From: an uncultured Actinomycetes bacterium
Lineage (GTDB): Bacteria; Actinomycetota; Thermoleophilia; Gaiellales; Gaiellaceae
Direction of reading: 5' to 3'
DNA: 64,000 nucleotides
Assembly: GCA_963755255.1 (NCBI GenBank)
Contig: CAVWJN010000019.1
Location: forward strand, 83,728 to 147,727
Made by a program: the position numbers and the translations under genes. This document shows positions 1 through 64,000 of the stretch, piece by piece. Every line of letters begins with the position of its first letter. The first letter of the stretch is position 1. The notes under the pieces are model-generated. The model was not told where the DNA came from, ran no database searches, and saw nothing but the letters and a program-made list of their open reading frames with translations.

Positions 1-42
1 CAAGCGCCTCGAGCAGCTGCTCGGCCGGCCCGTTCCTTGGTA
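1..42 (+). CDS. 3' end of an unidentified CDS entering the window
   Basis: The open frame reads ...KRLEQLLGRPVPW and stops at TAG 40-42. The start lies upstream of the window and there is no identifiable domain. Confidence 0.25.
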
Positions 43-64
43 GCCCGTTTGGCACACTCAGGAC

Positions 65-531
65 GTGAGGACGGCGCTCTTCGTTACAGTGGCGCTGAGC
101 GGCTTGGCGCTCCTCGCCGGTGTCGCGAGCTCCGCGCCTGTCAGCCACCTGTGAGCCGACGCCCGAGGACGCGTTCGGGCCCTTCGGTCGGGTCACGCCG
201 CCGCTGCGCGCGAAGATCGGAACCGGTCACGTGCTGACGGGCGTCGTGTTGTCGGCACTCGACTGCAAGCCGATCCGCGGCGCACGGGTCGAGTTCTGGC
301 AGTCCAACAAACAGGGTGTCTACACACGCTCGACGAGCGGATCGGTGCGGACGAACTCCCAAGGCCGCTTCCGCTTCGAAGGGCCATATCCGTCGTCATA
401 CGAAGGCCGCCCGGGTCACATACATATCCGAGTCGTCGCCAAGTTCCACGAGGTGCTCCTCACGCGAGTACGAGCCGCACGGCGCGCGCCGCGGATCCGT
501 CCGCCTCGTGCTCAGGCCCCAGCAGGTTTAA
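65..531 (+). CDS. Secreted intradiol ring-cleavage dioxygenase-like protein (frameshifted as given)
   Basis: GTG 65 opens a signal-peptide-like N-terminus ([25 protein letters not shown]). The body is in ORF 120..602 ([44 protein letters not shown], the RPxHIH signature). The tail is in ORF 316..531. This needs about 2 frame changes, near 135 and 455. Confidence 0.55.
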
Positions 532-553
532 GACCGTCGCGCAGGCGACGACG

Positions 554-1824
<1,271 letters not shown>

Positions 1825-1854
1825 CTGAGTCTCCTTGTACCTCGGATCGTCTCT

Positions 1855-2457
1855 TTACGCCAGTGCTCGATCTAGCGATGCTGCGATGACCGAGTCGATG
1901 ATGCCGTACTCCTTCGACTCCTCGGCGGTCATGTAGTAGTCCCGGTCCATGTCCTTCGCGATTTTCTCGATGTCCTGGCCCGTGTGCTTGGACATGATCT
2001 CCTCCATTAGCCGCTTCAGGCTGATTACCTCCCTGGCCTGAATCTCGATCTCGGTCGGCTGCCCCGAGAAGCCTGCGGAGCCCTGGTGGATGAGGATCTT
2101 CGAGTGCGGCAGCGCCATGCGCTTGCCCGGCGCGCCGCCGGCGAGCACGACCGCTCCCATCGACATCGCCATGCCGACGCAGATGGTCTGCACGTCCGGC
2201 TTGATGAACTGGATCGTGTCGTAGATGGCCAGCCCGGCATAGACGATCCCGCCGGGCGAGTTGATGTAGATGGAGATGTCCTTGTCGGGGTCCTCGGACT
2301 CCAGGTGGAGCAGCTGCGCGACGATGAGGTTCGCGATCTGGTCGTCGATCGGCGTGCCGAGGAAGATGATCCGCTCGTTGAGCAGACGCGAGTAGATGTC
2401 GAAGGCGCGCTCGCCGCGCGACGTCTGCTCGATGACCATCGGAATCAAAGGACTCAT
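1855..2457 (-). CDS. clpP: ATP-dependent Clp protease proteolytic subunit ClpP
   Basis: Intact 200-aa ORF with typical ClpP sequence ([32 protein letters not shown] active-site Ser region). It lies between tig and clpX. Confidence 0.97.
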
Positions 2458-2466
2458 TCGGTCTCC

Positions 2467-3811
2467 TTACTCCCTGGGGCTCCCTGGGGTCCATAACGTT
2501 GTCTCTTGCGGCGTCTTCTCCTGCTCCGGCGTCCAGAGCTTCTCGCGTGCGGCGGCGAGGTCGAGCGGGATCGGCTTCACCTCGGCCGTCACGCGGTCGA
2601 GTGCCTGCCGTAGCCGGAGATCCTCGCGGATCGAGTCGCGGATCGGCGAGGCCATCACCTCGGCCACGGTCTCCTCGGACTCGCCCTGCTCACGCAGCAC
2701 GGCTTCGATCTCCTCGTCGGACACCTCGATGCCGAGCTGCTCCGCCACGGCGTCGAGCACGAGCTCTCGCGCGACGGACAGCGCGGCCTCGGCGCGCAGC
2801 TGGTCGCGCAGCTGGTCGGGCGTCTGGTTCGACGCCATGAGATAGGTCTCCGGGGAGATGCCGCGGCTCTCGAGCGTGCGCAGGAAGCCGGAGAGCAGCT
2901 CGTTCGCGCGCGAGTCGACCAGCGGGCCCGAGGGCTGAACGCCGGACGCCTGGACGAGCGTGTCCGCGGCGGCGGCGCGGAAGCCGGACTCGATCTCGGC
3001 AGAGATCTGATCCCGCAGGCGCTCCTCGATGTCGGCGCGCAGCTCGGCCAGCGTGTCGAACTCGCTGGCTGCGCGCGCGAGATCGTCGTCCGCGGGTGGC
3101 AGCACCTTCTCCTTGATCTCGTTGAGCGTGACAGTGAGCCGCGCGGTCGAGCCGTCGGCCAGCCCATGCTCGACGTCCTTCGTCTCGCCCGGCGACATGC
3201 CCGTCAGCGCGTCCTCGAGCTCGTCGACCATGCGCCCGGTACCGAGCTCGACGACCATGTCGCGGCGCGCCTCGCCGGACGGGCTGACGACGTCCACGAC
3301 GACGACGTCCCCCTCGCGGGCAGCGCGGCCCTCGACCGGCGACAGCTCGGCGATCGAGTCCCGCAGGCGCGTCGATCTCCGCGTCGACCAGCTCGCCAGG
3401 CACCTCGGCATCGGGACGCGGCACCTCGAGCGACGTCCAGTCGGGCAGCTCGACCTTGGGCTGTACGGCGACGGTGGCCGTGAAGCTGAACGGCGTCTCC
3501 GCCGACTCCGGCAGCTCGTACTCGTAATCGGGCTGCGCGATCGGATGGATGCGCGCGCTCGTGGCGGCATTCCGGAACCAGCCGCCGATGTGACTGGAGA
3601 TCGCCTCGTCCATCACCCGCTCCTTGCCGACCCGCGCGACGAGCACCTGCGTCGGCACCTTGCCCTTGCGGAAGCCGGGGATCTTGACCGACTCGGCCAG
3701 GTCGGAAGTGGCGTGCTCGACCGCGTGCTCGAGGTCGTGACGAGACACCTCGACAGAGAGGCGAACCTTGTCCTCGGGGAGCCGCTCGACCGTCGCGTCC
3801 ACGCGGGCCAT
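2467..3811 (-). CDS. tig: Trigger factor (frameshifted as given, near 3367)
   Basis: The N-terminal ribosome-binding part is in ORF 2690..3811 (KIPGFRKGKVP motif). The PPIase and C-terminal parts are in ORF 2467..3570. The tig-clpP-clpX order is the conserved arrangement. Confidence 0.9.
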
Positions 3812-3863
3812 TCAACCAGAACGCCTTTTCGTGACCGACTGCCTCCTGTGGGATGCTCACGCG

Positions 3864-5553
3864 GTGCAACGCGCGCTGAGCCGGGCCGGCGAGCGCTTTT
3901 CGACACTGGCGGATGTCTTTCGCAATCCGCAGCTGCGCCGGCTCGAGCTGTCGTGGGCGGGCTTCTACGTCGGCGAGTGGACGTACTTCGTCGCGCTGTC
4001 CGTCTACGCGTTCGAGGTCGGCGGCGCGGCAGCTCTCGGAGCGCTCGGGCTCGCGAGGATGATTCCGGCCGCGATCGCGCTGCCGTTCGGCAGCCTGCTC
4101 ACCGACCGCTACGCCCGACAGCGCGTATTGCTCGGGATCCATGCCGGCCGCGCGCTGCTGTTCGGTCGCGATGGCCGTGGCGCTGGCGGCGGAGAGCTCG
4201 CGCGTCGATCATCTTCGCTCTGGCGGCGCTGGCAGCGGTCGCCGGCGCTCCCGAGCGCCCGGCGACGCTCTCGCTCGTGCCGACACTTGCTCGGACGCCG
4301 CGGGAGCTCGTGGCGACAAACGTCTCCTCGAGCACGCTGGAAGGGCTGGGCACGCTCGTCGGCCCGGTGCTCGGCGGCGTGCTCGCGGCGACGGCAGGCG
4401 TGGAGGTCGCCGTTGCCGTCGGCCGGCAGGCGTCAGCGCCGCCTGCGCGGTGTTCGTCGCGGGAATCCGTCGTGAGGGTGAAGTCGCGGGCGCGCGACGA
4501 CGCGTCGAGCGCAACCTCACGGCACGAGCTGCTCGGAGGCGTGCACACGCTTCACACGCGAGCCCTCACCCCCGACTGATCGTGCTGCTCTTCAACGCAC
4601 AGACGATGGTCCGCGGACTGCTGAACGTATTGCTCGTCGTCGCGTCGATCGAGCTTCTCGGCATGGGCGAGGCCGGAGTCGGGTGGTTGAATGCCGCGCT
4701 CGGCGCCGGAGCGCTGGCCGGCGGGCTGGCGGCCGTCGGCCTCGTCGCTCGGCGCCGGCTGGCCGGCATCTTCGGCATCGCGCTCGTACTCTGGGGTGCG
4801 CCGATCGCGCTCGTCGGAGCCTGGCCGCGGGCCGGCTGGGCTCTCGTGTGCCTCGGCCTCGTCGGCATCGGGAACGCGCTGCTCGACGTCTCGGGCTTCA
4901 CGCTGCTCCAGCGCACGGTGGACGAGCATCTGCTCGGCCGCGTCTTCGGCGTGTTCGAGATCGGTGTCGCGCTGGCGACAGCCGTCGGCTCGGTCCTCGG
5001 CTCGATCCTCGTCGAGCAGTTCGGCATCCGTCCGGCGCTGGTGGTGTCGGGCGCGATCCTGCCCGTTCCTCGCGCTGGTCTCACTGCCCGGATTACGGCG
5101 CATCGACGAGTCCGCGGAGGTTCCCGAGCGGGAGCTCGAGCTCGTATCGGACGTGTCGCTCTTCTCACCTCTGCCGGCGACGACGCTCGAGCGGCTGGCG
5201 GCCCGGCTCGAACGCCTCGACGTCGCGCTCGGGCACGACGCTCGTCGAGACCGGCGCCGCCGGCGATCGCTTCTATCTCATCGCCAGCGGAGAGATCGAC
5301 GTCATCCAGGACGGCGCCCAGGTGAGCGACGCTCGGCAGCGGCGACTACTTCGGGGAGATCGCGCTGCTTCGCGAGGTGCCTCGCACGGCGACGTGCACG
5401 GCGCGAACCGACGCGGAGGTCTACTGCCTCGGCCGCGACGTGTTCGTCGCCGCGGTGAGCGGCGACGTGCGCACGGCTGCCGCCGCCGAGAGCGTCATGT
5501 CACGACGCATGGATGAGCTGTCAGGCGTCGGAGACCGTTCGCCAGCCGAGTAG
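3864..5553 (+). CDS. MFS transporter fused to a C-terminal cyclic-nucleotide-binding domain (multiply frameshifted as given)
   Basis: TM-rich segments are spread over ORFs 3768..4475, 3029..4579 and 4141..5325. The cNMP-binding module is spread over 4691..5458, 4683..5516 and a third frame ([13 protein letters not shown]; [19 protein letters not shown]). There are at least 5 frame changes. TAG 5551-5553 is my reading of the end. Confidence 0.6.
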
Positions 5554-6147
5554 CGCGGCGAAGCCGAGCAGCGCGACGCCCGAGACGACGTCCACCACGA
5601 CGAGCAGCCGCTCGCCGACGCGGCGGCGCGCCAGCGACAGGCCGAGCGAGAGCGCGAGAAACCAGCCGAACGTGCCGACGGCGACACCGCCCACGAGTGC
5701 GGACGCGGTGAAGCCCGAGCCGACGAGGTCGGCGGTGGACGCCGCGGTGAAGATCGCGGCCCAGGAGGCGATCGTCATCGGATTGGACGCCGTGGCGGCG
5801 AGCGACGTGAGGAACGCGCGGCGCGGCGTCGACACTTCCTCCGGGACCTCACCGCCCAGCCGAATCCGGAACGCGCTCCAGAGCGTCCGCGCTCCGAGGT
5901 ACGCGAGGAAGCCCGCGCCGATGACTCCGAAGGTGATGCGGAGAGCGTCGATCTCGAGCAGCGCGCTCGCGCCGAGCACGCCGAGCGCCGCGTAGAGCGC
6001 ATCGATCACGGCGGCGCCGGCGCCGATGGCGATGCCGATCGACGCCGTCCCGCGCAGCACCGAACGCGCGCAGAGCAGCCAGATCGGCCCCACCTGGGCG
6101 GCGACGAGGAAGCCGAGCCCGAGGCCGGCGGCGAAGGCGGATGTCAT
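5521..6147 (-). CDS. LysE/RhtB family amino-acid exporter
   Basis: The intact frame from ATG 6147 ([23 protein letters not shown]...) has about 6 TM segments and the family-typical N-terminus. The upstream part of ORF 5521..6246 is discarded because it overlaps a tRNA. Confidence 0.8.
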
Positions 6148-6155
6148 GTCGGCTA

Positions 6156-6240
6156 TGCGGGCGGAGGGAGTCGAACCCCCAAGGGCTTTCGGCCCAATGG
6201 CTCCTAAAACCGTCGCGTTTACCAGTTCCGCCACGCCCGC
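6156..6240 (-). tRNA. tRNA-Leu (anticodon UAG), type II with long variable arm
   Basis: The reverse complement is GCGGGCGTGGCGGAACTGGTAAACGCGACGGTTTTAGGAGCCATTGGGCCGAAAGCCCTTGGGGGTTCGACTCCCTCCGCCCGCA. It has a 7-bp acceptor stem, a TTCGA T-loop and anticodon loop TTTAGGA. There is one C-A mismatch in the anticodon stem. Confidence 0.85.
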
Positions 6241-6289
6241 GCACAAGTCCAGGGCTACGCCGGACTCGTCGGATAGAGAGCATAAACCC

Positions 6290-6716
6290 GGCCCTCCTAC
6301 GCTCCCACTCGCCGACCTCGTAGGCCTGGCCCGGGGTGCCGCCGACGACGATCAGCGTCGTCGGCGACTCGGTGGCCTCGAACTTACGCCTGACCGGCCC
6401 TTCGACGGCGACCGCGCTGCCGGCGGGCACGTCCACCTGCTCGCCGTCGAGCGTCGCCAACGCAGCGCCGCGCTGGATGATGTACAGCTCCTGCTCGCCC
6501 GTCTCGCCGTGCTCGTGCTCGGGGATGAGGACGTTGCCGGCGTCCTTCGTCACGCGCGTTGACACCGAAGGCAGTGATGCCGAAGTGATGGCGCATCGAC
6601 TTCCAGGTCGCAGGCCAGTCCGACTTGACCGGTGGGATGTCGTCGATCGCAGCCGCCTTCCAGCCGTCCCCTCGTCGCCCACAGATACCTCCTCGTCGTA
6701 GGGTTCGGCGAAGCAT
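6290..6716 (-). CDS. Cupin domain protein (frameshifted as given, near 6555; 3' end uncertain)
   Basis: The N-terminal part is in ORF 6384..6734 (WKAAAIDDIPPVKSDW..MRHHFGITAFGVNA). The cupin core is in ORF 5849..6799 (PEHEHGETGEQELYIIQRGAA..VDVPAGSAVAV). The stop cannot be placed with confidence. Confidence 0.6.
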
Positions 6717-6740
6717 GACAGCGGAGTCACGCAAGCGCTG

Positions 6741-8190
6741 GTGCTCGTGGCGACGGTCATCGGATCGTCGATGGCGTTCCTCGACGCGTTCGTCGTCAAC
6801 GTCGCGCTGCCGACGATCGACGAGGAGCTCGGCCTGGGGCTGACCGGCGAGCAGTGGATCTTCCTCAGCTACTCGCTCGCGCTGGCAGCGCTCTACCTGC
6901 CCGCAGGCGCGCTCGGCGACCGCTACGGCTACGCGAACACGTTCGTCATCGGCGTCGCCGGCTTCGCAGCCGCCTCGGTGCTCGCCGGTGTCGCGCCGAC
7001 GAGCGAGGTGTTGATCGGAGCCCGAGCCATCCAGGGCGTGTTCGGCGCACTGCTGACGCCGGGCAGCCTGGCGCTGCTGCGCGCCACGTACGGAGACGAG
7101 GCCGGCAAGGCAATCGGCGCGTGGACGGCCTGGACCAGCGTCGCAACCGTCGCCGGGCCCGTCGTCGGCGGCGCCATCGTCGAGACCGTTTCCTGGCGCG
7201 TGATCTTCCTCCTCAACATCCCGCTCGCCATCGTGACCGTGGTCTTGACGCTCGTCTCGCGCGACACGTGCCGCACGCAGCTACGACATCGGCAGCTCGA
7301 CGTGTACGGAGCCGTGCTGGGGGCGATCGCCGTCGGCGCGCTCGTCTGGGCGCTGGTGGAGGGGCCGGAGGTCGGCTTCGGCAGCCCGACCGTCGTCGGC
7401 GGCTTCGTGCTGGCGGGCGTGGCGTTCGCGGCCTTCATCTGGGTCGAGTCGCGCGTGGCCGAGCCGATGATGCCGCTGTCGCTCTTTCGCATCCGCGAGC
7501 TCTCGGTGGCCAACCTCGCGACGTTCTTCGTCTACGCGGCGCTGGGCAGCGCCATCTTCTTCGTCGTCCTGTTCGGACAGTCGGTGCTCGGCTACTCGCC
7601 AACAGAAGCCGGCCTCATGGTCGCGCCCATCAGCATCGTGATCTGGCTGCTCGCCGGCCGCTTCGGCCGCGCGTCCGACCGTCTGGGACCGCGTCTCTTC
7701 CTCGTCGTCGGTCCCGTCCTGATCGGCGTCGGCCTGGCGCTGCTCGGCCGCCTCGACGCCGGCGCGAGCTACTGGTCGGAGGTCTTTCCGGGCCTGCTCG
7801 TCTTCTCCGATCGGGCTGGCCGCCACGGTGCCGGCCATCACCTCCACTGCGCTGAAGCCGGCTCCGGAGGGCCTGACCGGCGTCGCCTCGGGCATCAACA
7901 CGACGGTCTCCCGTCTCGGACAACTGGTGGCCGTCGCGGCGCTCGGCGTGGTCGTCTCGCTCATCTACACGGCCGACGGCAGCCCGTTCGAGCTGGGCGA
8001 CCGAACTGCCGCCGAGCTGGCGGAGGCCGCCGACGCGTTCCAGGCTGCGATGTGGGTCGCCGCCGGGCTCGCCTTCGCCGGCGCGCTCGTCAGCGGCCTG
8101 GGGCTGCCCCGGCGAGCTCGAAACGAAGCGACTGGGCTCGCTGACGGCACCGCTGAAGCGCACCCTCCCGCGTCTCCCCCCACTCGGTGA
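6741..8190 (+). CDS. MFS transporter, DHA2/EmrB-like (frameshifted as given, near 7810)
   Basis: ORF 6741..8144 is a typical 14-TM drug:H+ antiporter (MAFLDAFVVNVALPTI..; LGDRYG; RAIQGVFGALLTPGSL). The last TMs continue in ORF 7828..8190. Confidence 0.85.
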
Positions 8191-9245
8191 AGATCGCCAG
8201 CCGGTAGCTCGCCGTGTCGTTCGTGCCCTGCTCTGACAGCCTGCGCCCGGGGCGAACGAGGATTTCCAGCCCGTCCTCCGGCTCCGGCACCGCCTCCACG
8301 ACCGCGTCCTCGAACACGCGCACGACGTAGGAGATGGCGACGCCGTTCGGCTTGCGGCCGTCCCAGGCAGGATCCTCGCCGCACGCGAGCGCGAACAGCG
8401 CGTCGTAGGTCGGCCGGCCGTGCACCGCCTCCACGAGCGGCGAGAACTGCGAGGCGATGCGCGGGTTCAGCTCCACGATCTGCGCTCGGGCCGTCGTCGG
8501 GGACGAAGAACTCGATGTTGAAGAAGCATGCGTCGAGCCCGTGCGCAGGCACGAGCACGGCAGCCAGCTGCACGAGCTCGGCCAGCCGCTCCGGCGGCTA
8601 ACGCCGACGGATACTCGAAGCGCTCGAACGAGTTCGTGCCCGGGTACTTGACCGAGTCGGTGACGCCGATCACGGTCACTTCCGCCGTCGTGCACGAAGC
8701 CTTCGAGCGTGACCTCGTCTCCCGTCACGAGCTCCTCGACGAGGAAGCCACGGACGGCGTCCTCGGGCAGACCGGCGACGTCGGCGTACTCGTCTCGGTA
8801 GCTCCGGGTCCTCGGCGAGCTGGGCGAGCTCTGCCTCGGAGTCGACGCGACGTGCTTCCTGGGACAGCCTGCCCACCACCGGCTTCACCCACCACGGTGG
8901 GGGGAACGGCGGTGGCCCGTCGAGCTGAGCGAAGCGCGGCGTCGCCTCCTGCGCGACACGCTGCTGAATTGCTCTCGAGGTCGGCTTGTGCTGGCAAGAC
9001 ACGATCGCCCCGGGACTCGGCCCAGGCAGCCCGCGACGTTCGGCGAGCTGGGCGGCCAGCAGCGCAGAGCGGTCTTTCGTGCCGACGACGCCGTCGGCCG
9101 GGAGCTCCGCCAGCTCGTCGAGCAGCGCGCGCGTGTCGACGTGACCGGCATCGAGATCCGGTCCGGCGAACCGAACGTGCACGCTGCTCGAACGTGCAGC
9201 GTGAAGGTCACGTTCTTGCGGACAGATTACGAGTACGCGCGCCAC
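8090..9245 (-). CDS. ATP-grasp domain protein (multiply frameshifted as given)
   Basis: The N-terminus is in ORF 8676..9245 (MARVLVICPQ..VVGTKDRSALLAAQLAERRGLPGP). The middle is in two other frames (FLVEELVTGDEVTLEGFVHDGEVTVIGVTD..). The C-terminus is in ORF 8090..8728 (IVELNPRIASQFSPLVEAVHG). The 3' end overlaps the convergent MFS gene and is uncertain. Confidence 0.6.
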
Positions 9246-9274
9246 CGATTCTCCAATCTAGACTTCCGGACTTC

Positions 9275-10390
9275 ATGCGCGAAGCCGCCGAGGTCACGGC
9301 AGATGTGAGGGAGCGCATAGTCGTCGAGCTGGAGGCCGCGCGGGCCCGGACGACGGCTCTGCTCGCGCCGTTCTCCGACGAAGAGCTCACCCGGCAGGTG
9401 TCTCCACTCATGTCTCCGCTCGTGTGGGACCTCGCGCACATCGGGCACTTCGAAGAGCTCTGGATCAGCCGGAGACTCGGCGGCGCGAAACCGATCTTCC
9501 CCGAGGTGGACGACACCTACGACGCTTTCGCGCACGAACGCGAGGAGCGACCCTCGCTCGAGCTGCTCGACCCCACAGCCGCACGTACGTATCTCGCCGA
9601 TGTCCGCGCACTCTCGCTCGCGGTGCTCGAGGAAATCGAGCTCGACGCCGCGGACCCGCTCCTGCGGGGCGGCTTCGCCTTCGGCCTCGTCGTCCAGCAC
9701 GAGCAGCAACACGTGGAGACGATGCTGCAGACGATCCAGCTCTCCGCGCTCGGGCACGAAGGTGGACAGCCGCGAGTGCTGACGGGGGGCCTGGGAGATG
9801 CACTCGTCGAGGAGGGGTCGTTCGTGATGGGCACAAACGACGAGCCCTGGGCCTACGACAACGAGCGCCCCGCACACGAGGCCGAGACCGGCGAATTCAG
9901 GATCGAAGTCGAGCCAGTTTCGAACGGCGAATACGCCGGCTTCCTCGCCGACGGCGGCTGGGAGGAGCCGCCGCTCTCCTGGGAGCGAGACGGCGACCGA
10001 TGGGTGCGCCGTTGCTTCGGGCGCGTCGAGCCGGTGCCGCCCTCGGAGCCCGTGCAACACGTCTCCTGGGAGGAGGCCAACGCGTACGCCGGGTGGGCGG
10101 GCAAGCGGCTGCCGACGGAAGCCGAGTGGGAGCGGGCGGCCAAGCTCGGCTTGCTGCGCGGCGTGGGTTCGGTCTGGGAGTGGACGTCGTCGGACTTCGC
10201 CGGCTACCCGGGCTTCCAGCCGTTCCCGTACGCCGAGTACTCCGAGGTGTTCTTCGGCCCCGACTACAAGGTGCTGCGCGGCGCGTCCTGGGCCACGAGC
10301 CCGACCGTGTCGCGCGTGACGTTCCGCAACTGGGACTTTCCCATTCGCCGGCAGATCTTCGCCGGCTTCCGCTGCGCGGGTGACGTTTGA
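9275..10390 (+). CDS. egtB: Ergothioneine biosynthesis sulfoxide synthase EgtB (DinB-like plus FGE-sulfatase domains)
   Basis: From ATG 9275, inside ORF 8528..10390. The DinB-type metal-site histidines are present (DLAHIGHFEE, VVQHEQQHVE). The C-terminal FGE-like domain is present (WEEANAYAGWAGKRLPTEAEWERAA, RGASWAT). The frame is intact. Confidence 0.88.
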   Translation: MREAAEVTADVRERIVVELEAARARTTALLAPFSDEELTRQVSPLMSPLVWDLAHIGHFEELWISRRLGGAKPIFPEVDDTYDAFAHEREERPSLELLDPTAARTYLADVRALSLAVLEEIELDAADPLLRGGFAFGLVVQHEQQHVETMLQTIQLSALGHEGGQPRVLTGGLGDALVEEGSFVMGTNDEPWAYDNERPAHEAETGEFRIEVEPVSNGEYAGFLADGGWEEPPLSWERDGDRWVRRCFGRVEPVPPSEPVQHVSWEEANAYAGWAGKRLPTEAEWERAAKLGLLRGVGSVWEWTSSDFAGYPGFQPFPYAEYSEVFFGPDYKVLRGASWATSPTVSRVTFRNWDFPIRRQIFAGFRCAGDV

Positions 10391-11385
10391 GCGACGGCGC
10401 TCCCTCCGTCACGCTGCAGGTCGACGTCTATCTCACTCCGGAGGACCGCCTCAACGCGATGCGCGAAGACGTGCAAACAGGGCTCACATCGACACCGAAG
10501 GAGCTGCCGCCCAAGTGGTTCTACGACGAGCGAGGCTCGATGCTCTTCGAGGAGATCACCAAGCTGCCCGAGTACTACCTCACCGGACGCGAGCGCATCG
10601 TCCTCGCCGAGCATGCCCGCGACGTGGCACGGCTGACGGCAGCGAACACGCTCGTCGAGCCCGGCTCGGGATCATCCGAGAAGACGCGGCTCCTGCTCGA
10701 TGCGATGGTCGAAGCCGGGTACCTGAAGCGCTTCGTACCCTTCGACGTCTCCGAGCAGGCGCTGCGGGAGGCCGCGGCGAGGATCGCCGAGGAGTACCCG
10801 GACATCGAGGTGCACGGGGTCGTGGGCGACTTCGAGCACCACCTCGTCTGGCTGCCGGAGGGACGGCGGCGGCTGTTCGCGTTCCTCGGCTCCTCCGTCG
10901 GCAACCTCACCGGCGAGCAGCGGGCGACGTTCCTCGCCGACCTGCACGGGCTGCTCGGGGCCGGCGAAGCGCTCTTGCTCGGCGCCGACCTCGTCAAGAA
11001 CCCGGCGCGGCTCGAGGCCGCATACAACGACTCACGCGGTGTCACGGCGGAGTTCAACCGCAACGTGCTGAACGTGATCAACCGCGAGTTGGGCGGGGAC
11101 TTCGATCCGACGTCGTTCACACACGTCGCGCGCTGGGACGCCGAGCACGAGTGGATCGAGATGCTCCTCCGCTCCGATGTCGATCAGCGGATGCGTATCT
11201 CGGACCTCGACCTCGAGGTGGAGTTCGCCGCCGGCGAGGAGATGCGCACCGAGATCTCGGACAAGTTCCGTCGTGAGGGCCTGGAGGGAGAGCTACGCGA
11301 CGCCGGCTTCGATCTTGCCCACTGGTGGGAGGACCCCGACGGAGACTTCGCCGTCTCGCTGGCGTTCTCGGCGGCGGGGCGGTGA
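10387..11385 (+). CDS. egtD: L-histidine N-alpha-methyltransferase EgtD
   Basis: Intact 332-aa ORF with full-length EgtD character (PKWFYDERGSMLFEEITKLPEYY, EPGSGSSEKTR, FLGSSVGN). The TTG start overlaps the egtB stop (GTTTGA). Confidence 0.9.
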   Translation: MSDGAPSVTLQVDVYLTPEDRLNAMREDVQTGLTSTPKELPPKWFYDERGSMLFEEITKLPEYYLTGRERIVLAEHARDVARLTAANTLVEPGSGSSEKTRLLLDAMVEAGYLKRFVPFDVSEQALREAAARIAEEYPDIEVHGVVGDFEHHLVWLPEGRRRLFAFLGSSVGNLTGEQRATFLADLHGLLGAGEALLLGADLVKNPARLEAAYNDSRGVTAEFNRNVLNVINRELGGDFDPTSFTHVARWDAEHEWIEMLLRSDVDQRMRISDLDLEVEFAAGEEMRTEISDKFRREGLEGELRDAGFDLAHWWEDPDGDFAVSLAFSAAGR

Positions 11386-12713
11386 CGCGCGTTGTCATCC
11401 TCGGCGGCGGCTCTGCGGGCGAGGCGTTCATCGGAGCGCTGAGCCGACTCGACGGCGATTTCGAGATGACGCTCGTGGAGCGCGCGCTCGTGGGCGGCGA
11501 ATGCACGTACTGGGCCTGCATGCCTTCGAAGACACTGCTCCGCGCGCCGGAGCTCCTCGCGGCTGCCAGGCAGGCGCCGGGCGCGGCCGAGGCGATGTCC
11601 GCAGCACTCGACGTCGAACGCGTCTTCTGGTGGCGAGACCAGGTCGTCGACGGCTACCAGGACGAGGGGCACGGCGAGTGGCTCGCCGACCGCGGCACCG
11701 AGCTCGTCCGCGGCGATGCAACGGTCAGCGCCCCCGGCGCGCTCGCCGTCGGCGGGCAAGAGGTTCCCTACGACAAGCTCGTCGTCGCCACCGGCTCGCG
11801 TCCCGCGCTGCCGCCCATCGAGGGGATCCACGACGTACCCCACTGGACGACGTCGAACGCCACCGCATCGAGCGTCGTTCCCGGCTCACTCGTTGTCGTG
11901 GGCGGCGGAGCTTCGGGTGTCGAGCTCGCACAGCTCTACCAGCGGCTCGGCTCGAAGGTGACGATCGTCCAGCGCAGCCGGCTGCTGACGAAGATGGATG
12001 AGGAGGCCGCCTCACTGCTGCAGGAACGGCTGGAGGAGGACGGCGTGCGGGTCAAGTGCGGCTCAGGTGTGACGCGAGTCGACGTCTCGGACCCGGGGGT
12101 GACGGTGAGCCTCGACGACGGCGAGACGATCGCTTGCGAGCGCCTGCTCGTTGCTGCCGGGCGCACTCCCACCGTCGATGAGCTCGGCCTCGAGGAGATC
12201 GGCGTCGAGGTCGGCCCGCAAGGCATCGTCGTCGACGAGTACCTCGCGGCTGCCGAAAACGTCTGGGCGATCGGCGACGTGACGGGCATCTCGCTCTTCA
12301 CCCACGTGGCCAAGTACCAGGCGCGCGTCGCAGCGTCCAACGTCGCCGGCATGCGCCGGGCGGCCGACTATCGCGCCGTGCCGGCAGTGGTGTTCACCGA
12401 TCCCCAGGTGGCGCAGGTGGGCTCGGTCGAGGGCGACGGCCTCGTCAACGCCTCGTGGGAGGTGAATCGGACGTCGCGTTCGTCGACGTACGAGCGGCCG
12501 AAGCGGAAGGGCTTCGTGAAGCTCTTCGCCGACCGCGAGCGACGCGTCCTCGTCGGCGCCGTAGCCGTAGGGCCGGAGGCGGGCGAGTGGCTGCAACAGG
12601 CGACGCTCGCCATCCGCGCCCAGGTGCCCATCGACGTGCTCCGCGACACGATTCAGCCCTTCCCCACGTTCTCCGAAGCGCTCTCGTTCGCCGCCCGCGA
12701 CCTTCCTCTTTAG
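11382..12713 (+). CDS. Class I pyridine nucleotide-disulfide oxidoreductase (flavoprotein disulfide reductase, MerA/Lpd-like)
   Basis: GTG 11382 overlaps the egtD stop (GTGA). It has the FAD GxGxxG motif (VVILGGGSAGE), the redox CxxxxC (GGECTYWACMPSK), a second Rossmann fold (VVVGGGASGVE) and a dimerisation domain. The frame is intact. Confidence 0.85.
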   Translation: MTRVVILGGGSAGEAFIGALSRLDGDFEMTLVERALVGGECTYWACMPSKTLLRAPELLAAARQAPGAAEAMSAALDVERVFWWRDQVVDGYQDEGHGEWLADRGTELVRGDATVSAPGALAVGGQEVPYDKLVVATGSRPALPPIEGIHDVPHWTTSNATASSVVPGSLVVVGGGASGVELAQLYQRLGSKVTIVQRSRLLTKMDEEAASLLQERLEEDGVRVKCGSGVTRVDVSDPGVTVSLDDGETIACERLLVAAGRTPTVDELGLEEIGVEVGPQGIVVDEYLAAAENVWAIGDVTGISLFTHVAKYQARVAASNVAGMRRAADYRAVPAVVFTDPQVAQVGSVEGDGLVNASWEVNRTSRSSTYERPKRKGFVKLFADRERRVLVGAVAVGPEAGEWLQQATLAIRAQVPIDVLRDTIQPFPTFSEALSFAARDLPL

Positions 12714-12735
12714 GACACGTCTAGGTGCCAGACCC

Positions 12736-12760
12736 AGGGTCAGACACTGAGACTGACCCT
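12736..12760 (+). terminator. Hairpin AGGGTCAG-N9-CTGACCCT in an AT-richer spacer
   Basis: Perfect 8-bp stem lying 23 nt after the reductase stop and about 80 nt upstream of the Y1-transposase-like gene. It could be a terminator or a transposase-recognised hairpin. Confidence 0.4.
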
Positions 12761-12837
12761 AGCTTGTTGAGATTCTGTATCGACTTCGCGCTGAAGGCTT
12801 GCGTTCTCCACTGACGACCGTAGTCTCGAAGACGACG

Positions 12838-13320
12838 ATGCCACGAATCCTCCGCCGCGAGCTACCTGCCGAGGGCATCTACCACGTAACCGCGCGCAGC
12901 GTGCACGGCCAGCCGTTGTTCGTCCACGACATCGACAGGCTCGAGTTCCTCTCGCTCTTTGAGAGGGCGAGTCGGAGGGTCGAGTGGACGTGTCACGCCT
13001 GGTGTCTCATGGACACGCACTACCACCTCGTGCTCGAAACGTCGACAGCCATGCTTTCGTCGGCGATGCACCGGCTGAACACGGCGTATGCACAGCGGTT
13101 CAACCGGCGCCACAACCGCCGCGGCCACCTGTTCGAGAGCCGTTTCTCGGCCTGGGTTGTCAGAGACGAGGCGCACCTCGAAGCGACCTGCCAGTACGTC
13201 GTCGACAACCCTGTGCGCGCAGGGCTCGACACGGCTGGGCCGTGGCCCTGGGGCGCCCTCGGCGGTCACGCCAGCAGGCGCCGGACTTCGTCGTCTCCCA
13301 CCTCCGAGAAGTCCTCGTAA
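12838..13320 (+). CDS. IS200/IS605-type Y1 (HUH) transposase homologue, RayT/COG1943-like
   Basis: It has the HUH motif THYHLVLE and the Tyr motif CQYVVDNPVRAGL. It is single copy, with no flanking IS ends seen. The 3' end overlaps the convergent PRTase gene by about 55 nt. Confidence 0.7.
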   Translation: MPRILRRELPAEGIYHVTARSVHGQPLFVHDIDRLEFLSLFERASRRVEWTCHAWCLMDTHYHLVLETSTAMLSSAMHRLNTAYAQRFNRRHNRRGHLFESRFSAWVVRDEAHLEATCQYVVDNPVRAGLDTAGPWPWGALGGHASRRRTSSSPTSEKSS

Positions 13321-13898
13321 GAGAGGCCGACCGCATAGAAGGGATATGGCCGACGAAGGCAGACGACCTCGTCCGCGACCTCCTCGAGGGTCGCGCACGT
13401 CTGTGGCGGAGCCGTCGGGACCGCGACGACGACTCGTGCTGGTTCTTGCGAATGTAACGCCTGCACCGCCGCGAGCATCGTCGAGCCGGTGGCCAGCCCG
13501 TCGTCGACGACGATCACGGTCTTGCCTGTGACCTCCGGCGGAGGACGAGCGCCTCGATAGAGCTGCTCGCGCCGGCGAAGCTCCTCGAGCTCACGGGCCA
13601 CGACCGCGTCCAAGCGATCCCGAGGCAGGCCTGTTTGCTCGAGCAGAGGCTCGTTGAGTACGCGCGCGCCGCCGCTGGCGATGGCCCCGATCGCCAGCTC
13701 GTTCTGTCCGGGGAAGCCGAGCTTCCGCACGACGAGGACGTCGAGTGGCGCATCGAGGATGTCGGCCACCTCGCGACCGACGGCCACGCCGCCGCGAGGC
13801 AGCGCCAGCACGAGCACGTCGTCCCGGCCGGCGTATTGCTCGGCCAGCCGCTCGCCGAGCTCGCGGCCGGCTTCGGCGCGGTCGCGAAACCGTCGCAC
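13266..13898 (-). CDS. Phosphoribosyltransferase family protein
   Basis: From GTG 13898 (RRFRDRAEAGRELG..). The PRPP-binding loop VIVVDDGLATGSTM is present. The frame is intact. Confidence 0.8.
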   Translation of the reverse strand: MRRFRDRAEAGRELGERLAEQYAGRDDVLVLALPRGGVAVGREVADILDAPLDVLVVRKLGFPGQNELAIGAIASGGARVLNEPLLEQTGLPRDRLDAVVARELEELRRREQLYRGARPPPEVTGKTVIVVDDGLATGSTMLAAVQALHSQEPARVVVAVPTAPPQTCATLEEVADEVVCLRRPYPFYAVGLSYEDFSEVGDDEVRRLLA

Positions 13899-13900
13899 GG

Positions 13901-14857
13901 TTATCCCGCGAGCGCGGGCAGAACGGCTTCGCCGATGAGCTCGACCATCTCCGTGTCCTTGTGCGCGAGATGCTGGAGGTACACCCGTTCGACTCCGGCC
14001 TCGGCGAGGGTCGCGAGCCGCTCGACGACCTCGTCCGGCGTGCCGGCTATCCACCGCTCCCGCCGTTCGGCGAGCACGGCCGCTGGATCCTCGTCGCCGG
14101 AGCCGAAGACCTTGAGCACACCACGAACGCGGTCGAGCAGCTGCGCCTGGTCCTCCCCCACGACGCACGTCGCCATCAGTGTGAGCGGCAGCGTTGCGGG
14201 ATCGCGCCCCGCAGACTCGCACGCTTCCACGAGGATCGACTTCCGCTCGCGGCAGTCGTCGATCGATGCGAGCAGCGTGTTGTACTCGTCGGCGAGCCGT
14301 ACTGCGAGCGCGACCGCCCTCGGCTTGGCATTGCCGCCGAGGATGAGCGGTGGCCGCGGCTGCTGCAGCGGCTTCGGCAGCGCCGGACAGTCGTCCAGTC
14401 GATAGTGCCGGCCTGGGAAGGTCACCGAGTCCTCAGTCCACAAGCGGTGGACGATCTCCAGCTGTTCCTCGAGCAACTCCATGCGGATGCCGAGCGACGG
14501 AAAGTCGAAACCGTACGCCGCGTGCTCTCCCTCGTTCCACCCGGCGCCGAGCCCGAGCTCGACCCGTCCGCCCGACACGTGGTCGATCGTCGCCACCGAC
14601 TTCGCGAGCACCGACGGGTGCCGGAACGTGACCGGCGAGACGAGCGTGCCCAGCCGGATCCGCTCCGTGCGGGCCGCCAGCGCCGCCAGGGTCGCGATCG
14701 CATCGTGCGACGCGCGCTCGCGCCTGCCGATCACCGAGAGGTAGTGGTCGGAGCGGAACAACCCGTCGAGACCCGCGCGCTCGCATGCGTCCGCCAGCGC
14801 CAGCCACTCGTCCCAGGAGACGTCCTCCTGGCCCTCGACCATCAGGCAGAGCCGCAT
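13901..14857 (-). CDS. Luciferase-like (LLM class) F420-dependent oxidoreductase
   Basis: From ATG 14857 (MRLCLMVEGQEDVSWDEW..). It has full-length LLM/TIM-barrel character (GRVELGLGAGWNEGEH) and resembles the Rv1855c-type subfamily. The frame is intact. Confidence 0.8.
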   Translation of the reverse strand: MRLCLMVEGQEDVSWDEWLALADACERAGLDGLFRSDHYLSVIGRRERASHDAIATLAALAARTERIRLGTLVSPVTFRHPSVLAKSVATIDHVSGGRVELGLGAGWNEGEHAAYGFDFPSLGIRMELLEEQLEIVHRLWTEDSVTFPGRHYRLDDCPALPKPLQQPRPPLILGGNAKPRAVALAVRLADEYNTLLASIDDCRERKSILVEACESAGRDPATLPLTLMATCVVGEDQAQLLDRVRGVLKVFGSGDEDPAAVLAERRERWIAGTPDEVVERLATLAEAGVERVYLQHLAHKDTEMVELIGEAVLPALAG

Positions 14858-14906
14858 GCTCCGTCCATCATGACCGAGAGCGGCACGACGGGCTACGATC
14901 GCGCTC

Positions 14907-15542
14907 GTGCGCGTCGCGATCCTCGCCCTGGTCGTGCTCGCCCTCGCCGGGTGCGGCGGCGACAACGGCGGTGACGAGTCGACGGCCGAAGGTTGCGCGG
15001 ACGTCGAAGCGCCGGCGGCGAAGGCCGACGGCGGCGCGACGAAGCCGTCGGAGCCTCTCGACGAGGCGACGACGTACGTGCTCGTGCTCGAGACGAGCTG
15101 CGGCGACTTCGAGATCACCCTCGACCAGGAGCTGGCGCCGGACACTGCGGCTTCGCTCGTCGCGCTCGCGCGCGCCGGCTTCTACGACAACACGATCTTC
15201 CACCGCGTCGTGCCCGACTTCGTCATCCAGGGCGGCGACCCGACCGGGGAGGGCAGCGGCGGTCCGGGCTACACGACCGTCGACGTGCCGCCTTCCGGCG
15301 CCGCGTACACGCAAGGGAGTGGTCGCGATGGCGAAGACGCAGACCGAAGCGCCGGGAACGAGCGGCAGCCAGTTCTTCGTCGTCACCGCCGAGGACGCCG
15401 GCCTGCCCGCCGAGTACGCAATCGTCGGCGAGGTGACGCAGGGCTACGACACGGTGGAGCGGATCGAGGCGCTGGGCGACGTCACACCGAGCAGCCGTCG
15501 CAGCCGGTCGTGATCGAGCGCGTCACCGTGCGCGAGAGCTGA
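14907..15542 (+). CDS. Cyclophilin-type peptidyl-prolyl isomerase, lipoprotein (frameshifted as given at ~15310 and ~15485)
   Basis: It has a lipobox (LALAGCGG) and then the cyclophilin core (FYDNTIFHRVVPDFVIQGGDPTGEG). The middle part lies in ORF 14785..15513 (GVVAMAKT..GTSGSQFFVV). Confidence 0.8.
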   Translation: MRVAILALVVLALAGCGGDNGGDESTAEGCADVEAPAAKADGGATKPSEPLDEATTYVLVLETSCGDFEITLDQELAPDTAASLVALARAGFYDNTIFHRVVPDFVIQGGDPTGEGSGGPGYTTVDVPPSGAAYTQGSGRDGEDADRSAGNERQPVLRRHRRGRRPARRVRNRRRGDAGLRHGGADRGAGRRHTEQPSQPVVIERVTVRES

Positions 15543-15550
15543 GCGTAGTC

Positions 15551-16150
15551 GTGGACGCACGCGACTGGGATCTCCGCTGGACGGACAAGCTCCTGCATGC
15601 GCACGGCGAGCCGAGCGCCGTCGTGCTGGCCGAGCTCGAAGGTCTCGCGCCCGGAAGGGCGCTCGACCTCGGCTGCGGCAACGGACGTCATGCGCTGTGG
15701 CTTGCCGAGCGAGGATGGCGCGTGACTGCCGTCGACTTCTCGACCGAGGCTCTGCGTCAGGCTCGTGAGCGTTCTACCGCGAGCGGCATCCACGTCGACT
15801 GGGTGGAGGCCGATCTCACCGACTACGAGCCGGACAGCCAGGCCTTTGATCTCGTGCTCGTTGCCTACCTCCACATCCCCCGCAGTGACCGCGGGCCGAT
15901 TCTCGCCAAAGCCTCCGCCGCAGTCGCCGCGGGCGGGACACTGCTGCTGGTCGGCCACGACCTGACGAACATCGGCACGGGTGCGCCTGGGCCGACGAGC
16001 CCAGCTCTTCTCTACACGCCTGCAGACATCGTTCCCGAGCTTCCGGAGCTCGAGATAGAACGGGCGGAGCGGGTCCGCAGGCCCGTGGAGCTAGACGACG
16101 GCAGCGAGGTGGAGGCGATCGACGCCCTCGTGCTCGCTACGCGTCGCTGA
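15551..16150 (+). CDS. Class I SAM-dependent methyltransferase
   Basis: Intact 199-aa ORF with motif I ALDLGCGNGRHALWLAERG and a post-I acidic residue (VTAVDFS). Confidence 0.8.
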   Translation: MDARDWDLRWTDKLLHAHGEPSAVVLAELEGLAPGRALDLGCGNGRHALWLAERGWRVTAVDFSTEALRQARERSTASGIHVDWVEADLTDYEPDSQAFDLVLVAYLHIPRSDRGPILAKASAAVAAGGTLLLVGHDLTNIGTGAPGPTSPALLYTPADIVPELPELEIERAERVRRPVELDDGSEVEAIDALVLATRR

Positions 16151-16553
16151 GCGGCGGGTAGTCGCCCGTCTCCTCGCCTTTCACGATCAGCCCGTAAAGG
16201 ATCACCATGTACACGGCGATCATCACGATCGCCCATGTTCCGTTCGTGTTGGCGAACATCAGCTGGACGACGATGCCGAGGCTCGCGAGCGCGATCCCGA
16301 GCACGCGGCCGATCTCCTGCCGCGAGAGAATCGCGTAGCCGGCGAAGATACCGAGCCCGCCGACGATCAGCAGCACGACGCCCCAGAACTCGAGGTTGGC
16401 GAAGAGCACCTGCGCGAAGAGATACCTCGACTTCGACAGCGCGGAGATGCCCTCGATCACCTGGAATGTGCCGGCGACGAGAAAGAAGACTCCGGCGAAC
16501 GAAGCCCAGCCGGTACCTGTTGCCGCCCTTGCGGTGGCAGACGCTTGATCCAT
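16137..16553 (-). CDS. Small integral membrane protein (4 predicted TM), function unknown
   Basis: Intact 138-aa ORF with strongly hydrophobic segments (WASFAGVFFLVAGTFQVIEG..). I recognise no catalytic motif. Confidence 0.6.
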   Translation of the reverse strand: MDQASATARAATGTGWASFAGVFFLVAGTFQVIEGISALSKSRYLFAQVLFANLEFWGVVLLIVGGLGIFAGYAILSRQEIGRVLGIALASLGIVVQLMFANTNGTWAIVMIAVYMVILYGLIVKGEETGDYPPLSDA

Positions 16554-16593
16554 GCCCCCTCCTACGGTCGGGAGCCCCTAGCCTCCCATATAG

Positions 16594-16665
16594 CGGCCCC
16601 GAGAGGAGTCGAACCTCTGCACGCGGATTCGAAGTCCGCCGCTCTATCCACTGAGCTACGGGGCC
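16594..16665 (-). tRNA. tRNA-Arg (anticodon UCG)
   Basis: The reverse complement is GGCCCCGTAGCTCAGTGGATAGAGCGGCGGACTTCGAATCCGCGTGCAGAGGTTCGACTCCTCTCGGGGCCG. It folds as a cloverleaf with anticodon loop CTTCGAA. Confidence 0.88.
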
Positions 16666-16695
16666 TCAGCAGCAAGTGTACGCGGCTCCCTAACG

Positions 16696-16725
16696 CTGAG
16701 AGCCCCGGCGGACCGGGGCTCTCAG
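16696..16725 (-). terminator. GC-rich hairpin terminator (13-bp perfect stem)
   Basis: CTGAGAGCCCCGG-CGGA-CCGGGGCTCTCAG, lying 37 nt downstream of the repeat-protein stop (16762). There is no U tract. Confidence 0.6.
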
Positions 16726-16761
16726 CTCGCGTGGAGGGAGTGTTATCCGCGCGAGACTGCG

Positions 16762-17459
16762 TCAGGACTTGGGGCCGGCGGCGAGGATCGCCGTCGCCGC
16801 GCTGCCGGTCGAGAACACCGCGGCCCTGCCGCCCACGGCGAGCTTCCCGCGAAGCTTCGTGTCGACCGAGATGCTCTTCGTGACGCTCGGGCCGTCTGCC
16901 CGCTTGACCGTGACGGATTTGTCCGAAGCGGCGGTGACCTGACCGCGGTCGAAGCTGAAGGCGGCGGACGACCCGTCCGCCTTGATCAGCTTCACGTCCG
17001 CGTGCACGGCGCCGATCAGGCCCTTCTTCGCCTTGAGCCGCGCGAGGCGCTGCCCGAGGGCCTCGTTGCCGTTGCCGAGTCGGAGCGGAGTCGCCTTGGC
17101 AGCACGCGGGGCGAGGACGGCGAATGCCGTGCCGCCGCGCGAGAAGACGACGGCGCCCTTGTCGACCTGGATGTCGCCGCGCACCTTCGTGTCCGCGTTC
17201 AGCACCGAGCGTGACACTCGCGCCGTCCTTCCGCTTCAGCGTGACCGAGCTTCGGGACTCGGCCGTGACCTGGCCGCGGTCGACGACGAACGCGTTGGTC
17301 GTGCCGTCGGCCTTGACGAGGCTGATCTCGGCGTGAGTCCCTCGTACGAGACCCTTGCCCTTCTTGCCGGGACCGGCCACGGCGACCGCCGAGCCGATGA
17401 GCAGCGCGGCGGAGATGCCGATCGCTGCGACCCCGAATGTCCTGTTCTTGTGTGCTCAC
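16762..17459 (-). CDS. Secreted protein with two ~75-aa internal repeats, function unknown (frameshifted as given)
   Basis: GTG 17459, then the signal-like segment FGVAAIGISAALLIGSAVAVAG. Repeat 1 (GLVRGTHAEISLVKADGTTNAFVVDRGQVTAESRSSVTLKRKDGASVT) is in ORF 16562..17380. Repeat 2 (GLIGAVHADVKLIKADGSSAAFSFDRGQVTAASDKSVTVKRADGPSVT) is in ORF 16762..17217. Confidence 0.6.
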
Positions 17460-17580
17460 GTTGTGTGTACTCCTCGGTTGTGGTGTGATGGACGGTAGAG
17501 CCTCTTGCCGTCAAGTAAAGCGGCTGGCTCTCGAGATGTAAGGTCGAGGCAAGCCCACGGTAAGACGTGGTCACACTCCC

Positions 17581-17618
17581 GCCGAAAGTCCAACGCGCAA
17601 GCGAACTGGACTTTCGGC
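17581..17618 (-). terminator. Hairpin immediately downstream of tRNA-His (12-bp perfect stem)
   Basis: GCCGAAAGTCCA-N14-TGGACTTTCGGC, starting 6 nt after the tRNA 3' end. Confidence 0.5.
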
Positions 17619-17623
17619 GACAA

Positions 17624-17697
17624 GGTGACCGGTGGGATTCGAACCCACGACCACCGGGACCACAACCCGGGGCTCTACCTGCTGAGCTACGGCCACC
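17624..17697 (-). tRNA. tRNA-His (anticodon GUG) with encoded G-1
   Basis: The reverse complement is G-GTGGCCGTAGCTCAGCAGGTAGAGCCCCGGGTTGTGGTCCCGGTGGTCGTGGGTTCGAATCCCACCGGTCACC. The anticodon loop is TTGTGGT. The extra 5' G opposite C73 is the tRNA-His hallmark. Confidence 0.9.
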
Positions 17698-17749
17698 GCG
17701 CTACGACCAAGCATAGCCGCGGCCCGCGCGCAGCCTAGGCTTCCGCGCA

Positions 17750-19022
17750 GTGGCGAGACGCTCGTACCTGCTGCGGGACCCTGCACCACTCTCGTGGGCG
17801 TTCTGGGACTTCGCCTACTCCGTCTTCTCGTTCCTGCTCGTCGTCCGCTACTTCGGCACGTGGGTCATCGACGACCTGGACCGGCCCGACTGGTACGTGG
17901 CGCTGACGCAGTTCGTCGTCGTCCTGTTCCTGCTCGTGGCGATGCCGCTGGCCGGGGCGCTCGCCGACCAGCTCGGGCGGCGCAAGCCGTTCCTCATCGC
18001 GTTCACGCTCGTCGCGGCCGCCTCCTGCGCGCTCCTCGAGGTGATCCCGGCCGACGGAAACGTCCTGCCGCTGCTGTTCGCCGCCGGAGTCGCCGTCGCG
18101 TTCGGGCAGCTGGCACTCGCCCAGTACGACCCGTTGCTCGCCGACGTGGCCCCGCGAGGTCGCCGCGGACGCGTGTCGGGCATCGCCGTCGCACTTGGCT
18201 TCGTCGGGATCTTCTTCGCGCTGGCCGTCGTCGCCGAGGGCATCGTCGGCGACGGGTCCAAGCAGCGAGCGTTCGCTCCGGCAGCGGCGTTCTTCGTCCT
18301 CTTCTCGCTGCCGGCGTTCCTCTGGATCCGCGAGCGCCGTCATGAGCCGTCGACGGCCACGCGCCTACGAGGGACGGCTCATCGGGCACGCCTTCCGCCA
18401 GGTCATGCGCACTGCCCAGCAGGTGCGTGCCAACCGCGACGCGTTCCAGTTCCTCATCGGCCGCTTCTTCTACTCGGACGCCATCGCGACGCTGTCGGCG
18501 TTCCTCGCCGTCTACATGACGCGGCTGGGCGGCTTCTCGGAGTCCGAGAAGAACGCCGTGATCGCGGTCTCGGTCGTCGGGGCGGCGATCGCGGCGCTCA
18601 CGACCGGGCGTGTGCTCGGGTCCGTCGGACCGCGTGCCGTGCTGCTGGCGGTCCTGCCCGTGTTCTCGCTGCTGACGGTGCTTTCGGCGGCCGTCGGCGA
18701 GCCGTGGACGGTCTGGCTCGCGGCGCCGGCGATGGGCGCGGCGCTCGGCTGCGTGTGGACTGCGGACCGCGTCTTCATGATCCGGCTGACGCCGCTCGAG
18801 CTGCGCGGTCAGATGTTCGGCTTCTTCAACCTCGCGAGCCGTGTCGCATCTGCGTTCGGCCCGCTCGTGATCTGGAGCGCGACCATCTGGCTGCTGCACA
18901 GCCACACGGACTGGCTCAGCCTACTGGGAGCAACCCGCGTGGCTCTCGTGGGGCTGGCGCTCACGGCGTTCGTCGGCTGGCTCGTGATCCGGCCGCTCTC
19001 CGACGCCTACCGCAATCCGTGA
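17750..19022 (+). CDS. MFS transporter (UMF1/Atg22-like) (frameshifted as given, near 18345)
   Basis: The N-terminal half is in ORF 17750..19087 (WAFWDFAYSVFSF.., LADQLGRRKP). The C-terminal half is in ORF 18195..19022 (FLIGRFFYSDAIATL..). Confidence 0.75.
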
Positions 19023-19026
19023 GAGG

Positions 19027-19098
19027 TGCGCCTGGGAGGATTCGAACCCCCGACCGGCGGCTTAGAAGGCCGCTGCTCTTCCACTGAGCTACAGGCGC
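19027..19098 (-). tRNA. tRNA-Arg (anticodon UCU)
   Basis: The reverse complement is GCGCCTGTAGCTCAGTGGAAGAGCAGCGGCCTTCTAAGCCGCCGGTCGGGGGTTCGAATCCTCCCAGGCGCA. The anticodon loop is CTTCTAA. Confidence 0.88.
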
Positions 19099-19136
19099 CC
19101 GCAGGGAAGGGTAGCGCCGGCCCCGGCGCGGATTGG

Positions 19137-19720
19137 CTAGCGCGCGCCGAAGTCGACCGTGAGCACGACGACGGGCTGGTTCCCGTAGACGCCCGGGGCG
19201 CCCAGCGCACGCACGGCCGAGATGCCGACTTCGCGGAAAGCTGGCCTGAGCAGGTTGTCGCGGTGACCTGGGCTGGCGAGCCAGGAGACCACGGCGGCGC
19301 GGGCCGTCAGACGCCGGGCTTGCCAGATGAGGTTCTCGCCCACCGTCCACGGCCGGCGTGCTGTGCGCGGCCGGTAGTACGATTCTTGATCCGCTGCGCG
19401 AAGTGGCCACCGTTGGCGGACTCGTGCCCGAAGTAGCCGCTGTGCACCATCTCCAGCGAGTGATGGTCGGCGGCCGCGGTCAACCGCGTGTTGAGGCGGA
19501 GCTGCGTCCGTCCGTGCTCGAGGCGAACGAGATTGAGCTCGTCCAGGACGGCGGACTCCAGCTGATCCTCGGGCGATACGCGCGGACCGTCGGCGCCGAA
19601 TGACACGGCGGGCAAGAGAGCAGCGACGACGACGGCGATGGGGAGCAGCGCACGCAAACCGGGGGGCACGACACTAGCGGGTATCCGTTTGTCACGCATC
19701 TGAAACCGTTGCTGGTTCAT
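19137..19720 (-). CDS. Secreted CAP/SCP/PR1-like (YkwD-type) protein (frameshifted as given, near 19375)
   Basis: Signal peptide, then HHSLEMVHSGYFGHES in ORF 19307..19720. GENLIW..WLASPGHRDNLL is in ORF 19137..19343. Confidence 0.75.
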
Positions 19721-20787
19721 TCGGCTCCCCCTGGCTCACCTCCTTTCCGGTGTTTGAGCCAGTCGAGCACGAGCACCTGGATGGTCCCGGCGATGGGGAT
19801 CGCGCCGAGCGCACCGAGCACGCCGGCCAGCGAGGCGCCGATCAGAACGGCCATGAGCACGATCAACGGCGAGAGCTGCACTGTCCGCCCGTACACGAGT
19901 GGCTGCAGCAGGTGGTTCTCGATCTGCTGGTAGACGATGAAGAAGATCAGCACGATCAGGCCCGGCCAGATCCCGTCGGTGCTCAGGAAGGTAACCGTCG
20001 TGACGACGATGGCCGCGATCGTCGCCCCGACAAGCGGCACGAGGTCGAGCAACGCGACCAGCAGGCCGAGGGCGAGCGCGAACTCCACCCCGACGATCCA
20101 CAACATGAGGCCCGAGGTGATGCCTGCGACGATGCTGATGAAGAGGTTGCCCGTGACGTAGCCGCCGACGGCCTTCGCGATGTCTCCGAAGATCCCGCGC
20201 AGGCGCCGCTCGGTGGCCGGGGAGAAGAGCGAGTAGAAGCGGTTCAGCCACGTCGGGCCCTCGAGCAGCATGAAGTACGTGAGGGCGATGATCGTGATGA
20301 CGGCGGCCACGATCGTCACCACGCCCTTCGTGATCGAGATCGCCGTACCGGAGAGGCCGAAGACCTTGCTGGCGCCACCCTCCGCGACGGCCTCACGGAT
20401 CCGCTCGACGATGTGGTACTTCGTCTCCAGGAAGCCGAATCGACCCCTGCCCTTCGTGAGGTCGTCGATGTAGTCGGGCACCTTCTGAGCGAACTCGTTC
20501 ACCTGATCGACGAGTTGCGGGACGACAAGCCAGCCGATCAGACCGATCACTCCCGCCACGCCGAGCGACGTGAGGGCGACGGCGTAGCCACGTCTGCGTA
20601 TGCCGCGCTCCTGGAGCCAGTCGACGGCCGGGCTGAGCGCGATCGCGAGGAAGAGCGCGACCAGGATCCAGGTCAACACCTGGCGCGTGATCAAGAGCAC
20701 TTGCAGCAACGCAAAGACGCCGATCACGATCCCCAGCACGGCGAACACCGTCCGCACGGGAAAACGGATCGCCCGCTCGGGGATCAC
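19717..20787 (-). CDS. AI-2E family transporter (PerM/UPF0118)
   Basis: From GTG 20787 within ORF 19717..21021. It has about 8 TM segments and family-typical blocks (LLDLVPLVGATIAAI, IENHLLQPLVYG). The frame is intact. Confidence 0.85.
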   Translation of the reverse strand: MIPERAIRFPVRTVFAVLGIVIGVFALLQVLLITRQVLTWILVALFLAIALSPAVDWLQERGIRRRGYAVALTSLGVAGVIGLIGWLVVPQLVDQVNEFAQKVPDYIDDLTKGRGRFGFLETKYHIVERIREAVAEGGASKVFGLSGTAISITKGVVTIVAAVITIIALTYFMLLEGPTWLNRFYSLFSPATERRLRGIFGDIAKAVGGYVTGNLFISIVAGITSGLMLWIVGVEFALALGLLVALLDLVPLVGATIAAIVVTTVTFLSTDGIWPGLIVLIFFIVYQQIENHLLQPLVYGRTVQLSPLIVLMAVLIGASLAGVLGALGAIPIAGTIQVLVLDWLKHRKGGEPGGAE

Positions 20788-20835
20788 CGCCCTAGCATCG
20801 CGCCGCCGTCGGACGGATAGACGGTAGGGTGGCGC

Positions 20836-21298
20836 GTGTCCACGGCGATCCTGCACACGAGCGAGGGCGAGATCCACGTGGAGCTGCTCGACGAGCAGGC
20901 GCCCGAGACGGTCGGGAACTTCAAGAAGCTCGCCGGCGAAGGCTTCTACGACGGGCTGACGCTTCCACCGCGTGATCGAGGACTTCATGATCCAGGGTGG
21001 CTGCCCACGCGGCGACGGCACGGGCGACCCGGGTTACAAGTTCGACGACGAGCAAGGCGCGCTCGAGCTTCCCGTCGACCGTGGGGCGCTCGCGATGGCG
21101 AACTCCGGGCCGAACACGAACGGCAGCCAGTTCTTCATCGTCACCGCCGACGAGTGCGCCTGGCTCAACGGCAAGCACGCGGTGTTCGGCCGGGTCACCG
21201 ACGGCATGGACGTCGCGGACGCGATCTCCCGCGCCGACTCGGACGCACGCGACGCGCCGGTCACGCCGGTGACGATCGACCGCGTCGAGCTCGTCTAG
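20836..21298 (+). CDS. ppiB: Cytosolic cyclophilin-type peptidyl-prolyl isomerase (frameshifted as given, near 20962)
   Basis: [42 protein letters not shown], then an extra base, then [28 protein letters not shown] in ORF 20972..21298. Confidence 0.88.
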
Positions 21299-21316
21299 CT
21301 CCGTTCAGCTCGCCGA

Positions 21317-21342
21317 GTTTCGCGCACGCCCCCGCCGGGAAC
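21317..21342 (+). promoter_or_regulatory. Weak SigB/F-like promoter candidate GTTTCG-N14-GGGAAC upstream of the CBS gene
   Basis: Motif match only. The -10 ends in C rather than T. It lies 30 nt upstream of the start at 21372. Confidence 0.25.
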
Positions 21343-21371
21343 GCGTTTCTCCATACCACTCGAAGGAGGAC

Positions 21372-21794
21372 GTGATGGGAAGCACCAAGGTGCGCGACTC
21401 GATGACCGCCAACCCGATGGCGATCGAGGCTGATCAACCCGTCGTGAAGGCGGCAGAGCTCATGGCGAAGGAAAACGTCGGCTCGTTACCGGTCGTCGAG
21501 AACGGGGATCTCGTCGGGATCGTCACCGACCGCGACCTCGTGATCCAGGTCGTCGCCCGCGGGCTCGACCCCAAGACCGTCAAGGTGACTGATGTCTACA
21601 CGGAGAAGCCCGTGGTCGCCACGCCGGACGAGCCGCTCGACCAGGCGCTGCAGCGGATGGCCGAGGAGCAGGTGCGCCGGCTGCCGGTCGTCTCCGACGG
21701 GGAGCTGGTCGGGATGCTCGCGCAGGCAGACGTCGCCCGCTCGGCGGACGCCGAGTCGACCGGCCAGATGGTGGAGGAGATCTCCCAGAAGTAG
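21372..21794 (+). CDS. CBS domain pair protein
   Basis: Intact 140-aa ORF with two CBS repeats (VGSLPVVENGDLVGIVTDRDL; VRRLPVVSDGELVGMLAQADV). AGGAGG lies upstream of the start. Confidence 0.85.
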   Translation: MMGSTKVRDSMTANPMAIEADQPVVKAAELMAKENVGSLPVVENGDLVGIVTDRDLVIQVVARGLDPKTVKVTDVYTEKPVVATPDEPLDQALQRMAEEQVRRLPVVSDGELVGMLAQADVARSADAESTGQMVEEISQK

Positions 21795-21854
21795 GGCCGG
21801 ACGCCCCTCTGGCGTGCCTGGCCTGGGCGGAGCCGAGGCGTCCGGGGACGCGAG

Positions 21855-21925
<71 letters not shown>

Positions 21926-21951
21926 GTCGGTTCGCTGCCACGATAGCCAGC

Positions 21952-22720
21952 GTGGACACGATCCGGTGGGACTTCCCTCACGAGCTGTTCGTCCTCGGCG
22001 GGCTCGCGGGCACTTACGCAATCGGCGTGCGCGGAGAGCTCGTCCCGCGCTGGCGTCTCGCGTGCTTCGGCGGCGGGTTGCTACTCGTCCTCTCAGCCGC
22101 CGGCACGCCGCTCGACTCGCTCGCGACGACGTCGCTGCTCAGCGCCCACCTGCTCCAGAACGTCGTGTTCGCGGAGTGGGCGCCCGCGCTCGTCGTGCTC
22201 GGCGTGCCGGCCGGCCTTGCCGCCCGCGCTCGGTCGTCGCCGGCTCATTCGTGTGCTCACGCATCCGGCGGTGGCACTGCCGCTGTGGCTCGCGACGTAC
22301 GCCGCCTGGCATCTGCCTGCCGCCTACGACGCGGCACTTCGTCATCAGTCGAGCCTGCTCCACCTCGAGCACGCGAGCTACTTCGCGACCGGCCTCCTCT
22401 TCTGGTGGCCGGTGCTCCAGGACGCGCCACATCGGCTCTCGGCCGGCGCGAGGGCCGCCTACGTCCTGGCCGCGTTCGTCCTCGCCGCGCCGATCGGCAT
22501 CGTGCTCTCGCTCGTGTCGAGCCCGGCATATGACTTCTACGCGGCCGCGCCGGACATGTGGGGGCTGTCCGATCTCGCCGACCAGCAGATCGCCGGCGTG
22601 ACGATGTCCGTCGAGCAGGCCGTCGTCTTCTTCTGCGTGGCGGCGTTCTTCGTCCTTCGCCAGCTCCGCTCGGAGGAGGCGCGCGAGACACGGCTCGAAG
22701 AGACCTCGCAAATTGCGTGA
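21952..22720 (+). CDS. ctaG: Cytochrome c oxidase assembly factor CtaG-like membrane protein (frameshifted as given, near 22215)
   Basis: The N-terminal half is in ORF 21592..22533 (SAHLLQNVVFAEWAPALVVLGVP). The C-terminal half is in ORF 22217..22720 (LLHLEHASYFATGLLFWWPVLQD..ADQQIAGVTM). Confidence 0.7.
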
Positions 22721-22893
22721 ACTTTCTCTGCGAGGGGTCTTGCGCCGGGCGCCGGGAATCCCTAGTGTCGTGATTGCGCCGAGCACGGAGCGCGAGTAGG
22801 TCGAAGCTCAACCGGATGGCCGTACGGGCAATCGGAAGGTCAGTCGGTTGGGTGGACGAAAGCGAAACCGGCTCGGCGAAACTTTGGTCCCGT

Positions 22894-23810
22894 TTAGTCG
22901 AGCCAGCGGGCAGCAGCCGTCGAGCTCGTCGCGCTCGTCGTCCGTCAAGCCTCGCAGCGGCGCGCGGACGTCCTCCGAGATCGGCACGCCGCGACGGCCC
23001 AGCACGTGCTTGAGCGCCGCGTGCCGCGGAAAGCGCTCGATCGCCGCGCGCAGCTCGGCGAGACCGGCGGCGCGCTCGTCAGACGGCTCGCGAACGCAGG
23101 CGGCGACGAGCTCGGGAAACGCCGTCGCGAGCGCCGACACGGCGCCCACGGCCCCTGCGCCGACGCCGCGCGCGATCAGGGCCTCGGGGCCGACGAACAC
23201 GTCCAGGCCCTCGATGAGATACGGCTCGAAGCGCTCCCAGGGCGTGTCCGACACCTTCAGGCCGGCGAGGTTCGGCGCGCGGTCACGGAGCTCCGAGACG
23301 ACTTCCGGAGGTACCGCGTACCCGCTCGTCGACGCGAACTCGTAGACGTAGAAGGGCGTGGGCGCGCACGCAGTAGCGGCTGCTGTGAAGTGCTCGAGCA
23401 GGGCATCGTCGTCCAGCTTGAAGTACGGCGGAGCGATCACGGCGATCCCGGCCACACCGAGACCGGCAGCGTGCTCGGCGAGCGTCACGGTGTCGGCGGT
23501 CGTCTGGGCTCCGCAGTGCACCGCGACCTGCAAGCGCCCGGCGGCTGCCGTCACGAAGAGCTCGGCCACGCGGCGGCGCTCTTCGACGGAGAGGAGGATG
23601 CCCTCACCCGTGGTGCCGAGAGCGAGCAGCCCAAGCCCGGTCCAGTCCGGCCCCGCGCCAGGAAGTCGACGCAGCGCGGCCAGTGTCCGAACCGGCCGCT
23701 TCGTAGCGCCTCGGGGCGTCGCTGGCAGACGGCAGCGGCGGGCGCAGGACAGTCGCAGCGTCGCCGCGCAGGCGCTGCGCCAGCGCGCAGGCCGGAGGGC
23801 GGCTTCACCG
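22894..23810 (-). CDS. Dihydrodipicolinate synthase/N-acetylneuraminate lyase family protein (frameshifted at both ends as given)
   Basis: The core is in ORF 22808..24244 (LALGTTGEGILLSVEERRRV.., IAVIAPPYF, LAGLKVSD Schiff-base Lys region). The N-terminal ~40 aa are scattered over other frames. The likely true stop is TAA at 22894-22896, in a neighbouring frame. Confidence 0.6.
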
Positions 23811-23829
23811 CTGGCCGCGCCGACAGGGC

Positions 23830-24482
23830 GACTAGCGACCGCAGAGAAGTGCTGGTAGTCCTGGACGGAGCCCGACCAGCGTCCGCCCCATCCCCAGCCG
23901 ATCGCGTCGAACGCACGGACGAGCACGCCGCCGTCCACGGCCATGCCCTTGCGTGTGGGCTGCCGGGAGACGTACGAGCGACTCGCGTCGTGGTACACGC
24001 GCCCGTTCTCCACGTACGGGTTCTCGATCGGGTTGACGTCGATGGCGCGGCCGTACGCGTGCTCCGACCAGCTGCTCGAGCCCGTCGCACGGCGGCAGTT
24101 GAACGCCGACGTGTTGTCGGCCTCGATCGAGCGGAAGTCGCTCCCGCCGTAGGCGTCGATGGGCACCAGCTTCCGGACGCGGAACCGCGCCTCATAGAGG
24201 CGCCGGAACACCGTGCGCAGCGGGCTCGCCGCCGTCTCGTGCACGACCAGCCGTCCGGTACGGCGCCGCCCGTCGAACCCCCAGTGACTGACCGTGAGCA
24301 GCCGCAGGTCGGCGAGCGGAACCGGGCAGCCGGGCCGCCACGAGACACCCGGTCATCCGTTCGCGCTGCGCGGCAGAGAGCGGCGCGATCTTCGCGACGA
24401 ACGGCGGCGTGGCCGCCGTCGCCCCGGTCGCCATGGCCGCTACCGCAACGGCGAATCCGAGTGCGAGAGCATTTCGAGTCAT
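23830..24482 (-). CDS. Secreted M15 family (VanY-like) D-Ala-D-Ala carboxypeptidase (frameshifted as given, near 24345; 3' end uncertain)
   Basis: ATG 24482 with a signal peptide (MTRNALALGFAVAVAAMATGATA) in ORF 24192..24653. The catalytic part is in ORF 22808..24244 (SEHAYGRAIDVNPIENPY.., WGWGGRWSGSVQDYQHFS). Confidence 0.7.
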
Positions 24483-24490
24483 TGGTCGAG

Positions 24491-24565
24491 TCGGGACGGG
24501 GAGATTCGAACTCCCGGCCTCCTGCTCCCAAAGCAGGCGCGCTAACCAGGCTGCGCTACGTCCCG
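24491..24565 (-). tRNA. tRNA-Pro (anticodon UGG)
   Basis: The reverse complement is CGGGACGTAGCGCAGCCTGGTTAGCGCGCCTGCTTTGGGAGCAGGAGGCCGGGAGTTCGAATCTCCCCGTCCCGA. The anticodon loop is TTTGGGA. Confidence 0.9.
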
Positions 24566-24612
24566 AGACCATCAGTGTACGAGCGGACGCGGAGGAAGCT
24601 AGGGTCGCCGCC

Positions 24613-25565
24613 ATGGTCGACACGCCGTACCTGCCCACCGAGGGCGTGCGCACCGCCCGCGGGCCGGGGGTCGGCTACCTGATGGTGATGGGTGCCGCGG
24701 TGCTGTTCGCCGTCAACGGCACCGTCTCGAAGGTCGTGCTCGAGTCCGGCGTCACCTCGCTCCGCCTCACGCAGATCCGCTGCGCGGGCGCGCTCGTCGG
24801 GCTCGGGTTGATCGTTCTCCTCGCGCGCCCGCAGAGCCTCCGCACGACACGCCGTGAGCTCGCGTTCCTCGTCGTCTTCGGCGTCTGCGGCGTGGCTCTC
24901 GTCCAGCTCTTCTACTTCGCCGCCATCGCGCAGGCTCGAGATCGGCGTGTCGCTGCTCATCCAGTACACCGCGCCGTTGCTCGTCGCGCTCTGGGCGCGA
25001 TTCGTGTTCAAGGAACGAGTGCGCAGCCGCGTGTGGGCGGCGCTCGCGCTCGCGCTCGTCGGCCTGTCGGTGATGGTGGACGTCTGGGGCGGCGTGCCGC
25101 TGAACACGGCCGGTGTCGTCCTGTCGTTCATCTCCGCCGCGACGTTCGCCGCGTACCTCTTGCTCGCGGAGCACGCGGTCGGGCGGCGCGACCCGTTCTC
25201 GCTGCTCGTCTACGGCTTCCTCTTCGCCAGCCTCTTCTGGGCGGTCGCGCAGCCCTGGTGGAGCTTCCCGCGAGACGAGCTCGCCGAGACGATCTCGCTG
25301 CTCGGAAACCTCAGTGGCACCGAGCTTCCGGCCTGGGCGCTGGTGCTCGCCATCGTCGTGCTGGGGACGATCGTCCCTTTCACGCTCATGGTCGGCTCGC
25401 TGCAACACCTGCCCGCGACCACGGTCGGCATGGTGGCGATGCTCGAGCCGGTGCTCGGCGCGCTCGTCGCCTATCTCTGGCTGGACGAGTCGCTCGCGGC
25501 TCAGCAGCTGCGTCGGCGGAGCGATCGTGCTCGCCGCGATCTTCCTCGCGCAAACGTCGCGCTGA
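24613..25565 (+). CDS. EamA/DMT family transporter (frameshifted as given at ~24935 and ~25505)
   Basis: The 10-TM pattern is spread over ORFs 24409..25800, 24854..25612 and 25113..25565 (LFAVNGTVSKVVLE.., LLIQYTAPLLVALWARFVFKE, MLEPVLGALVAYLWLDE). Confidence 0.75.
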
Positions 25566-25671
25566 GCGATCCTTGTTACACCCTCTTTACATTCGCAGCG
25601 GGACCGTTGTAGGGTCGGCGCACTGGGCGATGCACACCACGGCTCGGCGAGAGCCAGCGGTGGTGAGCAGT

Positions 25672-25722
25672 CAGGGTGAAGCCCGCCGCGAGCGACCCCC
25701 CGGAGCGGCGGGCTTTACCCTG
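25672..25722. terminator. Strong hairpin (18-bp stem with one G-U) between convergent EamA and ileS genes
   Basis: CAGGGTGAAGCCCGCCGC-N15-GCGGCGGGCTTTACCCTG, followed by TTTC on the plus strand. It overlaps the last codons of the ileS frame as read. Confidence 0.6.
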
Positions 25723-28700
25723 TTTCGCAGGCACTCAGGCTTTCTGAATCGCCTAACGCGTTGCCCGCGCCCACCTCGAGCGCGAGCGTCTCCTCCTTGA
25801 TCCAGTCCTCGTACTCGAGGAGATCAGCGTCTTCGGGCCCGAGCGTGACGACGATGCGGTCGGTCAGCTCGAGGCCCGAGCTCGCGGCGCATGGCGTTGA
25901 TGTGGTGGATGAGCTCGCGGGCACGCCCTTCGCGCAGCAGCTCGTCGTCGAGCGCCGTGTCGAGCGCAACGGAGAGCTCGCCGTCCTGCGCGAGGGCAAA
26001 GCCGTCGCCGGCGGAGGCTTCGCCGCGCAGGACGTCGTCAGGACCGAGCTCCTCGCCGGCGACGCGTACGCCGCCTCCCGGCAGCTCCTCGTAGTCACCG
26101 GCGTCGAGCGCTGACTTGACCTCCCGTAGCCTCGCGCCGAGCCGCGGCCCCAGCAGCGGCAGGTTGGGCTTGAGCTGCGAGCGGACGACCGGGCCTTCGT
26201 CGAAGACGCACTTCCTTGACGTTGAGCTCCTCGCCGATCTCGCCCACGTGCCCGGTGGCGCCGTTCGCGCCACGGACGTACGCGCGCCGCAGCGGCTGCC
26301 GCAGCTTGATGCCCGCGTCACCCCGGGCCTGATGGCCGAGCTCGACGACCCGCCGCACGTCCGCCACCTCGGCCAGCAGCTGTTCGTCGATCTCGCCCGC
26401 CTCCGGCCAGCCCGCGAGGAAGACCGAGTCCGGCGCGTCATCGCACGCGTCTCCGACGAGGTTCCGCCACAGGTGGTCGGCGAGGAACGGCATCACCGGG
26501 GAGATGACGCGGACCGCCTGCACGAGCGCCCACCAGAGCGTTTCCAGCGCGGCCGTGTCGCTCGACCAGAAGCGGCGCCGAGAGCGGCGGATGTACCAGT
26601 TCGAGAGGTCGTCGACGAAGCTCTCGAACGCGCGCGTCACGTCCGGCGTCCAGTAGCGCTCGTACGCGTCCTCGACGTCGGCGAGCAGGCGGTCGTGCGC
26701 GCCACGAGCCAGCGGTCGAGCGGCTGCTCGGCCTCCGGCGCCTTGCCCCACTCCGGTCGCCAACCCTCGATGTTCGCGTACGTGACGAAGAACGACGTCG
26801 AGTTCCAGAGCGTCAGCAACCGGCGCTTCGCCTCGTGCGCCGGGCCCGTAGCCGAAGCGGATGTTCTGGCTCGGCACCTGCTCGGAGTAGAGCCAGCGCA
26901 TGACGTCGGCGCCCATGCGGTCGAGCGCCTCGTCGGCCGCGATGGCGTTGCCCCAGGAGCGGTGCATCTCCCGCCCCGTCTCGTCCAGGAGCTTCTCGTA
27001 CGTGAGCACCCGGCGGTACGGCGAGCGCCCGATCGAGCGTCACCGACATGAAGGAGATGCGCGTAGAACCAGAGCCGGATCTGCTCGCGCATCTCCGACA
27101 CGAGGTCGGCCGGGAACCACTGCTCCCAGTGCCGTGGTCCGGCAGGTCGGCTGTCGTCAGGCCTTCCGCGGCGCCGGTCGCGTAGCCGCCGCGGGATGTA
27201 GCCCGCCTCGTTGTCCCAGCCGAGCGTCGACAGCGGAACGATGCCGGCGTCGAGCCAGGCGTCACCCACCTCGGGCACGCGCCTGACCTCCTCACCGCAG
27301 ACCGCGCAGGCGATGATCACGTCGTCGATCCACGGCCGGTGCAGCTCGCGTAGCCCGTCGAAGCCGCGCAGCGCACGCTGCTCCAGCTCGTCCTTCGAGC
27401 CGATCACCGTCAGGTGGCCGCAGGCACACGGGTAGAACGGAAGCGGCAGGCCGAAGTAGCGCTTGCGGGAGATGTTCCAGTCGCCCATGTTGCGCAGCCA
27501 GTCGTCCATGCGCTTCTGGTAGAAGGCCGGCGTCCATTCGACCGTCGCGTTGGCGTCGAGCATCGGCTGCCGGATCTCCTCGGCGGAGATGAACCAGTCG
27601 TCCACGACTCGGAAGAGCAGCGGCGTCTTGCAGCGCCAGCACGTCGGGTAGCGGTGAACGATCCGTCCTGCCTCCACGAGCAGGCCCTGTTCGCGAAGCG
27701 CCTCGACGATCGGCTCCTCGGCGAGCTCGGCGGAGAGGCCGGCGAGCGGCCCGTACGTGTCGTAGAAGATGCCCGACTCGTCGATCGGCACGAGGACGGG
27801 CAGCCCGTGGACACGGCCGAGCTCGAAGTCCTCGGAGCCCGCGCCGGTCGCGATGTGGACGATGCCTGTGCCCTCGTCGAGCGAGACCTCGTCCCAGGGG
27901 ATGACGCGGTGCTCGACCTCTGCCGCTGCGGCCAGGTGGTCGAACGGGCCGCGGTACGGGCGCCCCACCAGCTCCTCGCCGCGCACGCGCTCGACGAACT
28001 CCGCGTCAGGTAGGCGCTCGGCAGCCCACCACTCCCCCTCGGCGGTCCGCCCGTACTCGGCGTCCGGCCGCACGGCCGCGGCGACGTTTGCCGGGAGCGT
28101 CCACGGCGTCGTCGTCCACACGACGAGCGACTCGCCCTCGCGGTCGGTCAACGGGAAGCGGACGTAGAGCGACGGGTGGTCGAGCTCGCGGTACTCGCCG
28201 GAGTAGACCTCGTGCTGGGAGATCGACGTGCCGCAACGCGGGCACCACTGCGTCGCCCGGTGTCCCTGGTAGAGCCAATCGCGCTCGTGCACGACCTTGA
28301 GGAAGCGCCAGATGTACTCGATGTTCGTGTCGGAGAACGTGTAGTAGTCGGCGCCCCAGTCCATCCAGCGGCCAAGCCGACGATCTTGTTCGATGATCAG
28401 CTTCGCGTAGTCGGCGACGCGCTCCCGGCAGCGGTCGGCGAACTCGGCGAGGCCGTACTCCTCGATCTCGCGCTTCGAGTTGAGGCCGAGAGACTTCTCC
28501 ACCTCGACCTCGACCCAGAGGCCCTGACAGTCGAAGCCGTTCTGGTAGCGCTGGTCGTGGCCGCGCAGCGCCTTGTAGCGCTGGAAGAGATCCTTGAGCG
28601 TTCGGCCCCACGCGTGGTGGGCGCCCATCGCGTTGTTGGCGGTGATGGGGCCGTCGATGAAGCTGAAACGAGGGCCACCGCGGTTCTGCTCGCGGAGGCG

Positions 28701-28796
28701 ATCGAACGTGCGCTCTGCTTCCCAGCGCGCGAGCACGTCCCGTTCCAGCTCGGGATGATCGGGGACACGCGGAAGTGGCGTGAACACGCCTGGCAT
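25715..28796 (-). CDS. ileS: Isoleucine--tRNA ligase, long actinobacterial-type form (at least 8 frameshifts as given)
   Basis: The N-terminal 2/3 is in ORF 26637..28796 (class I HIGH region ITANNAMGAHHAWGR, editing domain, zinc-type CWRCKTP). The remainder alternates between ORFs 26813..27295, 26095..27009, 26637.., 25824..26441 and 25715..26098. Confidence 0.92.
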
Positions 28797-28886
28797 AGGC
28801 GAAGTCTACGGCGGGAAGCAGAACGGCCGTGCGGCCGTTTAGGCTCTTGGAAGTTGTCCGATAACGGCTACGAGAAAGCGAGCATC

Positions 28887-29228
28887 ATGGAATCCGTGAA
28901 CAACGAGACCTTCGAGACGGAAGTCCTGCAGAGCGAGACCCCGGTCCTCGTCGACTTCTGGGCCGAGTGGTGTGGCCCGTGCCACGCCGTCGCGCCTGTG
29001 CTGGAGCAGATGGCCGAGGAGCGCGAAGGCGAGCTAAAGGTCGTGAAGCTGAACATCGACGAGGAGCAGGAGCTCGCCATGCAGTTCGGCGTGATGTCCA
29101 TCCCGACGATGATCCTCTTCCGCGACGGCGAGCCGGCAGCTGCCGTCACCGGCGCGCAGCCGAAGGGCGCCATCGAGCGCGCGCTCGGCCTCGAGCCGGT
29201 CGCTACGGCGTCAACTCAAGAGGCGTAA
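28887..29228 (+). CDS. trxA: Thioredoxin
   Basis: ATG 28887 within ORF 28176..29228. 113 aa with canonical FWAEWCGPCH and the SIPTMILF cis-Pro loop. The frame is intact. Confidence 0.93.
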   Translation: MESVNNETFETEVLQSETPVLVDFWAEWCGPCHAVAPVLEQMAEEREGELKVVKLNIDEEQELAMQFGVMSIPTMILFRDGEPAAAVTGAQPKGAIERALGLEPVATASTQEA

Positions 29229-30152
29229 GGCAGGAGCGGTACGTCTGCTTGCTCTTCGGCTTCGGGGCCGAGGTCCCACTTGGACCCGCCGAGGCTGTTG
29301 AAGTAGGCGGCGAGCACGATCGCCGGCTTCGCCTTGATGAAGTCGCAGATGTACTTCACGAACTCGGGCTGGTCGACTGACACGCCCCACTCGGGGAAGG
29401 AGTACCGCTTCCCGTGGGACCGGGCGAAGGCATAGAGCTGCTCGTTCGCCGCGCGCGAGAAGTCGACTCCTTCTCCGTACATGTCGTTGCCCACGAGGTC
29501 GACGTACTTGTCCCCCGGGTAAAAGGTCATCCAGCCGCCCACGCCGGCCAGCGGGTTCCAGATCACCGTGAGCTTGCCCTTCGGGTTGGGCGGAAGATCC
29601 TCCTTCACCGTGAGGAACGGGAGCCCAAGTCGCTTGAGGGCGACATCGATCTTCACCCGCGGGCCGCCGTGGAGGATCAGGAAGATGCGGGCGAAGGCCT
29701 TCCGGTACGCCTCGGTCGACATGCCCGCCCCTTTCGAGGGGTGGTACAGGGCATTCGGGTTGTTCATCTCCGCCATCGGCCGCACGTAGACGAGGCTGCC
29801 GAAGCCGTTGATCGACTTGTTGAGGTAGACCAGATACGCGTCGCCCTGGCCGTTTGCGATCTGCTGCATCGAGATCCTCGCCCGCCGCGTGGCTCCCGGC
29901 CCGCCGATGCCCAGATGGATCATGGGAATCGGGGTGAGCTGCGGGAGGAACACGGGCAGCCTGTGTTCCCCACGACATGCCCTGCTGCCAGCCCAGGAAG
30001 ACGTGCTTGATGGCCGACTTCTGTCCCGTCTGGGCCTGGAAGCGCGCCGGGTCGCCGGTGATCCCGAGCAGGACCTTCGCGACCTCGGGGCGGGCGCCCG
30101 CGCCTGGCGCCAGCGCCAGCAGCACGACCGCGACGGCCATGAGTCGCTTCAT
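29216..30152 (-). CDS. Secreted glycoside hydrolase, GH26-like fold (frameshifted as given, near 29955)
   Basis: ATG 30152 with a signal peptide (MKRLMAVAVVLLALAPGAGA) in ORF 29211..30776. The body is in ORF 29216..29953 (FYPGDKYVDLVGNDMY, SFPEWGVS). The family call is from motif recall and is not certain. Confidence 0.55.
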
Positions 30153-30653
30153 CGGCCGGGAGCGTAGCGCCTTCACGACGTTCGCTGAAAGCAATCTCCT
30201 CATCGGGTGGAAGGTCGTCGATCGGGAACCAGCGGAACTCGGCGACATCGTCCGCGGGAGTCGGCTCGCCCGAGGCAATCCGAGCGTGCCAGTAGAGGTT
30301 GAGCGTGGCCGAGGCGTCCTCGGCGCCGCCGTAGCGGTCTGCCCACGCGCCGGCGAACTGCGAGCGGCTCGATCTCGACGCCGGCCTCCTCGCGCAGCTC
30401 TCGCCGTAACCCGTCGAGTGGCTCTTCGTCCACTCTCCAGGAAGCCGCCGGGGAGATCCCACTTCCCCGCCTCGGGCTCGAACTTGCGCCGTGCGAGCAG
30501 GATCCGGCCGTCGTCGCCGGTCACGAGAGCGCTCACGGTCGGCTCGGGGCCGGCGTAGGCAGTGAAGCCGCACTCGCCGCACGTCGCGGCCCGGCCGTCG
30601 TTCTCGAGGGCCGCGGCGCAGCGCGGACAGTGCTTCCAGCCGACGAGACGCAT
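30150..30653 (-). CDS. NUDIX hydrolase with N-terminal zinc ribbon (NudC-like architecture) (at least 2 frameshifts as given; 3' end uncertain)
   Basis: MRLVGWKHCPRCAAAL..CGECGF zinc ribbon. The Nudix box GGFLE.GEEPLDGLRRELREEAGVE is split over ORFs 29211..30776 and 30200..30433. The C-terminal part is in ORF 29920..30909. Confidence 0.65.
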
Positions 30654-30702
30654 CACGCGGCGCAAGAATACGGCTGTGAGCCCCCGCCACGTCCCCGCCA
30701 CC

Positions 30703-31056
30703 GTGACCGAGCTGACGCGGTGCGAGCTGCTCGCGGAGCTGCCGGGCGAGCGGCTGAACGAGCTGGCGAAGCGCATGACGCGCGAGGAGCTGCCGGCCGG
30801 CGCCGCGCCCGTCGTCGAGGGCGAGGAGGGCGACCGCTTCTACGTCGTGCTGTCCGGTGTGCTGGCGGCGAGCAAGTTCGGAGGGCGAGGCGCCGCGGGC
30901 GTCCTGCACCCCGGCGCGTACTTCGGAGAGGTGTCGCTGGCCATGGGCGTGCCGCGCACGGCGTCCGTGAGGGCGATGACGCCGGCGGTCGTCGCGAGCT
31001 GCGACAAGGCGACGTTCGACGAGTTCATCCGCCCGCTCTTCGCCGACGACGAGTGA
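30703..31056 (+). CDS. Stand-alone cyclic-nucleotide-binding domain protein
   Basis: GTG 30703 within ORF 30562..31056. It has the CAP-effector-type motifs GDRFYVVLSG and YFGEVSLAMGVPRTASVRA. About 117 aa with no output domain. Confidence 0.7.
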   Translation: MTELTRCELLAELPGERLNELAKRMTREELPAGAAPVVEGEEGDRFYVVLSGVLAASKFGGRGAAGVLHPGAYFGEVSLAMGVPRTASVRAMTPAVVASCDKATFDEFIRPLFADDE

Positions 31057-31093
31057 GCTGCAGCCTCGACGCGTCGCCGGTCGGCACCTGTCC

Positions 31094-31915
31094 CTAGACG
31101 TGTCCGTTCTTGACCGATGCGAGGACGTCGTCTGACAGCTTCGGCCACGCCTCCATGGCCCAGGGATCGAACTCGCGATCGGTCAGGCAGCACAGGGCTA
31201 GGCCGACGCTCAGGGTCGACCCAGAGGAACGTCCCCGAGCCGCCGAAGTGGCCGAACGTCCTCGGCGACGTGCGCGAGCCCGACCAGTGCGGCTGCTTTC
31301 CGTCCTTCAGCTCGAAGCCGAGTCCCCAGTCGTTGGGATCGAAGCGCCCGATGTCGGGGATGACGCCGGCCAAGCCTGGGAACTGGACTGTCGTTGCCTC
31401 GGCCAGCGTCTCCGGGGCGATCAGACCTCGGCGCCGAGCAGCTCCGCGGCGAATCGCATGAGGTCGTCGAGCGAGCCATAGAGATCGGCGGCGGGAGAGC
31501 CGCGCAGGACGGCACCGAGCCCGAGCGGCTCGAGCACGGCCCCGGAGAGATAGCGCTCGAACGGCATCTCGGCGCGCTCGCCCACGATCTCCGCGGCGAG
31601 CTCGATAGCCGGGTTCGAGTACACGCGCTTCGCCGCCGGCCGGCCGATCGGCTGCCCAGCCTCGAACGGCAGCCCCGAGGCATGAGACAGCAGATGCCGC
31701 ATGGTCGAGCCGGGCGGTCCGGCCGGCTCGTCGAGATCGATCGTGCCCTCCTCGGCGGCGATGAGCGCCGCGTACGCGGTCAGGAGCTTCGTCACGGACG
31801 CCCAGCGGAACTCGCGCTCCCGTTCACCGTGTACGACAGGCTCGCCGTTCAGAGGAACCGCGCCAACGGCAACATGGTCGACCTGCCAATCGTCGACCTG
31901 ACGTAGTGCCTCCAC
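31094..31915 (-). CDS. Serine hydrolase of the beta-lactamase/transpeptidase-like family (frameshifted as given at ~31425 and ~31215)
   Basis: The SxxK motif (WASVTKLL) is in ORF 31421..31915. It continues in ORF 30840..31373 (GHFGGSGTFLWVDPE), with the tail in a third frame ending at TAG 31094-31096. Confidence 0.7.
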
Positions 31916-31932
31916 GCCGCGATACTAGGCGG

Positions 31933-32317
31933 ATGGAACGGCAGCGCATCACGTCCGGAGGCGCGTACGAGGCCGTCTTCGGCTACTGCCGGGCCGTCCG
32001 CGTCGGCGACAACGTCTACGTGGCCGGCACGGCGCCGCAGATGCCGGACGGCGCCGATCCGCCCGCGGACTCGTACGGCCAGGCACTGCGCTGCTTCGAG
32101 ATCATCGGCGCCGCCCTGACGGAAGCCGGTGCGAGCTTCGAGGACGTGGTGCGCACGAGGATGTACATCACGCCGGCAGGCCGACTTCGACGAGGTGGGC
32201 CGTGCCCACGGCGAGATCTTTCGCGACATCCGCCCAGTCAACACGACCGTGATCATCGCGGGGCTCGTCGATCCGCGATGGCACCTGGAGATCGACGTCG
32301 ATGCAGTCGTCGCCTGA
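31933..32317 (+). CDS. RidA/YjgF family protein (frameshifted as given, near 32170)
   Basis: MERQRITSGGAYEAVFGYCRAVRVGDNVYVAGT..RTRMYIT in ORF 31906.., then DFDEVGRAHGEIFRDIRPVNTTVIIAGLVDPRWHLEIDVDAVV in ORF 32129..32317. Confidence 0.75.
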
Positions 32318-33478
32318 GTACGAGTCGAGCGTCCTCGACCACCGCTTCGGCCGCGGCGACCCGTACACGATGGGCGTCGAGGAGGAGTACATGCTGCTCG
32401 ACTCCGAATCGCTCGACCTCGTGCAGCACATCGACACGGTGCTGGCCGCTGTCGAGGGCAGCGACCTCGAGCACGAGCTGCACCCGGAGCTCATGCAGTC
32501 GGTGCTCGAGATCGCGACACCCGTCTGCCGCGACATCGGAGAAGTCAGCGACCGAGCTGCACCGGCTGCGGGCGGCGGTCACGGACGTCGCGAGGCAGAC
32601 CGGGCTGCGCGTCGGCTCGGCGGGCACGCACCCCTTCAGCCTGTTCGAGAAGCAGCGCATCACCGCCCGCGACCGCTACCGCGCACTCGTCGACCAGCTC
32701 CAGTACGTCGCGCGGCGCGAGCTGATCTTCGGCATGCACATCCACGTCGCGATCGACGACCCGGAAAAGGCCGTCGGCGTGCTCAACGGCATGCTCGTCC
32801 ACCTCCCGCAGCTGCTGGCGCTCAGCGCATCGTCTCCGTTCTGGCGCGGCGAGGCGACGGGCCTCGCCTCCACGCGCCAGCTCGTCTTCGCCGCCTTCCC
32901 GCGCTCCGGCCCTCCCCCGCGCTTCCAGGACTACGCCGACTACGCACGCGTCGTCGGCCAGCTCGAGCGCTCGGGCTGCATCGCCGACTACACGCACATC
33001 TGGTGGGACATCCGGCCTCACCCACGGCTGGGCACGATCGAGGTGCGGATCTGCGACGCCGTCACCCGCGTGGAGGACGCGATCGCGATCGCCGCCTTCT
33101 GCCAGTCACTCGTGAAGCGCTACTGCGAGCTGTACGAGAGCGGCGAGGGCATTCCGTCGTACCACCGCATCCTCACGAGCGAGAACAAGTGGCTCGCGGC
33201 GCGACACGGGCTCGAGGCGCCGCTCATGGATCTCGCCACGGGCCGACGGAACCGCGTACCGGTGGGACAGCTGATTCGCCGAGCGGTACGAGACGTCGAG
33301 CCGCACGCCCGGGAGCTCGGGCTGCGACCGCGAGCTGGAGGGCATCCGGGAGATTCTCGGCCGCGGCTCCAGCGCCAAGCGGCAGCTCCGCATCTTCAAC
33401 GCGAACCGCGACATCGTCGAGGTCGTGCGGGAGATCGCGGACGCGACCGAAGTCGCGCCCGCGACCGTTCAGTCCTAG
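32301..33478 (+). CDS. ybdK: Carboxylate-amine ligase YbdK (glutamate--cysteine ligase family 2) (about 2 frameshifts as given)
   Basis: The N-terminus is in ORF 32301.. (YTMGVEEEYMLLD). The core is in ORF 31906..33666 (GSAGTHPFS.., ELIFGMHIHVAIDD, WWDIRPHPRLGTIEVRICD). The tail is in a third frame ending at TAG 33476-33478. Confidence 0.82.
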
Positions 33479-34299
33479 CTGCTCACCTGCCAGGTGGTCG
33501 TGTCGACGGCGGCGACCTCGCGGCGGCCGTGGCGCACGGCAGGGATCCGCCTGCGACGCGAGCTCGAGGCTCAGCGCCCATTGCCTTCCGTACCCGAGGT
33601 GCAGCGGCAGGTCGATGCAGAACGCCTCGCGCTTCACCGTGTCGAGCGCGTGCACGAACGGCGTAGTCGCCGCGGCGCGCGTAGAGCGTGTACGCCCAGC
33701 GGCCGCCGGTGCTCGACGCTCTCGCTACGGGCTGGCCGCCCATCTCCTCTTCGCCTTCGAGGCGGTCGACGATCGCGCCGCGGAGGCGCCGGCAGCGCGC
33801 GTCGTAGGTGCGAACGCGATAGAGCGGCTTGTCGCCGGCGCGCAGATGCTCGGTGAGGTACAAGGTCGAGGCGGTGGGCGAGACCGCGTCGAGCGACCAG
33901 GATCCGTCGAGCACGATCGCGCGGCGCGTGGCGAGCGTCTTCGTGTCGAGGACGACGAAGCGGGTCGTCCCGGAGCGGCCCGGCAAAGGTCCGTAGGCGC
34001 CGAGCACGAGCGACGTGCGGTCGCCCGAGAGACCGCCGGACGTGCCGTCGTAGGCGACGAGCGGCACGCCGTAGTCACCGCGAACGACCTTGCTCCTCAG
34101 GACCTTCGCCGTCACGGGCGCGAACGACCGCGACGATCGTCGACTTCGGCATGCCGAACGCGACGTAGCGAAGGCCGTCGCCGGCGCCGACGCCGTTCCA
34201 TCCGTACACCAGGCCGGGGGAGTACGGAGATCCGTCGGCGCTGGCGCCGGCGGCGGCGATTCCGGCGGCCAGGCAGACGATGGCGAGCACGGATTTCAT
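33476..34299 (-). CDS. Secreted protein of unknown function, beta-rich (about 3 frameshifts as given)
   Basis: Signal peptide MKSVLAIVCLAAGIAAAGASA (ORF 34075..34299). The body is in ORF 33483..34115 (YGVPLVAYDGTSGGLSGDRTSLVL..). The tail is spread over ORF 33224..33655 and a third frame (..VAAVDTTTWQVSS). Confidence 0.5.
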
Positions 34300-34429
34300 G
34301 AGCAGCTCCTCTTGTCATCTACGAGTACGCCCGACGCTGGGCGAGAGGTCCGGCGGACCTCACGGGGCGCGCAGCTCGTATGTCGGGCATGGACCTCGCG
34401 GCCAGGTTCCGTCGTACTCTGGGCACGCG

Positions 34430-34940
34430 ATGCCTGCGGGTCGTGACGAGCGCGCCTGGATCCGAGGCGCACAGGCCGGATCGGCCCCGGACCTCGAGGC
34501 CCTCTTTCGCTCGCACTGGCCGTCCGCATGGCGCGCGGCCTATCCTCGTCGTCCATGACACCGCCGCCGCGGAGGACATCGCCCAGGAGGCCTTCCTCGC
34601 CGCGATTCGCAACCTCGATCGCTTCGACCGCCGTCGACCGTTCGGGCCGTGGCTGCACCGGATCGTCGTCAACCGCGCGATCGACTGGGCCCGTGCGCGC
34701 ACCCTGCGCGCCGAGCTCGAGCTCGGCGATGCTCCTGCTACCGAGGCGTCACCCGACGTCGGCTCTGACGTCGTCGACGCACTGCGTCATCTGTCACCGG
34801 AGCATCGCGCCGTGATCGTCCTTCGCCACCTGCTCGGGTACACGCCGGGCGAGATTGCCCGCCTGCTCGACCTGCCTCGCGGCACGGTCAACTCGCGGCT
34901 GCGCCGCGGCCTCGACCAGCTCCAGGAGACGCTGCCGTGA
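34430..34940 (+). CDS. ECF (group 4) RNA polymerase sigma factor (frameshifted as given, near 34540)
   Basis: Region 2 (DIAQEAFLAAIRNLDRFD..FGPWLHRIVVNRAID) and region 4 (LGYTPGEIARLLDLPRGTVNSRLRRG) are present. The N-terminal ~35 aa are in ORF 34280..34558. Confidence 0.85.
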
Positions 34941-35893
34941 AGCTCGACGCGATTCCGCCGCCGGAGGGCGCCGAGGAGCGCGCATGGCAGATCGTGCGCG
35001 CGGCGTTCGACGAACGCGCGCCGTCACCGCCCGAGCGCAAGGTGTGGCGTCCCGTCGTCGTGCTCGCGGCGGTGGCGGTCGTCGCAGCAGCAGTCGCGAG
35101 CCCGCCCGGCCAGGCCGTGCTCGACTCCATCCGTGAGGCGGTGGGCGTCGACCGCGCGCAGCCGGCGCTCTTCTCGCTGCCCGCATCCGGGCCGGCTGCT
35201 CGTGGAGTCGGCGGACGGCGTCTGGGTCGTCCAGGCCGACGGCTCGAAGCGGCGGCTGGGCGACTGGCGGGAGGCATCGTGGTCTCCGTTCGGACGCTAC
35301 TGTCGTGGTGGCGCGGGCGAACGAGCTGGCGGCGGTCGAACCGGACGGCGACGTTCGCTGGTCGCTCGCGCGTCCGAACGTTCGCTTCCCACGCTGGGCC
35401 GGCGGCATCGGATCGACACGCGGATCGCGTATCTCAGCGGCAGCTCTCTGCGGGTCGTCGCCGGGGACGGGACGGGGGATCGCCTGCTGCGGCGGAACGT
35501 GGCAGCCGTGGCGCCGGCATGGCTACCCGGGCGAAGGCTTCCGGCTCGCGTACACCGACCGGGCGGGTCGCACGGTCGTCGTCGACGCGGATACTGGCCG
35601 CATCCTGCCGGGCGAGCGCGGCGTCCGGCTCCCGCGGCGACGATCCGGACGGCGGGGCGCCGCCGAGCGAAGTCGTGACCGGCGGCCGAGTCGTCTTTCG
35701 CGGGACGGGCGAGTTCCGCGACGTGGCCCGATCACCGGACGGGCGCTGGCTGCTCGTCACGTGGCCGACGGCCGACCAGTGGGTGTTCGTGCGCACGGCG
35801 GGAGCAGCGGAAGGATCGAGGCGGTGTCGGGCATCACGCGCCAGTTCGGAGGCGGCTGCGTTCCCGCGTATCGCCGGCTGGTGCTGCGCGTAG
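34937..35893 (+). CDS. Anti-sigma factor candidate: single TM plus extracytoplasmic TolB-like beta-propeller repeats (at least 4 frameshifts as given)
   Basis: The GTG start overlaps the sigma stop (GTGA). It has a cytoplasmic N-terminus and a TM segment (VVVLAAVAVVAAAVA). Repeats such as GRLLVESADGVWVVQADGS, RIAYLSGSSLRVVAGDG and RSPDGRWLLVTW lie in three frames. Confidence 0.55.
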   Translation: MKLDAIPPPEGAEERAWQIVRAAFDERAPSPPERKVWRPVVVLAAVAVVAAAVASPPGQAVLDSIREAVGVDRAQPALFSLPASGPAARGVGGRRLGRPGRRLEAAAGRLAGGIVVSVRTLLSWWRGRTSWRRSNRTATFAGRSRVRTFASHAGPAASDRHADRVSQRQLSAGRRRGRDGGSPAAAERGSRGAGMATRAKASGSRTPTGRVARSSSTRILAASCRASAASGSRGDDPDGGAPPSEVVTGGRVVFRGTGEFRDVARSPDGRWLLVTWPTADQWVFVRTAGAAEGSRRCRASRASSEAAAFPRIAGWCCA

Positions 35894-35904
35894 TCTCTCC
35901 GGGC

Positions 35905-36652
35905 GTGAAGCTCGCAGTCGGAGCAGCAGCGCTCGCGGTCGGCGCCGCGGGGATCACGCGTCACGACGCTGCCGAAGCCGCCGTTCCCGGGCCCGGTCGT
36001 CTCGGCGCCCGACGCGAAGCGGCTCGTCGTCGTCTCGTCGCGGAGGATCTCTCCCGGGCTGGGCACGGGATCGCCCTCGTGCCCCTTCACGGGCATCCCC
36101 GCGTCGCTGCGTGGCCTGCCGCTGCAGCGGACGATTTGCCCGGGTGGACCGAAGTTCTCGTTCTACGGCAAGGACGGCGCCTCCTCGCGCATCCTCCTCA
36201 GCTCCACGGGCTACGCCCTCGACTTCAAGAAGTACGTCTGGCCGCCGCGCAACCTGCCGGGCGAGAAGGAGTTCGTCTACGAGGAGCTCGTCTGGGCGCG
36301 CGAGGCGAACGGCGTGCTCTACGTGCAGAACGCGCACCTCACGTACGCCAGGTCGTCGTACGGGCAGAACGCGTACATCACCGCCATCGATGCGGAGACG
36401 AAGCGCAGGCTCTGGCGGAGCCGCGGCCTCGTCGCCAACGCGCAGACGTTCGCCGTCACGCCCGACTACCTCCTCACGGGCTACGGCTTCACGGCGGAGG
36501 ACGACTGGCTCTACCTCCTCGACCGGCGCACGGGCCGCGTCGTCGAGCGATTGAGCCTCCCCAGCGGGCCCGAGAAGATCACGCGCAGCGGAAAGAACTT
36601 CGTCGTGCGCACGTACGACCACGTGCTCGTCGTCCGCCTGCGAGCATCCTGA
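35905..36652 (+). CDS. Secreted PQQ/BamB-like beta-propeller-repeat protein (frameshifted as given, near 35990)
   Basis: GTG 35905 with a signal-like N-terminus (VKLAVGAAALAVGAAG). The body, read by hand in the frame of ORF 36314..36652, is ..FSFYGKDGASSRILLSSTGYALDFKKYVWPPRNLPGEKEFVYEELVWAREANGVLYVQNAH..ITAIDAETKRRLW... Confidence 0.5.
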
Positions 36653-36653
36653 G

Positions 36654-37115
36654 ATGCTCGCGGTCGGCGACACGGCTCCACTCGGGGCAACCGTCTGGCG
36701 CCCTCCCGCCGAGGCCGTCACGATCGGCGAACTGCTCGCCGACGGGCCGATCCTGCTGCTCTTCTACCTCTTCGACTGGACGGGCACGTGAACGGCCGAG
36801 ATGGAGCTCCTGCGTGACAGGAGGGAGGAGTTCGAGGCGGCGGGCGTGAAGCCGTACGGGATCTCGCGTGACTCACCGTTCACACACAACGCCTGGAGCC
36901 AGGCCCTTGACCTCGAGGGCGTGGAGCTCCTGTCCGACTGGAACGCCGAGGCGGTGCGCGGCTTCGGCATCGCACACGAGCGGCGCGGCATGCAGGAGGT
37001 GGCAGAGCGATCGGCGTTCCTGATCGGAGCCAATGGGACGATTCGGGAGGCCTGGCGCTACGAGCCGGCGGAGCTTCCCGACTTCGACGCGTTGTTACAA
37101 GCAGCGCGTTCCTAG
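36654..37115 (+). CDS. Bcp/PrxQ-type peroxiredoxin (AhpC/TSA family) with in-frame TGA (36789-36791) at the peroxidatic Cys position; candidate selenoprotein
   Basis: ATG 36654, 45 sense codons, TGA, then the same frame continues into ORF 36801..37115. The joined 153-aa product reads ..ILLLFYLFDWTGT[TGA]TAEMELLRDRREEFEAAGVKPYGISRDSPF..SAFLIGANGTI.., the family layout with TGA in the TxxC position. Confidence 0.6.
36807..36823 (+). other. Candidate bacterial SECIS-like hairpin downstream of the peroxiredoxin TGA
   Basis: CTCCTG-CGTGA-CAGGAG starts 15 nt after the TGA. The loop contains GU. An alternative 7-bp pairing is GAGCTCC (36804-36810) with GGAGTTC (36827-36833). Confidence 0.35.
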
Positions 37116-39050
37116 CCACCCTCGTCTGCACTGCAGCGGCGCTGCTGGCGGCGACGCCCGCGCTGCGCCATGCGCACTCGGACTTCCTCGCCGGTGGCCA
37201 GCCGGGTCACGGGGAGGCGGCGGCCGGAGATCACCTGCAGCTGACCTACCGGCTGTGGCTGCCAGGGCACCAGCTCGAGAACGGGAACTATCCCTGGCGC
37301 GATCCCGTACTCGTTTCGCCCCATCGCCGAGCCGCAGCTCAACCCGTCGGCCTGGCCCTTCGGCCTCCCCTTCTGGCCGCTCTGGAGGGCGCTCGGCGTC
37401 GTCGTCGGCTGGAACGTCTTCGTGCTGCTCGGGCTGATCGCTGCCGGGCTGCTGACGTACGCGCTGGCTGAGAGAGCTCGAGCTCGGCGTGGGAGCGGCG
37501 CTCGTCGGCGGGCTCGCGTTCGAGGTCGCGCCGTACCGGCTGGAGCAGACGGCGGCCGGCCATCTGCTGGCGCCGATCTCCGCGTTGCTGCCGCTATCGC
37601 TGTGGACGTTCGAGCGCGCGCGCCGCGGCTCTCGCTGGTGGCTCGTGCCGTCCGCGTTGGCGATCGCCTCCATCCCCGCGTCGGGCCAGGTGCATCTGGC
37701 ACTCGGCGCCGTGCCGTTCTATCTCGCGTATGTCCTCGTCCGCTCGCGAGCCACCTGGCCGGTGATCGGCGCGATCGTCGGCGTGGCGCTCGCTGCCGCG
37801 GCCGGCGTGCTCGTCTGGCTGGCGACGATCGACGGCTCGATCGGCGAGGGCGGCCGCTCGCTGCGCCAGGTCGAGCGCTTCTCCGCCGACTGGCTCGACT
37901 TCGTCGTCCGTCACGACCGCCACGGCTCGGAGACCTTCGTCTTCCTCGGCTGGCTGACCCCGCTGGTCGCCATCGCGGGGCTCGTCCTGCTCATACGCCG
38001 TCGCTCGTACGGGCTGGCGGGCCTGTTCGGCGTCGCGACGCTCGTGCCGCTCGTGCTGGCGCTCGGCACGACGACGCCCATCTACGAAGCCGTGCGCTTC
38101 GTCATCTGGCCGCTTCGCTTCCCCCGAGTCCCGGAGCGGCTGCTGCCGATCGCCTGTCTTGCCATCGCGGCACTCGTCGCCTACGCAGTGGACGCGTTCG
38201 TGAAGGCGGATCTGTCGCGGCGCGTGCCCCGGCCGCGCAGTGGTCGTCGCCTGCGTCGCCGTCGTCCTCTTGCTCGCCGACCTGCGCGTGACCACGTTCG
38301 AAGCGACGGCTGCCGACGAGAGCAACGCCGCCTACGCGGCGCTGCGCGACGGCCCGCCGGGTCGCGTGCTCGAGGTGCCGGTGTTTCGCCCGGGCATCCA
38401 CTACGGCGGCGTCTACCTCTACTACTCGACGCAGGCGCCGCGGGAGCGGCCGCAGGGCTACTCGACGCTCGCGCCGGTGGAGGCCGACGAGGTGGCGAAG
38501 CAGTTGGCTCAGATCAACTGCGGAGACTGGACGCGACAGCCGGGCGCGTTGCTCACGCAGCTCGGCGTCACGAGCGTCGTCTTCCACGGCGGGCTGTTCC
38601 GGGACAACCCGGCGGCGCCCGACACGGCCTCCTTCGCGTGGGATGCCCTGGTCGGCCACGGCTACCGGCCGCAGGCGGAGGACGGGCCGGTCACGTTGCT
38701 CACACGCCGCGGCGGCGGGCCGCCGCCTCCGCTCCCCGGTGGCCGAGCCGCCGCGCGACGTCGCGCAGTTCTGTGACGGCTGGCGACCGAACGACGGCGA
38801 GGGACGCGTCACGTCGGCGCCCCATGCCTCGCTATGGGCATACAACGCAGGCGGCGTCGACCTGCGGCTCTTCCTGCGGCGGGACGGCGAGCCCGGGGAG
38901 GTGCGTATCTCCGTGGACGGCCGCCGCGGGCAGACGACCAATGTTTCGACCCTGCAGGAGACACGCGTGCCGCTCGGCGACGAAGGCTGGCACCTGGTCA
39001 CGCTCGACGGCACGCCGGGCGTGCGCGTCGTCGCCTACGCCTTGAACTGA
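37112..39050 (+). CDS. Large polytopic membrane protein with C-terminal extracytoplasmic domain (YfhO/GT-C-like guess) (at least 5 frameshifts as given; start not located)
   Basis: The hand-read N-terminus is ..GDHLQLTYRLWLPGHQLENGNYPWRDPYSFRP... The TM core is in ORF 37489..39045. The soluble C-terminal part is in ORFs 38240..38776 and 38643..39050. The family assignment is tentative. Confidence 0.45.
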
Positions 39051-39076
39051 TACGGGCGGGCGGGAACGCCCGCCCG
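39051..39076. terminator. Bidirectional hairpin terminator (11-bp perfect GC stem, GGAA loop)
   Basis: ACGGGCGGGCG-GGAA-CGCCCGCCCGT starts 1 nt after the plus-strand stop (39050) and lies 22 nt downstream of the minus-strand micro-ORF stop. Confidence 0.7.
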
Positions 39077-39097
39077 TAAATCCGTGGTGCTCCTCGC

Positions 39098-39163
39098 CTT
39101 AGAGCAGCCAGATCAACAGAACGACGACGAGGATGAGAGCGAGTGTTCCAGCACCTATGTACA
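39098..39163 (-). CDS. Candidate 21-aa hydrophobic micro-protein (VYIGAGTLALILVVVLLIWLL)
   Basis: GTG 39163 is preceded by AAAGGAGATCACTG (an SD-like sequence 7-8 nt upstream). The product is a single TM-length hydrophobic stretch. TAA, then the strong hairpin at 39051-39076. It is below the ORF-track length cut-off. Confidence 0.4.
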
Positions 39164-39224
39164 CCAGTGATCTCCTTTCGCCTTGTCCGGGACCACCTAC
39201 CCGGCTGAGCCACCCGGAAAACGA

Positions 39225-39518
39225 CTAGGCCACGTGTGAGCGGATGAGCCGCTCGATCTGGCGTCCGGTGGCGCGCCCGTCGTGGCGTGCGACCACCTGA
39301 GAGTCCTCGTCGAGCAGCACGAGCGCCGGCACGGTCTCGACGTCGAGCGCATTCATCAGCGGCTCGTTGGCGTCGGCGTCCACCTCGACCACGCGTAGCC
39401 GATTCTTCTCCGTCACGTGCACCCAGGCGATGAGGCTCGCCATGCGCCGCGCGGGGCCAGACCGCTTGCTGGAGAAGAAGACCAGCGTGGGCCGCTCATC
39501 GGCGTACCCCCCGTCCAT
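39225..39518 (-). CDS. Thioredoxin-fold protein lacking the CxxC motif (SGPA in place of CGPC)
   Basis: Intact 97-aa ORF. PTLVFFSSKRSGPARRM aligns with the Trx xxFWAxWCGPCK segment. The cis-Pro loop region is ETVPALVLL. Confidence 0.65.
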   Translation of the reverse strand: MDGGYADERPTLVFFSSKRSGPARRMASLIAWVHVTEKNRLRVVEVDADANEPLMNALDVETVPALVLLDEDSQVVARHDGRATGRQIERLIRSHVA

Positions 39519-39528
39519 GAGCTCTCTT

Positions 39529-39555
39529 GTACCCGGCCGGGGCTGGGCCTAAAAC
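39529..39555 (-). promoter_or_regulatory. SigB/F-like promoter candidate GTTTTA-N15-GGGTAC, 10 nt upstream of the Trx-fold gene ATG
   Basis: Read on the minus strand: GTTTTA ggcccagccccggcc GGGTAC aagagagctc ATG. This would give a leaderless or very short leader transcript. Confidence 0.35.
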
Positions 39556-39721
39556 CGCGCGATCGGGACGAGCCGGCCGCCGAATCGCGGAGGGCGACGT
39601 TCGGCGGCCGGATCCCGTCCCATCGTCAGGCAACGACCTCCCGCGCCTGAGTCGAAGCGGGTTCTAGCCCTGCTCGCCCCATCCGAAACACACGGTGTGG
39701 GAATCTCCCGGCGGCCCCGGC

Positions 39722-40088
39722 ATGACTTCCGCGATGATTGCGGTGCCCGCCGACGCCGCGCATCGAGCCGTTCGCGGGCGGGGCCGTCATTGCGCTCTCG
39801 GGCGAGCTCGACGCATTCGACGCGCCCGGCCTGCGCGAGGCGTTTCAGACAGGTCTGGAGGGCGACGCCGGCAGTCATCGTCCTCGACCTCTCGGCCGTT
39901 GACCTTCCTCGACTCGACGGTGCTCGGCGCCATCGTCGGCCTGCTCCGGCGAGTGCGCGAAGGAGGCGGCGAGTTGCGCACGGTGCTGCCCGACAACGAC
40001 GGCGCTGCGGATCTTCGAGATCACCGGGCTCGTCGCTGCACTCGACGTCTGGCCGAGCCGTGAGGCCGCCGTCGCCGGAGCCGCCTAG
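39722..40088 (+). CDS. STAS-domain anti-sigma-factor antagonist (about 3 frameshifts as given)
   Basis: Hand-read: MTSAMIAVPADAA / IEPFAGGAVIALSGELDAFDAPGLREAFQ / AVIVLDLSAV.FLDSTVLGAIVGLLRRVREGGGELRTVLP / IFEITGLVAALDVWPSREAAVAGAA, then TAG 40086-40088. Confidence 0.7.
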
Positions 40089-40503
40089 GCGACCAGGCTG
40101 CTTGCGCATGCGGACGATCGTGCCGCGCGCCGCGGGATCCTCGTCGATCGCCACCTCGTCCATCACGGCCCTGACGATGGCGAGGCCCATCCCGCTCTCG
40201 ACCGGCCCGTCGCAGAACGCGAGTCGTCGTCGACGTCCGGGAAAGCGGCGCCGGGCCGCCCTCGTCCTCGACGGACACCTCGATCGCCTCCGGCTCTACC
40301 TCGAACACGACCCGAACGACGCCCGGATCTTCCTGGTAGGCGTGCTGGACGGCGTTGCCGCAGACCTCCGTGACGGCGAGCTTGAGGTCGGCGAGCGCGA
40401 TCTCGCTCATCGGCACCTCCATCGCGATGCCGGCGAGCACGAGCCTGGCGAGGACGAGGTACTCGGCCTTGGCCGGGATCGTCAGTCGGACGGTGTCGCT
40501 CAC
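40085..40503 (-). CDS. RsbW/SpoIIAB-type anti-sigma factor serine kinase (HATPase_c) (frameshifted as given; 3' end approximate)
   Basis: The GTG 40503 start overlaps the sigma stop (GTGA). It has the N-box region LAVTEVCGNAVQHAY and the G-box region SGMGLAIVRAVMDEV (ORF 39549..40190). The ORF continuation antisense to the STAS gene is disregarded. Confidence 0.72.
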
Positions 40504-41266
40504 AGCTCCCGCTCCGCGACGGTGTCGAGGCGGCCGCGCATGACGGCCAGCGAGCGGCGGAGCAGCCGGGAGACGTGCATCTGCGAGATGCCGACGCGGG
40601 CTGCGATCTCCGACTGGGTCAGACCCTCGAAGAACCGGAGCTCGACGATGGCGCGCTCTCGCTCGTCGAGCGCGGCGAGGCCCGGACTCCAGCAGCACGC
40701 CGTGCTCGACCTCCTCGTAGCCGGCCTCGGGCGCGCCGAAGAGGTCTTCGACCGTGCCCTCGTCGGAGTCACCGAGCCCGAGCGGCTGCGAGAGCGATCG
40801 CGTCGAGTACGCGTGGTACGTCTCCAGCGCCTCCACGACTTCCTCCTCCTCGAGCCCGGTCTCCACGGCTAGCTCCGCGATTGTCGGCGCGCGGCCGAGA
40901 TCGGCCGTCGCCGCCTCGATCGTGCGGGCGAGCTTCAGGCTCAGCTCCTTCATCCGGCGCGGCACGTGCAACGGCCCACGCGCGGTCGCGGAAGTGGCGC
41001 TGGATCTCTCCGACGATCGTCGGCACCGCGTACGTCGTGAACTTCACTCCCCGCTCGACGTCGAAACGCTCGATCGCGAGCACGAGCCCGATGGAGCCGA
41101 CCTGAACGAGGTCCTCCATCGGCTCGCCACGGCCCGCATAACGAGAGGCGATCTTGCGCACGAGCGGCATGAACTGCTCGACGATCTGGTCGCGCGCAGA
41201 CTCGTCGCCGGCGCGGTAGTCCTCTAGCAGCCGCAGAAATGCTGGTTCGATGGCCATCGTGGTCAT
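40500..41266 (-). CDS. Group 3 (SigB/SigF-like) RNA polymerase sigma factor (frameshifted as given at ~40965 and ~40690)
   Basis: Region 2 is in ORF 40769..41266 (LVQVGSIGLVLAIERFDVERGVKFTTYAVPTIVGEIQRHFRD). Region 3 is in ORF 40021..40971. Region 4 is in ORF 40500..40772 (LTQSEIAARVGISQMHVSRLL). Confidence 0.85.
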
Positions 41267-41644
41267 CCCGCCGAGCGGCCGGCGGAGACTCCCAGCTCAA
41301 CCCAGAACCCGTCCGGCTCGCTCTGCTCGGACACGTCGTCGACGAGCGGTGCCAGGACTCGCGCCACCGCCGGGTCGTCGACCTGCGAGCTCGCGAAGGG
41401 GCCGACTCGCGCGCGCAGGCCCTCGGGCGCCGCGGTGGCCTCCATCGTCACCGCATCCGCCGGCGAGCTCTTGGGTGATGAGGCTCTCGAGGGCAAGCAG
41501 GAGATCGTCGACGCGGTCCACCGGCAGGTCGAAGCGAGACGACAGGCCGCCGAGCACGAGCCGGCCCACGCCGCGATAGCCCGCCGTCGCCGGGAACTCG
41601 ACGAGGACGCGGTCGACCGGCTCGGCCGCTCCCGCGTCGCTCAC
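41263..41644 (-). CDS. RsbW-like protein with degenerate ATP-binding motifs (possible pseudokinase anti-sigma paralogue) (frameshifted as given)
   Basis: The GTG 41644 start overlaps the upstream STAS stop (GTGTGA), and its own stop overlaps the sigma ATG (ATGA). The N-terminal half resembles RsbW (VLVEFPATAGYRGVGRLVLGG..VDDLLLALESLIT), but I do not see the N-box Asn or the G-boxes. Confidence 0.45.
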
Positions 41645-42049
41645 ACGCTTGGCGCCCCGGGCACCTCCGCTTCGAGCGCGGTCTCTCGGCTTCGGTACAG
41701 CGTGAAGACGCGGTCGAGGAGCGTGATCTCGAAGATGCGCCGGATGTTCGCGTCGCGTGCAGACGACGCTGACGTGGCCGCCGATCGAACGGAGGCGCTT
41801 GACCGCGCCCAGGAGCACGCCGAGCGTCATCGAGTCGATGAACGTGGCCTCGCTCAGGTCCACGACGAGCGACGTCGCGCCGCCGTCGATCGCGTCGTTG
41901 ATGGCCGCCCGCAGCTCCTGCGCCGTGTGGAGGTCTGCCTCGCCCTGGACGGCGACGACAGCGGTGCCGCCGACGGCGCTCGTCACTTCCACGCCGAACG
42001 CATGCTCGTCCGAGCCAACTGGGCTGTCCCGCCCGACTTCTCCGCCCAT
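41641..42049 (-). CDS. STAS-domain anti-sigma-factor antagonist (frameshifted as given, near 41760)
   Basis: The body is in ORF 41297..42334 (VVAVQGEADLHTAQELRAAINDAIDGGATSLVVDLSEATFIDSMTLGVLLGAVKRL). The tail is in another frame (IFEITLLDRVFTLYRSRETALEA). Confidence 0.7.
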
Positions 42050-42113
42050 AGGAGACGTGTTGTACCCGTTCGCCGGGGGCGATGAAACCTCCGAGGCGCG
42101 GGACGCCGAGCCC

Positions 42114-42512
42114 TCACCCGCCCGCGTCGAAGACCGACACCTCGTCCAGCGCCGTCGCGGCAGCCTCCACGGACTCGCAAACGGGCATCGCGTCGGCGAG
42201 GCGCACGATGGCGATCGCGCGCGCGACCGGCGACGTGGACGGCACGGAGAGCGCGACCCCTCCTCCGTGCGTGGCGGCAACGCGCCCCAGGCCGAACAGC
42301 GCGTGCAGCCCGGCGCTGTCGATGAACGACACACGGTCGAGGTCGATGACGAGCTTGCCGGCGGCTGCGAGAGGATCGAGCTGGGAACGCGCCTGCTCGA
42401 CGGCGAGCTTGTCGACGCGCCCCTCCAGGTGCGCGACGGACACGCCGCGGACCTCGTCGGTCGCTGAGGTTAACTCTGATTCAAAGTTGGGCCCGGTTCC
42501 ATGCAGACTCAC
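42114..42512 (-). CDS. STAS-domain anti-sigma-factor antagonist
   Basis: Intact 132-aa ORF (VIDLDRVSFIDSAGLHALFGLGRVA..). The start overlaps the end of the upstream sensor gene. Confidence 0.8.
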   Translation of the reverse strand: MSLHGTGPNFESELTSATDEVRGVSVAHLEGRVDKLAVEQARSQLDPLAAAGKLVIDLDRVSFIDSAGLHALFGLGRVAATHGGGVALSVPSTSPVARAIAIVRLADAMPVCESVEAAATALDEVSVFDAGG

Positions 42513-45500
42513 GGCTCAGCGGACGCTCCATCACGATCCGCGTACCGGTCTCGCGGCGCTGCACGTCCACCGACGCCATCAGGCCCTCGATCAGGCGCAG
42601 GCCAAGACCGCGGTTCTCGCGCGCCTGCGGCTCCTTCCATCGCCCGTGATCCGCCACCTCCACGCGGACCCTATCGCCGGTCAGCACGGCGTCCAGCCGG
42701 AACGTGGCACCGGGCGGGGCATCCGCGTGCTCGATCGCGTTGGCGCCGGCTTCCCAGCTCGCGAGCACCACGTCGCGAGCATCGACGTCGGGCACCGCTG
42801 CATGCTCGAGCCACTGCGCGAGCTCGGTGCGGAGCTTCTGGAGCGACTCCGGCTGGGCGGGCAACGTCAGCACGAGCGGCTGTAGCGGAACTGCGTCGAG
42901 GCGGATCACGAGCAGCGCCACGTCGTCGCCTCGGGCCCGCTTGCCGAGCAGTTCCTCGACGACGGTGTTCACGAACTCGTTCGGGTCCTGCGGCGCTGCC
43001 GCAGCGGCGGCAGCGAGCAGGTCGAGGCCTTCGTCGATCGACCGGTCGGGACGCTCGACGAGGCCGTCCGTGTACAGCACGACGATCGCGCCCGGCTGGA
43101 GGGTCGTGTGCCACTCCGTGTAGGACGCCTCCGGGTCGGCGCCGAGCGGCAGACCGCCGCCGCCCTCGAGGTAGCGGATCTCGCCGTCCGGCTCCACGAC
43201 GAGCGGTGGAGGATGGCCGGCGGAGGTGACCGTGGCGTCGAGCGAACGCGGGTCGAGCGTGACGAAACCCAGCGTCGCGAACGGGACGTCCGTGTAGCTC
43301 GCAAGCAGCAGGTTGAGCTTCGTGACGGTCTCGCCGGGCGTCCGCTCGTCCAGGCAGAGCGCCCGCATCCCGTTTCGCAGCTGGGCCATGGTCGCCGCAG
43401 CCTCCACGCCCTTGCCGACGACGTCGCCGACCACGAAGCCCATCCGGCCGTCGGCCAGCGTGAGCGTGTCGAACCAGTCGCCGCCGACGTCGACCGCGGT
43501 CGAGCCGGGGAGGTAGACCGCGGCCACGCGCAGGCCCTCCATCGAGGGGAGCGTCTCGGGCAGCACGCTTCGCTGCAGCGTCTCGGCGATGTCGCGCTCG
43601 GTCTCGTAGCGGCGCGCGCGGTCGAGCGCGAGTGCCGACTGCGCCGCGACCGACTCGAGAAACGGCTGGTCGTCGCGCGCGAGCTGGTTGGGCTCACGCC
43701 AGCCCAGCACGGCAAGGCCGATCGCGGAACCGGCTGCCCACAGCGGCAGATAGGCGAACGTCTGCATGCCGCTCGCCTCCGCGCGGTCGTGGGAGCCGGG
43801 GAAGTCGGCGGCCAGCTGGTCGAGGTCCTGGTAGTACGCCGGCTGCCTCCGGCGGAGCGCCTTCGCACCCGGCCGGTCGGCGCTCAGCGGTACGCCGCGC
43901 TCCTCGATCAGCTCGTCCGGGACCCCGCGCCAGGCGACCGGGGTCATCTGTCCCGTTTCACGGTCGACGACGCTCAGCGCGGCGGCGTCGGCCCCGACGG
44001 AAGTCAGCGCCGCGTCGATGAACGCCTCGGCGACATCACCCGGCGTCAACGCGCCGGAGAGGCGGGCCGTGAGGGCGAGCAGGCGCTCGGAGCGCCGGCG
44101 GATCGCGAGCTCTTCCTCGAAGCGCAGGCTGCGGTCGAGCGCAACGGCGCCCTGCTGGAAGATCGTGCCGGCGATGGCCACGGTGCCGGAGTCGAGAGCG
44201 GTCGCGGCCCTGTAGACGAACTGGACGGCACCGAGCTTGCGCGAGTCCGGCCGTGAGCGGGAAGCAGTAGACGGACTCTTCGTCTGGGTCGAACAGGCCG
44301 CGCTCGGAAGGGCCGTAGCGCTCGACGAACTGCGCTCGTGTCTTCAGCGTCACCGGCTCGCCCGAGTCGAGCGCGTCGGCGACGCACCCGGGAGTCCCGG
44401 TCGACACGAAGCGCCTCGCATTCGACGACCTGTTCCGGAACCCGCCGCGTGGGCAAGCAAGCGCAGCTGGTCGCGCTCGCTGTCGAGCTCGTACACGAGC
44501 ACGCCATCCGCCGCGAGCGCTCCCGTCGCCTGCTGGGCAATGACCTCCGCCACCTCGGCGGCCGTCGCCGCCGCGCTCATGCGCTCGGCCACCTCCTGCA
44601 GCAGCCGCGTGCGGTCGGCGGCGAGCTCCGCGTAGACGCGCGCGGACTGCTCGAGCTCGTGCAGCTGGGCTCGCTCGAGCGCCTGGCCACCTGCTCCCGG
44701 CGGCGACGTTGGCCACTCCGATCATGTCGTCGTCGATGACGTGTGGCTGCGCGAACGGGAAGCCCATGGCTCCCACGACGCGACCGGAGGCGCGAATCGG
44801 CACGGCCAGCGACGCGGCGGCATGCGGGACGAGCTTCGCTCCTTCGGGGAACACTCGCCGGAGCTCGCGAGGAGTGTTGGCGTACGCCGGCTTGCCCGTA
44901 CGGGCGGCTGTGGCAATCGGCGAGCGCGTGGTGAGCGGTAGGCGTAGACCAGGTCGCAACGCAGCGCGTGCTGCGGCGCCCGGGTCCACGATCACGATCT
45001 CGTCGCCCTCGATCAGCCCGAGGGAGCCTCCCGATCGCACCGAGCAGGTCCGGCATGAGCGTGACGAGCGAGCGCGCGACCTCGGACGGAGTCGTAGCGG
45101 CCGACAACGATGTCGCCAGCTCCTGGAGGTCCTTGGCTGTCGCGGACTCGCGCTCCGCCTCGATCGCCCGCTCCGCTTCCTTGCGGCGCAGGCGCTGAAG
45201 GCTCCAGCCGATCCAGACGAGGCCGAGCGCCACGACGAGGCTGATGGCCCACCGCCGGGCGACCGCGTTGTCGTCGATCGCGAACTACCAACGCGGCTCT
45301 TCGTAGAGCAGAAGGGCAATCCAGGCGGCCGCGATCGCAGCGTGCGCCGGGCCGATGCCCAGGAAGACGGAGACGAGCACGACCATGCCCACGAGCGGGC
45401 GTCGTGAACATCTCGCCCGCGAAGAGCTGCGTGACGAAGACGCCGATGGCGGCGACGGCGAGCGCCAGCGCGTAGCGGCGCCAGCCGCGAACCGAGGCCC

Positions 45501-45540
45501 GCCGGGGGTCGGGTGCTCGTTCGTCAACGCGAGCACATGT
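42481..45540 (-). CDS. Membrane-anchored multi-GAF / PP2C (SpoIIE-type) phosphatase / C-terminal HATPase-like domain sensor (5' third multiply frameshifted as given; start approximate)
   Basis: The intact ORF 42481..44181 has GAF, PP2C (DVGGDWFD.., GDVVGKGVEAAATMAQLR, YTDGLVE) and an RsbW-like C-terminus (EAGANAIEHA..NRGLGLRLI). Upstream frames 44036..45319, 44350..44592, 44577..45233 and 45285..45581 add two TM segments and more GAF-like segments without a credible stop. Confidence 0.7.
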
Positions 45541-45619
45541 GGTACCCGAGCCAGAGGCCGGTGAGACCACAGATCGAGCATCCGTGGGCGAGAGGTTAGC
45601 CGCAGATCGGCTCAGGTCC

Positions 45620-45645
45620 GGTTTCGAGACTGCCCGCGCGGGAAT
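45620..45645 (+). promoter_or_regulatory. SigB/F-like promoter candidate GGTTTCG-N13-GGGAAT upstream of the STAS gene at 45660
   Basis: GTTTCG (45621-45626), a 13-nt spacer, then GGGAAT (45640-45645). The ATG is 14 nt downstream. Confidence 0.4.
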
Positions 45646-45659
45646 CCGTTCACTGTCAC

Positions 45660-46019
45660 ATGGAACGCTCGGCCTCCATCGTCGCCGTGACCGGCGAGCT
45701 CGACCTCTCCACTGCCGCGCGGTGGGACGAGGACGTCCAGGCTGCGACCCGACACTCGCCGGCAGTCGTTCTCGACCTCTCTCAGGTGCGCTTCGTCGAC
45801 AGCGCCGGCGTGAGAGCGCTCTTCCGCTGGGTGCAGAGAGCGGAGCGGCGCGGCGTCCTGATGGTCGTCGTCGCGCCGCACGACGGGCCTCTGTGGCGGC
45901 TGCTCGACATCCTCGACCTCGAGTCTGTCGCGCCCATCTGCGACAGCCGCGAAGACGCACTCGAAGCATGCAAAGGGCCGCGCAAGCCAGGCCCGTTGAC
46001 GTCAGTTCGAGCCGCCTAA
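45660..46019 (+). CDS. STAS-domain anti-sigma-factor antagonist
   Basis: Intact 119-aa ORF (IVAVTGELDLSTAARWDEDV..VVLDLSQVRFVDSAGVRALF). Confidence 0.8.
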   Translation: MERSASIVAVTGELDLSTAARWDEDVQAATRHSPAVVLDLSQVRFVDSAGVRALFRWVQRAERRGVLMVVVAPHDGPLWRLLDILDLESVAPICDSREDALEACKGPRKPGPLTSVRAA

Positions 46020-46044
46020 CGAGGCGTCGGGTGTCGCCGCGTGA

Positions 46045-46069
46045 GTTTGTTGCGGCAGCAGCGGGGTAT
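46045..46069 (+). promoter_or_regulatory. SigB/F-like promoter candidate GTTTGT-N13-GGGTAT upstream of the 46141 gene
   Basis: GTTTGT (46045-46050), a 13-nt spacer, then GGGTAT (46064-46069). A 71-nt leader follows, containing the hairpin CCCGCCCG-N18-CGGGCGGG (46086-46119) and an ACGGAGG SD. Confidence 0.45.
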
Positions 46070-46140
46070 GAAGCGGTATCCCCGACCCGCCCGAGGGCTC
46101 AACACACTTGACGGGCGGGCAAGCATATACGGAGGCACTT

Positions 46141-46545
46141 ATGCGAAACGTGCTCGTCGTCAGCTCAGTTCCCGATGTGCCTAGCGAGCTCCGCGCAGCA
46201 CTCGGCGGTGACGTCGGCGAGGTCAAGGTCGTCGCCCCCGCCGTGAAGCAGTCGCGGCTCCAGTGGCTGACGAACGCCGAGGACGACGCTCGCGCCGAAG
46301 CCGAGCGCACCGCCGAGAAGGTGGCTCAAGCGACGGCGGAAGAAGCGGAGCACGTCGAGGCAGAGGCCGGCGACTCCGACCCGTTGCTCGCCGTCGAGGA
46401 CGCGCTGCGGACGTTCCCGGCGGACGAGATCGTCGTCGTCTTGCGTGCCGGCGAGGACGCCTCGTGGCTCGAGGAAGGCGCGGCGGACACGATCGCCGAG
46501 CGCTTTCCGGAGCTGCCCGTGAAGACCATCGAAGTCCCGGCCTGA
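46141..46545 (+). CDS. Hypothetical acidic protein (Rossmann-like N-terminus, USP-like guess)
   Basis: ATG 46141 (MRNVLVVSSVPD..) within ORF 46108..46545, with a good SD. The frame is intact. I recognise no catalytic motif. Confidence 0.55.
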   Translation: MRNVLVVSSVPDVPSELRAALGGDVGEVKVVAPAVKQSRLQWLTNAEDDARAEAERTAEKVAQATAEEAEHVEAEAGDSDPLLAVEDALRTFPADEIVVVLRAGEDASWLEEGAADTIAERFPELPVKTIEVPA

Positions 46546-47325
46546 CTACATGCCCATGGAGTGGTAGCCGGCGTCGACGTAGAGCGTCGTCGCCGTCACG
46601 CCGCCCGACTCCTCGGACAGGAGGTACGCGGCGGCACCGGCGACGTCGTCCGCGTCGATGTTGCGCCGGAGCGGCGACCGCTCCTCGACGATCGACTCCA
46701 TCGTGGGAAAGCCGGCGATCGACCGGGCGGCGAGGGTGCGCACGGGGCCGGCGGAGATCGCGTTGACCCGGATCGACTTGGGCCCGAGGTCCCACGCGAG
46801 GTAGCGAACCGACGCGTCGAGCGTCGCCTTCGCCACGCCCATGACGTTGTAGTGCGGGACCGCCCGCTCTCCACCGAGGTAGGTCATCGTGACGATCGAG
46901 CCGCCGCCGCGCGCTTCCATCAGCGGCTCCGCCGCGCGGGCGCAGGCGACGAGCGAGTACGCGCTGACGTCGACCGCCATCCAGAAGCGGTCTCGAGGCG
47001 TATCCGTGAACCTGCCTTCGAGATCCTCTGCGGCCGCAAAGGCCACCGAGTGGACGAGCAGGTCGAGGCCGCCGCCGAACGTCTCCCCCACCTCGGCGAA
47101 GACCCGCGCCACGTCGTCGTCCGAGCGGACGTCGCACGCCGTGACGAGCGGGCTGGAGACGCTCTCCGCCAGCTCCCGCACCGAGCTCTCGATGCGCTCG
47201 CCCTGGAACGTGAAGGCGAGCTCCGCACCCTCGTCGGCCAACCGGCGCGCGATCGCCCACGCGATCGACCGCTTGTTGGCTACCCCGAGCATGAGTCCCT
47301 GCTTACCTGCAAAAGCCTGAGCCAT
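46546..47325 (-). CDS. fabI: Enoyl-[acyl-carrier-protein] reductase (NADH) FabI
   Basis: ATG 47325 (MAQAFAGKQGLMLGVANKRSIAWAIA). The Y-x6-K catalytic pair is in HYNVMGVAKA. It has full-length FabI character and the frame is intact. Confidence 0.92.
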   Translation of the reverse strand: MAQAFAGKQGLMLGVANKRSIAWAIARRLADEGAELAFTFQGERIESSVRELAESVSSPLVTACDVRSDDDVARVFAEVGETFGGGLDLLVHSVAFAAAEDLEGRFTDTPRDRFWMAVDVSAYSLVACARAAEPLMEARGGGSIVTMTYLGGERAVPHYNVMGVAKATLDASVRYLAWDLGPKSIRVNAISAGPVRTLAARSIAGFPTMESIVEERSPLRRNIDADDVAGAAAYLLSEESGGVTATTLYVDAGYHSMGM

Positions 47326-47347
47326 GGGGATGCGAGTGTAATGCCGC

Positions 47348-47376
47348 TTGACGTGGCACGCGCGCATCCCTAGCCT
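47348..47376 (+). promoter_or_regulatory. Housekeeping-type promoter candidate TTGACG-N17-TAGCCT giving a leaderless mRNA for the 47385 gene
   Basis: The -10 ends 8 nt before ATG 47385. It is embedded in an 8-bp inverted repeat, GGGATGCG (47327-47334) and CGCATCCC (47363-47370). Confidence 0.4.
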
Positions 47377-47384
47377 GACGGCCG

Positions 47385-48275
47385 ATGCGGTCGCTTCGCC
47401 CAGTTCTCGGCCTGGCAGTTCTGGCTGCCGCGATCGCCGTTGCACCTGCGGGCGCCGCCAACACCGTTACCTACCAGGACTCGACGGGCGAAAACCCGGC
47501 GGCCCCCGACATCACCACCATCGTCGTCTCTAACAACGACGCGGGGATGATCTCTTTCAAGATCAACATCCCAAACCGGGCACAACTCACGCGGGACATA
47601 CTCGTCGACATCCTTCTCGACACGGACGCCAAACCGGCAACTGGTGACCCCGACCTTCTCGGAGCCGACTACGCAATTGAGCTGTTCCAAGGCGAAGTCG
47701 TGCTCTTCAAATGGGACGGCACTGGCCTCACCCGACGCGCCGGCGACCCGCCGTCGACCTCGCTCATCTACTCCTGGGCGGGGGGTGTCACGTTCAACAT
47801 CTCGGCGGCCGAGCTCGGCAACACCAAGAAATTCGGCTTCGCAGTCGTCGCGCTGTCCGGAATCGTCTTCAACGAGACGACCGGCGAGCCTGACTTCACG
47901 AATGCCGTCTCCGACGCCGCCCCCGCAGGCAGCGCAGGCTTTTATTCGTACGACGTGAAAGTCGCGCCCGCGCGCGTCGTGTTCAAGTCGCTGAAGACGG
48001 CCCCCGCGTCGCCGAAGGCAGGCAAGACGTTCACCGTCCGGATGGCCGCGACCAGGAGTGACACGGGCGCGGCGATCGTCAACGGGCGTGTCGACTGCGT
48101 CGCCAGGGCAGGCGCAAGGAGCGTGCAGCCGAAGTCGGAGAGGTTCGTGGGCGGCCAGGCGGTGTGCGTCTTTACGGTTCCGGCAAACGCGGCCGGCAAG
48201 ACGCTGCGCGGGACGATCAAGATCGTCTTCGAGGGCAAGACGCTCGCCCGGCCGTTCAGCGCCAAGATCCGCTAG
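47385..48275 (+). CDS. Secreted protein of unknown function, paralogue A
   Basis: Intact 296-aa ORF with a signal peptide (..AVAPAGAAN). Blocks shared with paralogue B: GE(N/D)PAAPDI..VSNND.G...F.I..PNR; ELGNT..F; P..P.AGK.F; GK.LRG.I.V...GKT....F..KI. Confidence 0.7.
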   Translation: MRSLRPVLGLAVLAAAIAVAPAGAANTVTYQDSTGENPAAPDITTIVVSNNDAGMISFKINIPNRAQLTRDILVDILLDTDAKPATGDPDLLGADYAIELFQGEVVLFKWDGTGLTRRAGDPPSTSLIYSWAGGVTFNISAAELGNTKKFGFAVVALSGIVFNETTGEPDFTNAVSDAAPAGSAGFYSYDVKVAPARVVFKSLKTAPASPKAGKTFTVRMAATRSDTGAAIVNGRVDCVARAGARSVQPKSERFVGGQAVCVFTVPANAAGKTLRGTIKIVFEGKTLARPFSAKIR

Positions 48276-48281
48276 GGCACC

Positions 48282-49175
48282 GTGCGCCTCCTGGCGCTGA
48301 CATTCCTCGCAGCACTCGTACTGGTAGCCACAGCCGCCGGCTCGGTGAACGGCAGCGCGCTCAACCGCACGACGTTCGACGACGCGCTCGGCGAGGATCC
48401 TGCGGCGCCCGACATCGCGACCGTGCGCGTCTCGAACAACGACGAAGGCACGCTCACGTTCCGTATCGCATTGCCGAACAGGCCGACTCTCGGCAACGAC
48501 ATGCGCTTCTCGCTGTCGATCGATGCCGACTCGAACGCTGAGACGGGGCTCACGGGCAGCGGGATTGACTACCGCCTGCTGTACGACTTCTACCTCCACG
48601 GCGACCGGCTGCTCTGGCTGCTGACCTGCGGGCCTTCCGTGTGCACCTCCGGTGTGAAGCTGCCGTTCTCGTACGAGTCGGGACCCGTGGTCACGATCGA
48701 CCGGTCGGAGCTGGGTAACACACGCCGCTTCCACCTCTTCCTCAACACGATGGACGGCATCGTCTTCGACCCGGTGGCGAAGACGTTCGACCTCTCGAAC
48801 GCGCACGGCGACGCGGCGCCCGACGCTTCCGCGCCTTCGCCGTGGACGTACGAGGTGAAGCTGGGGCCGAGCAGGCTGCTCGTCCAGCGCTTCTCGACGA
48901 CACCGGCGATGCCGGTGGCCGGAAAGACGTTCGTCGCGAAGCTGAAGGTGACGCGCGACGACAGCGGGGCGTTCGTCACGACGGGCAACGTGGCCTGCAA
49001 GGGGACCGTCGGCGGCACTCCTGCCCAGCTGCAAAGCCGTGGGTTCAGGCAGGGCTCGGCCTTCTGCGCGTGGCGTGTGCCGGAGGGCTCGTCCGGCAAG
49101 AGCCTTCGCGGATCGATCGGCGTCACGTTGAGCGGCAAGACCGCGAAGAAGGCGTTCGCGTTGAAGATCTCGTAA
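48282..49175 (+). CDS. Secreted protein of unknown function, paralogue B
   Basis: Intact 297-aa ORF starting 6 nt after paralogue A. It has the same two-part architecture and the same conserved blocks. Confidence 0.7.
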   Translation: MRLLALTFLAALVLVATAAGSVNGSALNRTTFDDALGEDPAAPDIATVRVSNNDEGTLTFRIALPNRPTLGNDMRFSLSIDADSNAETGLTGSGIDYRLLYDFYLHGDRLLWLLTCGPSVCTSGVKLPFSYESGPVVTIDRSELGNTRRFHLFLNTMDGIVFDPVAKTFDLSNAHGDAAPDASAPSPWTYEVKLGPSRLLVQRFSTTPAMPVAGKTFVAKLKVTRDDSGAFVTTGNVACKGTVGGTPAQLQSRGFRQGSAFCAWRVPEGSSGKSLRGSIGVTLSGKTAKKAFALKIS

Positions 49176-49205
49176 GCCCCGGGCTTCCGCTACCGTGCCC
49201 ATCTC

Positions 49206-52200
49206 GTGCGGCGCCCAGTCGTCCTAGGACTTCTCCTCGCGCTCGTCGTGGCGGGCTCGGCGACGGCCTCGCTGCGGCCGATTGCCCCGAGCGTCGGCGG
49301 CCTCACCGTCGACTCGCTTCGCCACCGCGCGATAGCCGTTCCCGCCCGCCCCAACGCGGGCCGGGTGACGGTGATCGCGACGCTCGGCATGGCGCCGCTC
49401 GCAGCCAGGACGGCGGATCGGTCGCTCTTCTCGACCACGGGCAGGCGCAAGCTCAGCGTCTCCAGCTCGTCCTCGCGCGCGTATCTCTCCCGGCTCGCCG
49501 CCGCGCAGGAGCGAGCCGTGGCCACGCTTGCGCCGGGAGATCCCCGAGGCGAAGGTGCCGCGGCGCTTCCGGATCCTGCTCAACGGGCTCGCCGTGAAGC
49601 TGCCGGCGTCGAAGCTGCAGCGGCTGATGCAGATGGGGTTCGTCCAGAACGTCTACCCGAGCGTCAGCTACACGCTCTCCATGAACCGCGGTCCCTCGGT
49701 GATCGGCGCCCCGGCGCTGCGGGCGGCCACCGGCGTGGGCGGCAACGGCGTCAAAGTGGGCATTGTCGACGACGGCATCGACCCCAAGCACCCGTTCCTC
49801 GATCCCGGCGGCCTGAGCTTCCCGGCCGGCTTCCCCAAGGGCACTCCCGGCTTCACGACGCCGAAGGTGATCGTCGCCAAGGCCTTCTTCCCCGACGTCT
49901 CGACCTCGGAGTCGAGGCAGCCGCTCGACGAGTCGCAGTCGTTCCACGGGACGTTCGTCGCGGGCGTCATCGGCGGCATCGAGGGCACCACCGCGCCCGC
50001 CAGCGTGCTGACGACCTGCGTTCCCGGCTCCGGCGGCTGCCACGGGCGCATCACCGGGCTGGCGGGCGTCGCGCCGCGCGTGCACATCGGTAACTACCGC
50101 GTGTTCAGCCAGCCGGCGCCGCTCGGAGGCTGCTGCAGCGCCAACACGCCCGAGATCATCGCCGCGTTCGAGGCGGCCGTCGCGGACGGGATGGACGTCA
50201 TCAACTTCTCGGGCGGCGGTCCGCAGAGCGATCCCGCCCGCGACCCGATGGTGCGGGTCGTGAACAACGTCGTCAACGCGGGCGTCGTGCCGGTCATCTC
50301 CGCCGGCAACGACCGTGACCTCTTCGGGCTCGGCACCGTCGGCTCGCCCTCCACGGCACCCGACGCCATCAGCGTCGCCGCGACGGCGAACAGCCATGTC
50401 TTCACGAGGGCCCTGACGCTCGTCGCTCCGGCCGCAATCGGCCCAATGCCGTTCGTGCCGGCGCCGGGAGCGATCCCTCCGGCGTGGGTCAACGCCGACC
50501 AGCAGGTGGTCGACGTGGGCACGATCAACGGCACAGACGGTCGTCCCGTCGGCCGCCAGCTGTGCGGAACGACGCTGCCGGCCAGGTCGCTCGCCGGCGC
50601 CATCGCACTCGCCTCGCGGGGCGGCTGCTCGTTCGAGATCGAAGGGACGCAACGCCTCTCAGGCGGGAGCCGTCGGCCTGCTGATGGCCGACGACCGCGC
50701 CGGCGACCCGACTGCCGTTCCCTTCGGCTTCGGCATCCCCGGCGGCACGATCTCCGACCTGGACGGGGCGCGTATCCGCCAGGCCGTCGCGGGCTCGGGC
50801 GGCCGCGGTCGCTTCCGCGTCACCGCCGACGAGCACGTCGAGGTGGCGACGACGTGGCCCGGCGTGCCGACGAGCTTCTCCTCGGCCGGGCTCACCGCGT
50901 TCGACCACAAGCTGAAGCCGGACATCTCCGCGCCGGGTGCGCAGATCATCTCGTCCACCGGACTCGAGTTCGCGGGCGACCAGTACGCGGTCCTGGACGG
51001 GACGAGCTTCTCGGCGCCGCACATCGCCGGCGCGGTGGCGCTGCTGCTCCAGCGGCATCCGCAGTGGACGCCGCAGCAGGTGAAGTCGGCGCTCATGTCC
51101 ACGGCGGGGCCGGCCTGGGGCGACTCCAGCCGCACGGTCGAGGCGCCCGTGCTGATCGAGGGCGCCGGGCTCGCGAATCTCGCGGCAGCCGACTCGCCGC
51201 TGATCTTCACGAATCCCCAGTCGATCGCCCCCGGCGACCTGCCGGTCACCGGCGGCGCGGCCAGCCGGTCGCAGCTCATCGCGATCAGCGACGCCGGCGG
51301 CGGCGGCGGGACGTGGTCGGTCACGGTCCAGCCGCAGGCATCGACGCCGGGAGTGACCATCGCCGTGCCGGGCGCCGTGACGGTGCCGCCGGGCGGGCAG
51401 ACGACGCTCCAGATCACGACCAGCGCGTCGTCCTCGGCAACGGGCGCCGACCAGTACGGCTTCCTCGTCCTGCGGCGGGACGGGGTCGTGCGCCGCATCC
51501 CGTACGGGTTCTCGGTCACGCGGCCGCTGCTCGGGGCCGCCCAGGTGACGCCTTTGAGAACAACCCAGACCGGCGACACGCGCTCGGGTACGAACCGGGC
51601 TCGAAGCTACCGCTGGCCGACGGAGCCGTTCGGGATCCTCGCGCTGTTCGGCCTCGAGCAGACCGCCGTCGAGGACGGCGCCGAGCAGGTGTACTCGATC
51701 GACATCCCGGCCAACACCGTCAACTTCGGCGCCGTCGTCAGCGATCCGCCGCTCAAGCTGCGCGCGCCGCTGCGCGACCTGCTGAGCGCCAACGCCCCGA
51801 TCCACCCGTGGCTGCTCGGATCGCTCGACGAGAACAACCTCCAGGGCTACGGCGGGACGCCGATCAACATGAACGGCTACCTGCCGGACTTCATCTTCAA
51901 CATGGGCGCGACGGGCGCCGTGCTACCGGCACCGGGCCGCTACTACATCGCCGTCGACTCCGGCCGTAACCCGTTCACGGGGCGCCCGCTGGCGCGAAGG
52001 TACGTGCTCCGCTCGTGGATCAACGACACGACGCCGCCGGTGATCAGGGTGCTGACGACGCGGCTGGCAACGGGTCGCCCAACCATCGTCGTGCGGGTGG
52101 CGGATGCGAAGTCCGGCGTCGACCCGCTGTCGCTGCTGCTGCTCTACAAGAACGAGCAGATCGGCGCGGTGCGGTTCGATCCGAAGACGGGGGTCGCCGT

Positions 52201-52636
52201 GTTCCCGATCCCGAAGGACTCACAACCGCTCTTCGCCGGCCCGGAGTTCATGCGGATCGTGGCGGCGGACTTCCAGGAGACGAAGAACGTCTCCACCCCG
52301 GGCGACGAGGCGATGCCGAACACCCGCTTCCTCGGCACGCGGTTCTCGGTCGTCGCACGGCCGGTCGCGACGTGGATCGCGCCGACGAAGGGCGCGTGCG
52401 TTCGGGGCAAGACGGAGCTCCAGGTGCACGCCTCCTCGCCCGCTGCGATCTCGTCGGTCGGCTTCTTCGACGGCAAGCGCCAGCTGGCCCGCGTCAGGAA
52501 GTCGGACCAGGGGATCTACCGCGCGAACTGGCAGGCCGGAGGCGCCAGGAAGGGCCGGCACGAGCTCACGGCCATCGTCTCCGACACGGCCGGGCGCGAG
52601 TCCGAGGCCCTACGCGTCGTCCGCGTCTGCGGCTAG
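49206..52636 (+). CDS. Secreted subtilisin-like S8 serine peptidase with I9 propeptide, PA-domain insert and long C-terminal extension (frameshifted as given at ~49530 and ~50645)
   Basis: Signal peptide in ORF 49206... Asp (VGIVDDGID) and His (HGTFVAGVIGG) are in ORF 49528... Ser (GTSFSAPHIAGAVALL) and a ~550-aa C-terminal region are in ORF 50684..52636. Confidence 0.85.
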
Positions 52637-52649
52637 GACAGAGCGCCTG

Positions 52650-53402
52650 ATGCGGGTCGCGGTGGTCACCGGCGGCTCGAGCGGCATCGGCGCCGCGCTG
52701 GCGCGACGGCTGAAGAGCCGCGGCTGGCAGTGCGTGCTCGTGGCACGCGGGGCCGAGCGCCTCGTCCGGGTGGCCGACGAGCTCGGCGCCGAGCACGAGG
52801 TGTGCGACGTCGGCGATCGCGAGGCGGTCGAGCGCATGGCGGCGGCCGTCATCGCTCGCCACCCGAAGATCGGCCTGCTCGTCAACAACGCAGGCATTCC
52901 CGGACGCACCGGCTTCCTCGACGCCGATCCGGATCGCATCGAAGACGTCACGCGTGTGAACTACCTCGGCGGCGTCTGGTGCCTGCGGGCGTTTCTCCCC
53001 GCGCTGGAGGCGGCCCGCCCGGCGCATGTCGTCAACGTCGTCTCGGTGGCCGGAGCGGTCTCCGGAGCGGGCACGTCGGGGCTGTACACGGCGTCCAAGC
53101 ACGCCCAGCTCGCCTTCTCGCGATCGGTGGCGACCGAGCTCGAGCCGCGAGGCATACGCGTCCACACGGTGCTGCCCGGCTTCGCGGAGACGGAGGGCTT
53201 TCCCGCAGCGCGACGTCCTCCCGCGGCACGCCCACCGTTTCGTGATCGAGGCGGACGACGTCGCGGAGGCGATCTTGAACGCGGTCGAGCGCAACCGCCG
53301 CGAGGTGCACGTGCCTCACTACTACCGGCTGGCGACGCTGGCCCAGGCCGCGGTGCCCGGCCTCGTCGCGCGTATCGGCCGCTCGCTGAACAAGCCGGCT
53401 AG
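52650..53402 (+). CDS. Short-chain dehydrogenase/reductase (frameshifted as given, near 53200; 3' end approximate)
   Basis: TGxxxGxG (VVTGGSSGIGAALA), NNAG and YxxxK (YTASKHAQ) are in ORF 52104..53402. The C-terminal part is in ORF 53026..53634 (FVIEADDVAEAILNAVERNRREVHVP). Confidence 0.8.
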   Translation: MRVAVVTGGSSGIGAALARRLKSRGWQCVLVARGAERLVRVADELGAEHEVCDVGDREAVERMAAAVIARHPKIGLLVNNAGIPGRTGFLDADPDRIEDVTRVNYLGGVWCLRAFLPALEAARPAHVVNVVSVAGAVSGAGTSGLYTASKHAQLAFSRSVATELEPRGIRVHTVLPGFAETEGFPAARRPPAARPPFRDRGGRRRGGDLERGRAQPPRGARASLLPAGDAGPGRGARPRRAYRPLAEQAG

Positions 53403-53487
53403 CTGCCCGATACCCGGCCGCCCGGGACACGGCCAAGTGCCTGGCACTGATGTGTGCCAATTCTGTGCCGATTTGTCCACAGAGCGG

Positions 53488-54691
53488 CTAGAGCTGCCAG
53501 GCGCCGCCGCGGAGCACGGGAACGCGAGCACCGCCGCGCTCGACGCCGGTGACGTCCACGTCGTCGCCGCCGATCATGAAGTCGATGTGCATCGCGCTCT
53601 CGTTGACGCGCGAGCGGTCGCTCCTCGCCGATGAGCGCACGCGTCGCCGTCGCCCAGCGCGATGTGGCTGACCGCGTTCTCGTCGAGCAGCGTGTCGAGG
53701 AACGTCGTTCCCAGCTGACCGATACGGCTCTCCCGGTCGACGAGCGCAACCTCGCCGAGCCGCGCCGCTCCGTCGTCGAGCGCCGCTCGTCCGCGCATGA
53801 TCTCCTCGCCCTCGTCCGCGGTGATCTCGACGGCCCTGCCACCCTCGAATCGCACGACGAGCCCCCGCACGATCGGCCCGTCGCCCAGCGCGAGCGGCCG
53901 CGTCGAGCGGACGACGCCCTCCGTCCGCGCCGGATCCGGCGTCGTGAAGACTTCCTCGCTGGGGAGGTTGGCCATGTGCACGATGCCGTCGACCGTCTCG
54001 CCGCGCGCCGTCTGCCATTCGGCGCCCGGGAAGAGGCCGACGACGAGGTCCGTGCCCGGCCCCTCGAAGTGGAGCGCGTCGAACCCCGCAGCCGCCAGCC
54101 GCCGCGCGATGTCGTCCAGCTCCTCGCGCGCGCTTCGCCCACGCGGCCACGGGATCGGGCTCATCGAGGCGGCAGACGTGCCCGATCTCGGCCCAGAGCC
54201 GCTCGAGCGCGTCTGCTTCGGCGAGCTCCGGGTAGACAAGACGCGCCCACGGCGCGGTGGGAGACGGGACCACCGTCCAGTTGACGAGCCGCTCGTTGAT
54301 GACGGTCAGCACCTCTTTGATGAACGGCAGCTGGTCGCGGCCCGCGCGCTCCGGGTCGACCCCGTCGAGTACGTCCGGCGGGGCAGGCCCGGAGAGCGAG
54401 ATCCGTCGCCGCCCGCTGGCGCCCGAGCTCGAGCATCCGGTCGCCGTACCAGCTGGGCACGAAGTCGAGCGTCTCCTCCCGTGCGTGCTCGATCCGCGCG
54501 CGCTTCACGTACGGGTCGAAGTACGTCACGTCGACGAAGCGGGCGCCGTGCCGGTACGCGGCTGCTGCCACCTCTCGTGCCATCTCCTCCTCGCCGAGGG
54601 AGGCGCCGACGGTGACGAGTTGATCCTGCTGGACGTTCGCGCCGAGGACGACGGCGAGCTCTGCGAGTTGGGAGGCGCCTGCGGCTAGCAC
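53488..54691 (-). CDS. M29 family aminopeptidase (AmpS/PepS-like) (about 3 frameshifts as given)
   Basis: The segments are spread over ORFs 54161..54691 (LAELAVVLGANVQQDQLVTV..), 53488..54312 (NWTVVPSPTAPWARLVYPE) and 53574..54239 (GIVHMANLPSEEVFTTP.., SHIALGDG). The tail is MHIDFMIGGDDVDVTG. Confidence 0.7.
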
Positions 54692-54711
54692 CGCGCGCGA
54701 GTCTACGTGGC

Positions 54712-55443
54712 CTAGGCGGACATCTGCTGACGGGCGGCGAGGTACCAGCCGATCGTCGCCGTGTAGTTCTCCGGAGCGACTGACAGCGCACGCTGCCGCT
54801 CCGGCCCGGCGCAGCCTGCGAGGTCGAGATACCCGTCCACGTCGCGCGCTTCCGGGTGTTGCTCGGACCGGCGTAGCACGAGCCCGTTCGCGTCGAGCAG
54901 TCCCCGGATGTCGGCGTCGGGCAGAAGGCGCGTGTGGGAGGGGTCGCGGGCGCGCTCGAAACGGTCGAGCTCGAACCCGACGAGGGGATCGATCGGCGCG
55001 ATCTGGTCGACGATCAGCACCTGGCCGCTGAAGCCGATCACGCGCGCGAGCTCGGCGACGACGAGCTCCGGGCGAGGGACGTGGTGCAGCGTGCGCACGG
55101 TCGCGGCGAGGTCGAACGACCCGTCCTCGAAGGGAAGGCTTGCAACGTCGCCCTCGGCGAACGTCACGTTCGGGAACTCCTGCTCGGCACGCGACCTCCC
55201 TTCGGCGAGGACTTCCGGCACGACGTCGACGGCGAGGACCTCCTTGACGAGCGGCGCGACGGCAAAGGCAAAGCCGCCCGTCCCCGCGCCCGCATCCAGC
55301 ACGCGCTCGTCGCCCGATGGCTCGAGAAAGCGACGGACCTGCGCGCGCAGCTCCTCCCGCCGGCTCTCCTCGTGCTCGGCCATGCGCTCCGCTGCCGCGG
55401 CGAAGCGGGCCTGCGTTGCCTCAGCGTGCTTCTCGTCGGACAA
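54712..55443 (-). CDS. Class I SAM-dependent methyltransferase (Methyltransf_11-like)
   Basis: Intact 243-aa ORF with motif I VLDAGAGTGGFAF and motif II/III FDLAATVRTLHHV. The TTG start overlaps the upstream cca end by 23 nt. Confidence 0.8.
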   Translation of the reverse strand: MSDEKHAEATQARFAAAAERMAEHEESRREELRAQVRRFLEPSGDERVLDAGAGTGGFAFAVAPLVKEVLAVDVVPEVLAEGRSRAEQEFPNVTFAEGDVASLPFEDGSFDLAATVRTLHHVPRPELVVAELARVIGFSGQVLIVDQIAPIDPLVGFELDRFERARDPSHTRLLPDADIRGLLDANGLVLRRSEQHPEARDVDGYLDLAGCAGPERQRALSVAPENYTATIGWYLAARQQMSA

Positions 55444-56454
55444 GCTCCACCGCCTCCTCTGTCGTCGAGATAGTGCCAGCGGCCCGCTCTTCGGCGATCA
55501 GCTCCAGCATCCGCCCGACCTCGGGGCCCGGCGACAGGCCGAGCTCGTCGCCGCGTAGCAGCGGTGCGGCGGGATCGTCGGCACGGGCCCGCTCGACCGT
55601 CGGACGAAGCTCCGGCAGCCCCAGGAAGGCAAGCGCGTCGAGCGCCCAGGGCTCTGTCGACTCGCCGGAAGCGGTGGATGGCACGCGGTGAGTCGTCGGC
55701 CGGAGGCTCGGCGGCGAGCAGCGTACGCGCGTAGCGGTCGAGGCGGCGCGAGATGGGAAGCTCGCGCAGCCGCTCCCCGAACGCGCACGCGAGCCGATAG
55801 TCGGGAGAGTCGGCCAGGCCGATCCGGTCGAACAGCTCGGCCGACCCGTCCAAGGCGTCGAGCAGGCCCAGCTCCTCCAGCCGGCGGTACCCATTCGCCG
55901 AGAGCCGCTCGAGCTCGCCCAGGATGCGTTCACCGGCAGGGCGAGGCGCAAGCGCGGCGTGCCGACGGACGAGCTGCTCGGTCTCCGGGTGGAGGCGGAA
56001 GCCGAGCTCGTCCTCCAGCCGGACGGCGCGCAGCAGGCGCAGCGGGTCGGTCTCGAAGACGCGCGTCGGAGACCGCGCGGATCGTGCGCTCGGCGATGTC
56101 GCGCTGCCCACCGAAGGGATCGACGAGCTCTCCTCCCTCCAACGGACGGGCCATCGCATTGAGCGTGAAGTCCCGGCCCGCGAGGTCTTCTTCGATCCCG
56201 CTCGGCAAGGGCGTGAAGTCGACAGTCCTCCCGTCCTCGAGCGCGATCCGCCAGGCGCCGTGCCGCTCGGAGAGGGGAAACGGCGCTCCCCCGCGGGCGC
56301 GCGCGAAGACGCGGGCCGCACGCTCGGGCTCGCGGCACGCGACGTCGAGGTCGACCACCGGCCGCCCGAGCAGCTCGTCGCGCAGCGCACCGCCCACGAG
56401 CCAGCCCTCCGCTCCGGCCAGCGCATCGGCCAGCTCGGTGACGAGGTCAGCCAT
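55421..56454 (-). CDS. cca: CCA-adding enzyme / poly(A) polymerase family tRNA nucleotidyltransferase (2 frameshifts as given)
   Basis: GGALRDELLGRPVVDLDV and RDFTLNAMA are in ORF 55930..56454. The middle is in ORF 55164..56897 (DPLRLLRAVRLEDELGF). The tail is in ORF 55421..56338. Confidence 0.8.
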
Positions 56455-57464
56455 CGACGAGCACCCGCTGCGTGCGCTCCGGCGAGTGACGAATGCCCGT
56501 GGTCAGCTCGTAGTTGATGGTGCCGGCCACGCGCGCATGCTCCTCCACGAGCACGCCGTCGCCGACGATGGTCACCGGCGTTCCGCGCGGCAGCTGCCCG
56601 GGAAGCTCGACGGCGAACGAATCCATGGAGACGGTGCCGACGACGCGGCGGCGCTCTCCGTCGACCAGCACTTCGGTGCCGGTGAGATCGCGCCGAAAGC
56701 CGTCTGCGTAGCCGACCGGCACGAGCCCGATCCACGTCGGCTGCTCGGCGACGAAACGACGCCCGTAGCCGGTGCTCTCGCCGACGTCGAGGAGCTTCAC
56801 CTGCGCCAGCTCGCTGCGCCACGCGAGCACCGGCTCGAGGCCGTCCTCGGCCGGATCCGTCCCGAACGGCGAGAGCCCGTAGAGCGCAACTCCGCAACGT
56901 GCGGCCGAGAAGCGTGAGCCCGGCAAGCGAAGCGCAGCGGCGCTGTTCGCCACGTGCGCCTCCAGCTGCGGCATCGAGTCGGCCGCTTCGCGGAAGCGCT
57001 CGAGCTGGCGCTCTGCGAAGGCCGGGTCGGAGTCAGCCGTCGCCAGGTGGCTCATCACCGCCACGGCGTTCGGCGGCGGCGCGGGCACGTCGACCATCCC
57101 GTAACGGCCCATGCCCGTGTCGAGCTTCAGGTGGACCGGGACGTCCACGGGGAACGGCGGCTCGGAGACGGCGAGCTCGAGGCCGGCGCGGCGGACGCGC
57201 TCGAGATCGCCCTCAGGAGCACGGGCCCATGACGAGAATGCGAGCCTGCGGCAGGGCCGAGCGGAGCGCGGCTCCTTCGCCGACGGTGGACACGCAGAGC
57301 GCGGCAGCCCCCGCCTCGAGAGCCGCCTTGCCCACTTCGGCCGCGCCGTGCCCGTAGGCATCGGCCTTCACGACCGCCCACAGCGCGGCGCCGTCGAGCG
57401 CCTCGAGCAGCCGCCTGGCGTTCCGGCGAACGGCGCCGAGGTCGATCGTTACCTCAGAACGCAT
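56447..57464 (-). CDS. alr: Alanine racemase (frameshifted as given, near 57220)
   Basis: The PLP-Lys motif VVKADAYGHG is in ORF 57213..57464. The remainder is in ORF 56447..57361 (HLKLDTGMGRYG.., VGYADGF). Confidence 0.88.
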
Positions 57465-58768
57465 CGAGAACGTCCGGCAACGCAGCGACGACGTCGGAGG
57501 CGACGAGGCCGCGCTCCGGGCCGAGCCGCGCCGCCTCTGCGCAGGCAGTTGCCCCGGCCGCGGCGGCCAGCCGCGCGTCCATGCCCTTGGCGAGGAAGGC
57601 GGCGATCGTCCCGGTCAGGACGTCCCCCGTGCCCGCTGTGGCGAGCGACGGCGGGCCGGAGCCGCAGACGAGCACTCCTTCGCCGGGAGCGGCGACGATC
57701 GTGTCGGCGCCCTTGAGCAGGCAGACGCAGCCGAAGCGCTCGACTGCCCGCGCGGCTGCTGCGAGACGATGCGCGTCCACCCACGAGGCCTCGACGCCGA
57801 GCAGGCCCGCCAGCTCGCCGGAGTGCGGCGTCAGCACGGTGGGTGCCGCACGCTCGAAAGGCTCCAGCTGGTACAGCGCATCGGCGTCGACGACGGCAGG
57901 CAGCTCAGTCTCCGTGAGCAGCCGCCGGACGAGCTGCCGGCGGTCGTCGTCGCGGCCGAGGCCGGGCCCGATCGCCAGCGCGCGCGCCCTCTCCACCGCG
58001 TCGAAGACGTCGTCCAGCGGTCGCTTCACGGCCTCGAGCAGGCGCGTCTCGAGCACCGGCAGCGACTCGGCCGGCGCAGCCACCGCCACGTACCCGGCGT
58101 CGGCTCTGAACGCCGCCTCGGCGGCCAGGCACGCTGCCCCCGTGAGCCCTGGCGCGCCGCCCTACGACGAGCACCGACGCGCTGTACTTCGTGTCGCCGG
58201 GCTGCTTTCGCGGAACCTCCGCGAGGATCTCCCGCGTCACGAGCAGGTGCGCCGTCGCCCGCGGCTCGAGCCCGATGTCGCGAACGACGAGCTCGCCGCC
58301 GTGGAACCGTCCCGGACCGACGACGTTGCCGACCTTCGGACCGTGCAGGGCCACGGTCACCGCAGCCTGCACGGCGCCGCCGGCAACTTCGCCCGTGTCC
58401 GCGTCGACGCCGGAGGGCAGATCGATCGCCAGCACCGGAGCCTCCGCCGCGTTCAGCTGCGCGATCACCTCGGCCGCCTCCGACCTCGGCTCGCCGTGAA
58501 AGCCCGTGCCGAACAGACCGTCCAGGAGCACATCGCCGTCGAGGCCCTCGGCGGCCTCGTGTCCCATCGCGCGCAGCACCTCGAGCGCGATCCGCGCATC
58601 GCCGCCGTTGGCGCCGCCACCGCAGACAGCCCCGAACGACCGCGCCTCGGGAAACCGACTGACAGCTTCCTCCGCCACCGCCCTGCCGGCACGCTCCATC
58701 AGCACGCGCACCTCATGGCCCGCCTCGGCCGCGCGCATCTCCTCGGCCGTATACAGCGGCTCGAACAT
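57454..58768 (-). CDS. nnr: Bifunctional NAD(P)H-hydrate repair enzyme Nnr (epimerase plus ADP-dependent dehydratase) (frameshifted as given, near 58150)
   Basis: The YjeF_N part is in ORF 57905..58768 (VCGGGANGGDA.., LFGTGF). The carbohydrate-kinase part is in ORF 57454..58089 (LKGADTIVA.., ATAGTGDVLTG). Confidence 0.85.
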
Positions 58769-58772
58769 CAGG

Positions 58773-59144
58773 TCATTGCGGCGAGGCGATTGCGATGGCC
58801 GCGGCCAGCTCCTTCGAGTGCGTCATCGACAGATCGACACCGGCCACGCCGAGACGAGTCGCGCGCTCTTCCAGTCGACCCGTCAGCTGGACCGACGGCT
58901 TCGGCCGGCCGACGATCTCCACCTCCCGCCAGGCAAACGCTCTCGCCACGCCGAAACCGAGCGCCTTGCCAACAGCTTCCTTGCCGGCGAACCGCGCGGC
59001 GTAGTGCTGCGCCGGGTTGGGCCGCGAGTCGCAGTACGCGCGCTCTGCTTCCGTGAAGCAGCGCGCGGTGAACGACGGATAGCGGCCCATTGCCCTGCGG
59101 ATGCGGTCGATCTCGATCAGATCGATGCCGACGCTGCTGTTCAC
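58773..59144 (-). CDS. acpS: Holo-[acyl-carrier-protein] synthase
   Basis: GTG 59144 (VNSSVGIDLIEIDRIRR..FAGKEAVGKALG). 123 aa. The start overlaps the stop of the upstream HAD gene (GTGA). Confidence 0.88.
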   Translation of the reverse strand: MNSSVGIDLIEIDRIRRAMGRYPSFTARCFTEAERAYCDSRPNPAQHYAARFAGKEAVGKALGFGVARAFAWREVEIVGRPKPSVQLTGRLEERATRLGVAGVDLSMTHSKELAAAIAIASPQ

Positions 59145-59917
59145 AGCGCTCGCTCCAGCCAGTCCGGGAGCTCTGCGAGCGAGTTGACGACGATGTCCGG
59201 CGTGATGTCGGAGCGCTCGAGATCGTCGGGACGGAACTTGCCCGTGCGCACGAGCGCCGTGCGCAGGCCGAACTTCTGCGCGCCGGCGATGTCCGCCTCG
59301 ATGTCGTCCCCCACCATCCACGTCAGCTTCGGCTCGGCGTCGAGTGCCTCGAGCGCGGCCTCGAAGTACATCGGGCTCGGCTTGCCGATGACGACGGCCT
59401 CGACGCCTGCCGCGTACTCCAGCCCGGCCACGAAGGCGCCGGAGTCGAGCAGCGGGCCGCGCGACGTCTGCCACCAGCGGTTCTTGTGCAGACAGTAGAG
59501 ATCGGCCCCGGTCTGGAGCTCGGCGAAGGCGCGCGCGAGGTTCATGAAGCTGAAGACACGGCCGGTCTCGTCGCCCTCGTCCGCACCGCCGACGAGCACC
59601 GCATCGGCGTCCTCGCCGACGAGGTCCAGGCCGTCCAGATCCTCCACCACCGACGGCATGGTGAGCGCAAGCACGCGCCGGCCGCGCAGCGCGCGTACGG
59701 CCGCGGCGGCGGTCGTCTGCAGCTCCTCGTCGCTCATGTCGACCCCGAAGCCCTTCAGCTCTGCGGTGAGCACCCGGCGCGTGCGGACTGTCGTATTCGT
59801 GACAAAACGGAGGCGATGACCCCTCTCGCGCAGCGTCGAGACGGCGTCGGCCGCCCCCGCGATCGGCTTGCCGGAGACGTGGAACACGCCGTCGATGTCC
59901 AGCAGAATGGCGGCCAT
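59141..59917 (-). CDS. HAD superfamily subfamily IIA hydrolase (NagD-like)
   Basis: ATG 59917 (MAAILLDIDGVFH.., VTNTT, IGKPS, VGDDIEADI). The frame is intact, 258 aa. Confidence 0.82.
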   Translation of the reverse strand: MAAILLDIDGVFHVSGKPIAGAADAVSTLRERGHRLRFVTNTTVRTRRVLTAELKGFGVDMSDEELQTTAAAAVRALRGRRVLALTMPSVVEDLDGLDLVGEDADAVLVGGADEGDETGRVFSFMNLARAFAELQTGADLYCLHKNRWWQTSRGPLLDSGAFVAGLEYAAGVEAVVIGKPSPMYFEAALEALDAEPKLTWMVGDDIEADIAGAQKFGLRTALVRTGKFRPDDLERSDITPDIVVNSLAELPDWLERAL

Positions 59918-60347
59918 GGCACGCGAGTCTACGGGGATCCAGGACACCATTCGCGTCACGCGCAGCGTGGCCGTGCCCCGTCGCGAGATCGAGCTGCGGT
60001 TCTCGCGGTCGAGCGGGCCGGGCGGGCAGCATGCGCAGCGTACGGAGACGCGAGTGGAGGCCGTTTTCGACGTCGAAGCCTCGTCGGCCCTCACCGAGCG
60101 CCAGAAGCGGCGAGTCGTCACCAAGGCGGGCCCGGTGTTGCGCGCGGTAGCCCAGGACGAGCGGAGCCAGTGGCGAAACCGCGAGCTCGCCGTCGAACGG
60201 CTCGTCGACGCGCTCCGCGCCGCGCTCGAGGTGCGAAGAGCGCGGAAGCCTACGAAGCCCAGCGCAGCCGCAAAGGAGCGCCGCCTTGCGGCAAAACGCC
60301 GGCGGAGCGACGTTAAGAAGCTGCGCCGAGCCCCCGACGACGGTTAG
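59916..60347 (+). CDS. arfB: Peptidyl-tRNA hydrolase ArfB (alternative ribosome-rescue factor B)
   Basis: It has the GGQ motif (SSGPGGQHAQRTETRV) and a basic C-terminal tail (KPTKPSAAAKERRLAAKRRRSDVKKLR). The ATG 59916 start is one option; a later start is possible. Confidence 0.85.
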   Translation: MARESTGIQDTIRVTRSVAVPRREIELRFSRSSGPGGQHAQRTETRVEAVFDVEASSALTERQKRRVVTKAGPVLRAVAQDERSQWRNRELAVERLVDALRAALEVRRARKPTKPSAAAKERRLAAKRRRSDVKKLRRAPDDG

Positions 60348-60462
60348 GCAGCGTAAAGGTTTCGTGAAAATTCGGGTCTGGTAGACGGTTCTGGGACCAG
60401 TCCGACAGGGCTAGTCGGTACCCTCCGTGACTCGCCCGACGCCTCCAAGGGAGTTGTTACGT

Positions 60463-61864
60463 ATGCGCCTTCGCCGCCTCGTTGTCGTCTGTTCGCTGCT
60501 CGCCCTGATCGCCCCGATCGCCGCCTCTGCGGACGACCGCATGTGGGTCGGCTTCCAGGACGATCCCAGCTTCCGCTGGCGCGAGGACCGGGCTGCGATG
60601 CTCGACGAGGCCGTCGCCGCGAACGCCGGCATCGCCCGCACGACGGTCTACTGGTCGAAGATCGCGCCGCGGCGTCCGTCCAATCCGTCGAACCCGTTCG
60701 ACGCCGCATATCAGTGGGACGACCTGGACGAGCTCGTGCGAGGCACGCAGTTCCGCGGGCTGGAGTCGCTGCTGACCATCTGGGGCACTCCCGACTGGGC
60801 CAACGGCGGCAAGGGCGCGAACTACGCTCCCACCCGCCTGTCCGACATCACCGCGTTCGGGCGCGCTCTCGCGTCGCGCTACAGCGGCCGCTACGCCGGG
60901 CTACCCCTTCGTCCGCTTCTTCACCGTCTGGAACGAGCCCAATCTGGAGCAGTTCCTCGCGCCGACCTTCGACAAGAAGGGCAAGCCCGTGTCACCGCTC
61001 AACTACGCGAAGCTCTACCGCGCCGCCTACGCCGGGCTCAAGAGCGGGAGCCCCGGAGCGCAGGTCGGCATCGGCGAGACGTCCCCGCGCGGCCGCGACA
61101 AGCCGTCCCCGGGCCCGATTCAGGACTCGATCGCGCCGGCGACCTTCGCGAAGCTGCTGTCCACGTCGAAGCCCAGGGTGAAGTTCGACGGCTACGCGCA
61201 CCACCCCTACTCCGTGCTCGGCGCAGGTCCGCTGCAGAAAGCGCGTTACCCCAACGTCCACCTGACGCAGCTGAAGCAGTTCTCGAAGGATCTCCACAAG
61301 TGGTTCGGGAAGGTGCCGAACCTCTGGATCACGGAGTACGGGTTCGAGACGAAGCCCGGCGAGCCGCGAGGCGTGTCGTCGTCGCAGCAGGCGCTCTACG
61401 TGAACCAGTCGCTCAACATCCTGCGCAACATCCCGACCGTGAAGATGCTCGTCTGGTTCATCCTCCGCGACGACCCCACGAGCACCTGGCAGAGCGGCTT
61501 GATCAACCGCAACGGCACGCGGAAGCCGGCCTTCTCGACGTTCGCGTCCAAGGCAAAGCTTCTGGACGCTCGCAACCCCCTCGTCCGGGCAAAGCTCAAC
61601 CAGGCTCCCGTCGTTCGCCTGTCCGTGCTCGAGCTGGCGGCCCGCAACGGATCGGGCACCACGATCGGCGCCAACATCAAGGTGTTCGGCCCGAACAGCC
61701 AGTTCTTCGGGAACATCCAGATGCAGTCGACGATCGCGAAAGACGGCTGGGCCTCGTTCACGTTCGCCCCGAACGGGACGAAGCGGGTCTACTACCTCTA
61801 CTTCGAGATCCAGGACAAGAACGGGAACTCGATCGAGCGTCAGGCCACGCTCGTCATCGCGTAG
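60463..61864 (+). CDS. Secreted clan GH-A (TIM-barrel) glycoside hydrolase with C-terminal beta-sandwich-like domain (frameshifted as given, near 60900)
   Basis: ATG 60463 after an AAGGGAG SD, with a signal peptide. The acid/base motif is FTVWNEPN and the nucleophile motif is WITEYGF. The two halves are in ORFs 60427..61908 and 60989..61864. Confidence 0.75.
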
Positions 61865-61894
61865 GCGAGCCGAACCCGGCTACTGGCAGGCCGC

Positions 61895-63085
61895 CTAAGT
61901 GCTCTTGAGGGCGCGCTCGCGGCGCTGGAACTCGACCTGCGTGCTCGCGACGTAGGTATCGAGGTTCGATTCCCGCTGGGCGACGCGCAGCTCGCGCTTC
62001 TCGAGGTCGCGCAGCCGCCGGTCGAGCTTGTCGCCGGCGATCTCCTGGTCGGCCTCGGCCGCGGCCTCCCGCAGCTCGAGGGCATCCTCCCGCTCGTCGA
62101 GCTCCTTGAGGCGCTCGGCAAGCGTCGCCTCGCCTTTCACGACACGCCTCTCGCGGCGCTCGAGGCGTAGCGTCTCGGACTCGACCAGGCTCTCGGCGCT
62201 CACGAACTCTGCCTCTCGCTTCGTGAGCTCGCGTGCTCCGTGCTCGTCGAGCTTGGCTGCCAGCTCGTCGAGGTCGCGGCCGCGTGTGGCGTCGCGGGCC
62301 ATGCGCTCGATCTCCTCCTGCTTGCGGCCCAGCTCGACCTCCAGGGTTGAGAGGTCGCGGCCGCGGGTTGCCTCGTGGGCGAGCTTCTCGAGCTGCGCGT
62401 TGCGCTGGTTGAGCTCGGCCTCGCGCTCGTCGAGCTCCTTCACGAAGCTCTCGAGCTCGGCGCGCTCGTTGGCCGTGCTCTCGCGGCTCTCGCTCAGCTG
62501 CTGCTCCTCCGCGCGAAGGCGTTCTGTCTCCTTCTGGATCTCCTCGCGCTCGGCCAGGAGCTCCGCGGAGCGCCGGCCGACGTTCGTCTCGACCTCACGA
62601 CGGTGCGCCGTGAGCTCGTGCTCGAGCTTTGCGATCGACTGCTCGCGCTCGGCGAGTCCGTCCTCGCGCTCCTGTAGCTCGAGGAGCAGCTGGGCCTCGC
62701 GTGCCTCGAGCTCGTCTTGCGCCCTCGCGAGCTCGGCCTCGATCTGCGCGACGCTTGTCTCCCGCGCATCCAGGCTTCCCTTGGTCTCGGCCAGCTCTTT
62801 CGCCCGGACGTCGAGAGCCTTGCGCTCCTCCATGAGCTCCTGCGAACGCGGAGGCTGGTCGGGCACGATCCGCACGGGAGCAGGCTCGGCGCGCTCCTCC
62901 GCGACGGGCTCCGTCTCCGGTGGCTCGAGCTTGGCCGGCTGCTCGAGCTTCTTGGGCACCTTCTTCGTCGCGGCGGCCTTCTGCTCGGCCGCTGCCTCGA
63001 CCTGGCCGCGACGCTTGTCGAGTTGCGCGCGGAGTCCGCTGCCGAAGCCTTTCTCGAACTCCTGGGAGGGATCTTTGGCGGCCAT
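61895..63085 (-). CDS. Long coiled-coil protein (Glu/Arg/Leu/Ala-rich), function unknown
   Basis: Intact 396-aa ORF with heptad-like charge periodicity throughout. GAGG lies 6 nt upstream of the ATG. It lies directly downstream of the TadC-like gene on the same strand. Confidence 0.65.
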   Translation of the reverse strand: MAAKDPSQEFEKGFGSGLRAQLDKRRGQVEAAAEQKAAATKKVPKKLEQPAKLEPPETEPVAEERAEPAPVRIVPDQPPRSQELMEERKALDVRAKELAETKGSLDARETSVAQIEAELARAQDELEAREAQLLLELQEREDGLAEREQSIAKLEHELTAHRREVETNVGRRSAELLAEREEIQKETERLRAEEQQLSESRESTANERAELESFVKELDEREAELNQRNAQLEKLAHEATRGRDLSTLEVELGRKQEEIERMARDATRGRDLDELAAKLDEHGARELTKREAEFVSAESLVESETLRLERRERRVVKGEATLAERLKELDEREDALELREAAAEADQEIAGDKLDRRLRDLEKRELRVAQRESNLDTYVASTQVEFQRRERALKST

Positions 63086-63162
63086 GCGTACCTCACAGGA
63101 GGGATCGGCGTTCGCCGCTACCTACCCATCCCCCAACCGGGTGCGGCAGGGGACCGCGCGGC

Positions 63163-63987
63163 TTAGAAAACGAGGATCTTCGTGAGGTTCAGGAAGGCGG
63201 GCCCGAGGATGACGATGAACATCGACGGGAAGATGAAGATGACCGTCGGGAAGAGCATCTTGACCGGCGCCTTCATCGCCTTCTCCTCGGCCGCGATCTG
63301 CCGACGGTGACGCGTGTCGACCGCCTGCACGCGGAGGATACGGCCCAGCGAGATTCCGAACTGGTCGGCCTGGATGATCGCGCGCGCGAAGGCGCCGATC
63401 TCGGGGATCCCCGTGCGCTCGGAGAGCTTCTTCAGAGCGTCCTGGCGGCTCTCGCCGATCCGCATCTCGTTGAGCGTGAGCGCGAACTCCTCGCCCAGCG
63501 GCCCTTCCACCTGCTCGGTGATCTTCACCACGGCGGCGTCGAAGCCGAGGCCGGCCTCCACGCTGACGGCGAGCAGGTCGAGCGCGTCGGGCAGATCCTG
63601 GCTGAGCCGCTCCTGCCGGGCGCGGATCTTCTTGTTGAGGACGAAGTCCGGGCCGATGAAGCCGACCGCCGCGAGCCCCATTCCCAGCGCGAACCCCATC
63701 ACCGGGCCCTTCGACGGGCTGAAGAACAGGATGCCGAGCACGAGGCCGACGATGGCCGCGAAGAGCTTCGTGGCGAGGAACGCGACGGGAGAGACCCGTC
63801 GGCCGACACCGGCGGAGTGCAGGCGCGTGCTCACGAGCTCGACCGACATCTTCGGGTTGATGCGCAGGACCGCGCGCGCCGCGCGCTCCATGGCCGGTAC
63901 GAGCGCGCGATCGCGCAGCGAGCCCTGCAGCGCCGCCTTCTTCTGCGATCGCCTTCCGTACGCGTTCGCACGGCGGAACGAGAGCAT
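63163..63987 (-). CDS. Type II secretion system F family protein (TadB/TadC-like, Flp pilus assembly)
   Basis: It has the T2SSF domain pattern (DLPDALDLLAVSVEAGLGFDAAV.., IIQADQFGISLG, a C-terminal TM pair). The start at 63987 is plausible, but the window ends 13 nt later. Confidence 0.78.
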   Translation of the reverse strand: MLSFRRANAYGRRSQKKAALQGSLRDRALVPAMERAARAVLRINPKMSVELVSTRLHSAGVGRRVSPVAFLATKLFAAIVGLVLGILFFSPSKGPVMGFALGMGLAAVGFIGPDFVLNKKIRARQERLSQDLPDALDLLAVSVEAGLGFDAAVVKITEQVEGPLGEEFALTLNEMRIGESRQDALKKLSERTGIPEIGAFARAIIQADQFGISLGRILRVQAVDTRHRRQIAAEEKAMKAPVKMLFPTVIFIFPSMFIVILGPAFLNLTKILVF

Positions 63988-64000
63988 TCGCTCCCGCGCC

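Follow-up and report, generated by a model that had tools for sequence, protein, structure and literature searches.

A UGA codon at the catalytic position of a Gaiellales peroxiredoxin very probably encodes selenocysteine and is followed by a conserved SECIS-like hairpin

A peroxiredoxin (Prx) gene lies at positions 36654-37115, on the forward strand, of the 64-kb stretch of DNA analyzed here, which we term the window. It runs in one frame of 153 codons from ATG 36654 to TAG 37113-37115, and its sole internal stop is TGA 36789-36791, at codon 46. There are no frameshifts within the gene itself. A mechanical list of open reading frames splits it into 36654..36791 (45 aa) and 36801..37115 (104 aa); the proposal made earlier from the sequence alone, that the ATG at 36654 opens the same frame and that only the TGA interrupts it, is borne out. 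Orthologues are full length and collinear in 23 genome loci, starting with ATG or GTG at the same position. The coding features of the locus are:

36650-36652, forward strand: TGA that serves as an ordinary stop for the upstream gene (35909-36652; 246/247 aa) and leaves 1 nt ahead of the Prx start
36654-37115, forward strand: complete coding sequence of the predicted Sec-peroxiredoxin, in a single frame, with a Pfam AhpC-TSA match and 23 collinear orthologue loci
36780-36791, forward strand: active-site motif T43-G-T-U46 (TxxU), in which T or S at -3 is kept in both Sec and Cys forms
36789-36791, forward strand: in-frame UGA, predicted selenocysteine U46 at the peroxidatic position; TGA in 101 of 107 loci, and aligned with Cys of 2cx3 and of E. 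coli Bcp
37008-37010, forward strand: codon of R119, the conserved active-site Arg of peroxiredoxins, invariant in the alignment and matched to the Arg within '..AKRAVF..' of 2cx3

As the end of the upstream gene shows, this genome uses TGA as a stop in the usual way, and TGA ends 22 of the 48 high-GC3 open reading frames listed in the window. The sequence-only reading had held the stop at 36789 to be the only one of its kind here, and a scan of all in-frame stops agrees: it is the only credible in-frame TGA in the window that has coding signal on both sides and lies in a real coding frame.

The joined product matches the Pfam families AhpC-TSA (E = 8.4e-23) and Redoxin (E = 7.4e-12). Its score against PF00578 is 81.1 bits (cutoff 26) over residues 21-132, and 91 peroxiredoxin sequences in the PDB match it at E <= 1e-5. 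The best match among solved structures is the BCP of A. pernix (PDB 2cx3; E = 6e-15, residues 5-151), and identity to E. coli Bcp is 30% (E = 2e-13), in keeping with the original description of the product as Bcp/PrxQ-like. It agrees with BCP/PrxQ in length class and in the L-R-D motif past the active site. There are no cysteines anywhere in its 153 residues.

In the alignments, position 46 falls on the Cys within PxxxSxxC of 2cx3 and on Cys46 in E. coli Bcp, whose sequence was given correctly in the first reading; the TGA thus falls exactly at the T-x-x-C peroxidatic position, as was claimed. T43-x-x-U46 corresponds to SxxC in 2cx3 and to TPGC in E. coli Bcp, and R119 is invariant. The exception to the PxxxT/SxxC(U) pattern, and a difference from the PxxxTxxU of the known Sec-peroxiredoxins, is the canonical Pro at -7. 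This is Leu in most members of the family (FYLFDWTGTU), and is retained in a few, for example L043 and L118.

How general is the TGA at the catalytic column? It is found in 101 of 107 related loci, the remainder having TGC or TGT (Cys), so that a comparison of orthologues at this column gives either TGA or Cys. It is present in all 23 genome loci, which derive from Gaiellales/Thermoleophilia MAGs at 48-95% amino acid identity, and in 77 of the 78 metagenome loci where the motif was located. The TGA-bearing set comprises 93-99 unique sequences and the Cys set 7; the family itself is larger, the metagenome scan having confirmed 556 relatives. One of the orthologues lies at 106875-113333 of the complete chromosome OY969889.1 (MFD02360.bin.1.3; locus L004). 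The Cys homologues, with TGC or TGT in the same column, are interspersed among the Sec forms, and Cys also occupies the column in many full-length database proteins. The TGA-bearing loci come from independent short- and long-read assemblies and from different species; four JGI Illumina contigs (~87% DNA identity to the window) have the identical 104-aa C-terminus together with a 45-aa upstream ORF.

Relative to intact orthologues, GCS2 (32328-33454; a conserved neighbour), RidA (31933-32293) and a 629-aa downstream gene (37166-39047) are each frame-split into 2-5 pieces in the window. These several frameshifts in neighbouring genes lend some colour to the suggestion that the TGA is a sequencing or assembly error (TGC or TGT read as TGA), or else a nonsense mutation specific to the strain. 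Yet the errors in the window are indels, from which the Prx gene is free, and the same TGA is found in 100 other loci that represent independent projects, assemblers, technologies and species. By these comparisons of sequence a miscall or a strain-specific nonsense mutation is already refuted, and we give it a negligible probability. The caveat previously entered against the assembly therefore stands for the neighbouring genes, but not for the TGA. The nearest contigs were used for comparison of gene structure only, because at 85-92% DNA identity they are unusable for calling single-base errors in the window.

The entropy at the three codon positions is 0.64/0.34/0.88 upstream of the TGA and 0.47/0.51/0.94 downstream. 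These values show that purifying selection acts before and after the TGA, in one and the same frame. This continuity of selection stands against the UGA being a true terminator, which would give a peptide of 45 aa, the C-terminal piece of 104 aa being made separately or never, and the hairpin described below serving as a regulatory or pause site. Gene callers do give exactly these 45-aa and 104-aa ORFs, and in the window there is an ATG (36801) three codons past the TGA. However, this potential restart lacks conservation: of 93 sequences, 46 have ATG at codon +4 and the others Leu or Val. Moreover the catalytic residue would be in neither fragment, the fold elements, T43 and R119 would be divided over two chains, and the Cys forms are full-length single polypeptides. 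We regard termination at the UGA as extremely unlikely.

Immediately downstream of the UGA the RNA has the potential to form a small hairpin. The elements of this region are:

36807-36823, forward strand: SECIS-like apical hairpin, with stem 36807-36812 / 36818-36823 and loop CGUGA at 36813-36817 (G 36814, U 36815)
36809-36821, forward strand: invariant 13-nt core CCUGCGUGACAGG, alignment columns 21-33
36826-36833, forward strand: AGGAGUUC, competing 3′ pairing partner of 36804-36811 in the MFE helix of the window's own sequence

The hairpin CUCCUG-CGUGA-CAGGAG begins 15 nt past the TGA and has a 6-bp stem and a 5-nt loop containing GU, as had been noted from the window sequence. It is recovered in the RNAalifold consensus over 94 unique sequences. 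Pairing is found in 92.1% of cells, a value reached in none of 500 shuffles. The pair 20:34 is UA in 86 sequences, UG in 6, CG in 1 and GC in 1, and is broken in none. The outer pairs exhibit wobble and compensatory changes, such as U-A to G-C in L022 and U-A to C-G in L104. Four of the seven pairs never vary, so that classical covariation support is thin, with double changes limited to two pairs and three cells. The case for the hairpin rests mainly on synonymous-site invariance and the contrast between Sec and Cys forms.

The properties of the hairpin can be set against the consensus for bacterial SECIS (bSECIS) elements given in PMC13188914 (Figure 2 legend). The loop is 5 nt (allowed 3-9) and the stem 6 bp (allowed 4-16), and in roughly half of the sequences the stem reaches 7 bp. 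At least one G is expected in the first two positions of the loop, usually followed by G or U (PMC13188914); here there is a G at position 2 followed by U, invariant in 94 of 94 sequences. The apical loop lies 21 nt from the UGA (16-37 allowed; alignment columns 4-24), and this spacing is free of indels in all 94. The window hairpin in context has an MFE of -8.8 kcal/mol, where the threshold is <= -7.5 kcal/mol, a value reached by 90 of the 94. The sequence-only reading had looked to a covariance model for support. No Rfam SECIS family matched at gathering score, nor at E up to 10 on positions 36700-36900. The hairpin conforms to all four published bSECIS constraints.

The most conserved nucleotides of the hairpin are those of the core CCUGCGUGACAGG. 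Within it, none of the three positions of codons +7 to +10 has any entropy in 99 unique Sec forms, and these codons are CTG-CGT-GAC-AGG in every one of 93 unique TGA forms. By contrast, the Cys forms (7 unique sequences) encode the same L-R-D-R residues with CGT in none of the seven and AGG in two, so that the hairpin does vary together with the TGA, a check proposed at the outset. Fisher tests between the Sec and Cys forms give 6e-11 for CGT and 3e-7 for AGG, p-values that overstate independence as the sequences are related. CGT and AGG are minority codons, contributing 11 and 7%, respectively, of the Arg codons in the genome. Farther downstream there is an S-R-D that is equally conserved as protein, where the third positions vary freely. 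The hairpin has a mean MFE of -10.6 kcal/mol among the Sec forms, against -5.7 kcal/mol among the Cys forms. At the level of the aligned sequences, these patterns show that the hairpin is under constraint as RNA, and specifically so in the TGA forms.

The 62 nt from the TGA onward have an MFE below those of 200 of 200 dinucleotide shuffles (z = -3.58), but the structure behind this value uses a competing helix and not the small hairpin. In the ensemble for the window sequence the helix 36804-36811 / 36826-36833 is preferred, and the pair probability of the small hairpin is ~0. Of 94 sequences of the family, 48 have the small hairpin as the dominant structure and 38 the competing helix. The latter exhibits no compensatory change, and 479 of 500 shuffles pair as well. 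We therefore rejected this longer stem-loop as the SECIS, since it has no compensatory changes and is no better than shuffled sequences. It probably arises as a side effect of the conservation of the E-E-F codons.

Like other bSECIS elements, the small hairpin is a stem-loop that lies directly 3′ of the UGA, inside the coding region, and its small apical loop has G and then U. By our computation its loop begins 21 nt past the UGA, compared with 18 nt for the GGUC loop of E. coli fdhF and 19 nt for the GUU loop of an Arthrobacter plasmid fdh. It differs from the fdhF SECIS in being minimal (17 nt), with no bulged U, no supported lower stem and no sequence similarity, and from known bSECIS elements in the unusual invariance of its 13-nt core over an order-level radiation. 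A TGA at the same catalytic column is also found in three BCP-type peroxiredoxins that are only ~30% identical to the window protein, from MAGs of Acidimicrobiaceae (L039), Myxococcales and Latescibacterota (L036 and L038). L039 carries an identical CCUGCGUGACAGG, with the offset from the UGA as in the window gene; L036 and L038 have a different hairpin, GGAUUC...GAAUCC. Thus CCUGCGUGACAGG is invariant in ~100 Gaiellales sequences and occurs at the same offset in the Sec-peroxiredoxin of one Acidimicrobiaceae MAG, where the protein is ~32% identical. We tentatively raise the possibility, to which we give rather less than even weight, that this core might be a sequence-specific signature for SelB recognition in Actinomycetota, or part of that phylum, and so might define a distinct minimal class of bSECIS. 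If so, it would provide a search key for actinobacterial selenoproteomes.

The machinery for selenocysteine incorporation was sought by tblastn of the window and related loci with SelA, SelB and SelD probes from E. coli and the Arthrobacter plasmid, and tRNA-Sec using ARAGORN on the window and 46 loci, where a positive control worked. No selA, selB, selD or tRNA-Sec was found in the 64-kb window or in ~0.53 Mb of related Prx neighbourhoods; this absence is uninformative because the search covered Prx neighbourhoods only. Published tables show that relatives in the same class have the Sec trait: SelD, SelA and SelB are listed for Solirubrobacter, Patulibacter and Conexibacter woesei Iso977N, and also for Rubrobacter (PMC5029168 supplement). 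We also looked for a second selenoprotein, as stem-CGUGA-stem hairpins with an upstream TGA, and found none outside Prx genes in 0.59 Mb.

The lack of Sec machinery in the window and related neighbourhoods might be taken to favour recoding of the UGA outside the canonical Sec pathway, by a near-cognate or suppressor tRNA (Cys or Trp) whose use is stimulated by the hairpin, or by a SelB-like factor delivering Cys-tRNA without selenophosphate or SelA. Cys is functional at position 46, as the Cys-form orthologues indicate. But a costly UGA would be pointless for the insertion of Cys, for which a single base change to TGC suffices, and this has happened repeatedly. The geometry of the hairpin and the G-U of its loop fit the SelB-type bSECIS model, there are Sec users in the same class, and a Sec/Cys pair at a redox site with loss of the SECIS in the Cys forms is the standard signature of a selenoprotein (PMC1794560). 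We therefore consider non-canonical recoding to be very unlikely.

In our view the product of 36654-37115 is very probably a 1-Sec peroxiredoxin, 153 residues long and of BCP/PrxQ-AhpE type, with its peroxidatic selenocysteine at UGA 36789-36791. From this we infer SelB-dependent insertion, and the chemistry and reductant of the enzyme. Translation would begin at ATG 36654, which a single nucleotide separates from the upstream stop codon. When the ribosome reached the UGA at codon 46, the hairpin 36807-36823, with its loop starting 21 nt on, would serve as a bacterial SECIS and recruit SelB-GTP-Sec-tRNA(Sec), so that Sec would be inserted and translation would continue to TAG 37113. The selenolate of U46, activated by T43 and R119, would then reduce peroxides and be converted to the selenenic acid. 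Since the protein is without any cysteine, U46 would have to be recycled by an external thiol reductant. A nearby 'thioredoxin' on the reverse strand (39225-39518) was considered as the reductant of the peroxiredoxin and rejected, as it has no CxxC motif.

Sec-containing peroxiredoxins are an established kind, as was stated at the outset, and the TxxU family is well recognized (PMC1794560, PMC5029168, PMC13188914); a Prx selenoprotein family is recorded in 78 organisms in PMC5029168, and the TxxU motif is tabulated for Sec-Prx in PMC13188914. These proteins (T/SxxU; the prototype is PrxU of Eubacterium acidaminophilum) likewise have the AhpC/TSA fold of PF00578 with Sec in place of the peroxidatic Cys in TxxU, have Cys homologues, and have a SECIS immediately downstream of the UGA. 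Compared with PrxU, the window protein is short (153 aa), BCP/AhpE-like and has no other cysteine; its score against the PrxU equivalog NF040737 (NCBIfam) is 32.7 bits, below the cutoff of 270. It differs from BCP/PrxQ in its predicted Sec, and in having no resolving Cys five residues on (UTAEME, in contrast to CxxxxC in Bcp and ApBCP), and against the Bcp equivalog NF006960 (NCBIfam) it scores 44.2 bits (cutoff 140). M. tuberculosis AhpE (Rv2238c) is also an actinobacterial protein of 153 aa with one catalytic chalcogen and no resolving Cys. It aligns over residues 1-143 (E = 3e-11), a lower similarity than that to the BCPs, and has Cys where the window protein has the predicted Sec. Among the outgroup homologues, those that more resemble AhpE (L024-L029; motif FPFAF[ST]GIC) have Cys without exception.

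The window gene is an unannotated, and systematically mis-annotated, addition to the already known Sec-peroxiredoxins, and leaves the known principles of Sec decoding unchanged. We found no mention of Gaiellales in the main texts and searched supplements of the selenoproteome papers examined, and nothing relevant in the literature on selenocysteine in Gaiellales, Gaiella or Thermoleophilia; the main texts on the deep-Sep and BSepDB catalogues lack the actinobacterial, Thermoleophilia and peroxiredoxin terms looked for there. An abundant order of aerobic soil actinobacteria appears to use Sec in a front-line peroxide-detoxifying enzyme, which bears on the selenium needs of soil microbiomes and on the view of Sec use as concentrated in anaerobes. 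On the tentative reading of the 13-nt core given above, it would further follow that Gaiellales, which rank with the commonest aerobic bacteria of soil, need selenium to defend themselves against peroxide, since Sec forms are far more numerous than Cys forms in the loci fetched. The conserved minimal SECIS would also be a clean natural case of RNA constraint overriding codon usage.

The effect on annotation is extensive. Of the best 120 matching database proteins, 90 are called as fragments of 104-105 aa, and at least 90 public protein clusters, NCBI MAG annotations included, carry the name 'redoxin domain-containing protein' or 'peroxiredoxin' for a 104-aa product that lacks the catalytic residue. 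On the Sec reading the true product of such records would be a 153-aa selenoenzyme. A few records render the TGA as Trp; in the one verified, P0058, the 'W' at the catalytic column is a TGA called under another genetic code.

The peroxiredoxin (Prx) gene is real and conserved, and it very probably encodes a selenoprotein, of a type already known, that databases systematically mis-annotate. Its frame and the stop that precedes it are:

36654-37115, plus strand: Prx coding frame, ATG 36654 to TAG 37113-37115, 153 codons in one frame
36650-36652, plus strand: ordinary TGA stop of the gene upstream of Prx, 1 nt before the Prx start

On translation of 36654-37115, codon 46 (TGA, 36789-36791) is the sole break in the frame. 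A mechanical ORF list splits the gene there into 36654..36791 (45 aa) and 36801..37115 (104 aa). With Cys placed at codon 46 the joined product is recognised by the Pfam profiles AhpC-TSA (81 bits, E = 8.4e-23) and Redoxin. Among proteins of solved structure it comes closest to BCP-type peroxiredoxins (A. pernix 2cx3, E = 6e-15) and to the 1-Cys actinobacterial AhpE (Rv2238c, E = 3e-11). The sequence-only reading had proposed a single frame from ATG 36654 broken by TGA alone and a Bcp/PrxQ-type product; reading of 36400-37300 and the translation bear out the first, and the AhpC-TSA match and solved relatives the second. TGA is otherwise an ordinary stop in this genome, terminating 22 of the 48 high-GC3 ORFs listed.

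In alignments to the solved relatives, codon 46 coincides with the Cys of the PxxxSxxC motif, and in that to E. coli bcp (30% identity, E = 2e-13) U46 lies on Cys46 of ...YFYPKAMTPGCTVQACGLRD.... The TGA is thus at the peroxidatic position, where it had been placed from the sequence alone, and the E. coli Bcp sequence then set beside it agrees with the real one. T43 (position -3) and R119 are kept across the family. Cysteine is absent from the window protein, so that it would be a 1-Sec enzyme. Set beside the established PxxxT/SxxC(U) motif, it is a BCP/AhpE-like 1-Sec form with Leu replacing the motif Pro, and by NCBIfam cutoffs it is neither a PrxU equivalog nor a Bcp. Sec-peroxiredoxins with a T/SxxU site are an established family in other bacteria, as the sequence-only reading had held: 12 such selenoproteins were counted in one survey (PMC1794560) and 91 in 78 organisms in another (PMC5029168), and a 2026 review (PMC13188914) gives PF00578 and TxxU for them in its list.

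Is the gene read through the TGA, or split by it? Among 99 unique TGA forms the mean entropy per codon position is 0.64/0.34/0.88 over the 20 codons upstream and 0.47/0.51/0.94 over codons +13 to +40, the usual coding signature on both flanks. ATG 36801, which gene callers take as the start, is not a conserved codon: of 93 sequences, 46 have ATG at codon +4 and the others encode Leu or Val there. Since the same frame is coding on both sides and this ATG is not kept, the codon statistics indicate that the gene would be translated through.

How general is the TGA? A genome scan with one genome per species returned 39 loci. The nearest 23 come from MAGs of Gaiellaceae, Gaiellales and Thermoleophilia, at 48-95% protein identity, and each is interrupted at the same point of a conserved FYLFDWTGT*T motif (* being the stop), by TGA in 23/23. 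A Gaiellales-type gene also occurs on contigs labelled 'Microterricola sp.' (L001, JBEVGZ010000024.1) and 'Pseudomonadota bacterium' (L015, JBLNEO010000126.1), probably mis-binned or mislabelled MAG contigs. The metagenome scan confirmed 556 relatives; 80 loci were kept, and the 78 with the motif have TGA in 77 and TGC in one. Fragments of 104-105 aa starting just past the TGA make up 90 of the best 120 protein-database matches and stem from NCBI, ENA, JGI and Logan assemblies. The window's exact 104-aa product is also encoded on at least four JGI Illumina contigs, from four samples and ~87% DNA-identical to the window, each with the 45-aa ORF and the TGA preceding.

The sequence-only reading had allowed for a TGC/TGT-to-TGA miscall or a nonsense mutation, in an assembly it took to be error-prone. 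On the assembly it was right: compared with intact orthologues, RidA is broken into 2 frame pieces, the GCS2-family ligase into 3 and the downstream gene for a 629-aa protein into 5 (31933-33454, 37166-39047). This would be expected of an assembly prone to indels, probably from long reads, or else of a genome that carries pseudogenes. This damage consists of indels, and Prx is without a frameshift. Because the same TGA recurs in genome, metagenome, protein-database and JGI Illumina data, a miscall or nonsense mutation specific to the window is excluded by these comparisons, and error or pseudogene at Prx is effectively excluded. Elsewhere, an in-frame TAG (45285-45287, minus strand) lies between coding-like GC3 stretches of a membrane-protein-like sequence, ...AAAWIALLLYEEPRW*FAIDDNAVARRWAISLVVAL..., past which the translation turns low-complexity and Arg/Ser-rich; it is not TGA, and is probably nonsense or an assembly error plus a frameshift.

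Cys forms of the gene answer the question of what else the column may hold. Full-length homologues (152-160 aa, ~58-66% identity) have Cys there, with TGC or TGT as the codon. At least four groups can be told apart among the seven unique Cys forms, and the nearest neighbour is a Sec form in six cases; Sec/Cys exchange has thus taken place repeatedly. Three database proteins, P0058, P0079 and P0110, have 'W' at the catalytic position. The DNA of P0058 (L045:55-513) has TGA and the same downstream hairpin, and table 11 translation does not give the recorded protein; the gene call had thus used a code in which TGA means Trp.

The candidate SECIS is this hairpin:

36807-36823, plus strand: hairpin CUCCUG-CGUGA-CAGGAG, 15 nt past the TGA

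The 6-bp stem and GU-bearing 5-nt loop had been seen correctly in the sequence. It lies within every limit of the bacterial model, and 90 of 94 family sequences pass the MFE threshold.

Bacterial SECIS constraints (PMC13188914) and the window hairpin
Apical loop: required 3-9 nt; window 5 nt (CGUGA)
Upper stem: required 4-16 bp; window 6 bp
Loop G: required in positions 1-2, mostly then G/U; window G at position 2, then U
UGA-to-loop spacing: required 16-37 nt; window 21 nt
MFE: required -7.5 kcal/mol or lower; window -8.8 kcal/mol

By our computation the E. coli fdhF loop, GGUC, lies 18 nt past its UGA, against 21 nt in the window, and in an Arthrobacter plasmid fdh, which adjoins selD, tRNA-Sec, selA and selB, the loop is GUU, on an 8-bp stem and 19 nt past the UGA. 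The Rfam SECIS models do not match the window element.

Over the 62 nt that start with the TGA, the predicted fold is better than that of 200/200 dinucleotide shuffles (z = -3.58). Codons +7 to +10 (L-R-D-R) read CTG-CGT-GAC-AGG in 93/93 unique TGA forms, and none of their three codon positions varies. In the window's genes CGT makes up only 11% of the Arg codons and AGG only 7%. An equally invariant S-R-D motif further downstream has free third positions (entropy 1.04 for Ser, 1.16 for the Arg codon). The seven Cys forms have the same residues but use CGC or CGG, with CGT in 0/7 and AGG in 2/7, and their mean local fold is -5.7 kcal/mol versus -10.6 for the Sec forms. The hairpin thus tracks the TGA, a point the sequence-only reading had marked for checking. 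One Cys form, L040 (3001-3459), keeps the full 6-bp stem with loop CGCGA in place of CGUGA, which looks like a decaying or fossil SECIS in a gene that has recently gone from Sec to Cys. From 94 unique 60-nt segments, RNAalifold predicts the hairpin at 36807-36823 as the only structure; a 7-bp version has 92.1% of cells paired, as high in 0/500 shuffles, and pair 20:34 is never broken (UA 86, UG 6, CG 1, GC 1). Classical covariation is limited because four pairs never vary. The main weight for the putative element is on its synonymous-site invariance and on the lack of that invariance in Cys forms.

In the window's own MFE structure 36804-36811 pairs with AGGAGUUC at 36826-36833, and the ensemble probability of the small hairpin is negligible; among 94 family sequences the small hairpin is the dominant fold in 48 and the competing helix in 38. 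That helix has no compensatory change, 479/500 shuffles pair as well, and its pairing is explained by conserved E-E-F codons. We take it to be a thermodynamic competitor, probably not the functional element itself.

Three distant BCP-type homologues, from Myxococcales, Latescibacterota and Acidimicrobiaceae, have TGA at the catalytic column. The last (L039:3001-3480, MAG CAWCCQ010000001.1, ~32% protein identity) has GGCCUG-CGUGA-CAGGUC at the same offset, with an identical 13-nt core (window 36809-36821), its outer pair being G-C where the window has C-G, and the next pair a G-U wobble. Such a match may reflect a recognition motif shared by actinobacterial SelB, or shared ancestry of the gene segment. 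The Myxococcales and Latescibacterota loci (L036:3001-3460, L038:3001-3440) read TPG*T and TGG*T with a different hairpin, GGAUUC...GAAUCC, and look like further unannotated Sec-Prx genes.

Canonical Sec decoding of the Prx UGA is very probable, the small remainder being split between non-canonical recoding and programmed termination. ARAGORN, which detected the Arthrobacter plasmid tRNA-Sec as a positive control, finds no tRNA-Sec in the 64-kb window; E. coli and actinobacterial SelA, SelB and SelD probes have no match there or in ~0.53 Mb of related Prx neighbourhoods, which are parts of genomes only. Six ordinary tRNA genes (Leu-TAG, Arg-TCG, His-GTG, Arg-TCT, Gly-TCC, Pro-TGG) lie over ~18 kb at 6156-24565, all on the minus strand. 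In the supplement tables of PMC5029168 that we consulted, taking the column meaning from the topic of the paper, SelD, SelA and SelB are marked present in the Thermoleophilia Solirubrobacter soli, Solirubrobacter sp. URHD0082, Patulibacter americanus and Conexibacter woesei Iso977N, and also in Rubrobacter xylanophilus; those tables do not cover Gaiellales, and our literature search found no paper on selenium use in that order.

The gene stands in a conserved neighbourhood:

31933-39047: RidA, GCS2-family ligase, ECF sigma factor, 1-2 proteins of unknown function, Prx, 629-aa protein
34380-34940: ECF sigma factor, between the GCS2-family ligase and Prx

Synteny is found at 31933-37115 of the window and at the related loci L040, L043, L129 and L131, around Sec and Cys forms, with the ECF factor and unknown proteins in some lineages; the 629-aa protein has no recorded Pfam hit. 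From gene order, the layout would fit a stress-regulated antioxidant gene, and, as a speculation, the glutamate-cysteine-ligase-like gene beside it may point to a thiol reductant of low molecular weight. A thioredoxin-fold protein without CxxC (39225-39518, minus strand, ...FFSSKRSGPARRM...), whose orthologue at locus L133 is marked PF00085, is kept ~2 kb downstream of Prx.
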